In this document: piece after piece, positions 1 to 64,000 of the stretch | Layout of the letters: every line of letters starts with the position of its first letter | Numbering within the stretch: the stretch's first letter is position 1 | IMG/VR virus record: IMGVR_UViG_3300021364_000008 | Coordinates: 35,004-99,003 of that record | Strand: one strand, 5' to 3' | DNA length: 64,000 nt | From: a virus | The notes under the pieces: generated by a model | The model's input: the letters and a program-made list of their open reading frames with translations, nothing else | Told to the model about the DNA's origin: nothing | Databases searched by the model: none | Position numbers and translations under genes: made by a program

Positions 1-1
1 T

Positions 2-448
2 GTAGTTGAAGATGAACATGACCTTAATCAACTTTTAGATCATCCAATAATTAGAGAATTTATTATTGATTATGATCCAGACTCATTTAAAAATTCTTAT
101 GGATATGCTCAAAATGTAAATGGAATTGGATGGGCTGAATACGGAATGGTTCAATTTTTTAATACTGAAGTTTATAAAGATGGATATTTAGAGAATGAAA
201 ACTTCATAGCATATGCACCAGAAGATGTTGAAAGGCATCATAGATGGAATATGCTTGGATATACAATAGGTAGAGTTGATAATTATGCATACCATTTAGA
301 ACATAAGAGAACTCAAAACTCTTGGTTCAATAATCCATTTATGCAAAAAAATAATCAACTCTGGGAGTATCTTAAGTCACTATCAAAAGACGAACTTATA
401 GAATATTATGAATCCCAAGATTATGTAAAGGGGAGGATGAAAAAATGA
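2..448 (+). CDS. Glycosyltransferase-like protein, C-terminal part (GT7/galactosyltransferase-like); 5' end lies outside the window
   Basis: Frame is open from position 2; GY.ENENF.AYAPEDxE and YHLEH motifs resemble the GT7 C-terminal domain. Confidence 0.65.
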   Translation, partial: VVEDEHDLNQLLDHPIIREFIIDYDPDSFKNSYGYAQNVNGIGWAEYGMVQFFNTEVYKDGYLENENFIAYAPEDVERHHRWNMLGYTIGRVDNYAYHLEHKRTQNSWFNNPFMQKNNQLWEYLKSLSKDELIEYYESQDYVKGRMKK

Positions 449-1182
449 ACTGGCATTTAGTATCGTATGCTGATGACAAATTTAAAGATGAGCAAAAATT
501 TTTAGAAAAAAATCATTCAGAAAATTTTAATATTAAATCATATGATAGAGACTGGTTAGTCTCTACAAATTTTTATGAAGATAATCAAACTCTTCTTGAC
601 GAAGAGAAAGGTGGTGGATGGTGGGCATGGAAACCTTATGTGATTTTGGATGCTCTCAGGAATGTGCAAGAGAATGATTATATTCTTTATTGTGATTGTG
701 GGGACATGATTTCACCAAGTATTAAAGAATTTGTAGAGAATACCTTAAGTGATGATGATTTTTGCTTACTTCTTTTGGGTGGCAATCTCAATAAAGAATA
801 CACGAAAAGAGATTGTTTTATTTTAATGGAATGTGATGAAGATGATTATTGGAACTCTAATCAATTAGAAGCTGGAGTTCAAGTGTGGAAAGCAACGGAA
901 CAATCAATTAAAGTAGTTTCCGATTGGATGAAGTTTTGTATTGATAGTAGAATTATTAAAGATGATGAGAGTGTGTTGGGGGAAAATTTCCCATCCTTCA
1001 AATCACATAGAAATGATCAAAGCATTTTAACAAATATTGCAATTAAGGAAGGTCTGAGTGTTAGTAATCATGAATTTAGAAACTTTATTGAATGTGATTA
1101 TGATTATTGGTATGAACGATATCCTAGATCTGATCTAGGTAGAGATATTGATAAATTTTTGGTGAGTATTAAAGATGCATAG
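445..1182 (+). CDS. Putative glycosyltransferase-like protein
   Basis: GGGWWAWKPY..ILYCDCG (DxD-like) and HRNDQS motifs; lies in a GT cluster. Confidence 0.6.
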   Translation: MNWHLVSYADDKFKDEQKFLEKNHSENFNIKSYDRDWLVSTNFYEDNQTLLDEEKGGGWWAWKPYVILDALRNVQENDYILYCDCGDMISPSIKEFVENTLSDDDFCLLLLGGNLNKEYTKRDCFILMECDEDDYWNSNQLEAGVQVWKATEQSIKVVSDWMKFCIDSRIIKDDESVLGENFPSFKSHRNDQSILTNIAIKEGLSVSNHEFRNFIECDYDYWYERYPRSDLGRDIDKFLVSIKDA

Positions 1183-1990
1183 TATTATCTTAACAGTTCA
1201 CAATAAAGAATGGTTGATTGATAAAGTAATTGAATCGATAGTTAAAAATACTATCGAATCTTACGAACTTATTGTTGTTATTGATGGTTGTACAGATAAT
1301 ACTGAAAAAATTGTTTTTGAAACTTTAAAAAATAGTCAAGTTAACTATAAAGTAATTTTTACTCCTGATGTGTTTGAAACTAAAGCAAATAATGCCGGAC
1401 TAAAACTTGCGAAAGGTGATAAAGTCATAATCATTCAGGATGATATGATTATTAAGGAGTATGGTTGGAACAAAAGAATGCAAAAACCATTTGATGAATT
1501 TAATGATGTTTTTGCGGTAACTTCCAGAACTGCTCATAATTGGTCTTTCAATCCAAATACACAACACTTAAATATGAGAGAAAATCTCGATAACTGCTGG
1601 TGTGATATTTGCCTACATAATAATCATGCAGACAAGTCAAATATTTCAAGGGATGTATTTGCAGTTCGTGCCTCTGTAAATAGAGGTCCTTTGATGATTG
1701 ATCATGATGATTTGAAAGTTATGAATTATTTTGATGAAAATTTTTCTCCACAAGACATGGATGATCATGATTTAATGTATAGAATGCATAAAAAACTTGA
1801 TAAGGTTTGTGGGTGTTATTGGATTGATTTTGAATCTAGAGATGTGTGGGGTGGAACTAGAGTTTCTGGATCTCCTGCTCCTTGGTTATTAAAGGCAAAC
1901 CACAAAAACATGAAAATTTTTTACGAAAGGCATAAAGATCTGATAAATTTAAATTACCAAAACGAAAATAGGATGTTAAATGATGGTTGA
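1175..1990 (+). CDS. Glycosyltransferase family 2
   Basis: SIILTVHN, VVIDGCTDNT, NAGL and IIQDD GT-A motifs. Confidence 0.85.
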   Translation: MHSIILTVHNKEWLIDKVIESIVKNTIESYELIVVIDGCTDNTEKIVFETLKNSQVNYKVIFTPDVFETKANNAGLKLAKGDKVIIIQDDMIIKEYGWNKRMQKPFDEFNDVFAVTSRTAHNWSFNPNTQHLNMRENLDNCWCDICLHNNHADKSNISRDVFAVRASVNRGPLMIDHDDLKVMNYFDENFSPQDMDDHDLMYRMHKKLDKVCGCYWIDFESRDVWGGTRVSGSPAPWLLKANHKNMKIFYERHKDLINLNYQNENRMLNDG

Positions 1991-2607
1991 ATCTATTAAT
2001 CCAATTAGTTCTGAAAGATGGGTCCAAGCACAATCTGGTGAAGTTGCACATTATGATTATGAAAATGTTGATAATTATAAAAATTCCGCAATGGTTATTT
2101 TAAAAGATCATTTTGGAATTGATGTTGAGAAAGATTTGATGGGTAAAAAAAGTTTTAGAATCTGGTGGTGGATGTCATCCCGCTATCAGTTTTTGTAGTG
2201 GATTGAAGAAAGCGGTGAATGTTGAACCACTTTATGATAAGTTTCCTGAAAATATTAAAGAAAATTTGAATAATTTGAATATTGAATGCGTATCTAAAGC
2301 ATTTGAAGATTATAAAAGTCTAGTTAAGTTTGATGAAGTTTGGCTTTTTAATGTTCTTCAACATGTACGGGATCCTTTTATGCAAATTGAAAATGCGAAA
2401 AAACTAGGAAATATTGTTAGAATCTTTGAACCTATTGACACTGCAATTAATAATGAACATCCCCACAGCTTTACAATGAAATTTTTTGAAGAACAGTTCC
2501 CAGATGCTGATGTTAAAATGTATCAAGGTGGATCTGTTGCTAGATTTCATGGAGCAAATTGTGCATATTTGACTTGGACTAAAACTAATGAAAAAAAATC
2601 TTCATAA
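1980..2607 (+). pseudogene. Class I SAM-dependent methyltransferase split by a +1 frameshift at an A7 tract (2145-2151)
   Basis: Removing one A joins ORFs 1980..2198 and 2203..2607 and restores motif I (KKVLESGGGC), followed by FDEVWLFNVLQHVRDP. Confidence 0.8.
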
Positions 2608-3292
2608 TATTGATTTAATTTCAATTAATTGTGTTGATCCATATCAATCAGCAGCAGCAATTAATTATTGTCAAAAATTTTTTAATTTTGGTAATAGTAT
2701 TTTAATTACTCATCAAGATATTGATGTAGATAATATTGAACTTCATCTAATTGATAAGCTCGATTGGTATCAATACAACGATCATGTTTTAAAACTAATT
2801 GATCACACGGATAACGATTATGTTCTACTAATTCAAGATGATGGGCACATTGTAAACTCGGATTTGTGGGATGATGAATTTTTAAAATATGACTATATTG
2901 GAGCTCCATGGCCAAATGAAGAAAGTTGGATTACTTTGCAGCATAAAGATCAGCAAGATCACATGAGAAAAGTATTTTTACAAAATCGTGTTGGTAATGG
3001 TGGTTTTTGTTTGAGGAGTAAAAAATTTCTTGAATTTTCATCGCAGTATGATACTTGTGATGGATTGGGTGAAGATAGTTTTCTTTGTACTAGAAAGTAT
3101 GAAGAAGCAATTCAATATGGAATTAAGTTTGCCCCTTTGGAAGTTGCTGTAAAATTTGCATATGAAAATCCTTGTATTGAATTTGGAACTACTTGGAATC
3201 AACCTATTTTATTTGATAAGGAAAAGCATTTTGGGTGGCATGGTAAAAACTTCTTAAATACTCATGAGTTAATGAATTTAAAGTATCATTGA
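2588..3292 (+). CDS. DUF5672-like putative glycosyltransferase
   Basis: LIQDDG, YDYIGAPW and VGNGGFCLRS motifs. Confidence 0.7.
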   Translation: MKKNLHNIDLISINCVDPYQSAAAINYCQKFFNFGNSILITHQDIDVDNIELHLIDKLDWYQYNDHVLKLIDHTDNDYVLLIQDDGHIVNSDLWDDEFLKYDYIGAPWPNEESWITLQHKDQQDHMRKVFLQNRVGNGGFCLRSKKFLEFSSQYDTCDGLGEDSFLCTRKYEEAIQYGIKFAPLEVAVKFAYENPCIEFGTTWNQPILFDKEKHFGWHGKNFLNTHELMNLKYH

Positions 3293-3293
3293 T

Positions 3294-4283
3294 ATGAAAA
3301 TATTAGTCACAGGATCTGCAGGTTTATTGGGCGCAAATTACACGAGACATCTTTTAAATCGAGGCCATACTGTAATCGGAGTTGATAATTTTTCTGGAGG
3401 ATATAAAGCATTTCTCCCTAAAAATGATCAATTTAAGTTTTATAAAGTAAATTTGGAAAATAGAAAAAAAGTAAAAGAAGTTTTTGAAAAAGAAAATCCG
3501 GAAATAACATATCACTTTGCTGCATATGCTGCAGAAGGATTATCTCCTTTTATCAGAAATTATAATTATCGTAATAATGTCATTTGTTCTGCAAATATTA
3601 TTAACGAGTGTATTAATTATGATTCAAAACTGGTTTTTACTTCAAGTATGGCAGTTTATGGAGAACAGCAACCTCCATTTACTGAAGACTTGAGACCAAT
3701 GCCAGTAGATCCGTATGGTGTTGCAAAATATTCTGTAGAAGTTGATTTGAAACTTGCGGGAAATCAATTTGGATTAAAATATAATATAGTCAGACCTCAT
3801 AATGTTCTTGGAAAATATCAAAACATTTGGGACAGATATCGTAATGTAATTGGAATCTTTATTCGTAAAGCAATTTTAGGCAAACCTTTATTGGTATATG
3901 GTGATGGTACTCAGACAAGAGCATTCTCTGACATTAAATATTATATGGATCCATTTGATAAATTGCTAGATAATTTTCATGGAGAGACATTCAATATTGG
4001 AGCAGATAGATATTTTGCAATTAATGAAGCGGCAGAAACTGTAAAAAATGTTGCGGCAAAATATGGATATTCTACTACCATAGAACATGGTGAGCCAAGA
4101 CATGAGGTTAAACATGCTTATTGTGATCATACAAAGGCAAAAACACTTTTAAACTTTGTTGATAATACGGAACTAGAACCTTTAATTGATAGTATGTTTG
4201 AGTGGGCAATTAAGCAACCGAACAGAAAAGTTAAAGATATGGAGTATGAAGTAACAAAAGACATTTACGATTATTGGAAATGA
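3294..4283 (+). CDS. NAD-dependent nucleotide-sugar epimerase/dehydratase
   Basis: GSAGLLG Rossmann motif, TSS and YGVAK catalytic YxxxK. Confidence 0.9.
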   Translation: MKILVTGSAGLLGANYTRHLLNRGHTVIGVDNFSGGYKAFLPKNDQFKFYKVNLENRKKVKEVFEKENPEITYHFAAYAAEGLSPFIRNYNYRNNVICSANIINECINYDSKLVFTSSMAVYGEQQPPFTEDLRPMPVDPYGVAKYSVEVDLKLAGNQFGLKYNIVRPHNVLGKYQNIWDRYRNVIGIFIRKAILGKPLLVYGDGTQTRAFSDIKYYMDPFDKLLDNFHGETFNIGADRYFAINEAAETVKNVAAKYGYSTTIEHGEPRHEVKHAYCDHTKAKTLLNFVDNTELEPLIDSMFEWAIKQPNRKVKDMEYEVTKDIYDYWK

Positions 4284-4984
4284 AACCTATTCATGTATTT
4301 TTAAGACAATGTTATTATTCGCCAAATAGTGCATTGCCCAACAGACACAGACCAGATTGGTTTGATAAAGAAAAAATTTTTAATAACTTTAAAAAAACTA
4401 TCGATACAAATCTTGCAGATTATACGATTGTATATGATGAGAAGTATGGATCAATAAAAGATACATTTTTAAAAGATGAGCAAAATGTAGAGATTGTTAA
4501 TTTTGGATATGAAGCGGGAAGTTTTTCAAGAACTGTTGATATTGCTTTAGAAAAAGGATTATCAAACGACACTGTTGTTTATTTTTTAGAGGACGATTAT
4601 CTTCATCGTCCTGGATGGTGCAAAATCCTTTTAGAGGGTTTCACTCTTCCGACACAATATATTTCGTTATATGATCATCTTGACAAATATCTTGACGGTG
4701 GGTATGATACTCTCGTGTCAAAAATTTTAATAAGTGAAAGCATTCATTGGAGAACAACTCCATCAACATGTAATACTTATGCCACAAAGATTCAAACACT
4801 AATTGAAGATTATTCAATTCATAAGCATTATAGCGATGCTTCTCCGGATGGAGTATCTATGGACCATGCTAAATTTGTACATCTTGGAAATAATGGTAAA
4901 AGATTAATCACATCCATTCCTGGATATTCGACTCATTGTGATCACTTACAATCTCCTACTATTGATTGGAAAACTTATCTATGA
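4274..4984 (+). CDS. GT-A fold glycosyltransferase-like protein
   Basis: VYFLEDDYLH motif; cluster context. Confidence 0.6.
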   Translation: MEMKPIHVFLRQCYYSPNSALPNRHRPDWFDKEKIFNNFKKTIDTNLADYTIVYDEKYGSIKDTFLKDEQNVEIVNFGYEAGSFSRTVDIALEKGLSNDTVVYFLEDDYLHRPGWCKILLEGFTLPTQYISLYDHLDKYLDGGYDTLVSKILISESIHWRTTPSTCNTYATKIQTLIEDYSIHKHYSDASPDGVSMDHAKFVHLGNNGKRLITSIPGYSTHCDHLQSPTIDWKTYL

Positions 4985-5766
4985 ATTGTATTCTGTATCT
5001 TGTCAGATCTTCTGATAAAGATTTGATTGATTTTAATAAATCATTAGAACTATTGGAAAAAAACTTGATCCCATTTACAAAAAATGTGGATTTAGTTGTT
5101 TTTTGTGAAAATTCTTTTGACGAATATAAGTCTGAAGTTAAAACAAATTTGAATATTAAATATCAAGAAATTGAGTTCAAAGTTCCAGATTATCCTAAAG
5201 AAATTAAAGATAATATTCCCGATTTTTTCCCACATCCAACTCATGGAAATGGTCCAGTTGCTTGGGGACATCCTGGATTTTCTATGGGATATCGTCATAT
5301 GTGTAGATTTTTCTCTGGACAAATTTATGAATTTGATATTCTTAAAGCATATGACTATTACTTAAGACTCGATACAGATTCATTTATTCATACTCCTCTC
5401 AATTATGATATCTTTGAGTGGGCTAAAAAGAATGAGTGTTATTATGGATACATTTCTCCAGCGGTTCAGAGAGATAATGAAAAAGTTATTGATGGACTTT
5501 GGGAGTATGTGAACCAGTTTTATCCTAATAATATTTCTAATGGAATGATGTTTTATACAAATTTTGAATTAGCAAAAACATCTTGGTTTTCTACAAGTCA
5601 ATATAAAAACTTTTATAACTTAATTGATAAATGTGGTGGAATTTATACCAAAAGATGGGGAGATGCTCCTATTAAATTTTTGGGCATAAATTTATTCATG
5701 GATAAAAAACATATTATTCCTGTACAGGGATTCACTTATCAACATGGCGCAATTTATACGGTATGA
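4981..5766 (+). CDS. GT15 (Kre2/Mnt1-like) alpha-mannosyltransferase-like protein
   Basis: GYRHMCRFFSG, YDYYLRLDTD, YTNFE and RWGDAPI match Kre2-family signatures; ATG at 4981 overlaps the upstream stop. Confidence 0.8.
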   Translation: MNCILYLVRSSDKDLIDFNKSLELLEKNLIPFTKNVDLVVFCENSFDEYKSEVKTNLNIKYQEIEFKVPDYPKEIKDNIPDFFPHPTHGNGPVAWGHPGFSMGYRHMCRFFSGQIYEFDILKAYDYYLRLDTDSFIHTPLNYDIFEWAKKNECYYGYISPAVQRDNEKVIDGLWEYVNQFYPNNISNGMMFYTNFELAKTSWFSTSQYKNFYNLIDKCGGIYTKRWGDAPIKFLGINLFMDKKHIIPVQGFTYQHGAIYTV

Positions 5767-6557
5767 TGGATAAAAATAAATCTGCATATAAATTTAAATC
5801 AATCCCCCCAATATATTACTTAAATCTTGATGATCAACCAGAAAGAAAAGATTATATGGAGGATCAATTTAAGTATTGGGAGATTGATAATTATACTCGC
5901 ATTTCTGCATATGATGGTAGGGATGATGATTTGAGTGATATTATCAAAGGAAGATATCCAGAAATGATGTCTTCTAGTGAAATAGGTTGTACTACTTCTC
6001 ATCTCAAGGCAATTAAACATTGGATGGAAACATCAGATAGTCCATATGCAATCATTATGGAAGATGATTGTAACTTAGAAAGTGCCAGTTATTGGAACTT
6101 TTCTTTGGCAGATTTTATTGCTCGTGCTCCTTATGCCTGGGATGTTCTTCAAATAGCAATTATTTGTACTGGAAATATTGTTGTTCCAGTACACAATAGA
6201 TTTGTAAATGAGTTTTCTACTGCTTGTTATATTATTACTAGACACCATGCAGAAAAACTTATAAGAAATCACGTTCGAGGAAATAAATATAAACTTGATA
6301 ATGGAGTCAAACCAAGAGCTGTTGCTGATGATTTAATTTACAATTCTGGGTGTACTTATTCTTGTCCCCTATTATTGTATAAAATTGACCTTGGATCTTC
6401 TATTCATCCAGATCATGTTGACATTTTTCATAAAAACAGTTATGATGGTATTCTGAACTTTTGGAAAACCCAGGGATATCAACTTGGTATAGAACATATC
6501 ACTAAGTATGATCCATATTTTGGAAGAGTTTCTGAAAGTTCCCATCAAGATACTTGA
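5763..6557 (+). CDS. Glycosyltransferase family 25
   Basis: IYYLNLD..ER, EIGCTTSH and IIMEDD motifs. Confidence 0.85.
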   Translation: MMDKNKSAYKFKSIPPIYYLNLDDQPERKDYMEDQFKYWEIDNYTRISAYDGRDDDLSDIIKGRYPEMMSSSEIGCTTSHLKAIKHWMETSDSPYAIIMEDDCNLESASYWNFSLADFIARAPYAWDVLQIAIICTGNIVVPVHNRFVNEFSTACYIITRHHAEKLIRNHVRGNKYKLDNGVKPRAVADDLIYNSGCTYSCPLLLYKIDLGSSIHPDHVDIFHKNSYDGILNFWKTQGYQLGIEHITKYDPYFGRVSESSHQDT

Positions 6558-6582
6558 CATTTGTTAAGTAATCCTTTATACT
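6554..6582 (+). promoter_or_regulatory. Sigma70-type promoter for the SLH protein gene
   Basis: TTGACA(6554)-17 bp-TATACT(6577). Confidence 0.7.
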
Positions 6583-6640
6583 AAATACTCCCTTAAGAGT
6601 TAATATTCTCTTAAGATTCCCGTTATTTTTAGCTTAATTT

Positions 6641-7465
6641 ATGAAATTTTCTAATCTTTTTGCAACTGCAGTAATTGCATCTTCTACTATTGCTGCTCCC
6701 GCAATGGCAACTCCACAGGGACAGTTTCCTGATGTCCAGCCTACTAACTGGGCATATCAAGCTATCCTGAACCTCAAGGAGCGTTATGGTTGTGCTGAAG
6801 GGTTTCCTAATGGCACCTTTCGTCCAGGTCAACCAGCCACTCGTGCTGAACTTGCAGCACTAACCAACCATTGTCTTGATAATATCACCCAGTTCTATAG
6901 TGCTGCTGATGCTAAACTAGCTGCTGCTCTTCGTGCAGAATTCAATCCTCGTCTAACTTCACTTGAAGTTGCTGCTGAGCGTAAAGAACTTGGAGTTGGT
7001 AACTATGCAGGTCTTGCATTCAGTGGTTATTCTACTGATGGCAATTCTGACGGTAATGACTATGCTGCTGGTGCAACTCTGACTGGTCGTGCTCGTCTTT
7101 ATGAGTGGGATAATAATGTAGCAGTTTCTCTGCGTCCTGAACTCTCCTTCATGGATAATAATCAAACTACTCTGGGTGGTGCTGCAACCATTGACTTCCC
7201 TGTAGGTCGTCGTACTCTGAGTGATGGTTCTAAGGTTGCTTCTTGGAATGTCTATGCAGGTGCTGGTGTTGGTGGTGCTATTGGTGCTGCCGATAATACC
7301 TACAACATGTACGGTGAAAATACTGATGGTTATGGTGTTCTTGGTACTGAGGTCAGTGTCAGTAATAACTTTGTTGCCTTTGCAAATGTGAAGTTTCCCT
7401 TTGGTGACAATAGTGTAGATAGTTACTCTCCTGTTGGCACTGTCGGAGGAGGATTCAAGTTTTAA
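6641..7465 (+). CDS. Secreted SLH-domain outer-membrane beta-barrel protein (N-terminus like cyanobacterial porins SomA/SomB)
   Basis: Signal peptide; SLH motif FPDVQPTNWAYQAI..RYGC..GFPNGTFRP...TRAE; alternating beta-strands; C-terminal Phe. Confidence 0.8.
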   Translation: MKFSNLFATAVIASSTIAAPAMATPQGQFPDVQPTNWAYQAILNLKERYGCAEGFPNGTFRPGQPATRAELAALTNHCLDNITQFYSAADAKLAAALRAEFNPRLTSLEVAAERKELGVGNYAGLAFSGYSTDGNSDGNDYAAGATLTGRARLYEWDNNVAVSLRPELSFMDNNQTTLGGAATIDFPVGRRTLSDGSKVASWNVYAGAGVGGAIGAADNTYNMYGENTDGYGVLGTEVSVSNNFVAFANVKFPFGDNSVDSYSPVGTVGGGFKF

Positions 7466-7492
7466 TTTTATCTTAAAATCTAAATAAAATGC

Positions 7493-7531
7493 AAAGAGGT
7501 GCTTGACACCTCTTTCTTTTTGATCTACAAT
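7493..7531 (+). terminator. Rho-independent terminator fused to the sigma70 promoter of hli
   Basis: Stem aaagaggtg/cacctcttt plus T tract; TTGACA(7503)-17 bp-TACAAT(7526). Confidence 0.75.
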
Positions 7532-7554
7532 ACTCTTGTAAATCTTCATATATT

Positions 7555-7764
7555 ATGACTGTTACAACTGAAGACGGTGGACGCCAAAACATGTTTGCCG
7601 TTGAACCACAAATGTACATTACGGAGGAAGACATGGAAAATCATGTAACTGAAACTCATAACGAAAGGGCTGAAAAACTGAATGGAAGAGTTGCTATGGT
7701 GTCAATTATGTTGGCATTTATTTCCTACTTTACTACAGGAACACTTGCATTTGGTTTGTTTTGA
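7555..7764 (+). CDS. hli: High-light inducible protein
   Basis: AEKLNGRVAM chlorophyll-binding motif; MTVTTEDGGRQNMFA N-terminus typical of cyanophage hli. Confidence 0.92.
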   Translation: MTVTTEDGGRQNMFAVEPQMYITEEDMENHVTETHNERAEKLNGRVAMVSIMLAFISYFTTGTLAFGLF

Positions 7765-7794
7765 TATAGAATGAGTATTTAAAACTTCGAGCAT

Positions 7795-7802
7795 TATAAA
7801 TA
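7795..7802 (+). promoter_or_regulatory. T4-type late promoter for the lysozyme gene
   Basis: TATAAATA, lying within an inverted repeat. Confidence 0.65.
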
Positions 7803-7870
7803 ATAATATATTAATGCTCGGAGTTTTTTATGCTTCCAAAGTAGAGACAATTCTGGAAGATTTGTGAAAA

Positions 7871-8506
7871 ATGACTATTAAAATACTGGATGCTGTAAAA
7901 TATCATAAAGATTTACCACATCAAATAGATGCCTGGGAGTACCTACAAAAAAATATTAATGATGAAACGCTATATGAATTTGCAAGCATATACAGGAATC
8001 TAAAAGTAGAATCGCCAACCAATAATCCTAATGAAGTACCGTTGGTTGGCGTTAATTTAATTAAAGAGTTTGAGGGGTGTCATCTGGAGGCATATCCTGA
8101 CCCTCTTACAGGAGGACTCCCAATCACAATCGGTTGGGGGTCCACAAGAGACGAAAACGGAAAACCATTCAAGTTGGGTACAAAGATTTCTCAGCAAACT
8201 GCTGACGATCTTCTCATTTCACAAATAAAGAATGAGTTTCTTCCTCCATTGACTCAGATTCCTTATTGGAATCGAATGAATATGAATCAGAGAGGAGCAC
8301 TTCTCTCATTTGCATATAACTTGGGTGCAAGATTCTATGGTTCTTCTGGTTTTAATACAATCAGTAGAGTCCTGAAGAATAGACAGTGGAATAAAGTTCC
8401 TGATGCACTATATCTTTATCGTAATCCGGGAACAAATGTAGAAGCTGGATTGAAAAGGAGGAGAATTGCTGAAGGGAAACTTTTTCTGGAAGGACTTAAT
8501 AAATAA
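7871..8506 (+). CDS. GH24 lysozyme (endolysin)
   Basis: IKEFEG..LEAYPD..TIGWGST (E-D-T triad), ALLSFAYNLG and GLKRRR.AE motifs. Confidence 0.9.
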   Translation: MTIKILDAVKYHKDLPHQIDAWEYLQKNINDETLYEFASIYRNLKVESPTNNPNEVPLVGVNLIKEFEGCHLEAYPDPLTGGLPITIGWGSTRDENGKPFKLGTKISQQTADDLLISQIKNEFLPPLTQIPYWNRMNMNQRGALLSFAYNLGARFYGSSGFNTISRVLKNRQWNKVPDALYLYRNPGTNVEAGLKRRRIAEGKLFLEGLNK

Positions 8507-8578
8507 TTGTTCTTATGTGTGTCCCAATCAGAAGCAAAGATTGAGTGTTTTCTGGCATTCTACGCAAACGAGAAAGAC

Positions 8579-8586
8579 TATAAATA
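8579..8586 (+). promoter_or_regulatory. T4-type late promoter
   Basis: TATAAATA 16 bp upstream of the structural ORF at 8602. Confidence 0.7.
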
Positions 8587-8601
8587 CTTAAAAAACTTCC
8601 C

Positions 8602-8937
8602 ATGGCATCAGTAAGTTCAGTTAATTTAGTTATTCAAAAAGGAACTTATTTTGAAGAAACTATTTCACTAACCGCTGAAGATGGATTTGGATTAAATTTA
8701 AATAATGCGACAGCGACTTGCAAATTGAGAAAGTATCCTACTGCAGGAATTGCTTATACATTTTCAACAACAACGACTGTTTCTGATAGTACTGTTAAAA
8801 TCATAATGACATCTGATAAAACTGCAGAACTGCCGAGTGGAAGGTGCTATTATGACATTCTTATAACATATTCAAGTGGTCTTATTTCTAAAGTTTTGGA
8901 AGGAAATGTTCTGGTACAGGAGACCGCATCCCTATGA
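8602..8937 (+). CDS. Virion structural protein (BppU-like Ig fold)
   Basis: NLVIQKGT..F...GRCYYDI..KVLEG.V pattern; late promoter upstream. Confidence 0.55.
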   Translation: MASVSSVNLVIQKGTYFEETISLTAEDGFGLNLNNATATCKLRKYPTAGIAYTFSTTTTVSDSTVKIIMTSDKTAELPSGRCYYDILITYSSGLISKVLEGNVLVQETASL

Positions 8938-9233
8938 CTATCAATGTCAGAGTTGTAACCAGTAAAGAAAAAATCAAAGCAACAGTAGCATCAGGAGTAA
9001 TCATGCCACGAACTCTAGATGAGTTATTAGATGTAGATGTTTCTGGAGTGAGTGATAAATATGTGATTATGTATGATGCAACTACTCAGAAATATACTGC
9101 AGTAAATCCCGACGAAGTTCTTTCTGCATCATCTACTACAGAACCTGAGCAACCTGGATTGCCGAATGATTTTGTAGATACATTAGATACTGATCTTGAT
9201 GATCGTATTGATCTTGATGCAGGAACTTTTTAG
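8934..9233 (+). CDS. Hypothetical virion-associated protein
   Basis: LDELLDVD motif; C-terminal DAGTF resembles the DCGTF end of the next gene. Confidence 0.5.
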   Translation: MTINVRVVTSKEKIKATVASGVIMPRTLDELLDVDVSGVSDKYVIMYDATTQKYTAVNPDEVLSASSTTEPEQPGLPNDFVDTLDTDLDDRIDLDAGTF

Positions 9234-9268
9234 AGTCTAAATAGTGATATAAACACGAATAAAAGAAG

Positions 9269-10588
9269 ATGGCAGCTCCTGTTCTGCAGTTTAAGAGGGG
9301 TCTTCTTACTAATCTTCCCGGTTTGAGGGCAGGTGAACCTGGATTTACTACAGATAGTTACGATTTTTATGTTGGTCTTACCTCAGAAACTTCAACTAAT
9401 AAATTCTTTGGATCTCATCGTTACTGGATCAAAGAAACAACTTCTACTGGTAGTGCAGTTAATCTGGTAGAAGGAACTTCTAATGGTTCGGATTATATTA
9501 GTATTAAATCTCCAGATTCTCTTGCTGGAATTGTAACTTATGTTCTTCCAGGAACTCAAGGAAACTCTTCTACGGTACTTACAAATGATGGAAGTGGAAA
9601 TCTAAGTTGGGCAGGCGGTTCTGCAAACCCAGTATTTACAGGTATTGCAACTTTTTCGGACACAACAGATAATACTTTAGGTGATTCTGATACTGGTTCC
9701 GTTCAGATTGATGGTGGACTTGGAATTGATAAGAACACTACAGTTGGTGCCAACCTGAATGTTCAAGGATATTCTGAATTTGTTGGAGTCTCAACTTTCG
9801 GTAGTGATCTTGATGTTAACGCATCAGCAGATATCTCTACCGATTTAAGTGTAGGACAAAATCTTTCAGTTACTGGTGTTTCTACATTTACTGGAGCAAT
9901 TGATGCCAATGGTGGTGCAGATATTTCTGGCGGTGAAACTATATTATCTTCTGCAACTGTTAGTGACTTAACATCAGGTAGAGTTGTTCTTGCAGGAATT
10001 TCTGGTGCATTAGAAGACAGTGGAAACTTAACTTTTAATGGTTCAACTTTAACCGTAGTTGGATATGCTGATTTAGATGATGTAAATGTTTCATCTGCAC
10101 TTTCAGCACCAACAATAAGTGTAACCAACATAAAAGCAGCAGATGATACTGCAGGATTAACAATTGCAAATTCAACTGGTGCAGTTACAGCAAGTCATAA
10201 CTTAATAGTTCAAGGAAATCTTTATATAAATGGTTCTACAACTCAAGTCAATACAACTTCCTTAACTGTTGAAGATACATTAGTTGAACTTGGTTTAGTT
10301 GATGGTAGTCTTCCTACAACTGATGTAAATCGTGATTTGGGAATTATCTTTAATTATTATACGGTTTCTGCAAAGAAAGCAGCAGTTTATTGGGACGACA
10401 GTACAAGTCGTATTGCTCTTGCTGCTGAAGTCAGTGAAAGTTCAAGTGTATTAACTGCATCAACTTATGCACCAATTGAAGTTGGTGCTCTTTGGGTTAA
10501 TGACTGTGCGGGTCAATCACAAGTCATTTCTTGTACTGGAAGTGAAAGATTCTTGGAAAATATTACAATTGATTGTGGAACTTTTTGA
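9269..10588 (+). CDS. Tail fibre-like structural protein
   Basis: LQFKRG...GEPGFTTD N-terminus; Gly/Ser/Thr-rich beta repeats. Confidence 0.65.
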   Translation: MAAPVLQFKRGLLTNLPGLRAGEPGFTTDSYDFYVGLTSETSTNKFFGSHRYWIKETTSTGSAVNLVEGTSNGSDYISIKSPDSLAGIVTYVLPGTQGNSSTVLTNDGSGNLSWAGGSANPVFTGIATFSDTTDNTLGDSDTGSVQIDGGLGIDKNTTVGANLNVQGYSEFVGVSTFGSDLDVNASADISTDLSVGQNLSVTGVSTFTGAIDANGGADISGGETILSSATVSDLTSGRVVLAGISGALEDSGNLTFNGSTLTVVGYADLDDVNVSSALSAPTISVTNIKAADDTAGLTIANSTGAVTASHNLIVQGNLYINGSTTQVNTTSLTVEDTLVELGLVDGSLPTTDVNRDLGIIFNYYTVSAKKAAVYWDDSTSRIALAAEVSESSSVLTASTYAPIEVGALWVNDCAGQSQVISCTGSERFLENITIDCGTF

Positions 10589-10591
10589 TAA

Positions 10592-10789
10592 ATGAACGAA
10601 GAAGATTATAAAGCAATTATTGCAACCTATCAACAGAAAGCATTTGAGTTATTCAATCAAAATATTGTATTGGAAACTCAATTGAATTCTTTTAAGCAAA
10701 AAGTTGAGACTTTAACTCAAGAAAATGTAAAATTAAAAGCAGCAAAAGCAAGAAAAACCAAAGCAACAGAAAGTGAGGACTTTACATAA
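10592..10789 (+). CDS. Hypothetical coiled-coil protein
   Basis: ORF in operon with heptad pattern. Confidence 0.6.
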   Translation: MNEEDYKAIIATYQQKAFELFNQNIVLETQLNSFKQKVETLTQENVKLKAAKARKTKATESEDFT

Positions 10790-10851
10790 ATAATAAAAAT
10801 AACCCATTATATAATGGGAAGAAATCACAGTATATACCGATATGAAGATAT

Positions 10852-11430
10852 ATGGCGAATCCAAATGTAAGAATTAAAAGGTCCTCTGTTGCAGGAAAAA
10901 GACCAACAATAGCACAACTTGAATTGGGAGAATTAGCTCTTAATACAAATGATGGTAGATTATTTACAAGAAAAGATAATGTCGGTATAGGTACTACTGT
11001 TACATTATTAAATCCCTGGACGGAAAATATTGGTGGTGGTACATATTATAATGATGGAAATGTTGGAATAGGGGTAACTGTTCCAACAACAGAATTAGAA
11101 GTTTCTGGAACAATCAAAGCAAATGACTTTGATTCATTGTCAGATCAAAATTTAAAAGAAAACATAAGAACTTTAGAAAATCCACTAGAAAAAATATTAT
11201 CAATTAATGGAGTATCATTTAATTGGAGACATAGCAAAGAACCATCAATTGGAGTAATCGCACAAGAAGTAGAAGAGATATTCCCAGAACTTGTAAATAC
11301 AAATGAATTCAAATCGGTTAATTATAATGGATTGATTGGAGTTTTAATTGAGGCAGTTAAAGAACTTAAGACTGAAGTCAACGAACTCAGGTCACAAATA
11401 AATAGTACCATAAGAAATGATGTATCATAA
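10852..11430 (+). CDS. Short tail-fibre protein with C-terminal intramolecular chaperone (peptidase S74)
   Basis: IKRSSVAGKRPT..LGELALNT.DG N-terminus; SDxxLKENI...GVIAQEVE...VNYNGL. Confidence 0.8.
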   Translation: MANPNVRIKRSSVAGKRPTIAQLELGELALNTNDGRLFTRKDNVGIGTTVTLLNPWTENIGGGTYYNDGNVGIGVTVPTTELEVSGTIKANDFDSLSDQNLKENIRTLENPLEKILSINGVSFNWRHSKEPSIGVIAQEVEEIFPELVNTNEFKSVNYNGLIGVLIEAVKELKTEVNELRSQINSTIRNDVS

Positions 11431-11432
11431 AA

Positions 11433-13358
11433 ATGCCTCTTAAGAAACCTTCACAATTATTTGAATCACCAAGAAAATTAATCACGGAAGACTATTCTCC
11501 ATTAGTTTCTGTATCTCCCGCTGAGAATAATTTTAGTGATACTTTTGAATCATTTAAAGGAAATCTAAATAAGCTTGAAAGTTTAAGTGAGAAAGTAGAG
11601 TCTATTGCGGAATCTTTAAATAATAAGCTATCAAAAAGTGACCTTGATAGCTCATTATTCTCATACTTGGTTATTGTTGATGAAAACTTCAAGAAATTGG
11701 AGGATAGAGTCAGTGGCCTTAATAAAAAGCACATTAGAGAATTTAAAGAAGATATTTCAAATGCAATTGAAATAGTTGAAGACTTATCAAAAAATCAGTT
11801 TCCAAAATATAAAAGAAAAATTGTAGATACTGAAGTCAAAATCAGTGAAAAATTTAATGTATTTAAAGAAGAAGTAGCGCAAAGTCAAGAAATCGCTGAA
11901 AATAAGATACAAGAAAAGATTAATAATTTCGCTGATGTTGTAGACAATAATTTCTCAATTTTTAATGAAAATATTCAACAAACAAAAAATTATGTTAATG
12001 AAACAGTAGAAACTTATAAAAAACTTCATAAGATTTTAGAAAATAAAACTGAAAAAGAGAATGAAAGATTAAATGAATATTCATCTGTTCTTGAGAACTT
12101 TAATAATGATTTCCTTAAGTTTCAAGAGAATATTCAAGAACAAATTAAAGAATATGAAAAAATCAATTCAGTTCTTGATGAAAGATTTGAGTCTTTTGGA
12201 AATGAACTTAATGAGTGGAAAGATAACAATAAAACTGAGTTAGAAAATTTTAAGTCGCAGACAAACAATACAATAGTAGAATTCAAAAGTGATATTGGCT
12301 CATTAAAAGCAGATATTGTTATTTTTGAAAACCACAATAAATCTTTAGTCAGTAAAGTTGATAATTTTCAGGAGAGTCTTGATTCAGTTCAAGAAAATTT
12401 TTCTGGTCTTGAGACACTAAAAGAAAGTCAAGTAGAACTCAAAGAACATCTAAGTGAGACTAAAAAAGATTTGAATATTGTTGAAAGATACATTCAAAAT
12501 CATCATAATGATATTGAAGAACTCAAAGAAGAAGTTTTTACTGAAATTGAAGGTCTTCCTTTTGGAAATATTCAAGAGAACATCCAAAGACTAGAAAGTA
12601 AGATAGACTTCATTCGTGAAACTTATTCAAAAATTGAACCAGAAGTTATTGTAAAAGAAGTTATTAAAGAAGGACTTACCGAACCACCTTCTACAAATAA
12701 TCAAGATCCACTAACTCCATTAGACCAAAACTTTGTTACATTAGATCAATTACAACAGCACTATCGTTTATTTCTCAATCGTATTCAACAACAGTTGTCC
12801 ACTTTAGGTGGAGGTGGTGAAACGCAATTAAAATATCTTGATGATATTGTTGGTATTGCAACGAATGCAAGTGCTTATGATGGTAAGTATCTTAAGTACA
12901 ATCATTCTTTAGGAAAGTTTGAGTTTGATAGTGTAGATATTACTAATGATAGTTGGGCTGATGGAATCAATGGACCATATACCAATGGTAGTGTCGGCAT
13001 TGGAACCTCTGTTGCAAATTGTGAACTTGATGTTGTTGGTAATGTTTGTGTTACTGGTGTTGTAACTGCAACTGATTTTAATTCTTTGTCTGATTTGAAA
13101 CTCAAAGAGAATGTAGAAATCATTGAAAAACCAGTAGATACTATAATGAAAATTGAAGGTGTAAACTTCAATTGGAAAGAGTCTGGTAAATTATCAATGG
13201 GTGTCATCGCACAACAACTTGAAGAGACACTCCCACAATTAGTATCAGGTGATGAAATCAAGACAGTGAATTATAATGGTCTTGTTGGTTTGCTAATTGA
13301 AGTTGTAAAAGACCAACAAAAGCAGATTGACGAATTAAAAGATCTTTTAGATAAATAA
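11433..13358 (+). CDS. Long coiled-coil fibre protein with C-terminal S74 intramolecular chaperone
   Basis: About 400 aa of E/K/N heptads; SDLKLKENV...GVIAQQLE...VNYNGL. Confidence 0.75.
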   Translation: MPLKKPSQLFESPRKLITEDYSPLVSVSPAENNFSDTFESFKGNLNKLESLSEKVESIAESLNNKLSKSDLDSSLFSYLVIVDENFKKLEDRVSGLNKKHIREFKEDISNAIEIVEDLSKNQFPKYKRKIVDTEVKISEKFNVFKEEVAQSQEIAENKIQEKINNFADVVDNNFSIFNENIQQTKNYVNETVETYKKLHKILENKTEKENERLNEYSSVLENFNNDFLKFQENIQEQIKEYEKINSVLDERFESFGNELNEWKDNNKTELENFKSQTNNTIVEFKSDIGSLKADIVIFENHNKSLVSKVDNFQESLDSVQENFSGLETLKESQVELKEHLSETKKDLNIVERYIQNHHNDIEELKEEVFTEIEGLPFGNIQENIQRLESKIDFIRETYSKIEPEVIVKEVIKEGLTEPPSTNNQDPLTPLDQNFVTLDQLQQHYRLFLNRIQQQLSTLGGGGETQLKYLDDIVGIATNASAYDGKYLKYNHSLGKFEFDSVDITNDSWADGINGPYTNGSVGIGTSVANCELDVVGNVCVTGVVTATDFNSLSDLKLKENVEIIEKPVDTIMKIEGVNFNWKESGKLSMGVIAQQLEETLPQLVSGDEIKTVNYNGLVGLLIEVVKDQQKQIDELKDLLDK

Positions 13359-13385
13359 TAATAACCCCTAGTGTAAACGAAGACG

Positions 13386-14576
13386 GTGGCAATTAAAATT
13401 AAAAATTCTACTATTATTGATGATAGTAGAAATCTAGTTGATGTAGGAATATCAACTATTACTTCTTTAAGTATTGGAAGTACCGAAGTTATAAGTTCTT
13501 CAAGACAACTCAAGAATATTGATTCTCTTGATGCAACGACAACTGCAACTATTGAGAGTGCAATAGCGAATGCTCCAAATACATTTACTGACTTAAATGT
13601 AACTGGAATTTCAACTCTTAATGTTGTAAGTGCAAATTCACTGAATGTGGTTGGTGTCATAACTGCTGGTGGATTTGATGGTGGTCCACTCTCTGGTTCC
13701 AGTGGTTCTTTTACACAAATTGATGTAAGTGGTATTGGAACAATTGCGACTCTAGATACCAATAACGGAACAATTGATTTCTTATCGGGAACTAACATCA
13801 ATGCTTCTGGTATTGTAACTGCAAATACATTTAGTGGCAATTTAGAAAATACATTAACACTTAATACATCGGGTACTGGACTTTCTGGTTCTACTACATT
13901 TAATAATTCTGGTGCTGCTACATTCACTGTAACCTCTAATGCAACCAGTAATAATACTGGTGGAACAATAGTTGCTCGTGATGGCTCTGGTAATTTTAGT
14001 GCTGGTATTATTACTGCAACCAGATTTGTTTCTACACAAACCACAGGAACTGCACCATTTACAGTTTCTTCTACTACTAAAGTCACTAATTTAAATGCAG
14101 ATTTATTAGATGGTTATAATACTGCATCTACAAATACTGCGAGTACAGTTGTTATAAGAGATGGTTCAGGTAATTTTAGTGCTGGAACAATTACTGCAAG
14201 TCTTTCTGGTAATGTAGATGCAACAACAGTAGATACTGATGATTTAAATATTGGAACTCAATCAGTCTCTAATACAACAACGACAAACCTTTCTACATTA
14301 TCAGCAACAACGATTGAAAGTTTTGCGATTGCTACTTATCGTTCTGCAAGAGTTCAAGTACAAATCACACAAGGAACTGATTACCAGACAAGTGATGTAT
14401 TAATTATACACGATGGTTCTACTGCATCAGTTATTGAATATGCTTCTATTGCGACTGATGATTACTTAGGAACATTTACTGGAGCAGTTTCTGGTGGTAA
14501 TTGTTTATTACAGATAAATATGAGTAGTTCATCATCTGCAACTGTGAAAGTTTTGTCTCAACTCATAACAGTCTAA
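13386..14576 (+). CDS. Tail fibre-like protein
   Basis: GTG start; internal repeat (V/I)xRDGSGNFSAGxITA twice; TKVTNLNADLLDG motif. Confidence 0.7.
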   Translation: MAIKIKNSTIIDDSRNLVDVGISTITSLSIGSTEVISSSRQLKNIDSLDATTTATIESAIANAPNTFTDLNVTGISTLNVVSANSLNVVGVITAGGFDGGPLSGSSGSFTQIDVSGIGTIATLDTNNGTIDFLSGTNINASGIVTANTFSGNLENTLTLNTSGTGLSGSTTFNNSGAATFTVTSNATSNNTGGTIVARDGSGNFSAGIITATRFVSTQTTGTAPFTVSSTTKVTNLNADLLDGYNTASTNTASTVVIRDGSGNFSAGTITASLSGNVDATTVDTDDLNIGTQSVSNTTTTNLSTLSATTIESFAIATYRSARVQVQITQGTDYQTSDVLIIHDGSTASVIEYASIATDDYLGTFTGAVSGGNCLLQINMSSSSSATVKVLSQLITV

Positions 14577-14604
14577 ATAGTCTTATAAGGAGTAAGAAAA
14601 GAAG

Positions 14605-16080
14605 ATGGCGAAAAATCGCATTACATTTACTGATGATTTTGTCTTAAGAAATGAACAAGTTGGTATTGGAACGACAAATCCATTTGCAACTTTAACAGTT
14701 GTTGGTGATACTAATATTTCTGGTGTTGTAACTGCATCTTCATTTTCTGGTGATGCATTTAATGCTTATCCATTCTACTCTGGAATCACAAGTTCAGTTT
14801 TTGTATCTCCAACTGGTGTTCTCAATCCGGTTATAGAGTTTCCATCAACTGCAGATAAAAGATACATTATTCACTCAATTAATGTTGCAAATGTAGCAAG
14901 AGTTCAACCACAAGTTGCTGGTGCAACTGTTGATATTGATATGAATGCAGGTGCTGTTACATCACTTACGATTGATGGTGTTGGCGTAGGATATACTGAT
15001 GGAGATCTTGGTTCTCCAAGTAATCTTAATGTTTCTTTCGCAACAACTTCTTATGTTGGTGTTGGAACTACTGGTGATCCAGCATACTCTGGTATTACAA
15101 GTGCATTAGGTTACATTACATCAGTATCTGGTGGTGCTGTGACTGGTGTTGCAATTACTTTTGGTGGATTTGGTTATACTTCTGCTCCTGCCGTAACTTT
15201 TGACCCACCAGCAGCAGGAGGAACCACAGAAACAGGAACAGCAGTTCTTACTCTTGGAGAAGTCACTGCAGCAAACTTGAATGTTCCTGGTGAAGGTTAT
15301 ACTGAACCTCCAACGGTTTCTATTGCATCAACAGCAGGAACTGGAGCAGTCATCACAGCAGATGTAGATAGTGATGGAAAGGTTATAAGACTGAATCTAC
15401 TTGCACGAGGTTATGGTTATTCTACGAATAATTCTCTTGGAAATAATGAAGAAAACGAAGTTTATATTTCACAACCACCACTTGCTAAAACAGAAGTTGG
15501 TGTTGATGTAGAAATGGATCGTGTTCCTGTTGGTGGTGGAACTACTGTTGCATCATATCTTGCATTTGATGTTCCTATTCCTGTTGGTGGTGTCCTTGAA
15601 GTTCTCAAGCAACCAGCAGTAATGAATCCTGGTGATGTAATGAAAATTCGTGGTATTGATGCTGATGGTTCTGGTCTAAGTGATGCAATTGATGTATGTA
15701 TTTCTTATGAAGAAACTCACGACAATTATATTGGTTATGGAACTGCAACACCAGCAAATGTGGGTCTTGGAACCACTGTTGCAAATATTGGAATCATAAG
15801 TGCAACAACAAATCCAGTGATGGTACAATCCATAAGACTTACAAATACCGAATTCGTTGGTGATTATGATGTCTCAGTCAAAGTCATCACAGGTGCAGGA
15901 CAAACATTCTATCTTGCAAGGAATCTTATGATTCCATCATTCGCATCAGTAGAACTTTGTGATACACCAAAGAGAATTGAAGCAGGTTCTTATATATTGA
16001 TGGACGCAGAAACTGTTGGTATTGATGCGAATGAAGCAAGTACCATAGATATACAAGTATCAGGAAGACAGATTGTATGA
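14605..16080 (+). CDS. Virion structural/decoration protein
   Basis: VGIGTTNP motif; G(F/E)GYTxxPxV repeats; two related C-terminal beta domains. Confidence 0.6.
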   Translation: MAKNRITFTDDFVLRNEQVGIGTTNPFATLTVVGDTNISGVVTASSFSGDAFNAYPFYSGITSSVFVSPTGVLNPVIEFPSTADKRYIIHSINVANVARVQPQVAGATVDIDMNAGAVTSLTIDGVGVGYTDGDLGSPSNLNVSFATTSYVGVGTTGDPAYSGITSALGYITSVSGGAVTGVAITFGGFGYTSAPAVTFDPPAAGGTTETGTAVLTLGEVTAANLNVPGEGYTEPPTVSIASTAGTGAVITADVDSDGKVIRLNLLARGYGYSTNNSLGNNEENEVYISQPPLAKTEVGVDVEMDRVPVGGGTTVASYLAFDVPIPVGGVLEVLKQPAVMNPGDVMKIRGIDADGSGLSDAIDVCISYEETHDNYIGYGTATPANVGLGTTVANIGIISATTNPVMVQSIRLTNTEFVGDYDVSVKVITGAGQTFYLARNLMIPSFASVELCDTPKRIEAGSYILMDAETVGIDANEASTIDIQVSGRQIV

Positions 16081-16733
16081 GTATTTTTATAGCATTACCT
16101 TGTTATGGCGGAGTGGTTTGTGAGAAGACCACAATGAGTTTGTTTAATCTTGGAAAACTCTTTGTAAGAGAAGGAGTACCACACGGATTATTTACAGTTG
16201 CAAATTCTTCTTTGATTAGTCAAGGAAGAAGTAAGATTGCAAACTTCTTTCTAAATAATACAGACCACGAGTACTTGTTCTTCCTTGATAGTGATATTGG
16301 ATTTGATCCAACTTCAGTATTAAAACTTCTAAGTCATCAAAAGGATATTGTCGCAGCACCTTATCCTATGAAATCAATACCATTACGATACAATTATAAA
16401 CTTGCAGTTCCAGAAGAACGACAAGGTGATCTAGTTAAAATAGAACATAATGGTATGGGATTTGTAATGATTCATCGTAAAGTATTTTATGATATTGCTG
16501 CTGCTTATCCTGAACTGAAATATTATCCATCACTTGACGATAGTAATGTAAGACCAAGTGAACAAGAATATCATAACTCTTATCATTACTTTTTGGAACA
16601 TAAGAATGGACCAAGTTTTATGCCTGAGGATATTAGTTTCTTTTGGAGAGCAAGAAGTTTAGGTTATGAATGTTGGTTAGATAAAAGTGTACATCTCTCA
16701 CACACTGGATCTCACTTATTTGAGGAACGATAA
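16077..16733 (+). CDS. GT-A fold glycosyltransferase-like protein
   Basis: IALPCYGG, LFFLDSDIGF, GMGFVMIHR and EDISF motifs. Confidence 0.7.
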   Translation: MSIFIALPCYGGVVCEKTTMSLFNLGKLFVREGVPHGLFTVANSSLISQGRSKIANFFLNNTDHEYLFFLDSDIGFDPTSVLKLLSHQKDIVAAPYPMKSIPLRYNYKLAVPEERQGDLVKIEHNGMGFVMIHRKVFYDIAAAYPELKYYPSLDDSNVRPSEQEYHNSYHYFLEHKNGPSFMPEDISFFWRARSLGYECWLDKSVHLSHTGSHLFEER

Positions 16734-19612
16734 TGCCGCAGACTGGAGTAAGAACTAACATCTTTGGTATTGGTGAAGTTTATGAACTTCAAAGAGAAGG
16801 TCAGTGGGTAGAAAAGAATAGAGAATCTTATAGGGAGTATGGGTATTTTGGTGGATTGAGAAATGGTCTTACAACATATTCTTTTTCAACTAGAATTGAT
16901 TATTCTAACGATACATCAACAGCAAATACAAGAGGAAATTTTAATTTAAATAGAAATTATATTGCAGCAACAGGAAACTCTAATTTTGGATATTTTGGTG
17001 GTGGTGGTGCTATTTCTACTATAGAAAGAATAGATTATTCTAATGATTCTGCTTTAGCTAGTATTAGAGGTCCATTAACAATAAGTAGAATTGCTGGTTC
17101 TGCAGTGGGGAACTCTAATTTTGGTTGGTTTATTTGTGGGCAAGTATCAAATGTAGATAGAGTAGATTATGCAAATGACTTAGCAACGGCATCAATAAGA
17201 GGTAATGAATTAGCAGATTTTTCCAGATATTCTTCTTTTGGTAATTCTAATTATGGTTGGAATGGTGGTGGAAATAATGCTGTATTCAATAACCCCACAT
17301 CAATGATAAGAAGAATTGATTACTCTAATGATTTAATTGCGCCAACAATTCGTGGACCATTTAATGGTTTTAGAAGATTATTTGGAGCAACAGGAAATTC
17401 TAATTTTGGTTATGCTGGTGGTGATTTTGGTGCATCATCAAGAATTGAACGAGTTCAATATTCAAATGATTTGGTAACTGCAAGTATAAGAGGTCCATTA
17501 AGTTCTGGACGAGGATATTTAACAGCAACTGGAAACTCCAATTTTGGATATTTTAATGGAGGTACTAATGTACCATCACCATCAGTTATAACTTATTCAC
17601 TTACAGATCGCATAGATTATTCAAATGATACAGTAACTGCAAGTGTTAGAGGTTCATCTCCTGTACCTCAATCATATCATGCATCAACCTCCTCAGCATC
17701 ATTCGGTGGTGCTCCTGTTTCATATCTTGGAGCACCTTGGACTGATACAAGTCCTTTTGGGTATTTTGGTGGTGGAAACAATCCAGGAGTTCCTGCAAGT
17801 TATTCAACAATAGATCGTGTTGATTATACAAACGATACAAATACTGCAAGTGTTCGTGGTCCATTGACTGAATTAAAATATGGATTAGCAGCAACAGGAA
17901 ATTCTAATTTTGGATATTTTGGTGGTGGTCTAAATCCTTTAATTACATATCCATCTACAATAGATCGTTTAGATTATTCAAATGATTCTTCTAACTCAAG
18001 TTCAAGAGGATTTTTAACCTCTGGTAGAACCATATTAGCATCGACAGGAAATTCTAACTTTGGATACTTTGGTGGAGGTTCTCTTGGAACATTATCAACT
18101 GTAGACAGAATACAATATTCTAATGATACTGCAACTGCATCAACCAGAGGTCCATTAAGTATAGGAAGAAGACAGTTAAGTGCTACAGGAAATTCTAATT
18201 TTGGATATTTTGGCGGAGGAACTTTTCCCGACTTTTCAACAATAGATCGCATTGATTATTCAAATGATTTATTAACTGCAAGTGCGAGAAATAATCTTCC
18301 AGAAGTACAAAGAGCACTTGCTGCTACAGGAAACTCTAATTTTGGTTATTTTGGTGGAGGTTATACTTCGTTAGTAAGACGATTGGATTATTCAAATGAT
18401 ACTTTCCCAATACTTACTAGAGGTTCTATAGCATCAAGAGGTTTAATTTCTGCAACGGGGAATTCAAACTTTGGATACTTTGGTGGAGGTCAATCTGGTG
18501 CTGGACCATTATCAACAGTAGACCGCATAGATTACTCAAACGACACCCAAACAGCATCAGCAAGAGGTCCATTGAGTGTTGCAAGGCAATATTTAGCAGC
18601 AACCTCCTCACAAGCATTTGGAGGTGCTCCAAACACCACCACAGATCCATTACCTGTGTATATAAGAGATGCTACGAAGTTTGATGATTCTAATACACTT
18701 GATTTACCATTTAAGAGAGTATTGGGGTCTTATGGGTATTTTGGTGGTGGTAGTGTTCCTTCTTTATATTCAACAGTAAATCGCATAGACTATTCTAACG
18801 ATACAACAAATGCATCTGTTAGAGGTTCATTAAGTCAAACTAGATATTCTCACCAGGCAACAGGAAATTCTAACTTTGGTTATTTTGTGGGAGGAAGAGT
18901 TGTTGCAGAACCATCACCTATTGTTTCTTCAAATGATAGAATAAATTATTCAAATGACCTTACATCATCTGTAATAAGAGGACCACTAGCATCTACATCT
19001 TATTTTACAAATGCAATCAGTTCAAATTCTTTTGGATATTTTGATAGTTTTGGTAATATATCAAAATTTGATTATTCTAATGATAATGCTACATCAATAC
19101 AAAGGTTTGTTAGAGTTAGAAGTCAAAATAGATATGGATTGAGTGGTAATTTGAATTTTGCATATTATGCTGGAGGTGGTGCTGGTGGAGGTGGTGGTGC
19201 AGTATCATTAATAGACAGATTAAATTTCTCAAATGATAGTGGAAATTCTGTTTATAGAGGAAATCTTACTTTTAATAAAAGTGAAACATCAAGTGTTGGA
19301 AATGATAATTTTGGATATGTTGGTGGTGCAAGAAGTCCAAGTCCAACTACCATAACTGCTGTTGATAGAATTGATTATTCAAATGATACAGCAACAGCAA
19401 TTTTTAGATTTAATTTAGATAGATTTAGAAATGCCTCAACAGGAAATTCTAACTTTGGATATTTTGCTATGGGTGCTGTAACTGCTGGAAATAGTGTAAA
19501 TTCGCAGATATATCGTTTAGATTATTCAAATGATACTTCTGTGGTTGTGAGATCAAACACAACTTATTCTTCTTGGTTTGCAAGAGGAACAACCAACGCA
19601 AGATCCTCATAA
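16733..19612 (+). CDS. Triple six-bladed kelch-like beta-propeller protein A (18 repeats)
   Basis: 18 repeats of FGYFGGG-x-STVDRIDYSNDTATASVRGPL-x-AATGNSN in three blocks of six. Confidence 0.8.
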   Translation: MPQTGVRTNIFGIGEVYELQREGQWVEKNRESYREYGYFGGLRNGLTTYSFSTRIDYSNDTSTANTRGNFNLNRNYIAATGNSNFGYFGGGGAISTIERIDYSNDSALASIRGPLTISRIAGSAVGNSNFGWFICGQVSNVDRVDYANDLATASIRGNELADFSRYSSFGNSNYGWNGGGNNAVFNNPTSMIRRIDYSNDLIAPTIRGPFNGFRRLFGATGNSNFGYAGGDFGASSRIERVQYSNDLVTASIRGPLSSGRGYLTATGNSNFGYFNGGTNVPSPSVITYSLTDRIDYSNDTVTASVRGSSPVPQSYHASTSSASFGGAPVSYLGAPWTDTSPFGYFGGGNNPGVPASYSTIDRVDYTNDTNTASVRGPLTELKYGLAATGNSNFGYFGGGLNPLITYPSTIDRLDYSNDSSNSSSRGFLTSGRTILASTGNSNFGYFGGGSLGTLSTVDRIQYSNDTATASTRGPLSIGRRQLSATGNSNFGYFGGGTFPDFSTIDRIDYSNDLLTASARNNLPEVQRALAATGNSNFGYFGGGYTSLVRRLDYSNDTFPILTRGSIASRGLISATGNSNFGYFGGGQSGAGPLSTVDRIDYSNDTQTASARGPLSVARQYLAATSSQAFGGAPNTTTDPLPVYIRDATKFDDSNTLDLPFKRVLGSYGYFGGGSVPSLYSTVNRIDYSNDTTNASVRGSLSQTRYSHQATGNSNFGYFVGGRVVAEPSPIVSSNDRINYSNDLTSSVIRGPLASTSYFTNAISSNSFGYFDSFGNISKFDYSNDNATSIQRFVRVRSQNRYGLSGNLNFAYYAGGGAGGGGGAVSLIDRLNFSNDSGNSVYRGNLTFNKSETSSVGNDNFGYVGGARSPSPTTITAVDRIDYSNDTATAIFRFNLDRFRNASTGNSNFGYFAMGAVTAGNSVNSQIYRLDYSNDTSVVVRSNTTYSSWFARGTTNARSS

Positions 19613-19639
19613 ATACTCACAACTACATTATCATACACA

Positions 19640-20719
19640 ATGACTATATCAGGTGCAACTGAAACCTCATACGAATATCTTTACGAACACTTTCAACCAT
19701 CACAAGATATTCATATTTCTCATCTTCCACAAGAACTTAAGACCTCAACAAAACCAATTAAGATTCTGTGGGCACATCACGCATACGATCAACAGGTTTA
19801 TCAAAACTTCTCACACGAACAAGTTACTCATATCGTAACACCATCAAACTGGGCGAAACAAACACTATCTCATTTTCATAAAATACCAGAGAATAAGATC
19901 TCAGTCATTCCAAATGGTGTAGATACTCAATATACTTATTCAAACCAAAAACAAAAACAACTGATATATACCTCAATACCTTATAAGGCACTACCAGTCT
20001 TAGCAGCAGTGATTCCTTTGGTACATTCAATTCATCCTGATGCAAAGTTTAAAATCTTTTCATCTATGAGTCTTTATGGTCCACAGAATGATCCTTTTAT
20101 TGAACTTTACGATCACCTGAAGACTCTACCAAATGTAGAATACTCAAGGGCAATTGATCGTCAACAACTGATTCAACATTACCAAGAATCTGCATTCTTT
20201 ATCAGTCCTTGTATCTGGGAAGAGACTTTTGGTGTTGCTATGTGTGAAGCAATGAGATGTGGTGCATATCCTATCATCACAGACATTGGAGCACTGGAAG
20301 AAGTTGCAGGACCCAATCTTGCAACAGTAGTTCCTATTGAAGGTCAAAGAACTACACAAGGTTATGAAGTCACAGAACGATTTGTGAAGCAGTTTGCAGA
20401 AGCAACTTGTGTAGCATTAGATTACTTTGATAAAGACAGAAAGACTTATGATGAGGTCTCTAAGTCTTGTAGTGATTGGGTTACAAAGCAATATGATTGG
20501 AAGACTATTGCAGGACTATGGAAGAATCTTACAAAGTCATTACAGGGGCATACAGACACCTCTAGTGAGGTGACTACACCGAACGGAGCGACTGTAAGGA
20601 GCGGTGGTGTTGGATTTGCAAATAAGATCGTAGAAAGAAAAGGTGAGACTTATGTAGAAGATAAGGTAGTAGAAAGTTCGGTTGGGGGTTACTTCAACTT
20701 TGATAAATACAACAGATGA
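19640..20719 (+). CDS. Glycosyltransferase family 4 (GT-B)
   Basis: VIPNGVD and EETFGVAMCEAMRCG (ExF..ExxxxG) motifs. Confidence 0.85.
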   Translation: MTISGATETSYEYLYEHFQPSQDIHISHLPQELKTSTKPIKILWAHHAYDQQVYQNFSHEQVTHIVTPSNWAKQTLSHFHKIPENKISVIPNGVDTQYTYSNQKQKQLIYTSIPYKALPVLAAVIPLVHSIHPDAKFKIFSSMSLYGPQNDPFIELYDHLKTLPNVEYSRAIDRQQLIQHYQESAFFISPCIWEETFGVAMCEAMRCGAYPIITDIGALEEVAGPNLATVVPIEGQRTTQGYEVTERFVKQFAEATCVALDYFDKDRKTYDEVSKSCSDWVTKQYDWKTIAGLWKNLTKSLQGHTDTSSEVTTPNGATVRSGGVGFANKIVERKGETYVEDKVVESSVGGYFNFDKYNR

Positions 20720-21651
20720 ATAAACACATAGGAATTTGGAGTTTTATGTCTATTTTACCTGAAAACAGTCTTGGTCTTCGTTCTATTGAAGAATTTTCTC
20801 AAGATAAAGATAAAGCAACAGAATACTTGAAGTCAGCATTTGATAATGTCTATAAGTACCACAAACAAGATTGTGAACTCGCTCAGGGTCGTACAAACTT
20901 TCAGTTAGAGAAGTTTGCTCTTCTTGAGACTTATACACCAGAAACTGCTTACGAAAGTGTTCTCAAGTCTAGAAAACAAATGGGAGAGGGTTTGCTCACA
21001 CTCCTGTTAGATCTCGCTGGGGAAGTAAGATCTTTTGAATATCGTTGGAAAGATAAGGATAAAAATGAACCTATTTTCTGGGAAGAAGCAGCACCCGCTG
21101 GTGGTTCTGGTAAAAAGTTGCTTTGGTTTGATCTTGATGAAATGAGATTGGTTCATAGATTAAAGTCAGCAGAACTTGAGGTTCGTGATCGTCTTTATCA
21201 AATGGAGCACTTAGAAAAAATGCTTCTTAAATTAAGAGAACAACTAGGTGGGGACTTGAGTAGGGAAAGATTCTTGGAAGCTGAACACAAATATTGGGAG
21301 ATTCGCTTCGCAGAGCAATCGGCGGATGAAATTTTGAGTCGTGAAACGGGAATTTCAATCGGCAATATTCATAGTATGAGAAGAGCATCTGCACCTTCAC
21401 TTGTTGATGATAGAAATCAATTGAAAGAAGGTTACTTACCAATTACTAAGATGCTTGAGAGTCCACAAGGAAGAATGGAATTTCTTGGAGACCTTCAACG
21501 CAAAATTGCTGAAGGTTATGAAAATGTAATGGATATTGATCTTGGAACTGGTAGATTTATTCCTGCAGCAGAAAGAAACAAACTTCGTCAACAAAAAGAA
21601 CAAGGACAAATTTCTGGTTCTCCAGAAAACACTGAGATTGTTGAGGAATAA
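20716..21651 (+). CDS. Hypothetical helical protein (alternative start 20746)
   Basis: Long charged ORF, no recognised motif. Confidence 0.6.
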   Translation: MNKHIGIWSFMSILPENSLGLRSIEEFSQDKDKATEYLKSAFDNVYKYHKQDCELAQGRTNFQLEKFALLETYTPETAYESVLKSRKQMGEGLLTLLLDLAGEVRSFEYRWKDKDKNEPIFWEEAAPAGGSGKKLLWFDLDEMRLVHRLKSAELEVRDRLYQMEHLEKMLLKLREQLGGDLSRERFLEAEHKYWEIRFAEQSADEILSRETGISIGNIHSMRRASAPSLVDDRNQLKEGYLPITKMLESPQGRMEFLGDLQRKIAEGYENVMDIDLGTGRFIPAAERNKLRQQKEQGQISGSPENTEIVEE

Positions 21652-21684
21652 ATAATATCGTTCGTGAACCGACAACCAGAACAT

Positions 21685-21713
21685 AAGGACGGGATTTACT
21701 CTTGTCCTTTTTT
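21685..21713 (+). terminator. Rho-independent terminator
   Basis: aaggacggga/tcttgtcctt stem (with G-U pairs) plus T tract. Confidence 0.6.
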
Positions 21714-21745
21714 AATATCTAAATACACCAGAATATAATGATGAA

Positions 21746-22234
21746 ATGAAACATAAGATCCAAATTATAGACAACTTCCTTGACGAACCACTGACCTACA
21801 AGAACTCCAAAGACCCCAACGCAACACAAGAAATCTCAAATAAGATCGCTCATATCCTCCAAGCAAACATAAAACTCTCCTCATCCTCAAACACACCAAA
21901 TCAAATCTTTGCTGATTACTCTTGTGATTTTATTGCGATGCTTTATTTGGACTTTCCAACAGAATGTGTGAATAAAAAAGCAGTATCATTTTGGATGCAT
22001 AAAGAAACACAAGATGAAGAACTACCAAATGAAACTAAATTGAAATGGTTAGGACTTCAAAGTGTTGAAGAAATTGAGAAGTGTTATGATGTAAGTAAAG
22101 TTGAGGACTGGGAGAGGTATATGAGTTATTATATCAAATATAATCGCCTGATATTATTTGATGCGAAGATGTTTCATTCCTATGGTGATGAGAGTGATTG
22201 TAGGAAATTTAATATAGAGATAAATAATTTATAA
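21746..22234 (+). CDS. 2OG-Fe(II) oxygenase-like protein (DUF6445-like), possibly catalytically degenerate
   Basis: IIDNFLDEP N-terminus and YNRLILFDAKMFHS C-terminus; the HxD position reads FAD. Confidence 0.6.
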   Translation: MKHKIQIIDNFLDEPLTYKNSKDPNATQEISNKIAHILQANIKLSSSSNTPNQIFADYSCDFIAMLYLDFPTECVNKKAVSFWMHKETQDEELPNETKLKWLGLQSVEEIEKCYDVSKVEDWERYMSYYIKYNRLILFDAKMFHSYGDESDCRKFNIEINNL

Positions 22235-22252
22235 TAGAGTTTCTGTGTCTAA

Positions 22253-25159
22253 ATGTCTGGAATATTTGGTCTTTCTGCTTATAACGATCAAAACTTAGCA
22301 GGTCTTATACCAGATAAGACCAGAGAATCCTTTAGGGAGTATGGGTATTTTGGAGGTGGAAATGCTCCAGGAAATGTATCAACAGTAGACCGAATAGATT
22401 ACTCTAACGACACAGCAACAGCATCAGTTAGAGGTCCATTAGATATTATTAAAAGAAATGTGGAAGCAACAGGAAACTCTAACTTTGGTTATTTTGGTGG
22501 AAGTTTACCACTAAGATCAACAGTAGACCGCATAGATTACTCTAACGACACAGCAACAGCATCAGTTAGAGGTCCATTAAGTCAAGAAAAATATTCTTCT
22601 TCTGCATCTGGAAATTCAAATTTCGGTTGGTTTACTGGAGGACATACAAATGACAATATAATAGATATTAATTTTTCAATTTCAACAATAGATCGTATTG
22701 ATTATTCAAATGATTTATCTACTGCTTCTATAAGAGGAAATTTAAATCAAAATAGAACTAATCATAGTATTGCTGGAAATTCAAATTATGGATGGATTGC
22801 TGGAGGAAATCTTGCAGTAAATGATTCTCCATTTTTTACTTCTGTTGAAAGATTGGATTATTCAAATGATGTTTCATTAACATCATTTAGATCCACATCA
22901 AATGATATATCAGGTCAAGGTAATAGTGCGACAGGAAATAATAATTTTGGATATTATCATAGAGCAAATTTTCCTGCAGGAACTAATAGAACAGATTTGC
23001 AGCGTATTGATTATTCTAATGATTTAATTAGTCCAACATTGAGAGGCAATTTAACTTTACTTATTACTGGTAGGGCAGCATCTGGAAACTCTAACTTTGG
23101 TTATTTTAGTGGTGGATCATTAGTTCCAGCAGGTTATGAGCCTAACTCTTCGGTTGAAAGAATAGATTATTCTAACGACACCACAATAGCATCAGTTAGA
23201 GGTCCATTATCTTCTGCAAGGTCTTCATTAGCAGCAACCTCCTCACACAGTTTCGGTGGATCTCCAATCTCACAATACGGAGTGTTTCCAAAACCTTTTG
23301 GGTATTTTGGAAATAATGCAAATTTTTCAAGATTTGATTTCTCAAATGATACATCAGCATCCGTAAGTAGAACATCAATTTCTGGAGTTGTACTTGTAGC
23401 AAAAGCAACAGGAAATTCAAATTATGCCTGGATTGGTGGAGGATTATTTTCAGTAAGTTCCAAAGTATATCGTTTTGATTATTCAAATGATAATGCTGGT
23501 GGAGTACAAAGAGGACCATTAAGTGCTGCAAGAGGATCTTTTGCAGCAACTGGAAATTATAACTTTGGATATTTTAGTGGTGGAATAGATCCTGGAGTCC
23601 CACCAAAGTATTCAATAGTAGACCGCATTGATTACTCAAATGATAATGTAACTGCTTTAAGAAGAGGTTCCCTGAGTGCAGTAAATTATAACCATACTGG
23701 AGTTTCAAATTTAAGTTATGCTTACTTTATTGGTGGAGGTGATGGACCAACAACAAAAACTTGGGTAGAAAGAATCAATTATTCTAATGATAATGCCTCA
23801 ACATCTTATAGATCACCATTACAAAATTCAAGACGACTTCTTGCATCTTCAGGGAATTCTAATTTTGCATATGTTTCTGGAGGAGATGTTGGTGGAGTAG
23901 TAAATTCTATTGTAGAACGAATTGATTATGCAAGTGATACTTCTGCAACAAGTATTCGTGGACCATTAAGTTTAGCAAGAGCTGGATTTGCAGGAACAGG
24001 AAATTCTAATTTTGGTTATTTTGGTGGTGGTGGTGCTCCTGGACTAGTATCAACAGTAGACCGCATAGATTATTCCAATGATACTGCAACTGCAACTGCA
24101 AGAACTACAAATACTTTTAGTGATGTAGTAGATTATGGTATTTCTCCACTCACACCAAGCAGTGCATTCTCACCAGACCAACTAATTAGAGGAACATCAA
24201 ACACTGACTTCCAACCAACTTCAACATTCTTTGATATTCAGTCAATGAGAAGAATTGAAGATACTACAAATGAAAGTGTGAAGAAGAGAGTGTTGGGGTC
24301 TTATGGGTATTTTGGTGGTGGTTTAAGTCCAGATGTATCAACAGTAGAAAGAATTGATTATTCCAATGATAATTCTTCTGGTTTAATTAGAGGACCACTA
24401 TCTGGAATAAAAAGACAACCAACAGGAGTTGGAAATAATAATTTTGGTTATATAGTTGCTGGTGGAATTTCTTCACCATCATTCGTATCATTAATAGAAA
24501 GAATTGACTATTCAAATGATTCTGTAAATACATCTATAAGAGGAAATATTGATAGATCTGTGGTTTCTGCATTTTCGGTTGGAAATGAAAAATATGGGTA
24601 TATTGCTGGTGGATTTTTATACAATTCAAGAGTCCAAAGAATAGATTATTCTAATGATAATTCAACACCGACTATTAAAGGATCTTTAAATAAATTGACT
24701 GCTGGTGCTGGAGCAGCAGGAAATAACAATTTTGGGTATTTTGGTGGTGGTGGAGATGCGTCTATTTATACTTCTATAGTAGAAAGAATTAATTATTCTA
24801 ATGATTCAATTAAACCTTCAATTAGAGGTCCATTAAGTTTAGCAAGAAGTAGATTGGGAGCAACAGGAAATAACAATTTTGGGTATTTTGGTGGAGGTAG
24901 AAGTTCTGTAGATACTTCAATTATAGAAAGAATAGATTATTCCAATGATACTGTATTAGCATCTGTAAGATCAAATTTAGTTTTACCATCATATGCAGTA
25001 TCTTCTACAGGAAATTCAAACTTTGGATACTTTATTGGGTTTCCATTTTTTAGTACACATAGATTAGATTACAATAATGATACAAATAATACTATTCTAA
25101 GAGGCGCTTTATCAGCTGTAAGATATAGAGCAGCAACAACCAACGCAAGAAACTCCTAA
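22253..25159 (+). CDS. Triple six-bladed kelch-like beta-propeller protein B (18 repeats)
   Basis: Same 3 x 6 repeat architecture; ends TTNARNS. Confidence 0.8.
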   Translation: MSGIFGLSAYNDQNLAGLIPDKTRESFREYGYFGGGNAPGNVSTVDRIDYSNDTATASVRGPLDIIKRNVEATGNSNFGYFGGSLPLRSTVDRIDYSNDTATASVRGPLSQEKYSSSASGNSNFGWFTGGHTNDNIIDINFSISTIDRIDYSNDLSTASIRGNLNQNRTNHSIAGNSNYGWIAGGNLAVNDSPFFTSVERLDYSNDVSLTSFRSTSNDISGQGNSATGNNNFGYYHRANFPAGTNRTDLQRIDYSNDLISPTLRGNLTLLITGRAASGNSNFGYFSGGSLVPAGYEPNSSVERIDYSNDTTIASVRGPLSSARSSLAATSSHSFGGSPISQYGVFPKPFGYFGNNANFSRFDFSNDTSASVSRTSISGVVLVAKATGNSNYAWIGGGLFSVSSKVYRFDYSNDNAGGVQRGPLSAARGSFAATGNYNFGYFSGGIDPGVPPKYSIVDRIDYSNDNVTALRRGSLSAVNYNHTGVSNLSYAYFIGGGDGPTTKTWVERINYSNDNASTSYRSPLQNSRRLLASSGNSNFAYVSGGDVGGVVNSIVERIDYASDTSATSIRGPLSLARAGFAGTGNSNFGYFGGGGAPGLVSTVDRIDYSNDTATATARTTNTFSDVVDYGISPLTPSSAFSPDQLIRGTSNTDFQPTSTFFDIQSMRRIEDTTNESVKKRVLGSYGYFGGGLSPDVSTVERIDYSNDNSSGLIRGPLSGIKRQPTGVGNNNFGYIVAGGISSPSFVSLIERIDYSNDSVNTSIRGNIDRSVVSAFSVGNEKYGYIAGGFLYNSRVQRIDYSNDNSTPTIKGSLNKLTAGAGAAGNNNFGYFGGGGDASIYTSIVERINYSNDSIKPSIRGPLSLARSRLGATGNNNFGYFGGGRSSVDTSIIERIDYSNDTVLASVRSNLVLPSYAVSSTGNSNFGYFIGFPFFSTHRLDYNNDTNNTILRGALSAVRYRAATTNARNS

Positions 25160-25186
25160 TAAATACCTCAAACAACCCACTACATA

Positions 25187-25810
25187 ATGAGACGCTCTAT
25201 CATAATACTTGACGATTTCCACGAGAATCCACAAGAAGTCCGTAACTACGCAATATCTGCAGAGTACTCCAAAGAAGAAACTGCAACTTTTCCAGGATCA
25301 AACTCAACAACAGGTTTCCAAGAAGACCTACTAAAATCAAAGATAGAATCAATTCTTCAAAGACCCATAAAACCCTCAAATACTTTTGGATACTTTAGAT
25401 ATTCTTGGGAAACATCCAATCAAGAAAATCCAAAACTCCAAAAAGTTCATGTTGATAATGGATGGGAGTTTGGTGGAGTTTGTTACTTATCAACACCAGA
25501 ACAACTCAAAGATAATCCAGATTCGGGAACATTATTCACAAGACATAAGATCTTAAAGACAGACGCAACACCAAGAACCAAAGAAGAAGCAGAACTCTTT
25601 GGTTATACTCATTATGATGAGTTAAGACAATCAATCATTTATGGTGATGGATTAGACTTGGATAAGTGGGAGGTGTATGCTCGTTGTTTGCCTAAGTTCA
25701 ATCGTTTAGTCTTATTCCGTGCTTGGATGTATCATAGTCATTTTGTAAATTTTGGTCCAAAAGATCCAGCACAAAGTCGTCTAGTTCAATTATTCTTTTT
25801 TAATACTTGA
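25187..25810 (+). CDS. 2OG-Fe(II) oxygenase-like protein (DUF6445-like)
   Basis: ILDDFHENP, HVD, FNRLVLF...HS and RLVQLFF motifs. Confidence 0.75.
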   Translation: MRRSIIILDDFHENPQEVRNYAISAEYSKEETATFPGSNSTTGFQEDLLKSKIESILQRPIKPSNTFGYFRYSWETSNQENPKLQKVHVDNGWEFGGVCYLSTPEQLKDNPDSGTLFTRHKILKTDATPRTKEEAELFGYTHYDELRQSIIYGDGLDLDKWEVYARCLPKFNRLVLFRAWMYHSHFVNFGPKDPAQSRLVQLFFFNT

Positions 25811-26658
25811 TTATGCACTATTCATACTATTTTATGTCTGGGTTGCCCAGGAGTGGTTCTACACTCTTAAGATCCATATTAAATCAAAATGAGTCCATAT
25901 ACAGTGGACCAATCTCACCATCAGTAGAACTCCTCTACTACACAGACAAATACTTTCAATCCAGTGAGATGTTACTTGCATCACCAAATCCTCAAGGTTG
26001 TTATGATGTTCTATCCAATATGATGGATCACTTCTATCATAATATAATGGAGAAAGAAGGTAAATCAAAAATCATAGAATTCAATAGAGCAATTCCAAAT
26101 AACATTGAACGATTTAGAACTTATATTAAAGATGATGTAAGAATTGTATGTCCTGTAAGAAGTATACCAGAAATCCTTGCAAGTTTTATTAGTTTGATTC
26201 ACAAAAATAGTGATAAGGTTTCATTTGTGGATCAGTATTTGATTGATAAAGGTATTGAAGTGAATGATGATACTCGTTGTGATTACTTGATGAGTGATTA
26301 TGGTATTGTCGGTCAGGCATTATTTGCGATGAGTCGTCCATATTTGAGAAACGAACAGAGTCTATTGAAGATCGTTGAGTATGATGACCTTGTAGAGAAT
26401 ACTGATAAAGTAATGGAAGAGATCTATGACTTCTGGGGATTAGAGAAGTATTCGCATAGCTATGAGAACTTAGAGAATACTTATCCAGAGAATGATATTT
26501 TTCAGTATAATTTAGATGGGATGCATACGATTGGTAGAACAATTAAGAAGACTTGTAAGAAACCAGAAGAAGTCTTAAGTAAGGAGATCATTGAAAAGTA
26601 TAGTGGTATGGAATTTTGGAGAACTGATTGTAGTAATAAGTATTATCTTACGATCTAA
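25807..26658 (+). CDS. Sulfotransferase family protein
   Basis: PAPS-binding GLPRSGSTLL; VRS..EILAS; YDDLV. Confidence 0.85.
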   Translation: MIMHYSYYFMSGLPRSGSTLLRSILNQNESIYSGPISPSVELLYYTDKYFQSSEMLLASPNPQGCYDVLSNMMDHFYHNIMEKEGKSKIIEFNRAIPNNIERFRTYIKDDVRIVCPVRSIPEILASFISLIHKNSDKVSFVDQYLIDKGIEVNDDTRCDYLMSDYGIVGQALFAMSRPYLRNEQSLLKIVEYDDLVENTDKVMEEIYDFWGLEKYSHSYENLENTYPENDIFQYNLDGMHTIGRTIKKTCKKPEEVLSKEIIEKYSGMEFWRTDCSNKYYLTI

Positions 26659-26686
26659 TAAATAATCAATAAAGTGTCTAAAACTG

Positions 26687-29608
26687 ATGGCGGACAATAA
26701 AAATATTCAAAAAGTGTTTGGTCTTAGTGATTATCGCAAACTTCAATTAACATCTAAAATACCTGAGAGAGGTAGAGAATCCTTCAGGGAGTATGGATAC
26801 TATTCAATGGGTGCTCCTTTTGGGCAACATGGTTTTACTAATGTCTATCGGTTAGATTTTACAAATGATACTAATATATTAAATATTCATAATTATTTAA
26901 ATATTAGACGCAGTTTAGCAGCAGCAGCAGGAAACTCTAACTCTGGATATTTTGGTGGTGGTTCTTTTGGACAATCAATATCATCAATAGAACGAATAGA
27001 CTATGCAAATGATGTTGCAACTCCATCATTTAGAGGTCCATTAAGTTTAGCAAGATCTAGATTAGCAGCAACAGGAAACTCCAATTTTGGTTATTTTGCT
27101 GGGGGAATGATTTCAGAATCATCTAATAATACATCAAGAACAGATAGAATTAATTATTCAAATGATTTAGCAACTGCAGCAATAAGAGGTCCATTATCAT
27201 TCGCCAGGCAATCGGTGGGTGCAGCATTTTCTAATAGTAAATATGGTTATTTTACTGGGGGGTCATTAGTACAATATTATGCTCCAGTATTTTCTACAAT
27301 TGAAAGAATAGATTATTCCAATGATATTTTTTTACCATCAATTAGGGGTCCTTTAAGTTCTGCAAGAAGATACGCAGCAGGAATTGGAAATTTAAATTAT
27401 GGATATTCTGGTGGAGGAAGAAATACTCCAGCCAATGCTATATCTTTAGTAGATCGCATTGATTACTCAAATGATACGGCACAATCAAGTCCAAGAGGTA
27501 ATTTAGTCCGGGCAAGAACTAATCTTGGTGCAACAGGAAATTCTAATTTTGCTTGGTTTATGGGTGGATTTTCCTCAATGATTGATAGAGTAGATTATGC
27601 AAATGATACAATAACTTCAACAAGTAGAGGAAGATTAGATAGTAGTTTATATGGCGGACAAGCAACCTCCTCACACAGTTTCGGTGGATCTCCAAACTCT
27701 TCATTTGCCTCTAACTTTACATTTCCTACTGTTCCTAATGCTGGGTATTTTGGTGGTGGTACTATTCCAGGACCAGCAGTAACAGCAAGTATTGATAAAG
27801 TAGATTATGCAAATGATACAGCAACTGCAAGTGTTCGTAGTGCTTTGAGTGTTGCAAGAAACTCAATTGGTTCTATTGGTAATAATTCTTTTGGTTATTT
27901 TGCTGGTGGATTTATTCCAAGTCCAGCAACATTTTCAACAATAGATCGCATAGAATATTCAAGTGATACACAAAACACAATAACAAGAGGTCCATTAAGT
28001 TCTTCTAAAGGACAAATATCTGGTACAGGAAACTCAAACTTTGGTTATTTTGGTGGTGGTACTCCTGGACCAAGATCAACAGTAGACCGCATAGACTACT
28101 CTAACGACTCAGCAACAGTAAGTGTTAGAGGTCCATTAAGTTTAGCAAAAAGATATTTTTCAACATTAAGTAATTTTAATTTTGGTTATAATTGCGGTGG
28201 TTATGTTCCTGCCGGAAATGCATCAAATGTAGACCGCATAGATTACTCCAATGATACAGCAACAGCATTAGCAAGAGGACCACTACAATCAGTATCATCA
28301 CATACAAGCGGAGGTGCAGGAAATATTAATTTTGGTTATGCATTTAATGGAATTTTTGGTGGAGATAGATCAATTATAAATCGCATAGATTATTCTAACG
28401 ATACTCAAACAGCATCAGTAAGAGGTCCTTTAAGTACATATTCTGCATTTAGAGCGATGACTGGAAGTTCCAGTTTTGGATATGTTGGTGGTGGTGATGC
28501 AATATCAACAATAGACCGTATCAACTTCTCAAACGATACTGCAATCGCACAAGTAAGAGGACCACTACCAGTTGCTAAAAGTAGTGGAGCAGCAACCTCA
28601 CCACTTGCTTATGGTGGTGCTCCAATTTATTTCACCAATCCACTTCCACAAGTCTTCCAGGACCAGATTGAGTTTGATGATTCTAATACACTTGATTTAC
28701 CATTTAAGAGAGTGTTGGGGTCTTATGGGTATTTTGGTGGAGGTTCTTCTATTCTAAGTAGAATAGATTTTTCAAATGATTTAGCAACTTCATCAAGTAG
28801 ATCTGTTGTTGTGATTACTAGTGATGAAGCATATGCAGGAACTGGGAATAATAATTTTGGTTATTTTGGTGGTGGGTATTTTTCTGCATTGGGAACTTCT
28901 ACAGTAGGAAGAGTTGATTATTCTAATGATAATGCTATTTGTTCTATAAGAGGACCACTTACAACATCACTACGATTACAATCTGCATCAGGTACAAATA
29001 ATTTTGGATATTTTGCTGGCGGAATTGCTATTGGTGTGACTAGATCAACAATAACAAGAATAGATTATTCAAATGATTTAGCAACATCTCAAAATAGATC
29101 TAATATGAAATTTAGCAAAACTGTAATGGGATTTACAAGTAATTCTAATTTTGGTTATTTAGCAGCGGGATTTCAATTTCCAAGCACTGCGTATTCTAAT
29201 GTAGAAAGAATAAATTATTCAAATGATAATATTTCACCAACTACTAGAGGTAATTTAAGTTCAAATAAAAATAATTCCTTTTATTATAGTTTTGGTTCAA
29301 CAGGAAACTCCAACTTTGGTTATTTTGGTGCTGGAACAAATTCTGGACCATTATCAACAGTAGACCGCATAGATTACTCTAACGATACAGCAACAGCATC
29401 AGTAAGAGGACCATTAAGTTTAGCAAGAAGAGAATTAGCAGCAACAGGAAATTCTAACTTTGGTTATTTTGGTGGTGGTGCTCCTGGACCAAGATCAAGA
29501 GTAGACCGCATAGATTACTCTAACGATACAGCAACAGCATCAGTAAGAGGTCCATTTTCTTTTGCAAGAGTATCATATTGCGCCACAACCAACGCAAGAA
29601 ACTCCTAA
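26687..29608 (+). CDS. Triple six-bladed kelch-like beta-propeller protein C (18 repeats)
   Basis: Same 3 x 6 repeat architecture; ends TTNARNS. Confidence 0.8.
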   Translation: MADNKNIQKVFGLSDYRKLQLTSKIPERGRESFREYGYYSMGAPFGQHGFTNVYRLDFTNDTNILNIHNYLNIRRSLAAAAGNSNSGYFGGGSFGQSISSIERIDYANDVATPSFRGPLSLARSRLAATGNSNFGYFAGGMISESSNNTSRTDRINYSNDLATAAIRGPLSFARQSVGAAFSNSKYGYFTGGSLVQYYAPVFSTIERIDYSNDIFLPSIRGPLSSARRYAAGIGNLNYGYSGGGRNTPANAISLVDRIDYSNDTAQSSPRGNLVRARTNLGATGNSNFAWFMGGFSSMIDRVDYANDTITSTSRGRLDSSLYGGQATSSHSFGGSPNSSFASNFTFPTVPNAGYFGGGTIPGPAVTASIDKVDYANDTATASVRSALSVARNSIGSIGNNSFGYFAGGFIPSPATFSTIDRIEYSSDTQNTITRGPLSSSKGQISGTGNSNFGYFGGGTPGPRSTVDRIDYSNDSATVSVRGPLSLAKRYFSTLSNFNFGYNCGGYVPAGNASNVDRIDYSNDTATALARGPLQSVSSHTSGGAGNINFGYAFNGIFGGDRSIINRIDYSNDTQTASVRGPLSTYSAFRAMTGSSSFGYVGGGDAISTIDRINFSNDTAIAQVRGPLPVAKSSGAATSPLAYGGAPIYFTNPLPQVFQDQIEFDDSNTLDLPFKRVLGSYGYFGGGSSILSRIDFSNDLATSSSRSVVVITSDEAYAGTGNNNFGYFGGGYFSALGTSTVGRVDYSNDNAICSIRGPLTTSLRLQSASGTNNFGYFAGGIAIGVTRSTITRIDYSNDLATSQNRSNMKFSKTVMGFTSNSNFGYLAAGFQFPSTAYSNVERINYSNDNISPTTRGNLSSNKNNSFYYSFGSTGNSNFGYFGAGTNSGPLSTVDRIDYSNDTATASVRGPLSLARRELAATGNSNFGYFGGGAPGPRSRVDRIDYSNDTATASVRGPFSFARVSYCATTNARNS

Positions 29609-29634
29609 TAAATACTAAAAACAACTTCAATACT

Positions 29635-30285
29635 ATGAATTTATTATCAAATATCTTGATTGAACCACAAGTACTCACACCAGAAGCACTTCAAGAACTA
29701 CAAGATCACGCAAGAAAATCATCCACAACTGACTTATCAGTTTTTGATCCAGACAAAACAAATGAAACTGGAGAGACTTCTTGGATTGTAGATAAGGATA
29801 TAAGAGATACACAGATTATTGAGTTTGGTCCTTTATTTCCAAAGATTGAAGAACTCTTTAAGAATATTGTACATCATATTATAAATCCTTTTTATGGTAT
29901 TGAAGTATGGGATAGTGAAGTACCACAATTTCTTAAGTATAATGTTGGAGGCCATTACTCTCCTCATATTGATGGTAGATCTATTTGGGTTGCTCCTAAT
30001 GGTGATAAGATTTGGAGACTTAGTACGGATCGTCATCTAAGTTGCGTTCTTTATTTGAACGACGATTTTGAAGGTGGCGAGTTTGCTTTTCCAGACCTTC
30101 ATATTCAAGTGAAACCAAAACCAGGACTTTTAGTTTGTTTTCCATCAGATCAAAATTATTTGCATAGCGTACTTCCAGTAACTCAAGGAACACGGTACTC
30201 CATTGTAACTTGGGCGAGAGTCAAAGGGCAAAAAACTAAAGAACAAGAAGACCAAGAACTTTTAGAAAAGTATGGAGTCAACTAA
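29635..30285 (+). CDS. 2OG-Fe(II) oxygenase, prolyl 4-hydroxylase-like
   Basis: YNVGGHYSPHID, LYLNDDFEGGE and HSVLPVTQGTRYSIVTW motifs. Confidence 0.88.
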   Translation: MNLLSNILIEPQVLTPEALQELQDHARKSSTTDLSVFDPDKTNETGETSWIVDKDIRDTQIIEFGPLFPKIEELFKNIVHHIINPFYGIEVWDSEVPQFLKYNVGGHYSPHIDGRSIWVAPNGDKIWRLSTDRHLSCVLYLNDDFEGGEFAFPDLHIQVKPKPGLLVCFPSDQNYLHSVLPVTQGTRYSIVTWARVKGQKTKEQEDQELLEKYGVN

Positions 30286-30325
30286 ATATAAATAATAAAA
30301 GAAACTCATAAGATTTTATAGAACA

Positions 30326-30871
30326 ATGCAATATCTAAAGCATTATTGGGTAAGAAATGGTGAATATCTTACCGAACCAGGACAGAATGGACCACTACAA
30401 TCCCATCCTGCAATTCCTGGTCTTGAAGTTCGTTATTGGTTGACCGATGATCGTGGTGTTGATTATTGTTTATCAACTGTACCAGATAATACTCTTGTAA
30501 CTGAAGTAACTCCTGGTCTTGAAATTATTCAAAAAAATGAATGGGATAATATTGTTGCAACGATTCCAGAACCAGAACCAATGCCTGAGATGCCTGGGGC
30601 ACCTGACTGGAATACCTTTAAGCAAACTGCAGTTGCTTCTACTAATCTCAATACCTTTGTTGGTAATCTAATGAGTATTGCACCTGTTGCAGCGACTGCT
30701 CTTCCTGCTACTTTGCTTCTTATTGAAAGTGGTAATTATCAGGACTTTGAGAACACTTGGACTGCAATTGAGAATGCAACTACAGTTCCTACAGATCTTA
30801 TTACAGAAATAACTGCACTTGCAGAGTCTTGTAACCTACCTGAAGAGTTTGTGAGTATTTTTGCCGCTTGA
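30326..30871 (+). CDS. Hypothetical protein
   Basis: Clean ORF closing the island; late-like TAAATA upstream. Confidence 0.6.
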   Translation: MQYLKHYWVRNGEYLTEPGQNGPLQSHPAIPGLEVRYWLTDDRGVDYCLSTVPDNTLVTEVTPGLEIIQKNEWDNIVATIPEPEPMPEMPGAPDWNTFKQTAVASTNLNTFVGNLMSIAPVAATALPATLLLIESGNYQDFENTWTAIENATTVPTDLITEITALAESCNLPEEFVSIFAA

Positions 30872-30918
30872 GAATATTATACAAGACTTTCTTAAAATAA
30901 TCAACTAACCTGTTATTG

Positions 30919-30949
30919 AACCTCTATAAGTTTTTATGGAGGTTTTTTT
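30919..30949 (+). terminator. Rho-independent terminator
   Basis: aacctctataa/ttatggaggtt stem plus T tract. Confidence 0.75.
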
Positions 30950-30978
30950 AATGTGTCTTGAAATAAGTATAATTACTC

Positions 30979-31007
30979 TTGACGGAGTTATAAAATATGA
31001 TTAGAAT
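30979..31007 (+). promoter_or_regulatory. Sigma70-type early promoter
   Basis: TTGACG(30979)-17 bp-TAGAAT(31002). Confidence 0.75.
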
Positions 31008-31042
31008 GCCCTTGTGGGGGTTGATAGTGAGGGTATAGCTTT

Positions 31043-31441
31043 GTTATAGTTCTTGAAGATCTTAAAGTTTCCAATATGATAAAGAACCGTAAACTATCAA
31101 GAGCAATTAGCGAGCAAGGTTGGTATCAATTTAGGTCTTTTCTTAAATATAAATGCAATTGGTATGAAAGAGAACTAGTTATTATTAATCAATGGTATCC
31201 AAGTTCCAAAACCTGTTCTTCTTGTGGTTCTATTCAAACTAAAATGTCGTTGAATGTCCGTAAATGGACTTGTCCTGATTGTGGTCCTCATCACGACAGA
31301 GACATAAATGCGGCAAAGAATATTTTGGCGGTAGGAACTACCGTGTCTGCCTGTGGAGATAGTGTAAGACCAAAAACTCATAATGAGTTGGCGGCAACTT
31401 CAGTGAAGCAGGAAACTATAAATTTTTTAGAAGTTCATTGA
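31043..31441 (+). pseudogene. tnpB: 5'-truncated TnpB (IS200/IS605/IS607 OrfB) remnant
   Basis: VIVLEDL (RuvC-II), SSKTCSSCG...WTCPDCG zinc ribbon and DRDINAAKNI (RuvC-III); in-frame stop at 31028, N-terminal domains absent. Confidence 0.85.
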
Positions 31442-31442
31442 T

Positions 31443-32678
31443 ATGAAATTTAGTATTATCACACCATCACATCGTTATCAAACTTATTTTGATGAACTTT
31501 ATAAAAGTATTGTAGGACAAACATATTCTAACTGGGAGTGGATTGTTTATCTCAATGGGGAATTTAAAAGAGATCAACTCTCCGAAGAAATTATAAATGA
31601 TGAAAGAGTAAAAATCTTTGAGGTATATGACGGTAACACAAATATTGGTTATGTTAAGAACAGAGCATTTTTTCTAGGTACAGGAGATATTCTAGTTGAA
31701 GTTGATCATGATGATATTTTAATCCCAAATTGTCTAGAAGAACTGGCAAAGGCATTTGAAGAAAATCCAGATTGTGGATTTGTATACTCTGATGATGCAA
31801 CTTATCATATGCAAGATGGATTCATTCCTTATGGTTCTGGATATGGATGGACTCATCGTGAGTTTGAGTGGAATGGTAAGAAATTGACTGCAATGAATTC
31901 CTTTGAACCATCAAGTCATTCAGTTTCTTATATTTGGTATGCACCAGACCATGTTCGCGCATGGAGAAAAGAAGTCTATGAAAAAATTGGCGGGCATAAT
32001 GTAGATCTATCAATTTGTGATGATCATGAACTCATGATTCGTACCTATCTTGAAACTAAATTTCATCATATTCCAGAAGTTCTTTATGTGTATCGAATCA
32101 CTGGGGACAATAGTTGGTTAGAAAGATGTGATGCAATTCAGATTAAAACCAAAGAACTTCATAATCAATATGCACAACTTCTGGCAGAAAAAGATGCAGA
32201 TCTGAAAGGTCTGATGAAGATTGATCTTGGTGGTGGTTTATTTCCAAGAGAAGGTTATACGACAATTGACCAGGAAGATGCTGATATTACTTGCGACTTA
32301 AATGAAGGTATTCCACTTCCAGATAATAGTGTTGGAGTTATCAATGCTTCTCATTTAATTGAACATCTTCGGGATCCAATCAAGACCATGAGAGAAATTC
32401 ATCGTGTTCTTGTTCATGGTGGTTGGGCATTTATTGAAGTTCCTTCCACTGATGGTAGAGGAGCATGGCAAGATCCAACTCATGTTTCTTATTGGAATGA
32501 GAACTCTTTTTGGTATTACACTAAACAATCTCATGCACAATTTATTCGTAATAAAGACATCAAGTTCTCATGTATGAGGCTAGAGACTAACTGGTGGGAT
32601 CACCATATCGCAGTTGTCAATACTCATCTAGTTGCAGTGAAGAATGGTGTGAGATATCCAGGTCCTATAGAAATGTGA
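31443..32678 (+). CDS. GT2 glycosyltransferase fused to a C-terminal SAM methyltransferase
   Basis: FSIITPSH and VEVDHDD; then IDLGGG, ASHLIEHL and AWQDPTH. Confidence 0.85.
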   Translation: MKFSIITPSHRYQTYFDELYKSIVGQTYSNWEWIVYLNGEFKRDQLSEEIINDERVKIFEVYDGNTNIGYVKNRAFFLGTGDILVEVDHDDILIPNCLEELAKAFEENPDCGFVYSDDATYHMQDGFIPYGSGYGWTHREFEWNGKKLTAMNSFEPSSHSVSYIWYAPDHVRAWRKEVYEKIGGHNVDLSICDDHELMIRTYLETKFHHIPEVLYVYRITGDNSWLERCDAIQIKTKELHNQYAQLLAEKDADLKGLMKIDLGGGLFPREGYTTIDQEDADITCDLNEGIPLPDNSVGVINASHLIEHLRDPIKTMREIHRVLVHGGWAFIEVPSTDGRGAWQDPTHVSYWNENSFWYYTKQSHAQFIRNKDIKFSCMRLETNWWDHHIAVVNTHLVAVKNGVRYPGPIEM

Positions 32679-32806
32679 ACTTGATATACCACTTTAAAAC
32701 TCATCTCATACCCCTCCAGAATCTTCTGTGTGGGGTTTTATAGTATGCAGCAGGGGGATTGGTTCATTAGGTGATAGTAAGGACTCTATCACCATTATAA
32801 GGGTAC

Positions 32807-32835
32807 TTGACAACTCTATAAATATTCACTATAAT
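32807..32835 (+). promoter_or_regulatory. Sigma70 promoter with an embedded late promoter
   Basis: TTGACA(32807)-17 bp-TATAAT(32830); TATAAATA at 32817-32824. Confidence 0.8.
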
Positions 32836-32902
32836 ACCTTTGTGAGGTTTGGATGAGATAGCTTTAGATACTTAGAAACACTATAAAACCCAAAAGAGCC
32901 CT

Positions 32903-33151
32903 ATGTCACAAACAAATGGAATACTTCTTATAGTATTTGGAGTTATTGCTTACATGATGATTGTAGATTCAAATGTAAGTAAATATATTACAATTCAAGT
33001 TAATATACTGAAAATAAACTTCTTAAGATTTTTATTTATGATGAAGTATCATCCAAACAATTTTATAACGACTTGGATACAGAATAGAAAGTATGATAAA
33101 ATTGCAAGAGAACTTGAAAAAGAATTTAAAAAATCTATAGATAATATGTAA
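32903..33151 (+). CDS. Hypothetical membrane protein
   Basis: N-terminal hydrophobic helix; downstream of a promoter. Confidence 0.6.
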   Translation: MSQTNGILLIVFGVIAYMMIVDSNVSKYITIQVNILKINFLRFLFMMKYHPNNFITTWIQNRKYDKIARELEKEFKKSIDNM

Positions 33152-33162
33152 TTTTTTAAAAT

Positions 33163-33408
33163 ATGAATATGAAATTTACTGTATATTCAAAAGAAGGATG
33201 TCCCTATTGTGATAAGATTAAACAAGTTTTAGAACTTTCTAATCTTGAGTTTAAAGAATATAAGTTACATGTTGACTTTGATAGGAATCAATTCTATAAT
33301 GAATTTGGTGAAGGATCTACTTTTCCTCAAGTAGTTCTAGATGATAAAGTTCTTGGTGGTTGTACTGACACTATTAAGTATCTACAAGAACAAAATAAAA
33401 TAAAATGA
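33163..33408 (+). CDS. nrdC: Glutaredoxin
   Basis: CPYC, TFPQV and GGC motifs. Confidence 0.9.
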   Translation: MNMKFTVYSKEGCPYCDKIKQVLELSNLEFKEYKLHVDFDRNQFYNEFGEGSTFPQVVLDDKVLGGCTDTIKYLQEQNKIK

Positions 33409-33578
33409 TCTAAATAATACTGAATACCTCATTGATGGGGTTTTGAAAAAATAGGAGGGAGGACCTATCATCCAAAACATTTCAGGTTGTTTTTGGTAAG
33501 ATGTCATCTCTTTTATTTTAAAGAGATGCTTTAAACTAAATTAACCTTTAGATAAAAAGTACTCTCGGGAGAAAAACA

Positions 33579-33803
33579 ATGGAACAAGCATTAATGGTTA
33601 CAACCGTAGTAATGCTCACAATATTAACTTTTATTGTTGGTGGAGTGATTGGGTGGATTTTCAGTAATTTTTATATACAACCAACTCCAGCATACGTACA
33701 TCCCGAATTTATGGATGAAAATGGAAACATTTTACCTGATGAAATTTTAGCTGTAAGGTTTGAAAATGACTACATCGACTACAACGAAGAAGACGACGAC
33801 TAG
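33579..33803 (+). CDS. Hypothetical membrane protein (cyanophage-type)
   Basis: TM helix then HPEFMDENGN. Confidence 0.65.
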   Translation: MEQALMVTTVVMLTILTFIVGGVIGWIFSNFYIQPTPAYVHPEFMDENGNILPDEILAVRFENDYIDYNEEDDD

Positions 33804-34380
33804 ATCTTCTACAAGAAAAAAACCAACTCCAAAGACTCAAGTAAAACTTGATAGAAATTGTTTTCAGCATGAGATTTTAGAGTTGGTTTCTAAACAAAGA
33901 ACAAATGAACAGAAAGTCAAAGTTCTGAATGAGTATCGTAATGATGCATTAGTCTCTTTGTTTATTTGGAATTTTGATGAAAGTGTGATTTCACTTCTTC
34001 CTCCCGGTGATGTTCCTTATGCAGACATTAAAGAAATGACTTCTGTGGGTGGAACATTGACTGATAAAATTGGACAAGAGGTTGCAGGAAATGGTGCTCG
34101 TTCAATTGCTTATAATGGTGTTGAAGATAAGATGAATGTTGGTAGAACATCAATTCGTAATGAGTATGAAAAGTTTTATAATTTTGTAAAGGGTGGAAAT
34201 AATACTTTATCCTCTATTCGTCGTGAGACAATGTTTATTAATATGCTGCAGGGACTACACCCACTGGAAGCAGAACTTATTTGTCTAGTCAAAGATAAGA
34301 AACTTGAAGAAAAATATAAGATTAGTTTTGAAATTGTAAAACAGGCGTATCCAGATATTGTTTGGGGAGGTCGTTCTTGA
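33760..34380 (+). CDS. Conserved T4-like hypothetical protein
   Basis: LPPGDVPY and RRETMFINMLQGLHPLEAE motifs. Confidence 0.7.
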   Translation: MKMTTSTTTKKTTTRSSTRKKPTPKTQVKLDRNCFQHEILELVSKQRTNEQKVKVLNEYRNDALVSLFIWNFDESVISLLPPGDVPYADIKEMTSVGGTLTDKIGQEVAGNGARSIAYNGVEDKMNVGRTSIRNEYEKFYNFVKGGNNTLSSIRRETMFINMLQGLHPLEAELICLVKDKKLEEKYKISFEIVKQAYPDIVWGGRS

Positions 34381-34407
34381 ATAGTGTAACTTTGGGGGGG
34401 AAGAAAA

Positions 34408-34713
34408 ATGGGATGGTCAGAAGAAGAAAAGAAAACTCTTCCTCCAAGTTATGAATGTAATTTGTTGGTAGAAAAGGCCACAGAGGAACAAATTCAATCT
34501 AAGGATTATCCGAGAGATGCTTATATTGTAAAGTATCTTTCTGAAAATCAATTGGTCTCAGATATTTGTAGAGGAAAAATTGTAAATATTTTTAATCTAT
34601 ATTACGATAAATTTGGTCCAAATGTAATTCAAAAAATTGAATGGGGTAATGGAACAATTAATCCAAAATTATGGGGATATAAAAATAAAGAAGATAAACA
34701 AAGAAAAAAATGA
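34408..34713 (+). CDS. Hypothetical protein
   Basis: IFNLYYDK...GTINPKLWG, cyanophage-type ORF. Confidence 0.6.
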   Translation: MGWSEEEKKTLPPSYECNLLVEKATEEQIQSKDYPRDAYIVKYLSENQLVSDICRGKIVNIFNLYYDKFGPNVIQKIEWGNGTINPKLWGYKNKEDKQRKK

Positions 34714-34904
34714 GTCAAGGATTTGAAAAAGAAAAGGTTGGTCTTGAGCTGACTGTCTATCAAGATGAGGTAGATAAACTTCTTAAAAAATATAAGAATG
34801 TAAAAAAATATATGAAATCATCTATCTATGCAATTAAAGAAATGGATGGAAATGAGAATTTTGTATCCAGACTCATTCAGGAAGCTGAGGATAATCCACT
34901 GTAA
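34710..34904 (+). CDS. Hypothetical protein
   Basis: Translationally coupled ORF. Confidence 0.55.
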   Translation: MSQGFEKEKVGLELTVYQDEVDKLLKKYKNVKKYMKSSIYAIKEMDGNENFVSRLIQEAEDNPL

Positions 34905-35231
34905 ATGGGTAAGCATTATCTTCTTAATCTTTATGGGTGTCCATTTCATCTTTTAAATGATGAAAAATGTCTTATAGATTTGTTGGAATATGCTGCAATC
35001 ATAAGTGGAGCAACTGTAATTCAAACAATCTCTAAGAAATTTGAACCTCAAGGAGTGACTGTAATCTGTTTGCTTGCAGAAAGTCATATTAGTATTCATA
35101 CTTGGCCAGAAGATGGAAAGGCAGCTGTAGATTGTTATACATGCGGAGACTCAAATCCAAAAATGGGATGTGATATTATCACTCATCAGCTTAAATGTTC
35201 AGATCATACACTGAGTTATATTGAAAGATAA
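34905..35231 (+). CDS. speD: S-adenosylmethionine decarboxylase proenzyme
   Basis: FEPQGVT..LLAESHISIHTWPE...DCYTCG (E-SH pyruvoyl cleavage site). Confidence 0.92.
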   Translation: MGKHYLLNLYGCPFHLLNDEKCLIDLLEYAAIISGATVIQTISKKFEPQGVTVICLLAESHISIHTWPEDGKAAVDCYTCGDSNPKMGCDIITHQLKCSDHTLSYIER

Positions 35232-35233
35232 AT

Positions 35234-35285
35234 TGTATAACAAATTACAAAGGCACTTGACTATATAGAGTATAAGGTCTATAAT
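35234..35285 (+). promoter_or_regulatory. NtcA-like box plus sigma70 promoter
   Basis: TGTA-TAACAAAT-TACA (35234-35249); TTGACT(35257)-17 bp-TATAAT(35280). Confidence 0.7.
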
Positions 35286-35290
35286 TGACC

Positions 35291-35516
35291 TATCGTTCAT
35301 TCGCTATTTGCAAATAGCGAACGCAAGTAAGTCGCGGAACGGAGTTCGTTCATCTATGGAAACGCTTTTATTAACTTGTTTACAGACACAATTACTTGTT
35401 TCTAGAATCCAAAATCATCCACAATTATCTCCCAAGATAAGAAATGAGTTGATTTGGGAACTCAAGCAAGTTACTGAAAAGAAGTGTGACATAGACGCAA
35501 ACGACTAAAGGAACGG
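35291..35516 (+). ncRNA. Double glutamine (glnA-motif) riboswitch-like leader
   Basis: Two CGTTCA starts (35294, 35347) and two GGAACG ends (35336, 35510); P2 palindrome 35300-35321; ACGCAAGTA/ACGCAAA junctions; upstream of DUF4278. Confidence 0.7.
35356..35508 (+). CDS. 50-aa ORF embedded in the riboswitch-like RNA
   Basis: METLLLTCLQ...CDIDAND; ATG lies in the tctatg/cataga stem; GGAG at 35341. Confidence 0.5.
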   Translation: METLLLTCLQTQLLVSRIQNHPQLSPKIRNELIWELKQVTEKKCDIDAND

Positions 35517-35550
35517 GAATTAAAACTCTCATTTCTAAGGAGCAAAAACA

Positions 35551-35688
35551 ATGAGTCGCGTAACTTATAGGGGTGTTTCATATGACACCGAATCTCGTCG
35601 CCAACAACAGGCACAAGTACAGCAGCAACCTCAGCAATACAACGAAGCTTATCGTGGAGTTAAGTTTGTAAAAGAGGGGAACAAGTGA
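35551..35688 (+). CDS. DUF4278 family small protein
   Basis: MSRVTYRGVSY...AYRGVKF; AAGGAG RBS; not in the ORF track (45 aa). Confidence 0.8.
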   Translation: MSRVTYRGVSYDTESRRQQQAQVQQQPQQYNEAYRGVKFVKEGNK

Positions 35689-35795
35689 TGCAGAAACTCA
35701 ATGTTCTTCAAATGATCAAAGAAAAAAAACAAAAAGAGAATAGAAGGCATCAGGCAGCACTTTGTCAAATCGGTCAATGTAAAATCAAAAAATAA
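35688..35795 (+). CDS. Small basic hypothetical protein (35 aa)
   Basis: TGATG coupling; MQKLNVLQMIKEKKQKENRRHQAALCQ... Confidence 0.55.
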   Translation: MQKLNVLQMIKEKKQKENRRHQAALCQIGQCKIKK

Positions 35796-35799
35796 TTAA

Positions 35800-35955
35800 A
35801 TGGATAACTATGTCTACCATGATGATGACATGGACAAGGACAATAGACCACCTGCATGTTATCAATTAACATACAGGGGGTGTAAGTATTGGTCTTGCTA
35901 TCTTATTCATTTAAGAGAATGGTTTGAAAAACTATTAATATCTGAGGGATCTTGA
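35800..35955 (+). CDS. Second DUF4278-like small protein (51 aa)
   Basis: QLTYRGCKY motif. Confidence 0.55.
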   Translation: MDNYVYHDDDMDKDNRPPACYQLTYRGCKYWSCYLIHLREWFEKLLISEGS

Positions 35956-35980
35956 CATCCCTCTTTTTTTTGTTTAAAAT
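35944..35980 (+). terminator. Terminator fused to a sigma70 promoter
   Basis: gagggat/atccctc stem plus T tract; TTGACA(35952)-17 bp-TAAAAT(35975). Confidence 0.75.
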
Positions 35981-36010
35981 GAATTTGTTCGGGTCAGTAC
36001 AAATAATGAA

Positions 36011-36178
36011 ATGAATAAAGACAGATTAAAACTTTTAGTAAAAAATCTAGAACTTCTTGTAGAAGGACTGAAGGCAGAAGTATATGCTGATGCTTCTGCT
36101 TATAACTATTATAGTATTGCTCCACATATTGGAGAACTTGATGAATATGATGAGATCTTTGAGGATGATGACGACTGA
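36011..36178 (+). CDS. Small acidic hypothetical protein (55 aa)
   Basis: MNKDRLKLLVKNLELLVEGLKAEVY...DEIFEDDDD; not in the ORF track; coupled to the next ORF. Confidence 0.65.
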   Translation: MNKDRLKLLVKNLELLVEGLKAEVYADASAYNYYSIAPHIGELDEYDEIFEDDDD

Positions 36179-36435
36179 TGACTACATCCAAATCACAACA
36201 AGTCAAGGAAGAGTTTTTATATCCAACTCCTCCATTAAATCCAGATTCTGATAAATCATTTCTGGAAATTGCACAAACAAATAATTTAAATAATTTTTCC
36301 ACACATCTACAGTATATTTCTGCAATGGTTATTGGTGGAAAGATGAATGTAGAAGATTCATATAGAGAAGTGAAGAATCTATATAAATCTTGGAAATCTT
36401 CTCACAAATCATTAAAAGGAGGATGGTTCAATTGA
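36178..36435 (+). CDS. Hypothetical protein
   Basis: GGKM..EDSY.EVK.LYK.WK.SHK pattern; coupled ORF. Confidence 0.6.
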   Translation: MTTSKSQQVKEEFLYPTPPLNPDSDKSFLEIAQTNNLNNFSTHLQYISAMVIGGKMNVEDSYREVKNLYKSWKSSHKSLKGGWFN

Positions 36436-38165
36436 AACCAATCAAAGCAAAGGATCTTCTCGAACTTGATAAAAGACTTGAGGTAGTTAAACTTCAGTGC
36501 TACCCAATTCCAGAGCAAGTCATTTGGCAGGCAGGAAAAGGAGATTATTCTGAAGTTCCAATTCACGAAGTTGAAGTTCCTAGTCCACAAAAATGCGGTG
36601 AATGGATTGTAAATACTTTACTTGCAAATGAAAGAGGACATTATGGTTGTTACTCTTCAGATACTCAGGTATTAACTGAAAATGGGTGGGTATATTGGAC
36701 TGAAGTAACGGAAAAAACTTCTCTTGCCGCTTATAATATTGAAACAGGAATAGTTAACTTTGAAACACCTTCAGCAGTTCAAAGGTGGGATTATGAAGGT
36801 AAAATGTATCATCTCACTGGACAATCTTTGGATATTCTGGTAAGTCCAGATCATCGTATGATTGTTCAAAATAGAAAAAAAGATGGAACTTGGACTTCTC
36901 CTTATGCTATAACTGCAGAAGAAGTCTATCAAAAACCAGTTAGATATATTACTACTGGAAATCTTTCTATTTCTGATCGAACCAATTTACAAACTCCAAT
37001 TGATAATGAACTCTTTTGGGAATTGGTTGGATTTTGGATTGGTGATGGGGACAAAGATGCCAAAGCAAATACATTAAGATTTCATTTAAAATTGAAGCGT
37101 AAAATTGATTATCTTGAAAATTTGTGTAAAGATCTTGGGTTAGATTTTTATCCAACTAAAAATAATAGATATACTGTATCATTCACTGGCATTGGTAACT
37201 GGTTTAAAACTAATTGTCTTACTGAAGATGAATCTAAAAAGTTTCCTGCAGGATATTTGAGATTGGAAAAGGATTGTGTTCTTAGTCTTCTTGAAGGTCT
37301 GAGAAATTCTGATGGAACTAAAAGGAGAAATACTTGGTCTTATTCAACTACTTCTAAAGTGTTGGCAGAACAGATGCAAGCGATTGCTTCTGTAAATGAC
37401 TTGAGATTTACTTGTTATATTGAAGAAAGAACTAATGAAAATCACAAAGATTTGTATGTTCTTAGATTAACCGCACAAATTAGTCCAAGAGTAGAAACAT
37501 CACAATCTGGTAGATCAAAAACATATGTGGAAGAATGGATTAATTATAAAGGACAAATTCACTGTGCTACTGTTTCTACTGGTGCTTTGATTGTTCGTCG
37601 CAATCAAAAAATTGTTATTTGTGGGAATTGTTTAGAACATCCTTCAATTACATTCTCAGTTTCTGGTTTCGTACATAGTGTAATCGTACAGGCAAGAACA
37701 CATCGCATTGGAACTTCTTGGGATGTACAATCCCAGAGATATACTGGAAAAAGAGTCGTGAAGGTTGCCAAAGGTGAACTTGATATTGAGGATGTTTTCT
37801 ATGTGCGCCCTGAAGGGTTCTATACCAATCGTAAGGGTAAGAAGTATGAATGGACCGAAGAACACCGTCAACGCAAGTTGGGGAGGATTCTGAGTGAGTG
37901 TGAGGAGTATGCTGAGTATTATGGGCAAGGTATGTGCGAAGAACATATTCGTGACTATCTTCCTCAGGCAATTCGTCAGAACTTTGTAGTCTCATTTAAT
38001 CTTCGATCTGTTCTTCATTTTCTGGATCTTCGTGCTAAACTTGATGCTCAACTTGAGATTCAGGCATTATGTGATTCATTTATTCCCGAATTACAAAAAT
38101 GGTCGCCAAATGTCTGGGAGTATTATGAAGAAAAAAGACTCAAAAAAGCAAAACTTTCTCCCTGA
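36432..38165 (+). CDS. thyX: Flavin-dependent thymidylate synthase ThyX containing an intein
   Basis: GHYG/CLEH, QARTHR..S..VQSQRY, RDYLPQ, NLRS and AQLEI motifs; TTG start 9 nt after AGGAGG. Confidence 0.92.
   Translation: MKPIKAKDLLELDKRLEVVKLQCYPIPEQVIWQAGKGDYSEVPIHEVEVPSPQKCGEWIVNTLLANERGHYGCYSSDTQVLTENGWVYWTEVTEKTSLAAYNIETGIVNFETPSAVQRWDYEGKMYHLTGQSLDILVSPDHRMIVQNRKKDGTWTSPYAITAEEVYQKPVRYITTGNLSISDRTNLQTPIDNELFWELVGFWIGDGDKDAKANTLRFHLKLKRKIDYLENLCKDLGLDFYPTKNNRYTVSFTGIGNWFKTNCLTEDESKKFPAGYLRLEKDCVLSLLEGLRNSDGTKRRNTWSYSTTSKVLAEQMQAIASVNDLRFTCYIEERTNENHKDLYVLRLTAQISPRVETSQSGRSKTYVEEWINYKGQIHCATVSTGALIVRRNQKIVICGNCLEHPSITFSVSGFVHSVIVQARTHRIGTSWDVQSQRYTGKRVVKVAKGELDIEDVFYVRPEGFYTNRKGKKYEWTEEHRQRKLGRILSECEEYAEYYGQGMCEEHIRDYLPQAIRQNFVVSFNLRSVLHFLDLRAKLDAQLEIQALCDSFIPELQKWSPNVWEYYEEKRLKKAKLSP
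36648..37628 (+). mobile_element. Intein with LAGLIDADG homing endonuclease (327 aa)
   Basis: Block A CYSSDTQVLT, block B SPDHR, endonuclease motifs LVGFWIGDG and LLEGLRNSDG, C-terminal ICGN followed by Cys+1. Confidence 0.92.
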
Positions 38166-38201
38166 TTTGAATCTAAATAGAAATGTATTGAATTTATAAA
38201 A

Positions 38202-38450
38202 ATGCCAACGTACCCCGTAGTGAATAAAATAACTGGTGAACAAAAAGAAGTCGAAATGAGTGTCCAAGACTGGGATCAATGGAAGAAAGATAATTCTGAA
38301 TGGATACGTGATTGGTCGGATCCTTCTACTTGTCCCTCACCCGGAGAAGTGGGAGATTGGCAAAATAAACTAATCTCAAAGCATCCTGGATGGAATGAAG
38401 TTTTAGATCGTGCTGGCAAAATGCCTGCATCAAAAGTAAAAAAAATCTAA
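38202..38450 (+). CDS. Conserved T4-like hypothetical protein
   Basis: MPTYPV.NK.TGE...GWNEVL pattern, lying before phoH. Confidence 0.7.
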   Translation: MPTYPVVNKITGEQKEVEMSVQDWDQWKKDNSEWIRDWSDPSTCPSPGEVGDWQNKLISKHPGWNEVLDRAGKMPASKVKKI

Positions 38451-38473
38451 AAAGAAAAATAAAGAAAAAAAAT

Positions 38474-39229
38474 ATGGCAAGAAAAAAGCAAGAGATCGCA
38501 GTACCCTTTGGAATGAGCAATAGGCAAATGAAAAGGAAAAAACCCATTAATCTTGATTATATTCGGACAATTGAGCCTCTTACTGAGAATCAAGAAAAAC
38601 TTTTTGAGACATATAAATTAGATCAAAATATTGTTGCATATGGTGTTGCTGGTACAGGAAAGACTTTTATTACGCTTTATAATGCTCTTCTAGATGTCTT
38701 GGATCAAAAAACACCATATGAAAAGATTTATATCGTAAGATCTCTTGTTGCAACTAGAGAAATTGGATTTCTTCCTGGGGATCATGAAGATAAGTCATCA
38801 CTATATCAAATTCCATATAAAAATATGGTAAAATATATGTTTGAAATGAATGATGATGCATCTTTTGAAATGCTCTATTCAAATCTAAAAGCTCAAGGTA
38901 CTATTAGTTTTTGGAGCACCTCTTTCATTCGTGGTACAACTTTAGATAAGTCTATTATTATTGTAGATGAATTTGCCAACCTGAATGGGCATGAGTTGGA
39001 TAGTATTATTACTCGTGTTGGAGTTGATTCTAAAATTATGTTTTGTGGTGATGCAACTCAAAGTGATTTGATTAAGATGAATGAAAGAAATGGTATTGTA
39101 GATTTTATGAAAATTCTTCGCGTAATGCCTTCTTTTGATATTATTGAGTTTGGTATTGAAGATGTGGTTCGTTCCGGGATTGTTAAAGAATATCTCACTG
39201 CAAAATACGAATTGGGAATTAATCTTTGA
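38474..39229 (+). CDS. phoH: PhoH family ATPase
   Basis: GVAGTGKT, IGFLPG, IRGTT, IIVDE and CGDATQSD motifs. Confidence 0.95.
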   Translation: MARKKQEIAVPFGMSNRQMKRKKPINLDYIRTIEPLTENQEKLFETYKLDQNIVAYGVAGTGKTFITLYNALLDVLDQKTPYEKIYIVRSLVATREIGFLPGDHEDKSSLYQIPYKNMVKYMFEMNDDASFEMLYSNLKAQGTISFWSTSFIRGTTLDKSIIIVDEFANLNGHELDSIITRVGVDSKIMFCGDATQSDLIKMNERNGIVDFMKILRVMPSFDIIEFGIEDVVRSGIVKEYLTAKYELGINL

Positions 39230-39304
39230 TGGTTTCTAGGAAGAATTCTTTCTTTGGAAACAATTAAAAAAAATGAAACACGAGGAACTAGCAAGAAAAT
39301 CAAA

Positions 39305-39973
39305 ATGACATTTATTCATCATAATTTTTTGGGTGATATTGAACTAGAATGTAAAACAACAGAAAGCATCCGTCTCTATAATATTCCAAATGGAGATTGG
39401 GTGCCTTCTATTACTTCAGTGACTTCTTTTTACAATCGACATATCTTTGCTAAGTGGAGAGAAAGAGTCGGTATTGAAGAAGCAAATCGAATCACTAAAA
39501 AGGCAACAGCAAGAGGAACTGACTTTCACCAAGTTTGTCAAGATTATCTTGAAAACAAGGAGTTGAATTGGGATGATTATCAACCTCTAACAAAACATAT
39601 GTTTTATCATGCTAAACCCTATCTTGATAAGATAAATAATATTCATGCAATCGAAAGAACACTCTATTCAGAATATCTTGGTCTTGCGGGAAGAGTAGAC
39701 TGTATTGCAGAATATGAAGGAGAACTTGCAGTTATTGACTTTAAGACATCAGAAAAAATTAAACCAGAAGAATGGATTGAAAATTACTTTGTACAAGAAA
39801 CATTCTATGCAGCAGCATATTATGAACTTACAGGTAAAGTAGTTAAAAAACTTATTACATTAATGGTTACTCCTAGTGGTGAAGTGAAAGTATTTGACAA
39901 AAGAAACAAAGAGGATTATATTAGATTATTAGTTCGTTATATTAAGAAATTTTTATCAGATAAACTTTCTTGA
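39305..39973 (+). CDS. PD-(D/E)XK exonuclease
   Basis: PSITSV, RGT.FH and AGRVDCIAE..AVIDFKTS..Q..FY motifs. Confidence 0.85.
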   Translation: MTFIHHNFLGDIELECKTTESIRLYNIPNGDWVPSITSVTSFYNRHIFAKWRERVGIEEANRITKKATARGTDFHQVCQDYLENKELNWDDYQPLTKHMFYHAKPYLDKINNIHAIERTLYSEYLGLAGRVDCIAEYEGELAVIDFKTSEKIKPEEWIENYFVQETFYAAAYYELTGKVVKKLITLMVTPSGEVKVFDKRNKEDYIRLLVRYIKKFLSDKLS

Positions 39974-40046
39974 CTCTTCAGTAAATTTATGATATTCTTT
40001 AAAAAGAATTTTGGTGGATTATTTGTCTTTCAATCTTATAGAATTA

Positions 40047-40316
40047 ATGGATTTATCATATAAAGAACAAATTAATAAAGAACTGGAAAGTAAATTTATT
40101 TGTCCAATAAAGTTCTCTCAAGAAATTGAAAAACTTGTGCGAACTGAAGAAAATATGAATTATATTGATGCGGTTGTTTATTTTTGTGAACTGAATAAAA
40201 TTGAATTGGATGTAGTTCCAAAGTTGATTTCAAAACCACTTAAGGAAAAACTTAAGTGTGAAGCAATGGAACTTAATTTTTTGAAAAAAACTTCTCATGC
40301 AAGATTAAAATTTTGA
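40047..40316 (+). CDS. gp33: Late promoter transcription coactivator gp33
   Basis: YIDAVVYFCE...KLISKPLKEKLK.EA..LNFL; promoter TTGACT(39970)-17-TATTCT. Confidence 0.88.
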   Translation: MDLSYKEQINKELESKFICPIKFSQEIEKLVRTEENMNYIDAVVYFCELNKIELDVVPKLISKPLKEKLKCEAMELNFLKKTSHARLKF

Positions 40317-40909
40317 AATTGGACCCTCATAATTGCTACAAGACTTACTTGGCACTTAAGAATCATTTTACAAAAGATTCTTATGATTTTCACAAATATA
40401 ATGGAAAAACCAGATCATCACTTCAATCATTTTATAAACGTAAAGATCGTTTCTTTTTTGAAAAGATGAGTCGTCAAAAAAGTGATGATGAAATTCTAGA
40501 ATTCTTTGTTGCTAATTTTGCAAACTGTAGTGATCCTCAGTCATTATGGATTGGTGAAATTATAAAAGAAGGAGAATTGGCACATAAAGAATGGAAAAAA
40601 AGAATTCAATCTCTTTCATACAAATTTAAAGATGAAGTAAGTTCAATCTTTGATTCAAATAATTTCAATTTAATATTTGAAATTAAAAATCAAAAGCATC
40701 CAAAGATCTTAAAGGAGTATTTGCAAGGAAATATATCTTTAGAGACATTGGTAATATTAGATAAAATTCTCGGATTTAGAAAGAATTTTGATAAGAAATT
40801 ATTAGATCCTATTTGGGAGTTTGTTTCATTAAGAATTAGGAAGTATTCACCTTTCCTACATACAGATATACACAAATATAAAAAAATTTTAAGGGAGTGT
40901 GTTCTGTGA
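40313..40909 (+). CDS. gp59: Helicase loader gp59
   Basis: YLALKNHFT..YDF.KY.GK and KRKDRFFF motifs. Confidence 0.9.
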   Translation: MKLDPHNCYKTYLALKNHFTKDSYDFHKYNGKTRSSLQSFYKRKDRFFFEKMSRQKSDDEILEFFVANFANCSDPQSLWIGEIIKEGELAHKEWKKRIQSLSYKFKDEVSSIFDSNNFNLIFEIKNQKHPKILKEYLQGNISLETLVILDKILGFRKNFDKKLLDPIWEFVSLRIRKYSPFLHTDIHKYKKILRECVL

Positions 40910-41247
40910 GTTTCTTTAATTCCGAAATGGTCAGATCAGAACTTTTAGAAATATCAGAACTTCAAGAAGAGATATATTCTAAAGTTTTTGATTTTTACAA
41001 AATGAGAAAGGAGGACAAAATTCGTCACGTAGAAATCCTTCAAAAACTTTTAGAAAAGCAAAGAATTCTTTATACTCGTATGAGTCTTTCTGATGATCCA
41101 GAAGCTCAAGAAATGAAAGATAGAATACTAGATTCTGCTAAAATGATGGGTCTTCCTGATGGAACTGATATTTCCTTTATGTTTGGAAATATGGAAAAAC
41201 TTCTGGAGGCCATGAGAGAAGAAATTGACAGATCTGAAGAAATCTGA
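40906..41247 (+). CDS. DUF1825-like hypothetical protein
   Basis: FFNSEMV...YTRMSLSDDPEA. Confidence 0.7.
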   Translation: MSFFNSEMVRSELLEISELQEEIYSKVFDFYKMRKEDKIRHVEILQKLLEKQRILYTRMSLSDDPEAQEMKDRILDSAKMMGLPDGTDISFMFGNMEKLLEAMREEIDRSEEI

Positions 41248-41328
41248 TATATTAGTCTTATGCGGCTGGGAGATCCGCATCAAAGCAAATCCACAAAGGC
41301 CAAATACGTACAAATACGAGGTAGCATA

Positions 41329-42270
41329 ATGTCTTTTGAAAGTCTCAAGAAGCAGTCAAAGCTTGGTTCTCTTACTGATAAATTAGTAAAAGAAGTTGAA
41401 AAAATGAGTTCCACATCTGGTGGTTCTGATGAACGTTTCTGGAAACCAGAAATGGATAAAGGTGGAACAGGATATGCAGTAATTAGGTTTCTACCTGCCC
41501 CAGAAAATGAAGATCTTCCATGGGTAAAAATGTTTTCTCATGGATTTCAGGGTCCCGGTGGATGGTATATTGAGAATTCTCTGACTACACTTGGGCAAAA
41601 AGATCCTGTTTCTGAGTATAATCGTACTCTATGGAACAGTGGGAATGAAAAGGATAAGGATATTGTTCGTAAGCAAAAACGTAAACTATCTTATTATAGC
41701 AACATCTATGTTATAAAGGATCCTATGCACCCAGAAAATGAGGGTAAAGTTTTCCTTTTTAAATACGGGAAAAAGATCTTTGATAAGATTATGTGTGCTA
41801 TGCAACCTGAATTTGATGATGAAGAACCCATCAATCCTTTTGACTTTTGGCAGGGTGCAAACTTTAAAGTGAAGATTGTAAAGAAAGATGGTTATTGGAA
41901 TTATGATAACTCAGAGTTTTCAAATCCATCTCCTCTTCTTGATGGTGATGATGATGCTCTAGAGGCACTTTGGAAGAAGCAAAGTTCTTTGACTGCACTG
42001 GTCGCTCCAGATCAGTTCAAGACTTATGATGAACTTGAGAAGCGTATGAATCAAGTTCTAAACATTGGTAAAGTTGCACCCAAATCTCAATCATACGATG
42101 AGGAGCAAGAGTATGAATCTTATGTACCCAAGAAAACTAAAGAGGATAATGTGATGGAAGAGCTAGAATCTTCTTACATCAAGAGTAAGCAAACTCCAGT
42201 GCGAGAAGATTCTTCTTCTGAAGATGAAGATGATGCCCTCTCATACTTTCAAAAATTAGCAGAAGATTAA
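41329..42270 (+). CDS. gp32: Single-stranded DNA-binding protein gp32
   Basis: GYAVIRFLP, WYIENSLTT and WNYD motifs; acidic tail; promoter TTGACA(41225)-17-TATATT. Confidence 0.95.
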   Translation: MSFESLKKQSKLGSLTDKLVKEVEKMSSTSGGSDERFWKPEMDKGGTGYAVIRFLPAPENEDLPWVKMFSHGFQGPGGWYIENSLTTLGQKDPVSEYNRTLWNSGNEKDKDIVRKQKRKLSYYSNIYVIKDPMHPENEGKVFLFKYGKKIFDKIMCAMQPEFDDEEPINPFDFWQGANFKVKIVKKDGYWNYDNSEFSNPSPLLDGDDDALEALWKKQSSLTALVAPDQFKTYDELEKRMNQVLNIGKVAPKSQSYDEEQEYESYVPKKTKEDNVMEELESSYIKSKQTPVREDSSSEDEDDALSYFQKLAED

Positions 42271-43016
42271 TTATAAATTCTTATATTATCTGCTCTCTTT
42301 AAGGTGTCACTCAGGAATTGGGTGCCACCTTTTTTATATTTCATAATTTTATCAATGTCATCAAATACAATGTTGATATATCTTGGTTTAAGTACATAGA
42401 TAAATCTTTTTATATTTTCATTTTTTTGTTCTATTTCAAGATTAGAAACTGAATTTGTAATATCAGAAACTAAAACATCTTTTTCAAATCCAGGATCATA
42501 AAACTCGACAAAATAAGGAACAAGATTTTGATAGTCTGGATTGTTGGTATAGTTTCCATTTTCATCTACAAGATATTTGCGGTAATCAATAATCTTATTT
42601 GCAACTATAGTTCCTGCAGGCATTATAAGGGCTCCGAGGGAATCACGAACTTCTTCAGTTTCATAGTGATGAATGGCATTTAGATTCTCATAAGAACCAT
42701 ATTTTTCAAGCATTACTCTTTCAAAATTTTCATTTGACAGAGGCCATTCTTCGTAGACATTGAGGATATTATTACAAAGTAAAATTAGCCAATCAAGATT
42801 TGGATTGTTATAAATTTTATTTGCCACATTATCAGGTCTTTCATCTCCAATAATGGAATATCTTTCAAAGAAGTTTAAATTTTGAAAAATTTCATCACGA
42901 ATCTTAACTCTTTTAAAGAGATTTTTGACAGTAACATAATTGTTAATATACTTATTTTCGTAATTACGATCAACATATTCAAAATTGGGTACTTGCCTAA
43001 AATATTCTCTAGTCAT
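42267..43016 (-). CDS. gp53: Baseplate wedge subunit gp53
   Basis: I.GDERPD.VA..IY..P.LDWLILL.NNI...WPL and HHYET motifs. Confidence 0.88.
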   Translation of the reverse strand: MTREYFRQVPNFEYVDRNYENKYINNYVTVKNLFKRVKIRDEIFQNLNFFERYSIIGDERPDNVANKIYNNPNLDWLILLCNNILNVYEEWPLSNENFERVMLEKYGSYENLNAIHHYETEEVRDSLGALIMPAGTIVANKIIDYRKYLVDENGNYTNNPDYQNLVPYFVEFYDPGFEKDVLVSDITNSVSNLEIEQKNENIKRFIYVLKPRYINIVFDDIDKIMKYKKGGTQFLSDTLKRADNIRIYN

Positions 43017-43017
43017 T

Positions 43018-44427
43018 TTAGTAACCTATTGGATGATTTGCTGCAGGTGATTTGGTATAGTCAGTGTCATAAACTGGAGTGATTTCTTGAAACTGCATAT
43101 TTAATCTATATGCCACCATAGTTGCATCAGGATCCTCATAAGTCATATAAGATCCTAATGGAGTATAATCAACACTGAAATTGATTAATGCACAGGCTTT
43201 TGTTTCTTCATCATCTGGGGCAATTAAATTGATTGATTTATGAAGTTGATTTCCTTTTTGATATTGAATTTTGAATACATAAGGTGCCTTTAAAAAGAGA
43301 CCTCCAGGCACTTCTCTTACTGCCATATGATATTTAAAGTATCTTATAATTTCTTTGATGATATTAACTTCTCCTGAATTTCTTGCACTCATTAAGAAAG
43401 TGAAGTTAAATGGACGAAGTTGAGGTCCTCTAAAAAGAAGTTCTAAGTTTGGATTGAGAACTAATGAGGTTGCTCTTGTAAAAATGCTTGGATTCCCTGC
43501 AGCAAGAGAAGCTACGAGATGATTGAATTTTGTACTATCAAATTGATTTTTGAGTTCTCCCAGTGCTTCTACAAGACCCATTGCCCCTTTTGCCATTGCT
43601 TCTCCAACATTACCATTAGTGGTGTTCATTGCTTTAAAAGCAGAATTATACAATGTGGCATCCAGGGGGTTTAAATTTCCTTCCCCCCAATCAACAGTAT
43701 TTTGATCTGAAATTGGAGATTGAATTGAAATATAAACTGGAGGACTTACTGATTTGTATAGCGGTCTTCCGAAGGAAAATGTTCCTTGATTAGATCTTCC
43801 ATTAATATCTGCAGCTGTAAATTTGATTCTATCTTGATCTGTTTCGGCAATATCTAATGGATATATTAGAGTATCACTAAACTGTATTTTTGGGTTTGTT
43901 GCGGTTCCGCCGATATAATTATATGGATTAGATGGATCTTGTATATCTACTCCAGGTCTAGGCAAAACTGGTGCTTGAGGACCTTGAGGACCTGGTGAGT
44001 TTTGAGACAGTATTGGATCTCCATTTTGGTCTACGATTAATTGTGAATTATTTGGATCTGATACTCCTGGTATTCCATTTTTGAAAAATAGATCTTGCTT
44101 AACTGGATCTGCATTTTTGTTTATAATTGCAGCTCTTTCGTTATTAAACTTTTTTGTTCCATCTGTATATAATAACCTAGTAAATTCACTTTTTGATAAT
44201 TGATTTTGTGGATTTGCTTGATTATATTCTCTAACAATATAGTCTATGTTATTGGGATCAGTAGCCCATGTTTTTCCATCATCACCTGAAGATGATATTA
44301 TTTTTGTATCTGTAGCTGGAAAAAATGGTGCCTTTAAAAATACTTCAGTATCTCCATTATCTAGATTTACAATTTGCTTTAATTTAAGTCCTTTAAATGG
44401 ATATTCTGTGGTTAATTGTTCTGCCAT
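43018..44427 (-). CDS. gp48: Baseplate tail-tube cap gp48
   Basis: NPNLELLF.GP.LRPF.F.F, VDYTP and MQFQEI motifs. Confidence 0.85.
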   Translation of the reverse strand: MAEQLTTEYPFKGLKLKQIVNLDNGDTEVFLKAPFFPATDTKIISSSGDDGKTWATDPNNIDYIVREYNQANPQNQLSKSEFTRLLYTDGTKKFNNERAAIINKNADPVKQDLFFKNGIPGVSDPNNSQLIVDQNGDPILSQNSPGPQGPQAPVLPRPGVDIQDPSNPYNYIGGTATNPKIQFSDTLIYPLDIAETDQDRIKFTAADINGRSNQGTFSFGRPLYKSVSPPVYISIQSPISDQNTVDWGEGNLNPLDATLYNSAFKAMNTTNGNVGEAMAKGAMGLVEALGELKNQFDSTKFNHLVASLAAGNPSIFTRATSLVLNPNLELLFRGPQLRPFNFTFLMSARNSGEVNIIKEIIRYFKYHMAVREVPGGLFLKAPYVFKIQYQKGNQLHKSINLIAPDDEETKACALINFSVDYTPLGSYMTYEDPDATMVAYRLNMQFQEITPVYDTDYTKSPAANHPIGY

Positions 44428-44510
44428 CAGAACTTCTCCTCAAATAAAAAAGGACTAATTATCTCAATTTTTCGTAGAGTATGAGACATTTATAAATTAT
44501 TTTTATTTAT

Positions 44511-44963
44511 TTATAACCCAAGTTCTTCTTCCGTAATGATTTTAAATTCAATCATACGATCATCACACCATTCCTTTGCTGCTTTCCACTTTGCAATATT
44601 TTTATTATAGGTAAGAACTTCATTAATGTAAGTTTTTTTTCTCTTACCTTTAGATTCTTTTGGTTCTAATGTTTGTCTTTTTGGTTTAACTTCCACCAGA
44701 TATTTTTTGGTTTTTCCACTACTTTCTTTGATTTTTATAATAAAGTCTGGAAAATATCTACGAACCTTATTTGTTGTTGGATCTAGATAAGGAATAAAAA
44801 ATTCTTCTGACCCATATTTTAATATGTTGGGAGAACGATCGCACCATTGCATAAACTTAAGTTCCCAATTGCTTCTATACACTATATTATTTGGATTTCC
44901 AATATATTTTTCTGGATTTCTTGGATGAAAAAATCCTTGATGATATTTTGAATCACGAGGCAT
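44511..44963 (-). CDS. gp4: Head completion nuclease gp4
   Basis: PEKY.G....VYRS.WE, RYFPDF, VEVKP, N.AKW.AA and FKIITE motifs. Confidence 0.9.
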   Translation of the reverse strand: MPRDSKYHQGFFHPRNPEKYIGNPNNIVYRSNWELKFMQWCDRSPNILKYGSEEFFIPYLDPTTNKVRRYFPDFIIKIKESSGKTKKYLVEVKPKRQTLEPKESKGKRKKTYINEVLTYNKNIAKWKAAKEWCDDRMIEFKIITEEELGL

Positions 44964-45522
44964 TTTTCCAACCTTTATGAGATTTATTTCTTCCAGAAAC
45001 AACATGTTGTAAGCAACCAATATTTAAATTATTTTCCCTGGCAAATTTAGTTAAGTTTTTTATTTTTACAATTTCTCCTTTTGGGGAAATTAATCTATAT
45101 TCTTTGCTATTTTTTTCCGATAATTTTTGCTTTGTTGTTTCTGGACAAGGTTTTCCTTTGAGGGGACTTTCATTTTTTTTAAACCACTCTTTTCTTTTTT
45201 CACTTTGCTTTAACTTTGCTTCTTCACTATGAGTCTTTCCCCACATTGGATTTAGTTTGCCAAATCTTGCACTACCATACATTCCATTTTTTTCTTTATG
45301 GTTGGCACGACTCATTCTAAAATTATCATCCTTACAAAGTTCCAACATTATTTGTCTCAATAATTCTTTTGTCTCTTCTGAATGTTTTTTACCATAAAAG
45401 GGATTTAATTTTCCCTCATATCCACAATTTCCTTCGTATTCTTCGTAGATAATTTCTGAAGTAGTGTTAATATTAAAGGTTTCGTTTAATTTTTTAGTAT
45501 TAAACTTAATAATTCTTTTCAT
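44953..45522 (-). CDS. NUMOD3-repeat DNA-binding protein (homing-endonuclease-derived, no visible nuclease domain)
   Basis: NPFYGKKHSEETK and NPMWGKTHSEEAK repeats; C-terminal NL.KFAREN.L...HKGWK module. Confidence 0.8.
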   Translation of the reverse strand: MKRIIKFNTKKLNETFNINTTSEIIYEEYEGNCGYEGKLNPFYGKKHSEETKELLRQIMLELCKDDNFRMSRANHKEKNGMYGSARFGKLNPMWGKTHSEEAKLKQSEKRKEWFKKNESPLKGKPCPETTKQKLSEKNSKEYRLISPKGEIVKIKNLTKFARENNLNIGCLQHVVSGRNKSHKGWKNAS

Positions 45523-45542
45523 TATGAATTAACTATTCAATA

Positions 45543-45605
45543 TTATTTATATTTTTCTGGATTTTGTGGATGAAAAAGTCCTTGATGATATTTTTTTTCA
45601 GACAT
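45543..45605 (-). pseudogene. Orphan duplicate of the gp4 5' end (20 codons), ending in a late promoter
   Basis: MSEKKYHQGLFHPQNPEKYK* versus gp4 MPRDSKYHQGFFHPRNPEKYIG; TATAAATA at 45551-45544. Confidence 0.8.
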
Positions 45606-45636
45606 ACATAGTATAAGAACCATACAATATTTATAA

Positions 45637-46341
45637 ATGCCTGCCCCATCTCCATCAAGAAAAAGTGCGGCAACTACTATTAAAGAGAAGTTATTAAGAC
45701 CAGCTTTAACTTCTCATTTTGAATGCACATTTACTCCTCCAAGATTAGTAATAGACTGGATTAGAAATAATAGGGAATTTAATTATGATGATATTAATAA
45801 TCAAGAACTTATCACATTATCTTGCTCAGAAGCATCTTTACCTGGATCTTCATTAGCAACTAATGAATTAGTTGATGATCATCATGGAGTTGCTGAAAGG
45901 CACGCTTATAGAAGACAGTATGATGATCGTGCTGATTTTACTTTTTATGTTGATGCTCCTAGAAATGAAGGTGATAAGGGATATAAGGTCTTGTGGTTTT
46001 TTGAGCAATGGATTGGATATATTGCATCTGAAGAGTATGCCGAAGGTTTAGACGATGCAAATTATTTTTATAGATTTAGACTTCCTGAAACTTATAGAAA
46101 TGATATATACATCACAAAGTTTGAGCGAGATTATGATTTAAGTCTATCTGATTATGCTAGAAAGGGATTTTCAAATGAGTCTTCAAAAGAATATTTGGAG
46201 TATAAATTTTTAGAGGCATATCCTATTTCCATTAATAGTATGCCGGTTTCTTATGACAATTCTCAATTACTCAAGTGTACAGTTTCATTTACTTATACAA
46301 GATATATTCCCAGAAGAAAAAAAGGTATCTATTACACCTAG
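45637..46341 (+). CDS. Tail tube-like protein (gp19/gp54 family)
   Basis: CSEASLPG, FTFYVD, AYPISI and TVSFTY tail-tube fold motifs. Confidence 0.7.
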   Translation: MPAPSPSRKSAATTIKEKLLRPALTSHFECTFTPPRLVIDWIRNNREFNYDDINNQELITLSCSEASLPGSSLATNELVDDHHGVAERHAYRRQYDDRADFTFYVDAPRNEGDKGYKVLWFFEQWIGYIASEEYAEGLDDANYFYRFRLPETYRNDIYITKFERDYDLSLSDYARKGFSNESSKEYLEYKFLEAYPISINSMPVSYDNSQLLKCTVSFTYTRYIPRRKKGIYYT

Positions 46342-46507
46342 AGATTTTGATCCTTTAAGAGTTCAACCTTTTGATCCCAATATAGATTATCCAGAAGGAT
46401 ATTATGTGAATAGACCAATATTACCTAATGAATTAGATATACCATTTAGATAAACACATTTTCAAATGCATGATAAATAAAGTATCTGAATTCATCATTC
46501 ATTTAAT

Positions 46508-47227
46508 ATGCCATTACCAAAAATTGTTACTCCAACTTATGAGTTGGAATTACCTTCAACTGAACAGACAATAAAATACAGACCATTCCTAGTCAAAGAA
46601 GAAAAAGTTCTTGTTATGGCTATGGAAACTGAGGATACTAAACAAATCACAAATGCTGTTAAGACAGTCCTTAAAAACTGCATTGAAACCAAAGGAATTA
46701 AAGTAGAAACTTTACCAACATTTGATATTGAATATTTATTCTTAAATATTAGATCAAAATCTGTTGGGGAAGAAGTTGAAGTCAATATCATTTGTCCTGA
46801 TGATGGAGAAACTGAAGTTCCAGTTACTATTAATGTAGATGATATCAAGGTGGAAAAGGACGAAAATCATTCTACTAAAATTAAAGTTGATGATAATATT
46901 ATGATGGAAATGAAATACCCATCATTAGAACAATTCATCAAAAATAACTTTGATATCTCCGGATCCACAAATATTGATCAGTCATTTGATTTAATTGCTT
47001 CTTGTGTGGATAAAATTTATACTGAAGATGAGGTGTGGTCTACATCAGATGTGACTAAGAAAGAGCTTATTGATTTCTTAGAACAAATGAATAGTGTTCA
47101 ATTCAAAGAAATTGAAAAGTTCTTTGAGACTATGCCGAAACTTCAACATAAACTTGAAGTTGAGAATCCAAAGACTAAAGTAAAATCTGAAGTTGTTCTT
47201 GAAGGGTTAACAAGTTTTTTCGCTTAG
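46508..47227 (+). CDS. gp26: Baseplate hub subunit gp26
   Basis: MPLPKI.TPTYELELPS..IKYRPFLVKEEK and FDIEYLFLNIR.KSVGE motifs. Confidence 0.9.
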   Translation: MPLPKIVTPTYELELPSTEQTIKYRPFLVKEEKVLVMAMETEDTKQITNAVKTVLKNCIETKGIKVETLPTFDIEYLFLNIRSKSVGEEVEVNIICPDDGETEVPVTINVDDIKVEKDENHSTKIKVDDNIMMEMKYPSLEQFIKNNFDISGSTNIDQSFDLIASCVDKIYTEDEVWSTSDVTKKELIDFLEQMNSVQFKEIEKFFETMPKLQHKLEVENPKTKVKSEVVLEGLTSFFA

Positions 47228-47229
47228 GG

Positions 47230-47418
47230 ATGTCCCATATAAACCTAGAGAATTACTTGAGGTTAAATTTTGCCCTAATACAGTATCACAAATGGAGTTT
47301 AACTGAAATTGAGGGGTTAATGCCATGGGAAAGAGACATTTATGTAATTCTTCTCAAGAATCATCTTGAAGAGGAAGAAGAAAAATTAAAGTTAAAACAA
47401 CAAAAAAATGGCTACTAA
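47230..47418 (+). CDS. gp51: Baseplate hub assembly protein gp51
   Basis: NFALIQYHKWSLTEIE.LMPWERDIY. Confidence 0.85.
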   Translation: MSHINLENYLRLNFALIQYHKWSLTEIEGLMPWERDIYVILLKNHLEEEEEKLKLKQQKNGY

Positions 47419-50308
47419 GGCGGAAAGATTAAGAGAAATATATGAATCAAAAATTGGCAAGGATCTTGTCGATAAACTTTCTGATAGTCAGATAAAACTT
47501 ATTTCCGCTTTTTATAACTCTTTGGACAATAAAGAGCAGAGCATTATTGATAGTAGAATAATAATGGGATATGATGATACCGACTTGCACGAGATGGCAA
47601 GAGGTATGGTTGAAGAAGAGGATGAAGAAATCCCTGAAGGTCTTGATGATTTAATTAATGAAGTTGCTGGAAAGCAAACAGCAACTCAACCAAAAAGAAA
47701 AAGAGGAAGGCCAAAAAAGAAAACAGCAAATCCTCCACCTCCACCAGAAGGTCCTGGTAAACTCGTTTTATATAAACCCCCAAAAGATTCTAAAGAAGAT
47801 GATCTTGTAAGTGAAGAAGTTGATGAAAGAATTCTTAAGATGTTGGGTCTTGAGGATGTTTTTGATATTGACTATGGAGATTACTATAATTTATTGAGAG
47901 AAAAACTTATAGAAGTTAGTAAGGGAGATTCTGATGTTTCTACTGAAGATGCTATGCTTCTTCAAGAAGAAATCAAGAGGGTCAGGAATAAAAAACGTCA
48001 AGGTGATATTGGAAAAGTAAAACTAAAGAAGAAAAAAATTACAACAGATAGTTTTATAGATTTTGATGTTGCAAAAAAGATATCTCAACCTACTATAAAA
48101 CAAAAGAAAGATTCTGATATTCCTTCTGGGGAAGATACTGCAAAAAAATCTCAAGAAATATCCGACAAAAAAGAAGAATATAATAATTCAATTTATGAAA
48201 GTATCAGTAAGTCTTTAGATAATATTATTGTAATATTAAAAGATCAATTAAAATTTGATAAAAAAATTTCTGAGAAAGAACGGAAGAAAAAAGAGAGTGC
48301 TAAAAGAAAAAGTAAAGAGGATAAACTTGAAAGTTCTTTTGCAAAAGGAATTAAGGCAGTCTCTGGAGTGGCGAAGAAAGTATTTTCACCACTTCAAGAT
48401 ATTATTAAAAGACTTATAACATTTTTTACTGCAATTTTTCTCGGAAAGGTATTTCAAAATTTAATGGGTTGGTTTTCTGATCCAAAAAATGAAAGTAAGG
48501 TTAAAACTTTAGGAAAATTGTTGAAGACTTTTTGGCCTGCTATTTTATTTGGATTACTTTTATTTACAAATCCACTTGGAAAGTTTGTAAGAGTAATTAC
48601 TGGGATGATTTTGAAGTGGACATTTAAACTTGCTAAGTTTGCAATACCAAAATTATTGAGGTTTGCTAGAAGAAATCCAAAACTGGCAGTAGCAGCTGGA
48701 CTGTTTACTGCAGGTGCAACAATTCCAATGTTATTCCCAGCATCTGTTGATGCTGAAGAAAGAAAAACTGAGGCGGCACCTGGAACTAAAGAGGAAAAAA
48801 TTCAACAACTTAGGCAACAAAAAGAAGGGTTGAATTGGTTTCAAAAAAATGTTCAGGGAATGGGTCCTGAAATTGATGAACAGATTCAGAGACTGGAAAC
48901 TGGAGAAACTGCTTCTTATTCTATGGGTGGACCTATAACTTTGGGTCACGGGTATAATGGTATTGATAATACTACTGGAGAAAGTATTACTGGAGCTGGT
49001 CCCGATACTCAGCTAATTGCAGCAAGACCTGGAGAAGTTGTCTTGACTCCAGAAGATCAGGGGTACATTTATCAAAATACTGGTTTTGATGTTGCAAAAT
49101 ATGTTGGAGATAGAAAACCAAAATTTGTAAAGACAAGTAATTTGAAGTTTTCTAATAAAGGATATTATAAAGGTGGAATGATACCAACTTTTAAGGATGG
49201 TGGTATTGTTGGGGGAAATAAGTTTAATCTACTTAAACCGCAAGCAAGGGTTATTTTTGATAGACTGGTGAAGGGTGGATTGACTAAAACTGCAGCTGCT
49301 GGAATAGTTGCAAATATTGGAGTTGAGACTGGATATACTTATGACCCAAATATTCATCAGCATGGAGGAGGTCCTGGTAGGGGATTAGTTCAGTGGGAAA
49401 GGGGTGGTAGATATGATACTGATCCAATTAATTTAAGATCTTTTGCAGAAAGTCGCAAATCATCTTGGAATGATTTGAATACTCAAATAGATTTTATACT
49501 TCATGAGTTGAATACTCATCCAGAATATAAATTCGTTAAAAAGGAACTTAATTCATCTAAAAATATTCCTACAGCAACTAGAATATTTTTAGAGAAATAT
49601 GAAAAAGCTGGAGTACCTCATATTGAAGATAGATTAAAAGTTGCCAAACAAATTCAAGATGCTGGATATTTAAAACCAAAAGCAGAAGCAAAACCAAAAA
49701 CAGATCCAAAATTGAACAGGGAAAATCTAATCAAAAATCGTCCTTGGTGGGATAAATTTGGTTGGTTTGGTGGTAGATCCGCAGAAATTGAAAGGGAAAA
49801 ACAGAAATCTAAAAATGATCTATTAAAACGATATAAAGCTAAAGGAAAGGAGGGTGGTGGAATTTTTCCAGTTACCACTAAAACTGGAGTTGATATTTCT
49901 GGTATGGGAGCAGATACTCAATATCTACCTCATTATAATATGGCAGTTCAACCTGGAGAAGAAATATTCAAATATGTTCTTACTAAAGATGCGGCAGAAA
50001 AAGGTGCTGGCAACATATTGTTAAATTTTGCAAATAATCTTAATGCAAATTTTGATTCAAATTCTGATGCTGCAAAAATTGGAATGAGAAATAAAAATAT
50101 TTCAGAAGGAGTTCGTCCTTATGAGGTAAATAGTAATGAAACTGGTGGAGTTTCTATGTTGCCTATGGGTGGTATTGGAGGACCTGGAAAGATGCCATAT
50201 TCACAAAATGGTGGTTCTACAGATAGCTTTCATTCTCCAATATGTGAAGCAGGATTATCTGAAAGGCAAAGAATATTGGATATTATAGGAATCTCTGCAT
50301 TTGAGTAG
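47408..50308 (+). CDS. Tape-measure/gp29-like tail protein with phage tail lysozyme domain
   Basis: Charged coiled coil, hydrophobic segment, AAAGIVANIGVET...GRGLVQWE...QIDFI. Confidence 0.7.
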   Translation: MATKAERLREIYESKIGKDLVDKLSDSQIKLISAFYNSLDNKEQSIIDSRIIMGYDDTDLHEMARGMVEEEDEEIPEGLDDLINEVAGKQTATQPKRKRGRPKKKTANPPPPPEGPGKLVLYKPPKDSKEDDLVSEEVDERILKMLGLEDVFDIDYGDYYNLLREKLIEVSKGDSDVSTEDAMLLQEEIKRVRNKKRQGDIGKVKLKKKKITTDSFIDFDVAKKISQPTIKQKKDSDIPSGEDTAKKSQEISDKKEEYNNSIYESISKSLDNIIVILKDQLKFDKKISEKERKKKESAKRKSKEDKLESSFAKGIKAVSGVAKKVFSPLQDIIKRLITFFTAIFLGKVFQNLMGWFSDPKNESKVKTLGKLLKTFWPAILFGLLLFTNPLGKFVRVITGMILKWTFKLAKFAIPKLLRFARRNPKLAVAAGLFTAGATIPMLFPASVDAEERKTEAAPGTKEEKIQQLRQQKEGLNWFQKNVQGMGPEIDEQIQRLETGETASYSMGGPITLGHGYNGIDNTTGESITGAGPDTQLIAARPGEVVLTPEDQGYIYQNTGFDVAKYVGDRKPKFVKTSNLKFSNKGYYKGGMIPTFKDGGIVGGNKFNLLKPQARVIFDRLVKGGLTKTAAAGIVANIGVETGYTYDPNIHQHGGGPGRGLVQWERGGRYDTDPINLRSFAESRKSSWNDLNTQIDFILHELNTHPEYKFVKKELNSSKNIPTATRIFLEKYEKAGVPHIEDRLKVAKQIQDAGYLKPKAEAKPKTDPKLNRENLIKNRPWWDKFGWFGGRSAEIEREKQKSKNDLLKRYKAKGKEGGGIFPVTTKTGVDISGMGADTQYLPHYNMAVQPGEEIFKYVLTKDAAEKGAGNILLNFANNLNANFDSNSDAAKIGMRNKNISEGVRPYEVNSNETGGVSMLPMGGIGGPGKMPYSQNGGSTDSFHSPICEAGLSERQRILDIIGISAFE

Positions 50309-50314
50309 AAATAA

Positions 50315-53300
50315 ATGGCACTACTAGCACTAGCATCAGGAATAGGAAAGAAACTTATAGGAAGCAAGGAGAAAGGTGCTGCAAAGAAAATGCTTCCAGG
50401 AGTAAAGGAAAAACAACAAAAAGTAAAACCTTCAGGGGCGCTTGTAAAAAGAGAACCTGAAGGGGATGCATCTCAAAAGCAAAAAGGTGCATTTAAACCT
50501 ACAGAATCTCTTGTTCCAATTTCCAGCATTTCAAAAAATCTAGAATCTATTAAAGAGCAGGAATCTGAAAATAATTCTTTGTTTAAAATTAAAGAAAAGG
50601 TTATTTCAATTGAAAAACTTTTAGGTGAAAGTTTTAAGTTTAAAAGTAAGCAGAAAGAAACTGAAAGGAAAAAAACTGAAACTACAAGAAGAACTAAAAG
50701 AGAAGAAAAATTAGAGAAAAATAATAAAAAAAGTAAATTTTCAATTTCAATTCCCGGAAAGGGATTATTTGACAATATAATGTCTCGTCTATTTAAGTTC
50801 TTCTTCTTTATTGCTCTGGGTAAGATAATTCCTTTGATTGTGGATTTTCTTCCAAAAATGGAAGGAATTATTAATTTATTGGGAAAGGTTGTTGATATTG
50901 CTGTAAAAATTTTTGGTGGTATTTTGGATGGATTTATAAGTTTTGTTGATTGGGGATTTAAGGTTTATGAACAAGTAAAGGGAATTGCAAAAAGTATTGG
51001 TGGTGAAAATTTAGAGAAGATTTTTGATGGGTTTACTTCCAATCTGGAGAAGTTTTTAAATCTTGCTTTAATTATTGGAATGACTCAAGTGGGTCTTGGT
51101 GATAAAGGTTCTGATGTTGGAAAGGGTGGGGGTGGAAAAAATACTAGAATAAGAGGTGGGAGAAATGTTCCTGGAAGAAGTCGTTATGGGACAAGTTCTA
51201 ATGCAGCAAGAAGATATGCACAAAGATTTGGAAGAGATGCTGCTGTTCGTAGATTTGGTGAGAAAGGTGTTCGTTCATTAGGAGGAAAGTATGCAAGATC
51301 TGGTGCTACAAATCTTGCAAGAAAAGGTGCAGCTGCTACTCTTGGTAGAACTGGTCTCAAAGCTGCTGCTAAGATTATAAAACCTATTGTAGGTAGAATA
51401 CCTTTTATTGGGGGTTTGCTTGAGTTTGGTATTTCTTGGGCAGTAGGAGATCCAGTAGGAAAGGCGGCATTTAGGGGAATTGGTTCAATTCTCGCTGGTG
51501 CTGTCGGCACTGCAATTGGAGGTCCAGTTGGTGCTGCTGTTGGTGCTGTTGTTGGTGGTGAAATTGGTGGTACATTATATGATATGTTTTTTGAAAATAA
51601 AGAACCAAAAAGTGGTTCGGGTAAAGTAAGAGGAAGGGCATTAGGGGGTCAAGTTACAAGAGGTGGAAGAAAAGTTGATGTTCCTATTCAAAGAACAATA
51701 AGAAGAGCACCTAAAGTAAAAACAGAACCTGAGAAGTTTAATGTTAGAATAGAACCTGGAAAGGACGTTGGTGGGGAAGAAAGAATAAAAGAAATTTATA
51801 AAGGAGATCCTTATAAAAAACCTTCTGGTGGATGGATTTTTGGTGGTCCGGTAGTGGATAAGGATAAATATCCTGCATTTTATTTGTTAAAAGATATATC
51901 TAAAACTTTGGGAAATATTCCATTACTTGGAAGTTGGATGAGTTCTGCAATTAATATTGCCTTGGGTCAAGATGTATCAGATAGAGTTTATAGCAATTTT
52001 GCAAATAATTTGGGATTTTTTGTAGAGAGTATTGTTAAAAATAAAGTGGCATCCTCAACATCAAAAATATTTGATGTTATTAGTAGAATGCAAGAGGGGG
52101 GTACAATCCCATCAATTAAGATGATTGAGGATCAAATTGAGGGTGGAAATTTGGCTTCTACACTATCAATTTTAGTTAAACGAGATGTTGATAAGGCACT
52201 TGCAAAAGTAAAAGATAGTTTAAATATATTTAAAGATAAGGATAAAGAACCTGATGATGCCCCTGGTGGTGGTCCTCCTGGCGGTGTTCCTGGTGGTTCT
52301 CCTGGCGGTGAATATGGTGGGTATGCTCCTACGGGAATCCAGAAGGAAATCTATGATTACTTGATTAATGTTAAAAAACTAAGTGATGTTCAAGCACTTG
52401 GACTAATGGCAAATATTTCAAGAGAAAGTGGTTTTAGAACTGATCCTGGTCTTGGATCTGCTGGAGAAATTGGAATGTTCCAATGGAATCCTCAGGTTGG
52501 AAGAGCACAAAAAATGGAAATGGCAGTACCTGACTGGAGAACGAATTGGAAAGGTCAAATTGACTATGCATTAACTGAATATACTGGACCAAAATATGTT
52601 GCAAAGTCTTTTAGAAATGCTCAGGAAGCTGCTGATTGGTGGATGAATGAGTGGGAAAAACCTGCAAATCCTGCTGCTGGATCTAAAATACATGAAGAAT
52701 ATCTTAAAACTGTTCCAAAAGCACCTGATGGGACTGCAAAGTTTAGGGAACCTAAACAAATGTCGCCAGAAATATCACCTGGAGAAAGTAGAGTTTCTGA
52801 AGATATTAAAAACTTCAGGAAGTTTAGAACTCAATTTGGTGCTTCTGAAAATAGAAATCCTACATATGATCCTAATTGGTATCAAATACGTGAGATGGGA
52901 ACTTATGGTAGTGGAAATTATAATATAAGTCCTTTAGCAGATGATACTAATTATGAGATAAATGTTCATAAAGGAGCTGGGCACTGGGAAAATCGTGCCT
53001 TTGATATTCCTGTTCCAGATAGTTCTGCAGAAGGTGATAAAGTAGCTGATTATTGGAGATCGAAGGGATATAAAGTTATTTGGAAATCTAAAGGTCATTA
53101 TAATCACGTTCACGTAGAAGTTCCTAAAGATAAGGCACAAGAATGGTTTAAAATTATTAAGAAGGCAAAGGCAAAACCACAACAAACATCCAGAGAAGGA
53201 GTTAAAACATATAAAGGCCAAACCTATTTCAAGAAAGATAATAAGTATTATGAGGAAGTAAATGGGCGTGTGGTGGAAATTGATAAGAGAATTTATGATA

Positions 53301-53608
53301 TGGTTCCAACTTCGTCAAAACCAACACAGAGATTAAAATCTGCATCAAAAGGAGCTGCAGCTCCTGGATATGGTAAAGAAGGTGGAGGATTGATTTCTCC
53401 AATAAATAAAACAAATATTCCAAATACTTTTGCTTCTTATAATCGACCTGGAGCAAATACTAAAGTTGTATTCATACCAATTCCAATCAACTCTTCATCT
53501 ATGAGTCCATCAGTTAGTAAATCTACAGGATATCTACCCCCTCAAGTGATTTCTTCAAATAGTGCAGGTTTAAGACTCAAACCAATACACGACCTAAGTA
53601 GAGAATAA
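50315..53608 (+). CDS. Second tape-measure-like tail protein with tail lysozyme and M15-like Zn peptidase domains
   Basis: ALGLMANISRES...GMFQW; HWENRAFDI...HYNHVHV (Hx6D, HxH); glycine zipper. Confidence 0.68.
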   Translation: MALLALASGIGKKLIGSKEKGAAKKMLPGVKEKQQKVKPSGALVKREPEGDASQKQKGAFKPTESLVPISSISKNLESIKEQESENNSLFKIKEKVISIEKLLGESFKFKSKQKETERKKTETTRRTKREEKLEKNNKKSKFSISIPGKGLFDNIMSRLFKFFFFIALGKIIPLIVDFLPKMEGIINLLGKVVDIAVKIFGGILDGFISFVDWGFKVYEQVKGIAKSIGGENLEKIFDGFTSNLEKFLNLALIIGMTQVGLGDKGSDVGKGGGGKNTRIRGGRNVPGRSRYGTSSNAARRYAQRFGRDAAVRRFGEKGVRSLGGKYARSGATNLARKGAAATLGRTGLKAAAKIIKPIVGRIPFIGGLLEFGISWAVGDPVGKAAFRGIGSILAGAVGTAIGGPVGAAVGAVVGGEIGGTLYDMFFENKEPKSGSGKVRGRALGGQVTRGGRKVDVPIQRTIRRAPKVKTEPEKFNVRIEPGKDVGGEERIKEIYKGDPYKKPSGGWIFGGPVVDKDKYPAFYLLKDISKTLGNIPLLGSWMSSAINIALGQDVSDRVYSNFANNLGFFVESIVKNKVASSTSKIFDVISRMQEGGTIPSIKMIEDQIEGGNLASTLSILVKRDVDKALAKVKDSLNIFKDKDKEPDDAPGGGPPGGVPGGSPGGEYGGYAPTGIQKEIYDYLINVKKLSDVQALGLMANISRESGFRTDPGLGSAGEIGMFQWNPQVGRAQKMEMAVPDWRTNWKGQIDYALTEYTGPKYVAKSFRNAQEAADWWMNEWEKPANPAAGSKIHEEYLKTVPKAPDGTAKFREPKQMSPEISPGESRVSEDIKNFRKFRTQFGASENRNPTYDPNWYQIREMGTYGSGNYNISPLADDTNYEINVHKGAGHWENRAFDIPVPDSSAEGDKVADYWRSKGYKVIWKSKGHYNHVHVEVPKDKAQEWFKIIKKAKAKPQQTSREGVKTYKGQTYFKKDNKYYEEVNGRVVEIDKRIYDMVPTSSKPTQRLKSASKGAAAPGYGKEGGGLISPINKTNIPNTFASYNRPGANTKVVFIPIPINSSSMSPSVSKSTGYLPPQVISSNSAGLRLKPIHDLSRE

Positions 53609-53609
53609 T

Positions 53610-54947
53610 ATGTCAACTAGACTTACAGTAGAAGCTGGAAGAGCTCAGATAGAAAAATTTGAAATTACATCAAATTATGATGCAGGAACAGAAAACTATG
53701 GACCTCGTTGTGTTGAATTGTGTGTTTATGAAAGTGTTTTTGATTCTACTGTAAGAGCTAAGGGGCAATTTGTAGATGCTGGTTACAATAAATCAAATAT
53801 GTCTGCAAATGATGAAAGGTTTAATATGACTGCAGGTGAAAAAACTGAAATTAAAATTGTAGACGGTCGTGAAAATTATCTAGAATTTACTGGAGATTAT
53901 CAACTTAGAGTTAGAAAGCAACAAAGAGAACAATTTTCAACTCCTTCAAATACTTATGTAAATTTCTTTGCAGACTTTTATTCTAAAGAGTCTATGGAAA
54001 ATCATTTGGTTGAAAAGAGAGCAACAAAAAAGTTTGAAGGATTTCCTGATGAGCATGTTCAAACTTTGATTAGTGATGTTTTAGGAAGTCCTAAAAATAT
54101 TCAAGTAGATCCAACTATCATACCTTACAATTTTCTTGGATATTCTGAAAAGGTTTTTCATCATACTGCAAATCTTTGCAATAAAGGATGTCACGAAAAA
54201 TATTTGGGTAAAACTGCCGGATACTTATTTTACGAAGTTGCAAAGGGAACTGATTCTGAAGGTGGATATAGATATAAATCAATAGATATTTTATTTGAAC
54301 AAGAACCCAAAAGGAAGTATATCTTTAATAATAATGTAAAAACACCTGATGGATATGATGATTCTATTTTAAATTATTATGAGAATGTTTCTATCAATGC
54401 AGATTCTGAACTGATGAGTGGTGCAACTGCTCAATGGAAATCAATAACATTTCAACCATATCTTAAATTGACTGATGAAAATATATTTGACTATAAGGAT
54501 CAGGAGCAGGTTGTAAATAATGCAGGAAAAGAGTTTCATAAAATTGCAAGTGATTTAGAAATTCAAACAAAAGAAACTAGAAAATATACTAGACTATGGG
54601 ATAATAGTGCATTACCTCATGGAAAAAATTGGGCAGAACAACAACCACACTCTAAAGAACTTCTTGGTCCGGGTAATTATGATATTGAGAAATTAATCAG
54701 ACAATCGCATGATAGGTTCAATCAACTTTTAGGAATTCAGATTACTATTTTGATTCCTATGGACTTAACTCTACATGTCGGAGATCTTGTTCAGTGTGAT
54801 CTTCCCCAAGTTGATTCTGAGAAAACTGAAGATTCCAAGAACAGAAGTGGTATATATATGATATTAGATCTTTGTCATAGGATTACTCCTAACACTTCAT
54901 ACACTTCTCTTCATTTATCAAGAGATTCTACAATTTATAAAAAGTAA
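53610..54947 (+). CDS. Baseplate hub protein (gp27-like)
   Basis: VYESVF, GYLFYE and LHVGDLV...SGIYMI..LCH motifs; position before gp5. Confidence 0.65.
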   Translation: MSTRLTVEAGRAQIEKFEITSNYDAGTENYGPRCVELCVYESVFDSTVRAKGQFVDAGYNKSNMSANDERFNMTAGEKTEIKIVDGRENYLEFTGDYQLRVRKQQREQFSTPSNTYVNFFADFYSKESMENHLVEKRATKKFEGFPDEHVQTLISDVLGSPKNIQVDPTIIPYNFLGYSEKVFHHTANLCNKGCHEKYLGKTAGYLFYEVAKGTDSEGGYRYKSIDILFEQEPKRKYIFNNNVKTPDGYDDSILNYYENVSINADSELMSGATAQWKSITFQPYLKLTDENIFDYKDQEQVVNNAGKEFHKIASDLEIQTKETRKYTRLWDNSALPHGKNWAEQQPHSKELLGPGNYDIEKLIRQSHDRFNQLLGIQITILIPMDLTLHVGDLVQCDLPQVDSEKTEDSKNRSGIYMILDLCHRITPNTSYTSLHLSRDSTIYKK

Positions 54948-54952
54948 CCATT

Positions 54953-55171
54953 ATGAAAAAAAGAACCTTATCTCAGCACATAGAGGATGATAAGAATGAA
55001 CTTGATAATCATAATGTAAGTTCTCAAAGAAGAAGGCATTTGCAAAGTGAAATTGAAGATTTGGAGATTTATAAAAATAATCATCCAAATGAAAATAAAG
55101 ATCCAACATCATTAGAATTGTATTGTGATTTAAATCCAGAAGCTCCAGAATGTAGAATTTACGAAGATTGA
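54953..55171 (+). CDS. cp12: CP12 Calvin-cycle regulator
   Basis: C-terminal LELYCDLNPEAPECRIYED. Confidence 0.88.
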   Translation: MKKRTLSQHIEDDKNELDNHNVSSQRRRHLQSEIEDLEIYKNNHPNENKDPTSLELYCDLNPEAPECRIYED

Positions 55172-55172
55172 T

Positions 55173-57779
55173 ATGAATGGAAGTTTATTTCATAGTGAAC
55201 ATTTAGGAAGAACACCTTTTTATTTCTGGTATGGTCAAGTAGTTGGTGACTGGGAAGGAAACCAAAATCACGAAATTCATACTAGAGATGATATTCCTGG
55301 ATGGGGATATAGAGTTAAAGTGGCGATTCTCGGACAAGATCCAAGAGTTACATCTGAAGGTGCATCAAATCCAGAACTTGTAATGGCTGAAGTTTTACTT
55401 CCCACAACTGGTGGCGGAGGAGTTGGTGGCGGAGTACAGACTCCCTCAATAGGAAACAATTCTTTTGTAGTTGGATTTTATAAGGATGGTGTAAATGCCA
55501 GAGAACCTATTGTTATGGGAGTTCTTCCTAATGTTTCTCAGAGTAGAATGAAACCATATTCTACTCCAGATTCCTTGAGATATGATGCAACAACTGGATA
55601 TTTGCCTGGGATAGATAGGGTAGCAACTGATGCAAAGTTGGGAGAAGGTCCTGCATCATCTGTGATTATGGAGTTTGGGGAGCAAGCAAGAAAATATGTA
55701 GTATCTTTACCAGATCAACTTATAGATGGAGCACAAGCTCACTTAATTCCAACTACTTATAGGTGCAATAAAAATGCTGGTGAGATGAAAGGTATTCAAC
55801 TCATTATTCAGCAAGCAGTTAATGCATTAAATTTTATTAGAACTCAAGGTAAATCCTTTAAATCTGCAGCATCAGATTTAACTGGAAATATTCAATCAAT
55901 TATTTCAAGTGTTACTAATTTTGTTTCATCTCTTGTAAAAAGTATGATGAAAAAAATGAGGGGATTTGTAATCAATAAAATCAATAATGGAATTAAAGAT
56001 GTATTGAATTTAGTTCCCCCCAACTTAAGAAGTGCAGCATCTGATGGAGCAACTCAGGCTAATGACACAATTTCTTGCGTCTTCAATAAAGTAATGGGGA
56101 CTATTAAAAATATTATTGGAAAAATTCTTTCAGATCTATTGGGAGGAGCTGTAAATACTGCAATGTGTTTTGCAGAAAATGTTGTTGGGAGTTTTCTAAG
56201 TCAGGTACTTGGAGATCTTACTTCTGCTCTAGATTCTGTCTTATCTCAACTTGAAGGTATTCTTGGAAAGGCAGTAAATTTTGCTGGAAAAATATTAGAT
56301 GTCTTAGACACTGTATTTGGGTTTCTCAATATATTTTCATGTCAAGAAGAGCTTGCTTGCCCTGTAGTGGAAGAATGGAGTTTCTGGTATGGACCCAAAA
56401 ATCTTTCCAATGATGTATCTCAAAATCTTAGTAAATTAATGCAAGATCTTTCAGATAAGGCAGATGCTGCACTTGGAAATGGTGCTGGAGGTGGCGCTCC
56501 ATCTTGCAGCATTGGGCCATTACTTTCTGGTCCTCCAACCATTAGTTTGATTGGTGGTGGAACTTCAAGAAGTGGAACTGGCAATGCAAGCGGATCTGAT
56601 GGATCTGCATCAGGAACTGCTGGAGGTAGTGGTGCTACTGGAACTAATGGTACTGGGACTGGAACTAATGGTACTGGGACTGGAACTGATGGTACTGGGA
56701 CTGGACCAATTCCAATTGAAGTTATTCCATTCTCAGCTAATGCAGTTATTAGTCCAAGAGGAGAACTTCTTGCTCTTGATGTTGTAAATCCGGGTCTCGA
56801 AAATTATACAAGTCGTCCAACAGTTATTGTTACTGATAACAGTGGACTTGGAAATGGTGCTGTAGTAATTCCAATAATGAAAAGTAATCCAGAAACTACT
56901 AATCAATTTGATAAAAATGGATGTGGAAATCCAGATTCTGTCGAAGAAGTTGATAATTCCAAGACTGAAGGTATTGGTGGAGGTGAACTTACTGAAGTAT
57001 TTCCAGATACAGCTGCAAACTTACTTCAAACTGCAAATACACAATCTCCTGAAGGGATGTCTATTGATAAGTTTGTAGTTATAGATTCTGGAGTTGGATA
57101 TTTGTCAAAACCTGATGGAAGCACTGGTGCTGGTGGAGCAAAGTTTTCAGATCCAGAAGACACTATCCTATTATGTGGAAGTGGTGGGTATATTCCAATT
57201 CCTCCCGGAGAAACTATTCAGGTTAAAGGGGGTGATCAAATATTCCTACCATCAGGAACAAACACTCAAATCTATAATTCTGATGGTGAATTGACTCAGA
57301 ATGTTGATGGAAAAGGTCCATTATCTCCTATTGATATTTTAGAGTCTGGAACTTTAACAACACCTCAACCACCAGAAGATATTGGTCAAATTACTTCAGA
57401 TAATGCAACTGCTGGATATGATGTTGTTCTTGAAGTGAATGAAGTCTTTATTGAAAATCCTGGAATTAATTATGATGTAAATGATGAGATTACTGTTGAA
57501 CCTAGTAATGGTCTTGAATTAGAACCTAAATATGATGAGAATGGAAAACTTGTTGATGTAAAGGTTACAAATCCTGGAATTGGATTTGTGGAATTTCCTG
57601 AAATTAGAATTTATTCTGATACTGGATTTAATGCAAATATTATTCCAATTTTTAATGTATTAAGGTTGAAAGAGTATGAAGATCGTGGTACAATACCAAA
57701 CGGAGTAGAATCAATTAGCGTAGTGGATTGTGTTGGAAAAATCCCACCAAAAACAACTTTTGATAGAGTTCCTCAGTAA
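55173..57779 (+). CDS. gp5: Baseplate hub/spike gp5-like protein (N-terminal OB fold)
   Basis: FWYGQVV..RVKV.ILG and VVGFY.DG..A.EPIVMG motifs. Confidence 0.75.
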   Translation: MNGSLFHSEHLGRTPFYFWYGQVVGDWEGNQNHEIHTRDDIPGWGYRVKVAILGQDPRVTSEGASNPELVMAEVLLPTTGGGGVGGGVQTPSIGNNSFVVGFYKDGVNAREPIVMGVLPNVSQSRMKPYSTPDSLRYDATTGYLPGIDRVATDAKLGEGPASSVIMEFGEQARKYVVSLPDQLIDGAQAHLIPTTYRCNKNAGEMKGIQLIIQQAVNALNFIRTQGKSFKSAASDLTGNIQSIISSVTNFVSSLVKSMMKKMRGFVINKINNGIKDVLNLVPPNLRSAASDGATQANDTISCVFNKVMGTIKNIIGKILSDLLGGAVNTAMCFAENVVGSFLSQVLGDLTSALDSVLSQLEGILGKAVNFAGKILDVLDTVFGFLNIFSCQEELACPVVEEWSFWYGPKNLSNDVSQNLSKLMQDLSDKADAALGNGAGGGAPSCSIGPLLSGPPTISLIGGGTSRSGTGNASGSDGSASGTAGGSGATGTNGTGTGTNGTGTGTDGTGTGPIPIEVIPFSANAVISPRGELLALDVVNPGLENYTSRPTVIVTDNSGLGNGAVVIPIMKSNPETTNQFDKNGCGNPDSVEEVDNSKTEGIGGGELTEVFPDTAANLLQTANTQSPEGMSIDKFVVIDSGVGYLSKPDGSTGAGGAKFSDPEDTILLCGSGGYIPIPPGETIQVKGGDQIFLPSGTNTQIYNSDGELTQNVDGKGPLSPIDILESGTLTTPQPPEDIGQITSDNATAGYDVVLEVNEVFIENPGINYDVNDEITVEPSNGLELEPKYDENGKLVDVKVTNPGIGFVEFPEIRIYSDTGFNANIIPIFNVLRLKEYEDRGTIPNGVESISVVDCVGKIPPKTTFDRVPQ
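56640..56702 (+). repeat. 21-bp in-frame tandem repeat, three copies (GTNGTGT)
   Basis: ggaact(a/g)atggtactgggact at 56640, 56661 and 56682. Confidence 0.9.
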
Positions 57780-57781
57780 AT

Positions 57782-58387
57782 ATGTCATCTAAAAAAGAAA
57801 GAACTAATTTTGTTCATGGTCATAGGTCTAGAGGAACCATAAAATTTGGACACCTTCATATGGGAAGTGAGGGTGAATTGAAGTCTGATGTGCAGTCTGG
57901 AGTAATGCTTCAGGCATTTGACTCTAGACATTATATGACAATGGATATTAATGGTGTTAGAAAGGGATGGACTTTGAATAGATGTCCTGGAGTCTATTCT
58001 ATTAGATGTGCTACTAATGTCACTCCAGGAGAACTTGGATATGTTTTGCTATGTGAGCAGGGGGATATTTCAATTTCTGCCCCAAATGGAAGAATTAGAT
58101 TGTTTGCCCAAGACATTGATTTGAGGGCAGAAGGTCCTGATAACCAAAGAGGATCAATTAATTTGGATAGTAGTCAATCTGTAAATATTGATACTCAGGT
58201 TGTTGATGTTAAAGGTGATGCTGGAATTAGAATATTTACCCCCTACACTTTAGATCTTATTGGAAATCAGACTGTTCACTTTACTTCCAATTTTATTCGC
58301 GGTCTTTCTGCAGCATCTTCGAGGCAATCTTCTAAAACAAATTCATTAACTTCAAAATCATTTCAAACAAAATCTTTATACACTTAA
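57782..58387 (+). CDS. Structural protein (gp5 C-terminal beta-helix-like)
   Basis: GDISISAPNGRIRLFAQDIDL short-strand repeats; follows gp5. Confidence 0.55.
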   Translation: MSSKKERTNFVHGHRSRGTIKFGHLHMGSEGELKSDVQSGVMLQAFDSRHYMTMDINGVRKGWTLNRCPGVYSIRCATNVTPGELGYVLLCEQGDISISAPNGRIRLFAQDIDLRAEGPDNQRGSINLDSSQSVNIDTQVVDVKGDAGIRIFTPYTLDLIGNQTVHFTSNFIRGLSAASSRQSSKTNSLTSKSFQTKSLYT

Positions 58388-58391
58388 AATT

Positions 58392-59072
58392 ATGTCTTTT
58401 TCTGTAGATACTTTAGAATCTTCCCATCAACTTGTTCTTGGCAATGGATATAATATTATTCATATGGGACTTGGTGATTCATCTGTTCGTGGATCTGGAT
58501 ATCTAGAGGGTCCTATAGTTGTTGGGAATAGTAATAAGTATCTGTCATCTTCACCGACAGATTCTGCAACTTTAATGATTGGAGAATCTACAAATAATGA
58601 TTCTATTATTAGACCATTTTATTCATTGATGGTTCAGACTTTTGCAAGAATTAAATCATATCTCAAGATTGATTTTCTTCTTTCAGTTAGATTTATTAAA
58701 GCCAAAGTAATCTATACTGAAAAATTATTTGCCAAGGTAAAAAACTTTAGAATTGACCATCCTTTAGATCCAAAAAATAAATATCTAGTATACTCTTCTC
58801 TTGAAGGTCCTGAAGTTGGTGTTTATTTTAGAGGAAGACTTAGAAATTCTAATGAAATTTTAATTCCAAAATATTGGAAAGAACTGGTTGATTCGAGTTC
58901 AATTACTGTTCAACTTCAACCAATTGGTTCTCATCAGGAAATTGCTATCAAAGGAATTCAAAATGATAAAATAGTTGTTCAATCGAGAGGTGGATTGCCA
59001 ATCGATTGCTATTATCATATTTTTGCGGAAAGAAAAGACGTTCCTAAGTTGGAAGTGGAGGTAAGTAAATAA
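58392..59072 (+). CDS. Structural protein with chaperone-like C-terminal domain
   Basis: KNFRIDHP...LEGPE.GVYFRG. Confidence 0.6.
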   Translation: MSFSVDTLESSHQLVLGNGYNIIHMGLGDSSVRGSGYLEGPIVVGNSNKYLSSSPTDSATLMIGESTNNDSIIRPFYSLMVQTFARIKSYLKIDFLLSVRFIKAKVIYTEKLFAKVKNFRIDHPLDPKNKYLVYSSLEGPEVGVYFRGRLRNSNEILIPKYWKELVDSSSITVQLQPIGSHQEIAIKGIQNDKIVVQSRGGLPIDCYYHIFAERKDVPKLEVEVSK

Positions 59073-59803
59073 TGGCAAATATTTGGAACATTGGCCCTTA
59101 TGGAACATTTACTGGTCCTAGTGGAAAATATAATTTTGATGACAGTGAACCAAATTGGTGGAAAAATGTTGGATATGACGTAGAGTTTACTCTTTCAGAT
59201 GTTGCTTGTGTTTTATACAACACTCTTGATGATTATGCTTTAATGAGACTTGATGGAACCAATACTTCCAAAGTGACTATTGAAAGAAGTTCTGGACCAT
59301 TAACACTTTTCAATGTTCAATCGGGAGTTTCTGTTTTCAGTGGAGAAGTTTATTCAAATGCAGGTGGACATAGATTATCTGCAAAGAAAAACTTTGATAT
59401 TCCTCATCCAAATAAACCTGGATGGAGGTTGAGGCATACTTGTTTGGAAGGTCCTGAGAATGCAGTATATTTTAGAGGAAAACTTAAGGATTCTACAGTG
59501 ATTGATCTTCCAGATTACTGGAAAGATTTTGTTGATTCTGAAAGTATTACTGTACATTTAACTCAAGTTGGATCTCAGCAGGATTTAATCTTAGATAGGA
59601 TAGAAGATAATAAGATTTTTATTAAATCAGGATCTGGTTGTTCTATAAATTGTCACTATATAGTTTATGGAAATAGAACTGATGGTGAAGACTTGATAGT
59701 TGAATATGAAGGAGAAACTCCTGCAGATTATCCTGGAAATAATGATGAGTATTCAGTTGTTGGTTGGAATTATGATGTAAGAACTAACAAAAAAGAATCT
59801 TAA
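59072..59803 (+). CDS. Paralogous structural protein with chaperone-like C-terminal domain
   Basis: KNFDIPHP...LEGPE.AVYFRG; paralog of the upstream gene. Confidence 0.6.
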   Translation: MANIWNIGPYGTFTGPSGKYNFDDSEPNWWKNVGYDVEFTLSDVACVLYNTLDDYALMRLDGTNTSKVTIERSSGPLTLFNVQSGVSVFSGEVYSNAGGHRLSAKKNFDIPHPNKPGWRLRHTCLEGPENAVYFRGKLKDSTVIDLPDYWKDFVDSESITVHLTQVGSQQDLILDRIEDNKIFIKSGSGCSINCHYIVYGNRTDGEDLIVEYEGETPADYPGNNDEYSVVGWNYDVRTNKKES

Positions 59804-59804
59804 A

Positions 59805-62417
59805 ATGCCATTTACATTTGCCAAAAGTTATTCTATTGATAAGATACAGGAATTTGATCCTGGTATAGATACATTTTTTGGAGATACTTATTCAATTCCG
59901 GATTTGCTTGAGGATCTGGAAGCAAATCAACTGAGATCAAATGTAAATTTATATGTTAAAGGTCCTCTATTTGACCAATTTGATAATAAGGGTGGTTCTG
60001 GTCAAGTTCTTTTAACTGATGCTAATGGTGTTTTTTGGGGAAATGTATCTGGAATTGGATCACCTCTTCAATCAATTGCAGTTTTGGATGAGGGTGGATT
60101 TATTGCAACAGTATCTACTTTAAATTTTCTTGATGGAACTGATCCCACCAATCTTATACAAGTAACTCAAGGAATTAGTGGTTCAGTTGTAAATATTACT
60201 GTATCTGATAGGTGGTCTCTTTCTGGAGGTGATATCTACAGAAATAGTAAAGTTGGAATTAATAATTCTTCTCCAGCATATGATCTAGATGTAACTGGAA
60301 CTGTTAATATTACATCTACATTGAATGCTGATGGTTCTGTAACCTTTAATTCCACATTAGATGTTGATGGTGCCACTATACTCAACAGCACTTTAGAAGT
60401 TACTGACCAAACAACTTTAGATGGATTTGTTCAGATTAATAATGATGTAATCATTACTGGATTTACAACTGGAACAATTTCAACCTCCATTTTATCAAGA
60501 ACATCAGAATTTTCAGAAGTTTCTACTGCTTCTACATTTATAAAAACTGTAGAAACTACAACAAATCAGGAGTATTATATTCCCTTTGTAGAGAACTCAA
60601 CTTCTACTGATGAAGAAACAATCCGAGTCGATTCTGGAATTAAATACAATCCAAGTGATGATTCATTAACTATTGATGGAGATCTTTTAGTTGATCAGAA
60701 TGCAAAAGTTGTGGGGACATTAGAACTTGATAATGCTCTGATTGATATTAATGGAAATACTGCTGTAGGAAAAACGGATTATCGTCTTGCTTCTGTCGGA
60801 ACTGGTGTTTCTTGGAGACCTCCTGGTGTAGAAACGCAAAATGCAATCTGGGTGACTGTAGATGGAAATGATTCTAACAGTGGATATTTGGAAGGTGATG
60901 CAAAGAGAACAATAGGATCTGCTGCATCAATTGCAAAATCTGGAGATACTATTTTTGTAAGATCTGGAGTTTATTATGAAAATAATCCTATTGGATTGAG
61001 AACTGATGTATCTGTTTCTGGTCAGGATCTTCGTTTAGTCACAGTAGTTCCCACCAATGTAACTAAGGATGTTTTTCACGTTAGAAGAGGGTGTTTAATT
61101 GAAAATTTAAACTTTGCAGGAACTAGCGTATCAGTTGCCCATACCGGTTGTGGTGCTGTTGCATTTCCTCCAACAAATCCTTCTGATTATGCTAATAGTG
61201 GTTATATTGCAGCAGGACCTACACTGGAAGGACCAACTGGAAGATGGAGAAGTCCTTATGTGAGAAACTGCACTAACTTTATGAGTGGTAGTATTGGAAT
61301 GAAGATTAATGGAGATCATGCATCAGTTGCTGATCCAATTAATAATATTGGAAATAATTTAAAGTCAATGGTTTGTGACTCCTTTACGCAATATAATGAG
61401 AATGGAATAGGAGTATCTATTACAAATAATGGGTATGCTCAATTAGTTTCTATCTTTACTATTAACTGTGATAAAGGAATATATGTTGATAGTGGAGGAT
61501 CTTGCGACCTTACAAACTCCAATTCATCATTTGGCAATTTTGGTCTTTATGCAGTTGGATTGGGTGCAACAGAATATACTGGAGAAGTATTGGCAGACAC
61601 TATTGCAGATAATGATGTTATTGTATTAAATTCTGTTTATGATTCAAATTTAAGTCCTAGAAGACCTTACGATGGTCAGGCACTTTGGTTTAAAATTAAT
61701 TTAGATAATTATCCAGATGCAGTTGGAACCGGAACAATTACCTCACCCTTAGAACAGTTGGATAGAATTGTAGTTACAAATGGCGGGTCTGGATATAGTG
61801 CAGCAAATCCACCATCAGTTCTAATTGTAGATTTAAATGATGGTTCACAACTTCCAAAAGGTCCTCAAGGTATTATTGCAGAGGCAAGTCCTACAGTAGA
61901 TCCCACCACGGGCCAAATCACTGAAATTGATGTAGTCAATAGTGGAAGAAATTACCTTTCGAGTCAAAATATTTCAGTAGTTGTTGAAGGAAATGCAACT
62001 GCAACTGCAATTATGTCACCTATATATTTCACAGTATCTGAGGCAACTGAACCAAGTTCATCTGGAGTTACTACTGTTACATTTAATGAATTTATTCCTT
62101 ATGAACTTTTTGCTAATGATGAAGTTGAACTCAAGAGAATCAGTCGTATTTTGACCAGTTCTCATTCATTTGAATATATTGGATCTGGAACAGATATAAA
62201 TACATCTATACCTCTACAAGGTGCTGTTCCAATTAAGGCAAATGAAGTTGTTGCATTAGATGGAGCACAAATTCCCTTCACAAGTACTGATCAAAAAGGC
62301 AACTTTGATATTGGTGATGGTATTCAAATTGACCAGACTACATCAACAATCAGAGGAAGAGATTTTAGTAGAGCTATACGAGCAGAAGTTACACCATTAA
62401 TACTTGCACTGAGATAA
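59805..62417 (+). CDS. Tail fibre/spike-like structural protein (beta-helix region)
   Basis: VGINNSSP, WVTVDGNDSNSG..AKRTI, SPYVRNCT and SHSFEYIGSG motifs. Confidence 0.65.
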   Translation: MPFTFAKSYSIDKIQEFDPGIDTFFGDTYSIPDLLEDLEANQLRSNVNLYVKGPLFDQFDNKGGSGQVLLTDANGVFWGNVSGIGSPLQSIAVLDEGGFIATVSTLNFLDGTDPTNLIQVTQGISGSVVNITVSDRWSLSGGDIYRNSKVGINNSSPAYDLDVTGTVNITSTLNADGSVTFNSTLDVDGATILNSTLEVTDQTTLDGFVQINNDVIITGFTTGTISTSILSRTSEFSEVSTASTFIKTVETTTNQEYYIPFVENSTSTDEETIRVDSGIKYNPSDDSLTIDGDLLVDQNAKVVGTLELDNALIDINGNTAVGKTDYRLASVGTGVSWRPPGVETQNAIWVTVDGNDSNSGYLEGDAKRTIGSAASIAKSGDTIFVRSGVYYENNPIGLRTDVSVSGQDLRLVTVVPTNVTKDVFHVRRGCLIENLNFAGTSVSVAHTGCGAVAFPPTNPSDYANSGYIAAGPTLEGPTGRWRSPYVRNCTNFMSGSIGMKINGDHASVADPINNIGNNLKSMVCDSFTQYNENGIGVSITNNGYAQLVSIFTINCDKGIYVDSGGSCDLTNSNSSFGNFGLYAVGLGATEYTGEVLADTIADNDVIVLNSVYDSNLSPRRPYDGQALWFKINLDNYPDAVGTGTITSPLEQLDRIVVTNGGSGYSAANPPSVLIVDLNDGSQLPKGPQGIIAEASPTVDPTTGQITEIDVVNSGRNYLSSQNISVVVEGNATATAIMSPIYFTVSEATEPSSSGVTTVTFNEFIPYELFANDEVELKRISRILTSSHSFEYIGSGTDINTSIPLQGAVPIKANEVVALDGAQIPFTSTDQKGNFDIGDGIQIDQTTSTIRGRDFSRAIRAEVTPLILALR

Positions 62418-62420
62418 GAT

Positions 62421-63080
62421 ATGGCAGTTGCACCACTTAATAAGTTTTTAACAATAGCAGTTCCTGTTGCTCCTGGAGAGCAGACTATCTATACAACTCC
62501 TGTTGGAGTATCTGCTATTTTACTTTATGCCCAAGTATCTAATGTAGGAATTAATACATATCCAACAGTTACATTTACTCATAGAAGAACAAGTGTTGCA
62601 TCAAGAACTTCTGGCAATACTAGAAATAATAGAGTTATTAAGGATGTAGAAATACCACCTAATGATTCTGTGATTATTATTGATGGTAGATTGGTCCTTG
62701 AAAGAACTGCAATTATCTCAGATTCAATTGTAATTGAAGGATCTCAAGCAGGAATTGTATCTGTTTATGATTGTCAATATGATCATACAACTGGATTGAC
62801 TACAGTAACAACTGTAGGACCTCATAATTTTTCTGTTGGTGAGCAAGTTACAATGAGTGGATTAGCGTTTACTTGCAGCCAATCCACTGGAATTACTACA
62901 AACATTTTCCCAGAACCTCAAGTTGCATTTGTTGTAGATAGTGTTGGTGGTGGTGGAACTGTATTTGAAACTACTGCAGGTACAGTAACTGGAATTGCTC
63001 ATACATATTTAAGTGGAGGAGAAGTTGGACCACTTCAAATGGAATTCATCTGCAGCATCTTGGAAAATAGTACTGTATAA
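62421..63080 (+). CDS. Virion structural protein
   Basis: [19 protein letters not shown]; [11 protein letters not shown] module. Confidence 0.6.
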
Positions 63081-63082
63081 CA

Positions 63083-64000
63083 ATGACTAAGTATTTCAGT
63101 GGAAGAAAAACGGTAACACCTTTTTCTGGATTAAGTGCAGATAGGCACAGATATCTTGGGCTGGAGCAAGCAGAACCAAATTTAGGTTTTCCTGGGGAAA
63201 AAAATGTATCCATTGCTCAGACCTACTATTATCTTATTACTCCTGAAAATGGAACTGTATATGATAGATATTGGTTACAACAATCTCCTGCTAATCTTGT
63301 AAATGGAATTTCAATTTTTGATGAAGGCATTTTAGTTGGAACTGCAAATAGTGTTTCTAAAATAGATTTTGTGGGGGCAGCGATAACTGCTACTGCATCT
63401 GGAACTATTTCAACAGTTACTGTTTTTGCTCCAGGCAAAAATGGAGAAATATTATATAATAATCTTGGAGATATTCAATCTACTCCAAATATTATTATAA
63501 ATTCAAATTTTGTTGGCATAGGAACCACAATACCAACAGAAAGTTTAGACGTAAGTGGAACTATAAGAATTCGTGGAGGTCTTTATGATTATTACAATCA
63601 AGTTGGAGTTGCAGGATCTCTTTTAATTTCAACTGGCGCTGGTGTTTCTTGGGCGAGTGTCAGTGAAGTTGGATTAAATGGCCCTCAAGGTTTTCAGGGA
63701 GTTCAAGGTGCTCAAGGTGCTCAAGGTGCTCAAGGTGTACAGGGTGCTTTAGGTCCTCAAGGTTTTCAGGGAGTTCAAGGTGCTCAAGGAGTTCAGGGTG
63801 CTTTAGGTCCTCAAGGTTTTCAGGGAGTTCAAGGTGCTCAAGGAGTTCAGGGTGCTTTAGGTGCTCAAGGTTTTCAGGGAGTTCAAGGTGCTCAAGGAGT
63901 TCGGGGTGCTTTAGGTCCTCAAGGTTTTCAGGGAGTTCAAGGTGCTCAAGGAGCACAAGGTGCTCAAGGAGCACAAGGAGTTCAAGGTGCTCAAGGAGTT
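63083..64000 (+). CDS. Collagen-like tail fibre protein, runs off the window
   Basis: Open frame from ATG 63083; VGIGTT motif; continuous Gly-X-Y from 63671. Confidence 0.85.
63671..64000 (+). repeat. Collagen-coding tandem repeat (9-bp subunits, 54-bp higher-order unit [18 protein letters not shown])
   Basis: ggtcctcaaggttttcagggagttcaaggtgctcaaggagttcagggtgcttta and variants repeated. Confidence 0.92.

Follow-up and report, generated by a model that had tools for sequence, protein, structure and literature searches.

C/A-rich zones at the starts of small enzyme genes between giant repeat-protein genes in one phage clade

Strand gradients of base composition are known from the heavy and light strands of mitochondria, where they are set by the time spent single-stranded, extend over kilobases from fixed origins and contain a strong C>T component. 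T4-type phages possess PeSL shuffling cassettes, which are defined by an early promoter and a stem-loop. In the resected flanks of human meiotic hotspots, strand-asymmetric A>N and C>N mutations have been reported (PMC7615360). At the RNA level, single-stranded CA-repeat tails, or CA repeats past the start codon, strongly boost translation initiation in E. coli (PMC5934652). Here we describe a locus of cyanophage-like viruses in which clade-specific C/A-rich zones of 150-560 nt occupy the starts of four to five small enzyme genes lying between three giant repeat-protein genes. The window analysed comprises 64,000 nt of a 99-kb contig.

Strand asymmetry of the enzyme genes

Four genes (19640-20719, 21746-22234, 25187-25810 and 25813-26658) have C/A-rich 5' ends and G/T-rich 3' ends. 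In 120-nt windows, the GC skew rose from -0.54 to +0.56 (19600-20700), from -0.62 to +0.55 (21800-22100), from -0.33 to +0.32 (25300-25600) and from -0.32 to +0.54 (25900-26500). This confirms a sawtooth asymmetry claimed in the first-pass annotation, whose four hand counts were all exact on recount: C41/G10 (77% A+C) at 21781-21900 and G32/C9 at 22081-22200 in gene 21746-22234, C16/G4 at 24141-24180 and G21/C1 at 24271-24320 in a linker of giant gene B. The polarity seen by eye at 19590-20700, 25140-25700 and 25860-26640 likewise agreed with the window skew and the synonymous z of the genes located there. Two linkers said to be skewed (18600-18750 and 28590-28740) revealed no skew when each was taken whole.

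As a measure of the gradient, the codon-usage-corrected synonymous z of the 5' third was subtracted from that of the 3' third, and 86 genes were ranked. The four enzyme genes occupied ranks 1-4 (differences of 5.2, 9.5, 5.8 and 6.3), the next gene reached 3.6, and a comparable gradient was found in none of the remaining genes. The probability that the top four gradient genes all land in one 12-gene locus by chance is approximately 2e-4. Genes 20716-21651 and 16077-16733 as well as the giant genes A, B and C were without a gradient in synonymous z. Four-fold sites showed the same asymmetry, with A98 C30 G10 T54 in the 5' zones and A65 C9 G19 T65 in the 3' zones (Fisher p = 5.6e-4 for G versus C, 2e-4 for keto versus amino). 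Thus, the earlier statement that the skew includes synonymous codon choice holds, and amino-acid content alone was ruled out as its driver since the skew stays at synonymous and four-fold sites. Across the 99-kb contig, C/A-rich zones were rare while equally strong G-rich windows were common. The features of the locus are compiled in Table 1.

Table 1. Positions of the features in the window, from left to right
Feature	Position	Strand	Basis and remarks
Giant repeat-protein gene A, 959 aa	16733..19612	+	ORF/translation; phrog_19111; Gly-rich GNSNFGYFGGG / DRIDYSND repeats
C/A-rich zone 1	19548..20207	+	Last ~60 nt of giant A, G-free 27-nt leader, first ~190 codons of glycosyltransferase
Conserved element, 3' end of every giant in the clade	19582..19618, 25129-25168, 29578-29617	+	ACAACCAACGCAAGAnnCTCn-TAA-(T)AAATAC
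G-rich 3' part of glycosyltransferase gene 19640-20719	20208..20719	+	Skew +0.14 to +0.56; Pfam Glycos_transf_1/4
Gradient-free gene	20716..21651	+	Synonymous z near 0; identity to relatives 0.62-0.77
C/A-rich zone 2	21660..21953	+	Spacer and first ~55-69 codons of DUF6445-like gene 21746-22234; skew -0.62
Intrinsic-terminator-like hairpin, then T run	21685-21709	+	Predicted from the sequence
Promoter-like site	21712-21739	+	TAAATAC at 21720; predicted
G/T-rich 3' part of 21746-22234 and giant B leader	21954..22252	+	Skew +0.55; synonymous z +3.3 to +3.5
Giant repeat-protein gene B, 968 aa	22253..25159	+	ORF; GC3 0.119
C/A-rich zone 3	25057..25626	+	Giant B end, G-free leader, first ~146 codons of DUF6445 gene 25187-25810; cumulative-skew extrema
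C/A-rich zone 4, weaker	25811..26117	+	First ~100 codons of sulfotransferase gene 25813-26658; skew -0.32; Pfam Sulfotransfer_3
G-rich 3' part of sulfotransferase gene and giant C leader	26118..26686	+	Skew +0.27 to +0.54; synonymous z +3.3/+1.8/+3.6
Giant repeat-protein gene C, 973 aa	26687..29608	+	ORF; GC3 0.130
C/A-rich zone 5, short	29460..29770	+	Giant C end and start of 2OG-Fe(II) oxygenase gene 29635-30285; skew -0.44 at 29600

Most of the synonymous effect falls within the first ~50 codons of the zone genes, including the sulfotransferase gene, which abuts the gene before it. For GC skew, AT skew and GC content, respectively, the z values of these codons were -2.1/+1.5/+1.4 (gene 19640), -6.1/+4.1/+6.6 (21746), -4.3/+3.2/+3.6 (25187) and -2.3/+3.5/+3.6 (25813). 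In zone 1, where the cumulative skew has its maximum at 19547-19580 and its minimum at 20208 and the window skew runs from -0.54 to -0.14, a z of -2.1 was obtained for each of the first two 50-codon windows of 19640-20719. In zone 2, C-ending codons abruptly give way to T-ending ones at ~21905. The cumulative minimum of zone 5 lies at 29768, in a prolyl-hydroxylase-like gene (Pfam 2OG-FeII_Oxy_3). At the opposite end of the scale, the 3' third of the sulfotransferase gene had the highest z among the 86 genes (+3.79). The glycosyltransferase possesses a new variable C-terminal tail at 20480-20600, where the median identity to relatives falls to 0.54-0.57. The following gene, 20716-21651, is highly divergent in this phage and is a split gene: it represents the C-terminal half of what is, in distant relatives, a 585-aa glycosyltransferase (blastp matches to ORFs of 580-590 aa).

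Giant gene A, whose GC3 of 0.115 is among the lowest in the contig, showed no synonymous GC-skew gradient; the last 50 codons of giant C had a synonymous GC-skew z of -3.1. In the linkers of the giant genes, the C-rich halves are mostly amino-acid-driven (synonymous z -0.9 to -2.1), as in giant B at 24143-24178, where C-richness arises chiefly through Pro, Ser and Thr codons. A synonymous component was present only in the G-rich halves of giants B and C (z +2.8 to +3.8, the upper value at 24272-24319 of giant B). The element at the 3' end of the giants, for which 19 distinct junctions were aligned by eye, includes an ATAAATA late-promoter-like motif spaced 22-50 nt from the gene starts. This motif occurs at the same spacing in ~25 other genes that have no C/A zone.

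Restriction to one clade and polarised substitutions

About 16 syntenic relatives exhibited the same skew pattern in the same genes. By contrast, in distant phages that have this interleaved gene order, the 88 distinct junctions that follow giant genes were at background skew, and the alphaproteobacterial homologs had no such skew. Hence, the effect is neither a property of the proteins nor a consequence of adjacency to a giant gene, and the homologs (none of the skew in the alphaproteobacterial ones, weak skew in those of distant phages) also rule out amino-acid content alone. What separates the clade from its distant homologs can be seen in the 5' zone of gene 25187, where third positions are A.47 C.16 G.08 T.29 compared to A.33 C.11 G.13 T.43. 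In the 5' zones, codons ending in C or A have taken the place of those ending in T or G, and amino acids are also shifted to C-rich codons where the protein tolerates this. The 5' zone of gene 21746-22234 has kept its composition although no other part of the gene is so poorly conserved in sequence (third-position identity 0.39-0.40). GC-biased gene conversion was rejected, since zone GC3 is 0.24-0.28 in the clade versus 0.18-0.26 in distant homologs, and G was swapped for C and T for A with no gain in G+C. The synonymous G-richness of the 3' zones is ordinary for this genome, in which coding-strand skew is positive overall, and is at least in part common to distant homologs; the clade-specific change is thus one-sided. 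The novelty specific to the clade is the C/A-rich 5' zone, i.e. the G-free leader and the first 50-100 codons, while G-richness at the 3' ends is for the most part a trait of its own, the enzyme genes being G3-rich in all relatives.

Third-position changes were polarised using sequence pairs, and the 5' zones were compared with the 3' zones of the same genes and with control genes. In the 5' zones, T>C was more frequent than A>G (4.6% and 2.1%; p=2e-4), the sole pair with a reversed order, and A>C was more frequent than T>G (1.6% and 0.6%; p=0.014). Counted per T and per A, respectively, T>C was 2.2 times as frequent as A>G in the 5' zones, compared to 0.6 times in the 3' zones and 0.7-0.9 times in the controls. 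Losses of A and C at third positions were about half as frequent in the 5' as in the 3' zones (C>T 8.2 vs 15.2, A>G 2.1 vs 4.9, A>T 2.1 vs 3.9), and the overall third-position rate was not raised (6.7% vs 7.6%). The C/A-start pattern is real and still evolving, with a T>C asymmetry that is active within the clade. Transitions and transversions that both lead toward C, together with a slower loss of A and C at an unraised rate, look like conservation of a composition.

The first-pass annotation had interpreted the asymmetry as the footprint of recurrent breaks in variable blocks, with C-to-T deamination of the resected tails. Its geometry is borne out within this clade, where, with giants A, B and C and gene 20716-21651 taken as the variable blocks, the polarity fits at seven of their nine flanks, but it fails at the 88 junctions of the distant phages and at the start of the sulfotransferase gene 25813, which shows the effect in its first 50 codons and has no variable block upstream. 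The deamination signature was not found. An excess of C>T left and of G>A right of the blocks had been expected; in the 5' zones, C>T (8.2% per site) was not below G>A (6.0%), so that no reversal occurred, and in the 3' zones the excess of C>T over G>A equalled that of the control genes. Faster change in the exposed flanks, a further prediction, was not observed either (6.7% in the 5' and 7.6% in the 3' zones). Hence, the C/A-start pattern is not a C-to-T deamination scar.

Possible origins of the C/A-rich zones

The best reading, albeit a tentative one, is that these gene starts are under selection at the level of the mRNA or of translation. The selected property may be accessibility, translation or stability of the mRNA. 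Selection would have shaped G-free leaders and the 50-100 codons that follow them in the genes for the glycosyltransferase, the sulfotransferase and the two DUF6445-type oxygenase-like proteins and, over a short stretch, in the prolyl-hydroxylase-like gene. Since RNA dominated by A and C is unable to pair with itself, such starts are exceptionally unstructured. On late transcripts, an unstructured start could allow ribosomes to load without a Shine-Dalgarno sequence behind a 3-kb G/U-rich giant cistron. In a variant of this proposal, C- and A-ending codons, being read by Watson-Crick pairing, would speed up early elongation. The leaders ahead of 19640, 25187 and 29635 contain no G at all. Moreover, the starts of 25187, 21746 and 29635 were predicted to be the least, second least and third least structured among 98 gene starts (300-nt windows, GC-corrected), with residuals of +26, +23 and +17 kcal/mol at a standard deviation of 8.7. 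On the other hand, zones of this length go beyond any known standby or enhancer element (16-50 nt), and selection would need to be gene-specific, given the ~25 genes that carry ATAAATA at the same spacing but no zone. The synonymous C skew of giant C begins ~150 nt upstream of the promoter-like motif of the next gene, and the C skew before 21746 begins upstream of the terminator. Furthermore, the A/T and G/C shifts are approximately a mirror image of the normal third-position composition, which is more simply explained by a strand-polar DNA process, and the polarity matches the block edges at the seven flanks mentioned above.

The main rival, which we regard as rather doubtful, modifies the break hypothesis: where exchangeable cassettes (the giants and the 20716-21651/HNH junction) border on their neighbours, recombination or repair would leave a strand-polar bias in the DNA. 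The bottom strand on the right side of a block would be repeatedly exposed, invading or repaired and would gain G and lose A, equivalent to T>C on the top strand, by adenine-type changes or biased mismatch repair rather than by cytosine deamination. Apart from the seven fitting flanks and the mirror-like third positions, this is consistent with the position of the extremes: the two highest 3'-third synonymous G excesses belong to the genes immediately preceding giants B and C, and the genes downstream have the most negative 5' values. Alignability with all 16 relatives begins at ~19580, where zone 1 starts, the best-matching relative changes every 100-300 nt, and two relatives (L049 and L052) carry an HNH homing-endonuclease gene at the junction before the 21746 homolog, the sole indirect hint of physical breaks at block edges. 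The clade-specific 30-nt element that ends all giants could be an initiation site. In addition, the glycosyltransferase gained its zone in the lineage in which the gene came to follow a giant, and human meiotic hotspot flanks offer a parallel (PMC7615360). However, three pairs (C>T and G>A, A>T and T>A, A>C and T>G) show no reversal in the 5' zones, nor is there any rise in the synonymous rate. The same architecture produced nothing at the 88 junctions of distant phages, the sulfotransferase start is affected without an adjoining block, and the left flanks are unshifted compared to distant homologs. The predicted skew is also missing in 16077-16733, upstream of giant A, and at the start of 20716-21651, right of the variable tail, and no oriented Chi-like oligomer is common to the zones.

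It is improbable that the zones were imported with the giant cassettes from a donor with another codon and skew regime, scattered crossovers in the downstream genes then yielding the gradient. The identity patterns are indeed mosaic throughout, A-ending codons are favoured over T-ending ones in giants and zones alike when compared with the remainder of the contig, and the step in codon usage at ~21905 coincides with a jump in identity to relatives. However, a search of 120 related loci and 50,697 phage records yielded no donor of such composition, the giants lack the C excess and the raised GC3 of the zones, and the substitution asymmetry is still active in the clade. Four to five genes of a single polarity would moreover require repeated imports of identical geometry. 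Still less credit can be given to antisense transcription over the zones, reversing the usual transcription-linked asymmetry, or to an overlapping antisense gene. The third positions are mirror-like and sigma-70-like matches on the minus strand lie <100 nt from three of the five switch points, but such matches occur at chance level (65 found, 65.3 expected), no ATAAATA is present on the minus strand near any switch point, open frames are at most 70 codons long, inconsistent in frame and junk-like, and there was no Rfam match. Pairing of the C/A start with the G/T end of a segment in RNA or single-stranded DNA, which the first-pass annotation had offered as an alternative, or zones that bracket and loop out the giants, is largely refuted. 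The potential duplex energies of -60 to -90 kcal/mol follow from composition alone, and among the four gene-internal pairs, compared with composition-matched, zone-wise shuffles, only 21740-21905 vs 22040-22252 was marginal (z=-1.96), the other three having z values of -0.14, 0.0 and +0.17. The z values were -0.63, +0.32, -1.09 and -0.35 for the four bracketing pairs, -0.73, -1.67 and +0.28 for zones vs upstream giants and -1.0 for the fold of the whole mRNA, and inverted repeats were at chance level.

Comparison with known systems

As at the skew switch of a bacterial origin, the top strand turns from C/A-rich to G/T-rich within each gene. Here, however, four to five switches fall within 10 kb inside conserved enzyme genes, on a thousandfold smaller scale, and origin features were not found. 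With mitochondrial strand gradients the locus shares an amino/keto skew gradient and the T>C/A>G asymmetry measured above, but it comprises five short gene-start zones, and a C>T/G>A asymmetry of the same polarity was not found. T4-type PeSL cassettes are similar insofar as short conserved promoter-bearing elements lie beside variable genes and relatives have mosaic borders. They differ from the zones described here, which are zones of strand composition; the giant-gene ends have no conserved stem-loop.

The flanks of double-strand breaks at human meiotic hotspots (PMC7615360; clusters of damaged single-stranded DNA in yeast are cited there) resemble the locus in the flip of polarity, in the scale of hundreds of bases and in changes of the A>G type. 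By contrast, the phage zones show neither a C>T/G>A reversal nor a raised rate and are essentially one-sided, sister clades of the same architecture are unaffected, and the composition itself is shifted, not only the mutations. The CA-rich enhancers and standby sites (the MS2 coat model, CA multimers past the start codon) have in common with the zones an A/C-rich, G-poor RNA, predicted to be unpaired, at a start without a Shine-Dalgarno sequence. Compared to those elements of 16-50 nt, the zones cover 150-560 nt of coding sequence; they reshape codon and amino-acid usage and are limited to a few genes of one clade.

Phage and gene layout of the locus

The contig containing the window comprises 99 kb with approximately 34% G+C, and its genes lie nearly all on the plus strand with a mean coding-strand GC skew of +0.15. 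The tail and baseplate proteins matched PHROG tail families, the matches of one tail protein being confined to Synechococcus and Prochlorococcus phages (at most 38% identity). A megablast search of the locus against phage records revealed no close relatives, while blastn gave only weak matches, to a single-cell virus classified as Kyanoviridae (the nearest DNA match) and to S-SKS1. Due to the PHROG tail matches, the purely cyanophage-derived tail protein matches and the Kyanoviridae match, the phage is, judged from its sequence, a divergent cyanomyovirus-like phage.

Three giant genes (A to C), treated here as variable blocks, encode proteins of 959-973 aa that are built of Gly-rich repeats. 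Small genes, mostly for enzymes, lie between them. Third-position G+C in the giants is the lowest on the contig (0.115-0.130, mean 0.204), and they have a persistent surplus of A-ending over T-ending codons; the two highest third-position G+C values (0.337 and 0.312) occur among the small genes in between. Two further features were recorded in the window: an ORF of 121 aa, apparently a C-terminal fragment, that matches the Cas12f1-like/TnpB TNB domain (PF07282, E=5e-27), and a block of four minus-strand genes with ATAAATA motifs of its own on that strand.

About 25 gene starts are preceded by ATAAATA at a distance of 22-50 nt; the motif (23 copies on the plus and eight on the minus strand, the latter near minus-strand genes) is consistent with a T4-type late promoter. 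The 3' end of every giant in the close clade (about 16 syntenic relatives) carries a conserved element, ACAACCAACGCAAGAnnCTCn-TAA-(T)AAATAC. This element of approximately 30 nt codes for TTNAR(N/S)S, leads on to the stop codon and TAAATAC, and is conserved even at silent positions over the three paralogs and 16 relatives.

Features of the locus. Coordinates are window positions, except those of related loci (L numbers). z: codon-usage-corrected score of GC skew/AT skew/GC content in the first ~50 codons, calculated in 50-codon windows with the codon usage reference taken outside the locus
Feature	Position	Strand	Location	z
Giant A	16733-19612			
Group-1 glycosyltransferase	19640-20719	+	between giants	GC skew -2.1 in each of two windows
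Unassigned gene	20716-21651	+	between giants	
DUF6445-type gene	21746-22234	+	between giants	-6.1/+4.1/+6.6
Giant B	22253-25159			
DUF6445-type gene	25187-25810	+	between giants	-4.3/+3.2/+3.6
Sulfotransferase	25813-26658	+	between giants	-2.3/+3.5/+3.6
Giant C	26687-29608			
2OG-Fe(II) oxygenase	29635-30285	+		signal weaker
Giant-end element	19582-19618, 25129-25168, 29578-29617		ends of giants	
ATAAATA (examples)	8580, 11398, 19609, 22220, 25159, 26658, 29608, 30288		upstream of gene starts	
TNB-domain ORF	31076-31441			
Four-gene block	42267-45522	-		
ATAAATA of the block	44504-45634	-		
Extra sulfotransferase paralog	L001:547-1344, L002:449-1240		upstream of fibre genes	
HNH endonuclease gene	L052:9187-10200, L049:3116-4228		between 20716-type gene and 21746 homolog	

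Strand composition in the window and in relatives

In four genes, the skew in 120-nt windows is about -0.5 at the start and rises towards the end, where it reaches about +0.5. The first-pass annotation had described this sawtooth on the basis of hand counts, all of which proved exact on recount, and had regarded it as going beyond protein content. To correct for amino acids, the contig's own codon usage was used as reference and the 3' third was compared with the 5' third in 86 genes. The synonymous G-minus-C excess gave z values of 5.2, 9.5, 5.8 and 6.3, the four largest of all genes, followed by 3.6. The skew neither vanished at silent sites nor occurred in other genes; it was retained at four-fold sites (G versus C, 5' versus 3' zones, p = 5.6e-4), and codon families of six-fold amino acids were also switched. 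Here, 5' zones are the C/A-rich starts (leader and early codons) and 3' zones the G-rich ends of the enzyme genes. Contig-wide, it is the C/A-rich windows alone that are rare, equally strong G-rich windows having about 30 occurrences. The skew of the linkers within the giants stems largely from Pro/Ser/Thr versus Gly codons.

Silent-site composition of the zones
Measure	5' zones	3' zones	Background
Four-fold site counts	A98 C30 G10 T54	A65 C9 G19 T65	
Third positions	A.42 C.19 G.10 T.29	A.28 C.09 G.19 T.44	A.36 C.08 G.11 T.46
Share of C among Y-ending codons	.40	.16	.16
Share of G among R-ending codons	.22	.48	.24

Scans with the glycosyltransferase yielded 38 viral and 80 metagenomic loci. 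About 16 distinct syntenic contigs (76-94% protein identity) exhibit the same gradient in the same four genes, and of 877 ORFs in related DNA totalling 1.4 Mb, those with the ~45 strongest gradients belong nearly all to these four gene families. In the clade of the related locus L003 (67% identity), the glycosyltransferase shows the amino-acid part of the gradient with normal, T-rich third positions. More distant phages (~60% identity) have giants and enzymes interleaved likewise, but at their 88 distinct giant-downstream junctions the skew was +0.07, which is their background, compared to -0.27 in the close clade. Alphaproteobacterial DUF6445 genes showed no gradient. An extra sulfotransferase paralog in close relatives has a weaker gradient (-0.15 to +0.30) without a third-position component.

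In the close clade, third positions of the 3' zones are similar to those of distant homologs, which are already G3-rich, while those of the 5' zones have shifted from roughly A.30 C.11 G.14 T.45 to roughly A.40 C.16 G.09 T.35, nearly a mirror image. The C/A-rich 5' zone is thus the lineage-specific feature. GC-biased gene conversion was rejected, as GC3 shows no difference from the distant homologs.

Gene starts, substitutions and possible causes of the zones

The synonymous signal peaks in the first ~50 codons of the zone genes and also reaches the last 50 codons of giant C. The leaders preceding 19640, 25187 and 29635 contain no G at all, and the start-codon surroundings of 25187, 21746 and 29635 are the three least structured among 98 genes. 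Junction-spanning hairpins of the translational coupling type are unsupported, since the junctions are unusually unstructured, and a late promoter was rejected as the cause because about 25 other genes with ATAAATA have no C/A zone.

Substitutions in the close clade were counted from site patterns, using sister pairs that were disjoint and whose outgroups were unanimous; only complementary rates were compared because parsimony inflates common-to-rare changes. In the 5' zones, the third-position rate of T>C (4.6%) exceeded that of A>G (2.1%, p=2e-4), and the rate of A>C (1.6%) exceeded that of T>G (0.6%, p=0.014). Compared with the 3' zones of these genes, C and A are lost about half as often and C is gained at about 1.6 times the rate, and the total rate is not raised (6.7% versus 7.6%). 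At the starts of the zone genes there is an active bias by which C and A of the coding strand are kept or added. The first-pass annotation had attributed the sawtooth to breaks in the variable blocks followed by C-to-T deamination. The C>T excess left and G>A excess right of the blocks that this predicts was absent: the C>T/G>A pair was unreversed in the 5' zones (8.2% versus 6.0%), and the 3' zones, with A>G at 4.9% against T>C at 3.0% and C>T at 15% against G>A at 8%, followed the direction of the control genes.

It is plausible, if somewhat short of an even chance, that selection on the mRNA is behind the zones. An effect on mRNA or its translation would account for a signal centred on leaders and initial codons, for the contribution of several types of substitution, for A and C being lost only half as often, for the extremely unstructured starts and for the confinement to one clade; CA-rich enhancers are an experimental precedent (PMC5934652). 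It leaves unaccounted for how long the zones are, their restriction to only these genes, and why they reach upstream of two promoter-like sites. A Rho-dependent terminator, which C-rich, G-poor zones might represent, was set aside since the phages related by a tail protein all infect Synechococcus or Prochlorococcus and cyanobacteria are not known to have Rho.

A strand-polar bias linked to recombination is possible but doubtful. It would account for the geometry and the mirror-like composition, and with giants A-C and the segment 20716-21651 taken as blocks, the predicted polarity was found in seven of nine flanks. The C/A zone after giant A starts at ~19580, where 16 of 16 relatives become alignable past the unalignable giant, and the best-matching relative switches every 100-300 nt. 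Moreover, the gene at 20716, highly divergent in this phage, is the split-off C-terminal half of a long glycosyltransferase: more distantly related phages encode a single protein of 580-590 aa whose C-terminal half it matches, and at 20480-20600 the upstream half has acquired a variable tail rich in Gly, Val and Glu. Exactly between the 20716-type gene and the 21746 homolog, two relatives harbor a free-standing HNH homing-endonuclease-like gene (YTESHHIFP followed by three repeats of ~55 aa), at whose insertion point the window has only a 94-nt spacer. In human meiotic hotspots, resected flanks can bear strand-asymmetric A>N and C>N mutation (PMC7615360). On the other hand, the C>T/G>A pair and the transversions are unreversed, the substitution rate is normal, the sister-phage junctions are silent, the sulfotransferase start shows the effect with no block next to it and the change is one-sided. 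That the zones are a heritable strand-composition footprint left by polar initiation of recombination where exchangeable receptor or surface-protein cassettes border on their surroundings, or a selected trait through which both 3' tails are G/T-rich and strand invasion is thereby favoured, seems rather unlikely; in either version, the conserved giant-end element would be the entry or nicking site. Mosaic import of the zones as such is improbable.

Direct and inverted repeats in the zones were limited to chance-level matches, and no shared oriented Chi-like oligomer was detected (top z ~3.3 among thousands of k-mers, a chance level). Antisense transcription over the zones is very unlikely, as meaningful antisense ORFs, antisense late promoters and Rfam families are absent there. 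Pairing of segment starts with ends, the alternative in the first-pass annotation, can hardly be upheld: neither start-end duplexes (z = -1.96, -0.14, 0.0 and +0.17, zone-wise shuffles), nor zones bracketing giants or the split gene (-1.09 to +0.32), nor zones and upstream giants (-0.73, -1.67 and +0.28) paired beyond composition, and the whole 21746 mRNA folds like its shuffles (z -1.0).

Significance and comparison with known systems

If selection on the mRNA is true, the zones would show how deep into coding sequence leader-like constraints can extend in hosts where Shine-Dalgarno pairing is rare, and would call for caution in codon-based inference on phage auxiliary genes. If they are linked to recombination, they would be a sequence-only marker of the site and direction in which cassette exchange starts in uncultured phages. 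With either cause, the locus offers a clean test case from nature, in that sister clades have these genes with and without zones.

Strand asymmetry is already known, as are CA-rich enhancers and break-associated asymmetric mutation; clade-wide reversals of strand composition over a few hundred bases inside conserved genes are, to our knowledge, no described feature of phage genomes. What is new is a set of short reversals of this kind that are centred on gene starts, specific to one clade and situated between hypervariable phage genes.

Follow-up and report, generated by a model that had tools for sequence, protein, structure and literature searches.

In the diversity-generating retroelements (DGRs) of phages, for example that of Bordetella phage BPP-1, the gene of a surface protein such as Mtd keeps a constant scaffold and varies the residues that bind. 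The locus described here belongs to an uncultured T4-like marine phage of cyanophage type and lies in a 64,000-nt stretch (the window) of a 99-kb metagenome contig. It has the constant scaffold and the variable residues of a DGR target, but shows, within the 99-kb contig, no reverse transcriptase (RT), template repeat, or adenine-specific changes.

Modular shuffling by recombination at conserved motifs has been described for the T-even tail-fibre adhesins gp37 and gp38 (Tetart et al. 1996, 1998, as cited in PMC3157838), and gp38 combines glycine-rich motifs with hypervariable segments (PMC3157838). Both systems are found in T4-type phages with general recombination and place conserved motifs between variable specificity segments; the locus also lies among tail-fibre genes and has its breakpoints at conserved motifs. 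The proteins differ, being predicted Kelch-type propellers of another family and fold, not fibrous. What is swapped is either an entire six-bladed propeller or a patch of 35-70 nt, and three paralogous genes, putative determinants of host range, are present with modification enzymes interleaved.

The second comparison is with the HNWD/NWD WD40 genes of Podospora anserina (het-d, het-e), whose highly conserved repeats undergo concerted evolution and carry hypervariable codons (PMC12222747). These too are beta-propeller repeats with a framework homogenised by recombination within and between paralogues, and with variability at few positions; in the framework segment, identity rises to 91-94% in some phage relatives, L015 among them. 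However, the blades of the window are only about 57% alike, against 80-100% for HNWD repeats, and the phage propellers are Kelch-type with a fixed six blades, whereas the fungal ones are WD40. The exchange of whole propellers at linkers in the phages is without counterpart in HNWD. Taken with these systems, the locus was rated as a further case of modular shuffling at conserved motifs and concerted evolution of propeller repeats, both of kinds already known.

The propeller genes and their fold

Genes A (16733..19612, 959 aa), B (22253..25159, 968 aa), and C (26687..29608, 973 aa) are neighbouring, colinear paralogues on the + strand, as are all features given here. Gene A carries 18 repeats forming three six-bladed propellers (6+6+6); one linker follows unit 6 and the other falls within unit 12. 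B and C have the same architecture; A and B match phrog_19111 (E 3.5e-114 and 8e-103). The cassette opens with a conserved 218-aa gene (16077..16733, phrog_1574), which is its first gene in all relatives and was the anchor used to fetch 54 related loci. A glycosyltransferase family 1 gene (19640..20719, PF00534, E 5.6e-12) lies between A and B, a DUF6445 gene (25187-25810, PF20043, E 5e-11) and a sulfotransferase gene (25807-26658, PF13469, E 2e-11) between B and C, and a 2OG-Fe(II) oxygenase gene (29578..30285, PF13640, E 4e-18) after C. Tail-fibre and baseplate genes surround the whole locus.

No Pfam family was found for A, B, or C at E<=0.01, including any Kelch profile, and no PDB sequence match for the propeller proteins at E<=1; PF24681 occurs only in a neighbouring Atlas cluster, on 22% of its members. 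The fold was approached by modelling. The last propeller of gene C (28715-29605), modelled with AF2 on a 46-row alignment, gave pLDDT 81.3, pTM 0.86, and 24 strands, whereas the whole-protein model, with 9 rows, reached only pLDDT 35. The top Foldseek matches of the single propeller were the Kelch domains of Keap1 and KLHL12 (E 1e-14, TM 0.78-0.83). The propellers of A, B, and C are accordingly predicted to be of the six-bladed Kelch type, with four antiparallel strands per blade. The likeness to the BTB-Kelch adaptors (PDB 7xm5, 6v7o, 2flu) covers the six four-stranded blades, the length of about 47-50 residues per blade, and the diglycine and aromatic motif. It does not extend to sequence identity (15-18%) or to a Pfam Kelch match, and the phage proteins are three propellers in tandem from a family found, in the Atlas clusters, in viruses only. 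These proteins are putative virion-surface binders. The literature searched for this family in cyanophages yielded no more than a brief reference to a Kelch-repeat protein of P-HM2.

Among GenBank phages, the 14.5-kb region had no match at the nucleotide level. At the protein level the matches were confined to Synechococcus phage S-SKS1 and two single-cell marine viruses, all at <=32% identity; S-SKS1 was judged too distant for comparison. The three genes are 58-60% identical to each other in nucleotides, and their blades 57% on average, the best pair reaching 82% in the blade core; these values mark A, B, and C as old copies. The positional counterpart is the best match for 10 of the 54 blades, with 3 expected (p<0.0002), a weak but significant signal that would be left from an ancient triplication of the whole gene.

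Shared tracts and the direction of copying

Against this diverged background stand five patches of 35-70 nt that are identical or nearly so. Four had been reported in the initial annotation, and a base-by-base check found all of them real. A 37-nt tract (18501..18537 and 29343..29379, 37/37) spans the end of blade A11 and the start of A12 in one gene and the end of C16 and the start of C17 in the other, so that the blades it joins are not positional counterparts. Blades B1 and B2 share a framework segment (22379..22441 and 22517..22579, 62/63). The linker-2 tract joins A and C (18678..18747 and 28671..28740, 69/70), and the linker-1 tract joins B and C (23233..23267 and 27661..27695, 35/35). 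The longest exact match, 51 nt between C17 (29359..29409) and C18 (29500..29550), is new here.

The shared tracts exceed what protein conservation and codon usage produce. When codons were shuffled in the three genes with the proteins fixed (300 shuffles), the 84 observed pairs of shared 30-mers compared with a mean of 2.3 and a maximum of 17, and the 25 shared 40-mers with 0.01. A stricter null let codons move only between blades that agree in residue at the repeat column concerned (200 shuffles). Under it, two in-register runs of >=40 nt were observed against 0.01 (0/200), six of >=30 nt against 1.5 (3/200), and 80 of >=20 nt against 46 (0/200); only the two longest in-register blade tracts are clearly above chance by this test.

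These two tracts, B1/B2 and C17/C18, link adjacent blades 138-141 nt apart, as would be expected if single blades had been duplicated in tandem recently (B1 to B2, C17 to C18) and their loops had then diverged fast under diversifying selection. This reading is very improbable. Past the B1/B2 tract, 41 differences occur in the next 75 nt, against one in the 63 nt within it, and some of them are synonymous changes inside the conserved GNSNFGYFGG segment; the second half of the framework has diverged at synonymous sites. The count of 6+6+6 blades is kept by all genes in four phages, and each gain would need a matching loss. Tandem duplication also leaves the tracts between genes and in linkers unexplained.

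Codon choice within the shared sequence bears on another explanation. Arg CGC had been called uncommon, and in the contig's other genes it does supply just 4% of Arg codons; at repeat position 5 it accounts for 14 of 52. The shared sequence has four rare codons (GAC, CGC, TAC, AAC), and five blades carry the full set, where independence would give 0.14 (permutation p<5e-5); the codons are linked as a haplotype. One could hold that all blades descend from one consensus blade and that those with such codons simply retain its DNA, richer in GC and kept by selection on nucleotides or on codons at residues critical to the structure, while the others drifted to AT-rich codons; blades would then never have copied from each other. 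Several observations agree with this: GAC at repeat position 4 and CGN at position 5 are position-specific, blade 12 of gene C holds GC-rich codons orthologously in three phages, the joint blocks described below are synonymous-invariant, and a consensus 57-mer is also present in distant relatives and can persist without conversion. Retention is nevertheless unlikely, since the rare codons are strongly linked and not independent, the tract edges are abrupt, and synonymous divergence returns inside conserved residues. The orthologous blades of a relative, L014, also lack the identity seen in the window, and the linkers of gene C carry the indel state of another paralogue type together with a synonymous state specific to the window.

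These last points come from two syntenic loci, L014 and L002, which have the gene order of the window and were used to polarise the tracts. Across phages, linkers fall into types specific to A, B, or C. Linker 1 of gene C in the window reads CAC AGT, the codons of the B type, and has in common with gene B a synonymous GGA that is absent in all six x/y genes; past the tract, the gene is C-type again. The B-type and GGA state points to a copy from B to C. Linker 2 of the same gene is in the A-type state, without the two-codon insert of the C-type linkers of L014 and L002, and is preceded by C-type sequence upstream of the tract; the indel state indicates that here A was the donor and C the recipient. 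In L014, the orthologues of B1 and B2 are unlike each other, and so are those of C17 and C18. The identity of B1 and B2 is thus derived, because blades 1 and 2 of the orthologue differ. The comparison indicates that the patches arose in the lineage of the window and that both B1/B2 and C17/C18 were homogenised there. The short tracts are best read as non-reciprocal exchange between paralogues: they stand above their flanks beyond protein constraint, and donor and recipient can be told from the orthologues, which are the two marks of gene conversion.

Exchange of propellers among relatives

Among the relatives, exchange is seen on a larger scale. Propeller 1 of gene C in L014 is 96% identical over 892 nt to propeller 1 of gene B in L002. 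Between these two phages, B-propeller 2 is 97.7% and A-propeller 3 is 94% identical, the remaining propellers are 50-70%, and the flanking enzyme genes 84-98%. L003 follows L014 at 99.6% up to the end of a 30-nt block in linker 2 and is unrelated beyond; in place of the three propeller genes of L014 it carries a single one. The pair L042 and L039 agrees at 96% up to the end of the same block. Other breakpoints fall at linker 1 and at the conserved N-terminal block. Near-identical phages have thus swapped or replaced whole propellers.

The relatives are all metagenome contigs, for which chimeric assembly at conserved blocks keeps a small probability, and every sequence used, the window included, is a metagenome assembly. 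Mis-assembly from short reads is a known problem of propeller repeats that are highly homogenised (PMC12222747), and an assembler that jumped between repeats or strains could imitate shuffling. This source of error is extremely unlikely to account for the pattern. The tracts of the window, at 35-70 nt, are below read length with unique sequence on both sides, and its blades are only about 57% alike. The arrangements of L014 and L002 recur at 100% in independent second contigs (L045 and L048), and the swapped propellers are 94-98% identical, whereas a chimera of co-assembled strains would give 100%.

The nearest relative found for the window is L042, whose enzyme genes are mostly 81-91% identical to it, so the tracts of the window cannot be dated finely. 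Between the two, identity falls to 64% in a gene of unknown function (20716-21651) and to about 60% in the propeller bodies, against 81-99% for N-termini and linkers. It had been proposed that loops, blades, or whole propellers are swapped. The short patches are borne out in the window and the propeller swaps in the relatives; a recently shared whole blade or propeller was looked for inside the window by blade and gene comparisons and was not found. The proposed resetting of frameworks to a consensus blade likewise holds in part. Consensus DNA exists across the family and is strongly homogenised in some relatives, where copies of the consensus 57-mer that deviate at <=5 positions number 12 among the blades of L015 and 3 among those of L010. 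The blades of the window, averaging 57%, do not share this state: their framework segments are 59-63% identical, as against those of L015, and repeats 80-100% identical within a gene, found in L015, L007, and L010, are not found in it.

The 30-nt block of linker 2 encodes KRVLGSYGYF in gene A (18713..18742) and has copies in B (24284..24313) and C (28706..28735), those of B and C being identical; among the three there are 0-1 mismatches. In nine genes from three phages its synonymous sites do not vary, although it uses the rare codons GGG and AAG, and two breakpoints between relatives (L003/L014 and L042/L039) fall exactly at its end. It could be imagined that four such nucleotide-invariant junction blocks are more than conserved protein motifs and have been selected as recombination joints, the locus being a purpose-built system for cassette exchange of six-bladed propellers. 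Propellers would then be drawn from a pool shared across co-infecting phages and paralogous slots, and a phage nuclease might stimulate the exchange. If true, phages would have in this locus an equivalent of antigenic-variation cassette systems, an idea that we regard as rather doubtful.

Probable recombination without a dedicated generator

Old, virus-only propeller paralogues probably evolve here by the general homologous recombination of the phage, acting at two scales. At the smaller one, homology among blade frameworks and linkers would let patches of about 35-70 nt be copied between blades or genes by gene conversion, leaving islands identical even at synonymous sites in genes that are otherwise 58-60% identical. 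At the larger one, crossovers at the nucleotide-conserved N-terminal block, linker 1, linker 2, and C-terminus would swap propellers of about 870 nt with co-infecting relatives or between paralogous slots, and could also remove or add whole cassette genes. Gene conversion or homologous recombination had already been suggested as the cause in the initial annotation, and the excess of tracts, the polarity from orthologues, and the linker breakpoints of the relatives support it. The same annotation called the shuffling ongoing, a reading that the contigs compared here do not support, and placed it in a phage without RT or recombinase. As to RT, this agrees with the 99-kb contig, which covers about 47% of a genome and has no RVT_1 (PF00078) match at E<=1. 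As to recombinase, it was mistaken: the contig encodes a UvsX-like recombinase (phrog_97, E 4e-71) and gp32 (phrog_224, E 1e-127), and UvsX-dependent recombination is presumably the agent. Selection for new binding surfaces may retain the swapped variants.

A constant framework with variable loops is also what a dedicated generator of diversity, either a DGR or a site-specific recombinase, would leave, and its enzyme could sit in the half of the genome missing from the contig. The chance that such a device operates here is slight. RVT_1, resolvase (PF00239), and phage-integrase (PF00589) profiles have no match at E<=1 in the 99 kb, where controls do match; the last two stand for the serine or tyrosine recombinases of site-specific inversion or shufflon switches. 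Substitutions among homogenised blades affect all four bases roughly by composition, with no adenine bias; on this and the missing RT the DGR reading was rejected. In a repeat listing that covered direct repeats, every listed repeat was direct and in frame, and no silent template copy was seen.

The locus illustrates that a pattern of constant framework and variable loops in phage DNA can come from ordinary recombination, without a dedicated generator. Propeller proteins of this kind are common in contigs of marine and freshwater T4-like phages; their genes lie among those for tail fibres, beside hydroxylase, sulfotransferase, and glycosyltransferase genes. If they bind host surfaces, the exchange of propellers at their joints would account for quite different binding sets in phages that are otherwise near-identical, and the clean borders of the modules would be of use for engineering or for tracking changes of host range.

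The propeller genes and their setting

The source of the 99-kb IMG/VR contig, estimated to hold about 47% of one genome and carrying the window at 35004-99003, is a T4-like myovirus. Upstream of the window lie a split family-B DNA polymerase, a UvsX-like recombinase, a DnaB-like helicase and NrdA/B, and the window itself encodes gp32, a baseplate hub, a tail tube cap and tail-fibre genes. The GC content is 34% for the whole contig and 29-38% per 2-kb window. The UvsX-like gene (C1:5367-6284 on the contig) aligns with no more than the N-terminal part of its profile and continues into an unrelated tail. Three genes immediately 5' of the propeller cassette (11433-16080) match tail-fibre, baseplate-wedge and virion structural protein families, and the cassette is therefore placed in the tail-fibre region.

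Genes A (16733-19612; 959 aa), B (22253-25159; 968 aa) and C (26687-29608; 973 aa) lie on the plus strand and are mutually colinear, with pairwise identities of 44-49% in protein and 58-60% in DNA. Each is built of 18 repeats, about 47 aa long and grouped 6+6+6, with linker 1 after unit 6 and linker 2 within unit 12. The structure predicted for one propeller module from a 46-row alignment is a confident six-bladed propeller (pLDDT 81, pTM 0.86, 24 strands), whose closest structural matches are the Kelch domains of Keap1 and KLHL12 (TM 0.78-0.83). No sequence match to A, B or C was found in Pfam or among PDB sequences. They belong to phrog_19111, a family of unknown function that is virus-only in the ESM Atlas and has from one to about six propellers per protein. 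Downstream of the conserved 218-aa gene that opens the cassette (16077-16733 in the window), the related loci L049, L059, L071 and L073 carry propeller genes that vary in number and comprise two, four or about five propellers each. The enzymes interleaved with A, B and C are a glycosyltransferase, two DUF6445 proteins, a sulfotransferase and a 2OG-Fe oxygenase; according to a proposal by Iyer et al., phage enzyme sets of this kind modify structural proteins encoded alongside them, first by hydroxylation and then by sulfation (PMC2938197).

Old paralogues with short shared tracts

Blade cores within the window have a mean nucleotide identity of 57%, the top pair reaching 82%. Positional counterparts are slightly but significantly closer (0.599 vs 0.567), and of the 54 blades 10 have their counterpart as best match, where 3 are expected (p<0.0002); this preference is what remains of an old whole-gene triplication. 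Within the window, no blade or propeller of A, B and C has been recently shared as a whole.

Sharing in the window consists of five short patches with abrupt edges. The four identical or near-identical pairs listed in the initial annotation (18501-18537/29343-29379, 22379-22441/22517-22579, 18678-18747/28671-28740 and 23233-23267/27661-27695) are all exact as described, and a longer exact match of 51 nt, absent from that list, joins blades 17 and 18 of gene C (29359-29409 and 29500-29550). Between the first two blades of gene B, a single difference in 63 nt is followed by 41 in the adjoining 75, synonymous differences inside the conserved GNSNFGYFGG included. Shuffling synonymous codons while leaving the proteins unchanged gives a mean of 2.3 shared 30-mers, where 84 are observed, and 0.01 shared 40-mers, where 25 are observed. 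Under a stricter null, in which codons were shuffled only between blades with the identical residue in the same repeat column, runs of at least 40 nt number 2 against 0.01, so that the two longest blade tracts are clearly beyond chance; the remaining runs are in moderate excess (at least 30 nt, 6 vs 1.5, 3/200; at least 20 nt, 80 vs 46, 0/200). The Arg codon CGC is indeed uncommon here, making up 4% of the Arg codons in the rest of the contig, yet at repeat position 5 it encodes 14 of 52 Arg. Five blades have the whole set of rare codons GAC-CGC-TAC-AAC, compared with 0.14 expected (p<5e-5). This co-occurrence and the excess of tracts indicate linked stretches of common descent rather than site-by-site codon choice.

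The main rival is that part of this sharing may be retained ancestral sequence and not fresh copying. A 57-nt framework sequence common to blades 1 and 2 of B and 17 and 18 of C is a family-wide consensus, recurring with at most 5 mismatches in 12 blades of the related locus L015 and 3 of L010; however, the orthologous blades of a relative are dissimilar within each of these two pairs, and their identity in the window is therefore derived. In L015 the framework segment is 91-94% identical between blades, with 86-96% identical codons at identical residues and differing loops. The degree of homogenisation thus differs, from strong in some phages to weak in the window, and the proposed consensus blade framework is supported. 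Blade frameworks are almost fully homogenised across L015:4027-5919, 7412-8398 and 2-1075, with variation only at residues 17-18, in the loop of residues 22-29 and in the inter-blade tail; loci of this type may be mis-assembled from short reads.

Propeller exchange among relatives, and the joints

The IMG/VR loci L014 and L002 carry the same cassette in the same gene order as the window, as does the metagenome locus L042 up to the edge of the fetched sequence, which stops before gene C. L014 and L002 share 84-98% identity in the flanking enzymes; their propellers fall into two classes, at 94-100% and at 50-70%, and L014 gene C has the same first propeller as L002 gene B. The switch points fall at the N-terminal block, linker 1 and linker 2. 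Both arrangements were found again, at 100% identity, in one further contig each (L045, L048), evidence against a chimeric assembly. L003 matches L014 at 99.6% through the final base of the 30-nt linker-2 block, is unrelated beyond it, and has one propeller gene against three, being 10.6 kb shorter. L042 and L039 are 96% identical as far as the same block, which is found in A, B and C of the window. The near-identical strains with one propeller gene or three (L003:9992-12844 vs L014:4501-17181, also L047 and L065) differ by 10.6 kb; three propeller genes come together with six interleaved genes, five with enzyme-family matches and one of unknown function, and the left junction is at the linker-2 block.

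Against L042, the enzyme genes of the window are mostly 81-91% identical and the N-termini and linkers 81-99%, whereas the propeller bodies are only about 60% identical, diverged to paralogue level with synonymous sites included. The bodies were replaced from a diverse pool and did not diverge in place. The gene at 20716-21651, of unknown function and flanked by the glycosyltransferase and the short DUF6445 gene, is 60% identical in amino acids and 64% in nucleotides to its L042 counterpart, against 81-91% in nucleotides for its neighbours, and is probably a second fast-changing or replaced gene of the cassette.

The joints are conserved down to synonymous sites, which are invariant in the N-terminal block, both linkers and the C-terminus of nine genes of three phages, and use codons rare here (GGG, AAG, TTC, ACC and AAC). 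The B-type linker 2 (about 24190-24310 in the window, 11870-11990 in L014 and 17560-17700 in L042; also L002) is the most conserved stretch of the entire cassette: its DNA identity across the four phages is 92-98%, against only 70-91% for their enzyme genes.

Linkers of A, B and C type are each recognisable across phages. Linker 1 of gene C opens with the B-type codons CAC AGT and later reverts to C-type, and a GGA common to this linker in B and C of the window is absent from all six x/y genes of the L014/L002 comparison. Linker 2 of gene C is C-type upstream, followed by an A-type stretch without the two-codon insert of C-type linkers. These states are copies made in the window's lineage, from B to C in linker 1 and from A to C in linker 2. 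The last three blades of gene C (29270-29605) are nearest to the last blades of L014 gene B (72-78%), not L014 gene C, an affinity that suggests that B and C exchanged their C-terminal part at an earlier time.

Mechanism and pace

The initial reading of gene conversion or recombination largely stands, for the short patches and for the propeller swaps of relatives, but not for recent sharing of whole blades or propellers within the window. It had also supposed shuffling without reverse transcriptase or recombinase. Profile searches of the 99-kb contig (about 47% of the genome) found no reverse transcriptase, resolvase or integrase, and substitutions show no adenine bias; the recombinase part fails, as UvsX and gp32 are encoded on the same contig. 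In T4-type phages, recombination during replication is very frequent. General phage recombination through UvsX and gp32 is probably the source of both the short patches and the module swaps, and selection on the loop face would keep new combinations. Among phages the closest analogue is found in the T-even group, where segments of the tail-fibre adhesins are exchanged at conserved motifs (PMC3157838); for repeat behaviour it is found in the NLR genes of Podospora, whose WD40 propeller repeats evolve in concert (PMC12222747). The mechanism is an ordinary one, and the pace of exchange is, as far as can be seen, evolutionary.

Follow-up and report, generated by a model that had tools for sequence, protein, structure and literature searches.

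A cyanophage leader that probably folds as a nested double glutamine aptamer hosting a microprotein gene

How should a leader be read that contains two glutamine aptamer cores, neither of which can close its own P3 hairpin? The question is raised by the window analysed here (a stretch of 64,000 nucleotides from a T4-like cyanophage, IMG/VR record IMGVR_UViG_3300021364_000008), in which positions 35294-35516 form a leader with two glutamine-I-type aptamer cores, 5' of a DUF4278 (IF17-like) gene. An earlier note, made from the letters of the DNA, had proposed that the two units interlock through a shared helix and that a 50-codon ORF lies inside one of their stem-loops; its coordinates for the CGTTC/GAACG ends, the palindrome, the AGTCG/CGACT, GAACG/CGTTC and TCTATG/CATAGA pairs, the ATG, the GGAG and the stop codon all proved exact. 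We consider it probable that the leader is a nested ('domain-swapped') double glutamine aptamer, hosting a microprotein gene in its inner P2 and controlling the DUF4278 gene.

The comparison set comprised about 116 distinct related phage sequences, and an alignment (A1) was made of 72 distinct sequences; all are related Kyanoviridae, and the counts given below are therefore not independent events. Many cultured Kyanoviridae carry the nested element. When genome contigs were searched with a 15-nt junction pattern, the matches were essentially random, and the architecture was found in one phage-like contig of 3.8 kb only.

Anatomy of the leader

The relevant features, in order along the window, are these.

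35234-35247, plus strand: NtcA-box-like GTA-N8-TAC, 5' of the promoter, read directly
35257-35285, plus strand: sigma-70-type early promoter TTGACT-17-TATAAT (11/12 matches)
35294-35298, plus strand: outer P1 5' strand CGUUC (partner 35511-35515), paired de novo by RNAalifold, its register set by linchpin covariation
35300-35321, plus strand: outer P2 hairpin, palindromic, with a UGCA loop; pairs covary in homologs (CG/UA/AU/GC)
35321-35329, plus strand: outer junction core ACGCAAGUA, matching Rfam RF01739 consensus positions
35330-35334, plus strand: shared P3 5' strand AGUCG (partner 35502-35506)
35337-35351, plus strand: inner P1 hairpin (GAACG 35337-41, loop GAGUU 35342-46, CGUUC 35347-51)
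35353-35358, plus strand: inner P2 5' strand UCUAUG, including the ORF start codon (partner 35490-35495)
35356-35508, plus strand: embedded gene for a 50-aa Cys-X35-Cys microprotein of the phrog_504 family (profile match, intact ORF, selection)
35490-35495, plus strand: inner P2 3' strand CAUAGA, within the last ORF codons
35495-35501, plus strand: inner junction core ACGCAAA, with linchpin C35498 (partner G35342) and without an E-loop strand
35502-35506, plus strand: shared P3 3' strand CGACU, of which U35506 doubles as base 1 of the stop codon
35507-35516, plus strand: E-loop 3' strand AAAG (35507-10), outer P1 3' strand GAACG (35511-15) and linchpin G35516
35509-35536, plus strand: alternative ligand-free hairpin AGGAA-C-GGGA/UCUC-A-UUUCU predicted by RNAfold, ending beside the Shine-Dalgarno sequence (SD) and sequestering the outer P1 3' strand
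35537-35688, plus strand: SD AAGGAG (35537-42) and the DUF4278/IF17-like regulated gene (35551-35688)
35944-35963, plus strand: intrinsic terminator at the end of the small operon

The predicted transcript start (about 35292) is also the 5' end of the aptamer, and the same promoter-aptamer arrangement recurs in S-PM2, Bellamy and others. Of 127 related loci, 68 have the same NtcA-box-like motif in the 160 nt upstream (chance expectation about 4%, by our own estimate).

The outer unit is close to a textbook glutamine-I aptamer. Its P2 hairpin directly follows CGUUCA and is closed before ACG, and the P2 stems of both units covary; P1 CGUUC/GAACG encloses the junction in the outer and the inner unit alike, and is invariant or compensatory in homologs. 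Within the core lie G35323, which forms a triple, C35324, the linchpin (partner G35516), and AAGUA (35325-29), the 5' strand of the E-loop. E-loop strands AAGUA(A) and (U)GAAG flank P3 in the outer unit only, the 3' strand being AAAG in the window and UGAAG in about two-thirds of relatives. The conserved cores are identical to the ligand-site nucleotides of 5DDP and of glutamine-II. The missing element is a P3 hairpin: in the first half only 4-9 nt separate AAGUA from GGAACG, and the P3 partner lies about 170 nt downstream, which bears out the earlier remark that both units lack such a hairpin. Read from its primary structure, then, the outer unit has every canonical glutamine-I element, except that P3 appears to be closed by the second unit instead of by a loop.

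Is the pairing of AGUCG with CGACU credible over such a distance? In a single sequence, two complementary 5-nt strands some 170 nt from each other are no better than chance; this pair rises above chance because it is conserved, with compensatory changes, in over 100 related sequences from cyanophages. Position 1 of the helix is variously A·U, G·C, C·G or G·U in homologs, position 5 is G·C, A·U or G·U, and position 8 is U·A, G·C or A·U, so that the helix picked out in the earlier note does covary; in the long-P3 types, C·A and A·C mismatches are fixed within it. The objection that the shared P3 is not conserved (GCCGAC occurring in both halves of relatives) was dropped, since the helix has eight positions, two of them fixed C·A mismatches, and its ends show compensatory change.

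The inner unit has its own covariation. Ten sequences (the cultured S-PRM1 and nine IMG/VR loci) have the compensatory pair CAACG/CGUUG in inner P1, and these keep CGUUC/GAACG in the outer helix wherever the outer 5' strand can be identified (it was not found in L336). The inner linchpin is paired in 71 of the 72 sequences of alignment A1; the pattern of the first collection scan held the middle GGAACG-G-A-N-CGUUCA constant and so constrained this pair, and in a scan leaving the first inner-loop base free that base was G in 9/9 loci. In 73 distinct loci with the ORF, the first five positions of inner P2 are paired in 100, 100, 99, 99 and 85% (types CG/UA/UG and CG/UA/AU). The 3' strand of this stem encodes a C-terminal residue that differs among loci (W, I, Q, K, among others) and changes together with the 5' strand, which is untranslated, so that the covariation is at the level of the RNA. 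Taken alone, a stem of 5-6 bp is weak when the loop that it closes has about 130 nt. From its pairing the inner unit is a circularly permuted glutamine core without an E-loop.

The embedded gene and the control it may exert

The ORF has 50 codons, from ATG (35356-35358) to TAA (35506-35508), within a longer TTG-started frame (35308-35508), and its likely SD is GGAG (35341-35344), which overlaps the inner P1 hairpin loop; the anatomy described in the earlier note, with the start codon in the inner stem and the stop at the end of P3, was thus correct. The phrog_504 profile matches the window ORF (E 2.1e-10) and its S-RIM2 homolog (E 3e-27). At long-insert loci the frame is intact in 85 of 85 despite 30-60% nucleotide divergence, with lengths stepping by 3; codon position 3 is more variable than position 1, and position 1 more than position 2. 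dN/dS is 0.25-0.4 (a ratio of 1.16 for the 165-nt length class is meaningless, that class mixing subfamilies without homologous positions). Two cysteines are invariant at fixed spacing, and homologs fall into 173 clusters, the aptamer-encoded tail standing at the end in 106 of the best 120. An AF2 model gives a two-helix hairpin (pLDDT 85). Comparison with Pfam gave nothing above the cut-off (weak matches at E ~0.08-0.1), the ESM Atlas contained viral hypotheticals only, and Foldseek against the PDB gave no match at E<=0.001, the model being a generic helical hairpin. Judged by its pattern of substitution, the ORF is a real gene under purifying selection, and it behaves as coding, in line with the earlier proposal.

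The downstream gene matches PF14105 at 20.5 bits (E 6e-4, below the 25.3 cut-off) with the repeated YRG motifs present, and phrog_5049 at E 1.6e-13. In cyanobacteria, glutamine aptamers are tied to DUF4278 genes, with precedent for an ON switch (PMC6212724). In relatives, the helix equivalent to 35509-35536 covers the SD and covaries: the anti-SD CU(G/A)AAG pairs with CUU(C/U)AG beside the SD, A standing opposite U in 24/24 relatives and C occurring only opposite G (26/26). The window's own expression platform is the single exception to this pairing. As an alternative to P3, its CGACU (35502-35506) can pair with AGUCG at 35554-35558, just 3' of the DUF4278 start codon.

How might such a leader work? 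Both cores may bind glutamine, the loop-closed inner one less certainly than the outer, and by analogy with experimentally tested glutamine-I and -II switches, binding would lock outer P1, the E-loop and P3. The locked fold would withdraw the strand made up of the 3' sides of P3, E-loop and P1 from its helix with the DUF4278 ribosome-binding region, probably turning DUF4278 translation ON. Here and in most relatives the phrog_504 gene fills the inner P2 loop, with its likely SD in the inner P1 loop, AUG in the inner P2 stem, last codons serving as inner core and P3 strand, and stop in the E-loop strand; the folded, liganded aptamer would bury the initiation region of the ORF, and a translating ribosome would have to melt inner P2, P3, E-loop and outer P1. 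On this anatomy, translation of the ORF and folding of the aptamer exclude each other. The earlier note had suggested that the ligand blocks the ORF, that translation unfolds the aptamer, and that the two proteins toggle; the sign may be that of a toggle or of a coupling, as a ribosome ending at the ORF stop could strip away the anti-SD strand and perhaps leave DUF4278 ON, not OFF. Either arrangement would link host nitrogen status (glutamine, perhaps NtcA) to an early IF17-like protein and a microprotein family.

It may be, however, that the nested fold is real and the ORF a mere passenger that lodged or arose in a tolerant hairpin loop, as endonuclease ORFs sit in the loops of introns, the overlaps reflecting phage genome compaction and the ORF having no regulatory meaning. 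We regard this as unlikely, and take it as the best of the alternatives to be weighed. P2 loops are the variable part of these aptamers; homologous ORFs occur in either P2 hairpin, as would be expected of a portable hairpin module; and compact, ORF-less forms (38 loci; also S-PM2 and Bellamy) work in many phages. Yet the AUG is always in the stem (3-5 nt 3' of CGUUCA in 84/85) and an SD of the ORF's own inside the loop was never seen; the SD-like GAG loop of inner P1 is nearly restricted to ORF-bearing forms (58, versus 1 compact form); the stop codon lies within the E-loop strand, which is also the anti-SD strand, in 75 of the 85 long-insert loci; and ribosome and fold must interfere physically.

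A wider proposal, which we put forward tentatively as a serious possibility, is that of a 'Russian-doll' riboswitch of cyanophages, not recognised before, in which a permuted aptamer sits in the P3 of a canonical one, the helix that they share coupling the two ligand sites mechanically. Both P2 hairpins would house, and possibly give birth to, a single Cys-X35-Cys microprotein superfamily, whose translation would be reciprocally wired to the sensing of glutamine. Early in infection, glutamine would thereby decide between, or couple, the microprotein(s) and a regulator of glutamine synthetase resembling IF17.

Nested and side-by-side registers

The choice between a nested fold and two independent units turns largely on the linchpin, or capping pair, whose equivalent positions we take from the literature (PMC6698751). 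Read in the nested register, the outer linchpin is C·G in 93 of 116 sequences, G·C in 21 and mismatched in two, both paired states occurring on the same P3 types; in the alignment (columns 69/354) it is C·G in 53 and G·C in 19, and hence paired in 72/72. The tandem register, applied to the same 72 sequences, gives 19 G·G and 19 C·C linchpin mismatches. This discrimination rests on about 30 sequences, most of the others fitting both registers, their P1 strands being identical. The E-loop strands are also divided, AAGUA being confined to the first half and (U)GAAG to the second, a split that is sensible only if the strands meet across P3. Folding programs agree: with 18 compact homologs, RNAalifold found outer P1 and the inner hairpin de novo, single-sequence MFEs are in agreement, and RNAfold of the window leader alone returned P3 together with the hairpin and P2 stem of the inner unit (-62.8 kcal/mol, z -3.05, with none of 200 shuffles as good).

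Might both registers be used in turn? The first half would then fold co-transcriptionally as a single aptamer, to be remodelled into the nested fold once the second CGUUC and, some 150 nt further on, the 3' half had been made, with glutamine-dependent pioneer translation of the ORF in the interval. Identical P1 strands would ease the exchange, the pairing partner of the AUG is transcribed some 130 nt after the AUG itself, and RF01739 fits the first half alone from end to end; but the tandem register is unconserved in about a quarter of sequences, and the 3' E-loop strand is absent from the first half. We think this sequence of events improbable.

The simpler rival, that there are two ordinary side-by-side glutamine-I aptamers (the first CGUUC pairing with the middle GAACG, and the second CGUUC with the last) and that the AGUCG/CGACU complement is due to chance, is very improbable. 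It can draw on the alignment of the Rfam model to each contiguous half, on literature doublets spaced by a few nucleotides (PMC5066625; PMC9481103), on the true complete-unit doublets of other phage contigs, and on the P1 sequences of most copies, which allow tandem pairing. It would, however, leave the capping pairs of both units mismatched (G·G, C·C) in 19/72 sequences, so that about a quarter would need mismatches at the ligand site, and would put C·C and G·G into both P1 helices of 10 of the 116. It must also accommodate halves that each lack a P3 hairpin and one E-loop strand, covariation of P3 in trans, the choice of the nested fold by RNAalifold, and scores for the halves that miss the Rfam cut-off at 14 of the 15 loci from cultured phages. 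When its pairs were counted on the 72-sequence alignment, the model of independent tandem units was rejected for its mismatched linchpins, and covariation favours the outer P1, shared P3 and inner permuted unit that the earlier note had drawn. The converse generalization, that all tandem glutamine riboswitches are nested, was likewise rejected, complete side-by-side doublets being present in other phage contigs. Weakest of all, and scarcely credible, is the idea that the 135-nt insert expands P2 as structured, non-coding RNA with an incidentally open frame, for which the extensive internal pairing of the insert in the MFE could be cited, against the universally open frame stepping by 3 despite divergence, the codon-position bias and low dN/dS, the invariant cysteine pair, the PHROG matches and the confident AF2 model.

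Comparison with known systems

Searched over the whole window at the gathering threshold, Rfam gave no match. Below it, the RF01739 model aligns in full length to the first half at 26 bits (E 0.002; gathering 35 bits), and 1 of 15 cultured-phage loci passes the threshold; the model sees contiguous halves only. In surveys, glutamine riboswitches were almost absent from cyanophages (PMC5473149), which we attribute to the halves lying just under the Rfam cut-off. With glutamine-I (RF01739, 5DDP) the nested element shares the core (CGUUCA, ACG-N-AAGUA, GAAGGAACG-N), the three-way junction, the E-loop, the long-range capping pair, the association with a DUF4278/IF17-like gene and a likely translational ON logic; it differs in that P3 bridges to a second, permuted core and a protein gene lies inside a stem-loop.

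Complete-unit tandem doublets occur in other phage contigs (e.g. L386, L398 and L466). Classical tandem glutamine riboswitches were reportedly treated by Ames and Breaker in 2011. A total of 157 glutamine riboswitch doublets has been given (PMC9481103). As in these, the leader has two cores a few nucleotides apart, 5' of one gene, but a classical unit comes complete with a P3 hairpin, a matched linchpin and the two E-loop strands, whereas here strands are exchanged between units, so that nested pairing alone satisfies all the conserved pairs. The cyanophage form is thus an alternative supported by covariation and distinct from the classical tandem, with strands swapped, units nested and the inner aptamer permuted. 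The two ligand sites are predicted to be coupled in their folding, and compact natural versions of about 110 nt (S-PM2, Bellamy) allow direct testing. We found no earlier description of a nested arrangement of glutamine units with a gene in a hairpin; Ames & Breaker (2011) and Ren (2015) fell outside the sources covered, so priority is not fully certain.

Glutamine-II (the Downstream-peptide motif, RF01704), used by marine picocyanobacterial hosts before DUF4278 genes (PMC6212724), also presents a rearranged topology of the same ligand pocket, and like the inner unit lacks the E-loop. It is, however, a pseudoknot with P2 flanking GGAACG, in contrast to the hairpin-closed permuted junction described here; RF01704 scored 22-30 bits in relatives (cut-off 33) and gave no window match at E<=10, and its conserved flanking P2 was not seen. 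The tandem glycine riboswitch likewise has two homologous, interdependent aptamers for one amino acid and one expression platform (PMC5066625). Its aptamers lie side by side and make tertiary contacts, without helix-strand exchange, nesting or an ORF.

In the Salmonella mgtA and mgtCBR leaders (mgtL, mgtP, mgtM) and in classical leader-peptide attenuators, translation of an ORF within a ligand-responsive leader selects which RNA helices form, and the ORFs encode short sensor peptides without a conserved fold; here, by contrast, a conserved family of structured proteins of 50-75 aa is encoded entirely inside one aptamer hairpin. ORFs in the peripheral loops of group I and II introns also place a protein gene in a tolerant loop, with a stem closing over it, but they have their own starts in the loop and leave the catalytic core free of overlap, whereas here start and stop are in conserved aptamer helices. 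We know of no metabolite riboswitch in which the start, end and last six codons of a structured protein gene are dictated by aptamer helices, and the leader is accordingly relevant to overlapping RNA and protein constraints, to possible de novo gene birth and to translation-coupled riboswitch logic.

Nested and tandem pairing of the two aptamer cores

Rfam found nothing in the window at the gathering score, and a search at the level of E-values matched the first half of the leader element (35292-35345) to RF01739 over the whole model (26 bits, E 0.002). On reading the window sequence, all the motif coordinates in the earlier note were exact, and neither of the two glutamine-I-type cores has a P3 hairpin of its own, as had been claimed; in the first half, 4 nt take the place of the 10-position P3 hairpin of RF01739. 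As the four P1 strands (a, a', b and b') are alike in sequence, two pairings are possible: a tandem register (a·a' with b·b') and a nested one (a·b' with a'·b).

Solved structures of glutamine-I and -II switches show a long-range pair that caps the ligand pocket, here termed the linchpin, in which the base following ACG meets the one following GAACG (PMC6698751); in 5DDP this is G23:C60, by equivalence with C19:G41 of glutamine-II (PMC6698751; 5DDP sequence, PMC5393176). The nested linchpin, joining the base after the first ACG to the base after the last GGAACG, is C·G in 53 and G·C in 19 of 72 distinct sequences, with no mismatch; in the tandem register, those 19 sequences would each have one unit with G·G and one with C·C. 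When the set is widened to 116 distinct sequences, C·G is found in 93, G·C in 21 and a mismatch in two. Since the two states share P3 sequence types, the flip either has occurred more than once or was spread by recombination, and each time it involved both sides at once. The inner P1 also varies. In the cultured phage S-PRM1, a' is CAACG and b is CGUUG, with a (CGUUC) and b' (GAACG) unchanged; its close relative S-CAM9 has the usual P1 strands. A variant scan gave nine more CAACG/CGUUG loci, differing in their loops and ORF lengths, and in every one with a recognisable outer 5' strand (all but L336) the outer strands are unchanged. Overall, the inner P1 is of the usual kind in 106 sequences and CAACG/CGUUG in 10, with no mixed state; the tandem register would put C·C and G·G mismatches in those ten.

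P3 joins the nucleotides that follow AAGUA in the first half to those that precede (U/C)(G/A)AAG in the second: AGUCG/CGACU in the window, and elsewhere, for example, AGUCA/UGACU, GGACGG/CCGCCC, GGCUAACG/CGUU(G)AGCU or AGCCAAC/GUUGACU. The closing pair varies (A·U, G·C, C·G or G·U), as does position 8 of the long types (U·A, G·C or A·U); a weakness of this evidence is that the long types retain two fixed C·A / A·C mismatches. The E-loop strands, which flank P3 in 5DDP (PMC5393176), are divided between the halves, with the 5' strand (AAGUA) confined to the first and the 3' strand (UGAAG or UAAAG) to the second. They meet only in the nested fold, which leaves the inner unit, symmetrically, without both. 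Unguided RNAalifold of 18 compact homologues gave a·b', the a'·b hairpin and both P2 stems, and RNAfold of the window and S-PM2 gave the inner hairpin and inner P2, with P3 for the window only. On the linchpin, inner P1, P3 and E-loop evidence, together with these predictions, we accept the fold proposed in the earlier note (outer P1, shared P3 and permuted inner unit), in which the outer unit would be a complete glutamine-I aptamer with its P3 closed by a circularly permuted second core that has no E-loop.

The locus and the forms of the element among relatives

The window is part of a 99-kb IMG/VR virus record from a T4-like cyanophage with relatives among the Kyanoviridae. The element is flanked as follows.

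Features around the leader element
34905-35231, speD (AdoMet_dc, E 1e-33), upstream of the element
35234-35247, NtcA-box-like GTA-N8-TAC, 10 nt upstream of the -35 hexamer
35257-35285, strong sigma-70-type promoter (TTGACT-17-TATAAT), upstream of the element
35551-35688, DUF4278-like gene, 3' of the leader element
35685-35795 (+), small ORF of 36 aa, same operon, after DUF4278
35800-35955 (+), small ORF of 51 aa, same operon, after DUF4278
35944-35963, intrinsic terminator, at the end of the small operon

From the promoter position, transcription should start within a few bases of 35294, which would make the structure the 5' end of an early mRNA. The NtcA-box-like motif of this leader has its centre at an estimated -52 or so, compared with the canonical -41.5; 68 of 127 related loci have such a motif no more than 160 nt upstream. 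The first of the small ORFs overlaps the DUF4278 stop (GTGATG), and neither matched PHROG or Pfam. Further along, the ThyX gene (36390-38165, +) encodes 591 aa, the S-SRM01 homologue having about 250; as the Thy1 match is limited to residues 414-574 and a LAGLIDADG domain matches at 295-361, it appears to be interrupted by an intein or homing-endonuclease insertion.

By BLAST, the region is present in 102 phage records. S-SRM01, DSL-LC02 and DSL-LC03 match the window in the entire layout, ORF included; S-RIM2 and S-RIM32 keep it with different stem sequences; and S-PM2 keeps both cores with a short second hairpin (22 nt) that has no ORF. In IMG/VR, 120 loci matched a pattern for the stretch where the two halves meet, and nine further cultured phages have the element, in compact form in Bellamy and with the ORF in S-SM2, S-SCSM1, S-PRM1, S-CAM9, S-SKS1, S-T4, S-SZBM1 and Syn1. 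Second-hairpin length is bimodal (11-27 nt in 38 loci, 129-195 nt in 85), and all the long forms carry an ATG within the 5' stem strand. The sole genome_contigs match with the full architecture, a 3.8-kb contig (L174) binned in an Acetobacteraceae MAG, looks like mis-binned cyanophage DNA.

Some relatives have an extra conserved element between the last GGAACG and the Shine-Dalgarno (SD) sequence, consisting of GGGAAAACGGAUC, a GAAA-loop stem and AGAAGGUUAA (L248, ~598-650, Bellamy; L249, ~740-790, S-SM2; L250, L251, L252, L254 and L336). Its ACGGA and GAAGG motifs recall aptamer strands; the window lacks this element.

Microprotein genes within the hairpins

All 85 long inserts have an intact frame from the stem ATG, and 75 of them end on the UGA or UAA that belongs to the E-loop strand and lies 4 nt ahead of GGAACG. 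Their lengths step by three, and within length classes divergence runs in the order 3 > 1 > 2 of codon positions (e.g. 0.59/0.44/0.22), with dN/dS of 0.25-0.4. The product, which has two invariant cysteines, matches phrog_504 (E 2e-10 for the window ORF, 3e-27 for S-RIM2); AlphaFold2 models it as a two-helix hairpin (mean pLDDT 85), and structure and feature comparisons gave no informative match. A profile search of 5.8 billion proteins returned 173 clusters, all metagenomic or cyanophage, and 106 of the best 120 of these end in DAND, DAKAD or DAHD, a tail encoded by the aptamer core ACGCAAACGAC-UGA; the family seems confined to the aptamer setting. The stem closing over the ORF covaries (UCUAU/AUAGA, UCCCA/UGGGA, UCCUAU/AUAGGA, UCUCAU/AUGGGA, UCUUAU/AUAAGA), its positions 1-5 being paired in 85-100% of 73 distinct loci, and this covariation is at the RNA level because the 5' strand is untranslated. 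An inner loop of GAG, giving GGAG 11-12 nt before the AUG, is found in 58 ORF-bearing forms versus one compact form, and GAU in 20 versus 21; this is suggestive of the use of GGAG as an SD sequence, though lineage effects may share in the pattern.

Of about 128 distinct loci, 30 have an ORF in the outer P2 hairpin, encoding 59-75 aa.

Examples of outer-hairpin ORFs (27 other loci have them)
L050, 4953-5156 (+)
L336, 5094-5291 (-)
L025, 4544-4720 (+)

Here too the ATG lies within a stem whose strands are complementary and covary, and some of the ORFs take their stop codon from the 5' strand of the E-loop (UAA in AAG-UAA). They belong to phrog_6471, to phrog_13397 (which elsewhere occupies the inner hairpin) or to no family, and their two invariant cysteines are offset by 36 positions, with 35 residues in between, as in the window's family; hhalign profile comparison shows the ORFs to be homologous to that family (96.5% probability, E 8e-10). 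Several phages have ORFs in both hairpins, the window in the inner only. From this, hairpin embedding of microprotein genes is a recurrent trait of the riboswitch and not an accident of one locus.

Expression platform and comparison with known glutamine switches

In most relatives, ACGAC-U(G/A)AAG, comprising the 3' strands of P3 and the E-loop, can pair with CUU(C/U)AG-GA-GU covering the DUF4278 SD. The middle base of the ORF stop codon covaries with its partner, A standing opposite U in 24 of 24 relatives with the window as the sole exception, and C in the partner strand occurs solely opposite G (26 of 26). The G·C-linchpin class has a different anti-SD, CUCUUUA, beginning at the linchpin C, an arrangement resembling that proposed for Synechocystis gifB (PMC6212724). 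The window has a variant platform, in which AGGAA-C-GGGA (35509-18) pairs with UCUC-A-UUUCU (35527-36) beside the SD. In addition, AGUCG at 35554-58, just 3' of the DUF4278 AUG, is a potential partner for its CGACU: the heptamer AGTCGCG occurs both at 35330-35336 (P3 5' strand) and at 35554-35560 (right after the start codon), so the P3 3' strand has two alternative partners.

With every type of platform, formation of the outer aptamer would withdraw the inhibitory strand from the DUF4278 region, in line with the ON response that glutamine-I and -II switches have been shown to have ahead of DUF4278 genes. The two ligand-site cores are complete and nested at the level of sequence and covariation, and the ORF threads through them, with its probable SD in inner P1, its AUG in inner P2, its last codons in the inner core and P3, and its stop in the E-loop/anti-SD strand. 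The folded aptamer would thus bury the initiation region, and translation would require the ribosome to unwind inner P2, P3, the E-loop and outer P1. If, as we infer, glutamine stabilises the fold, high glutamine would favour DUF4278 and disfavour the microprotein. A ribosome terminating at the ORF stop would also free the DUF4278 SD, some 30 nt downstream, from the anti-SD, so that translation of the ORF could activate DUF4278 (coupling) rather than oppose it (a toggle). The partner strand of the AUG would be made about 130 nt later, leaving a co-transcriptional window for initiation. A regulatory toggle between microprotein and DUF4278 is plausible, though its sign could be either.

A scan for a complete 3' strand (GAAGGAACG) closely followed by CGUUCA found doublets in 13 phage contigs. 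Almost all are classical: unlike in the cyanophage element, P3 is a hairpin within each unit, which also holds the two E-loop strands and a matched G·C linchpin. The cyanophage element, in which strands are swapped between units, is a separate variant and not an ordinary tandem. These side-by-side doublets of other marine phage contigs (L386, L398, L443, L466, L474, L383, L420 and others) precede a different small ORF (MTKYQ...NPFYP). Also among the 13 is a cyanophage contig, L393, with its doublet after speD; both halves keep both E-loop strands, the P3 segments (AGGCGACA / UGCCACCU) are complementary in trans only, and the second hairpin hosts a phrog_504-like ORF, making it a possible intermediate form.

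A survey reported only two glutamine aptamers in cyanophage genomes (PMC5473149), which fits our finding that 14 of 15 cultured-phage loci miss the Rfam cut-off. Nesting, permutation and an embedded gene are not mentioned in the literature covered, which leaves out Ames & Breaker (2011) and the glutamine-I structure paper. The 157 doublets and four triplets described previously were viewed as pseudo-cooperative independent switches, by a pipeline that left out intervening ORFs and long gaps (PMC9481103); to this known class of glutamine riboswitch, the cyanophage element adds a nested form.
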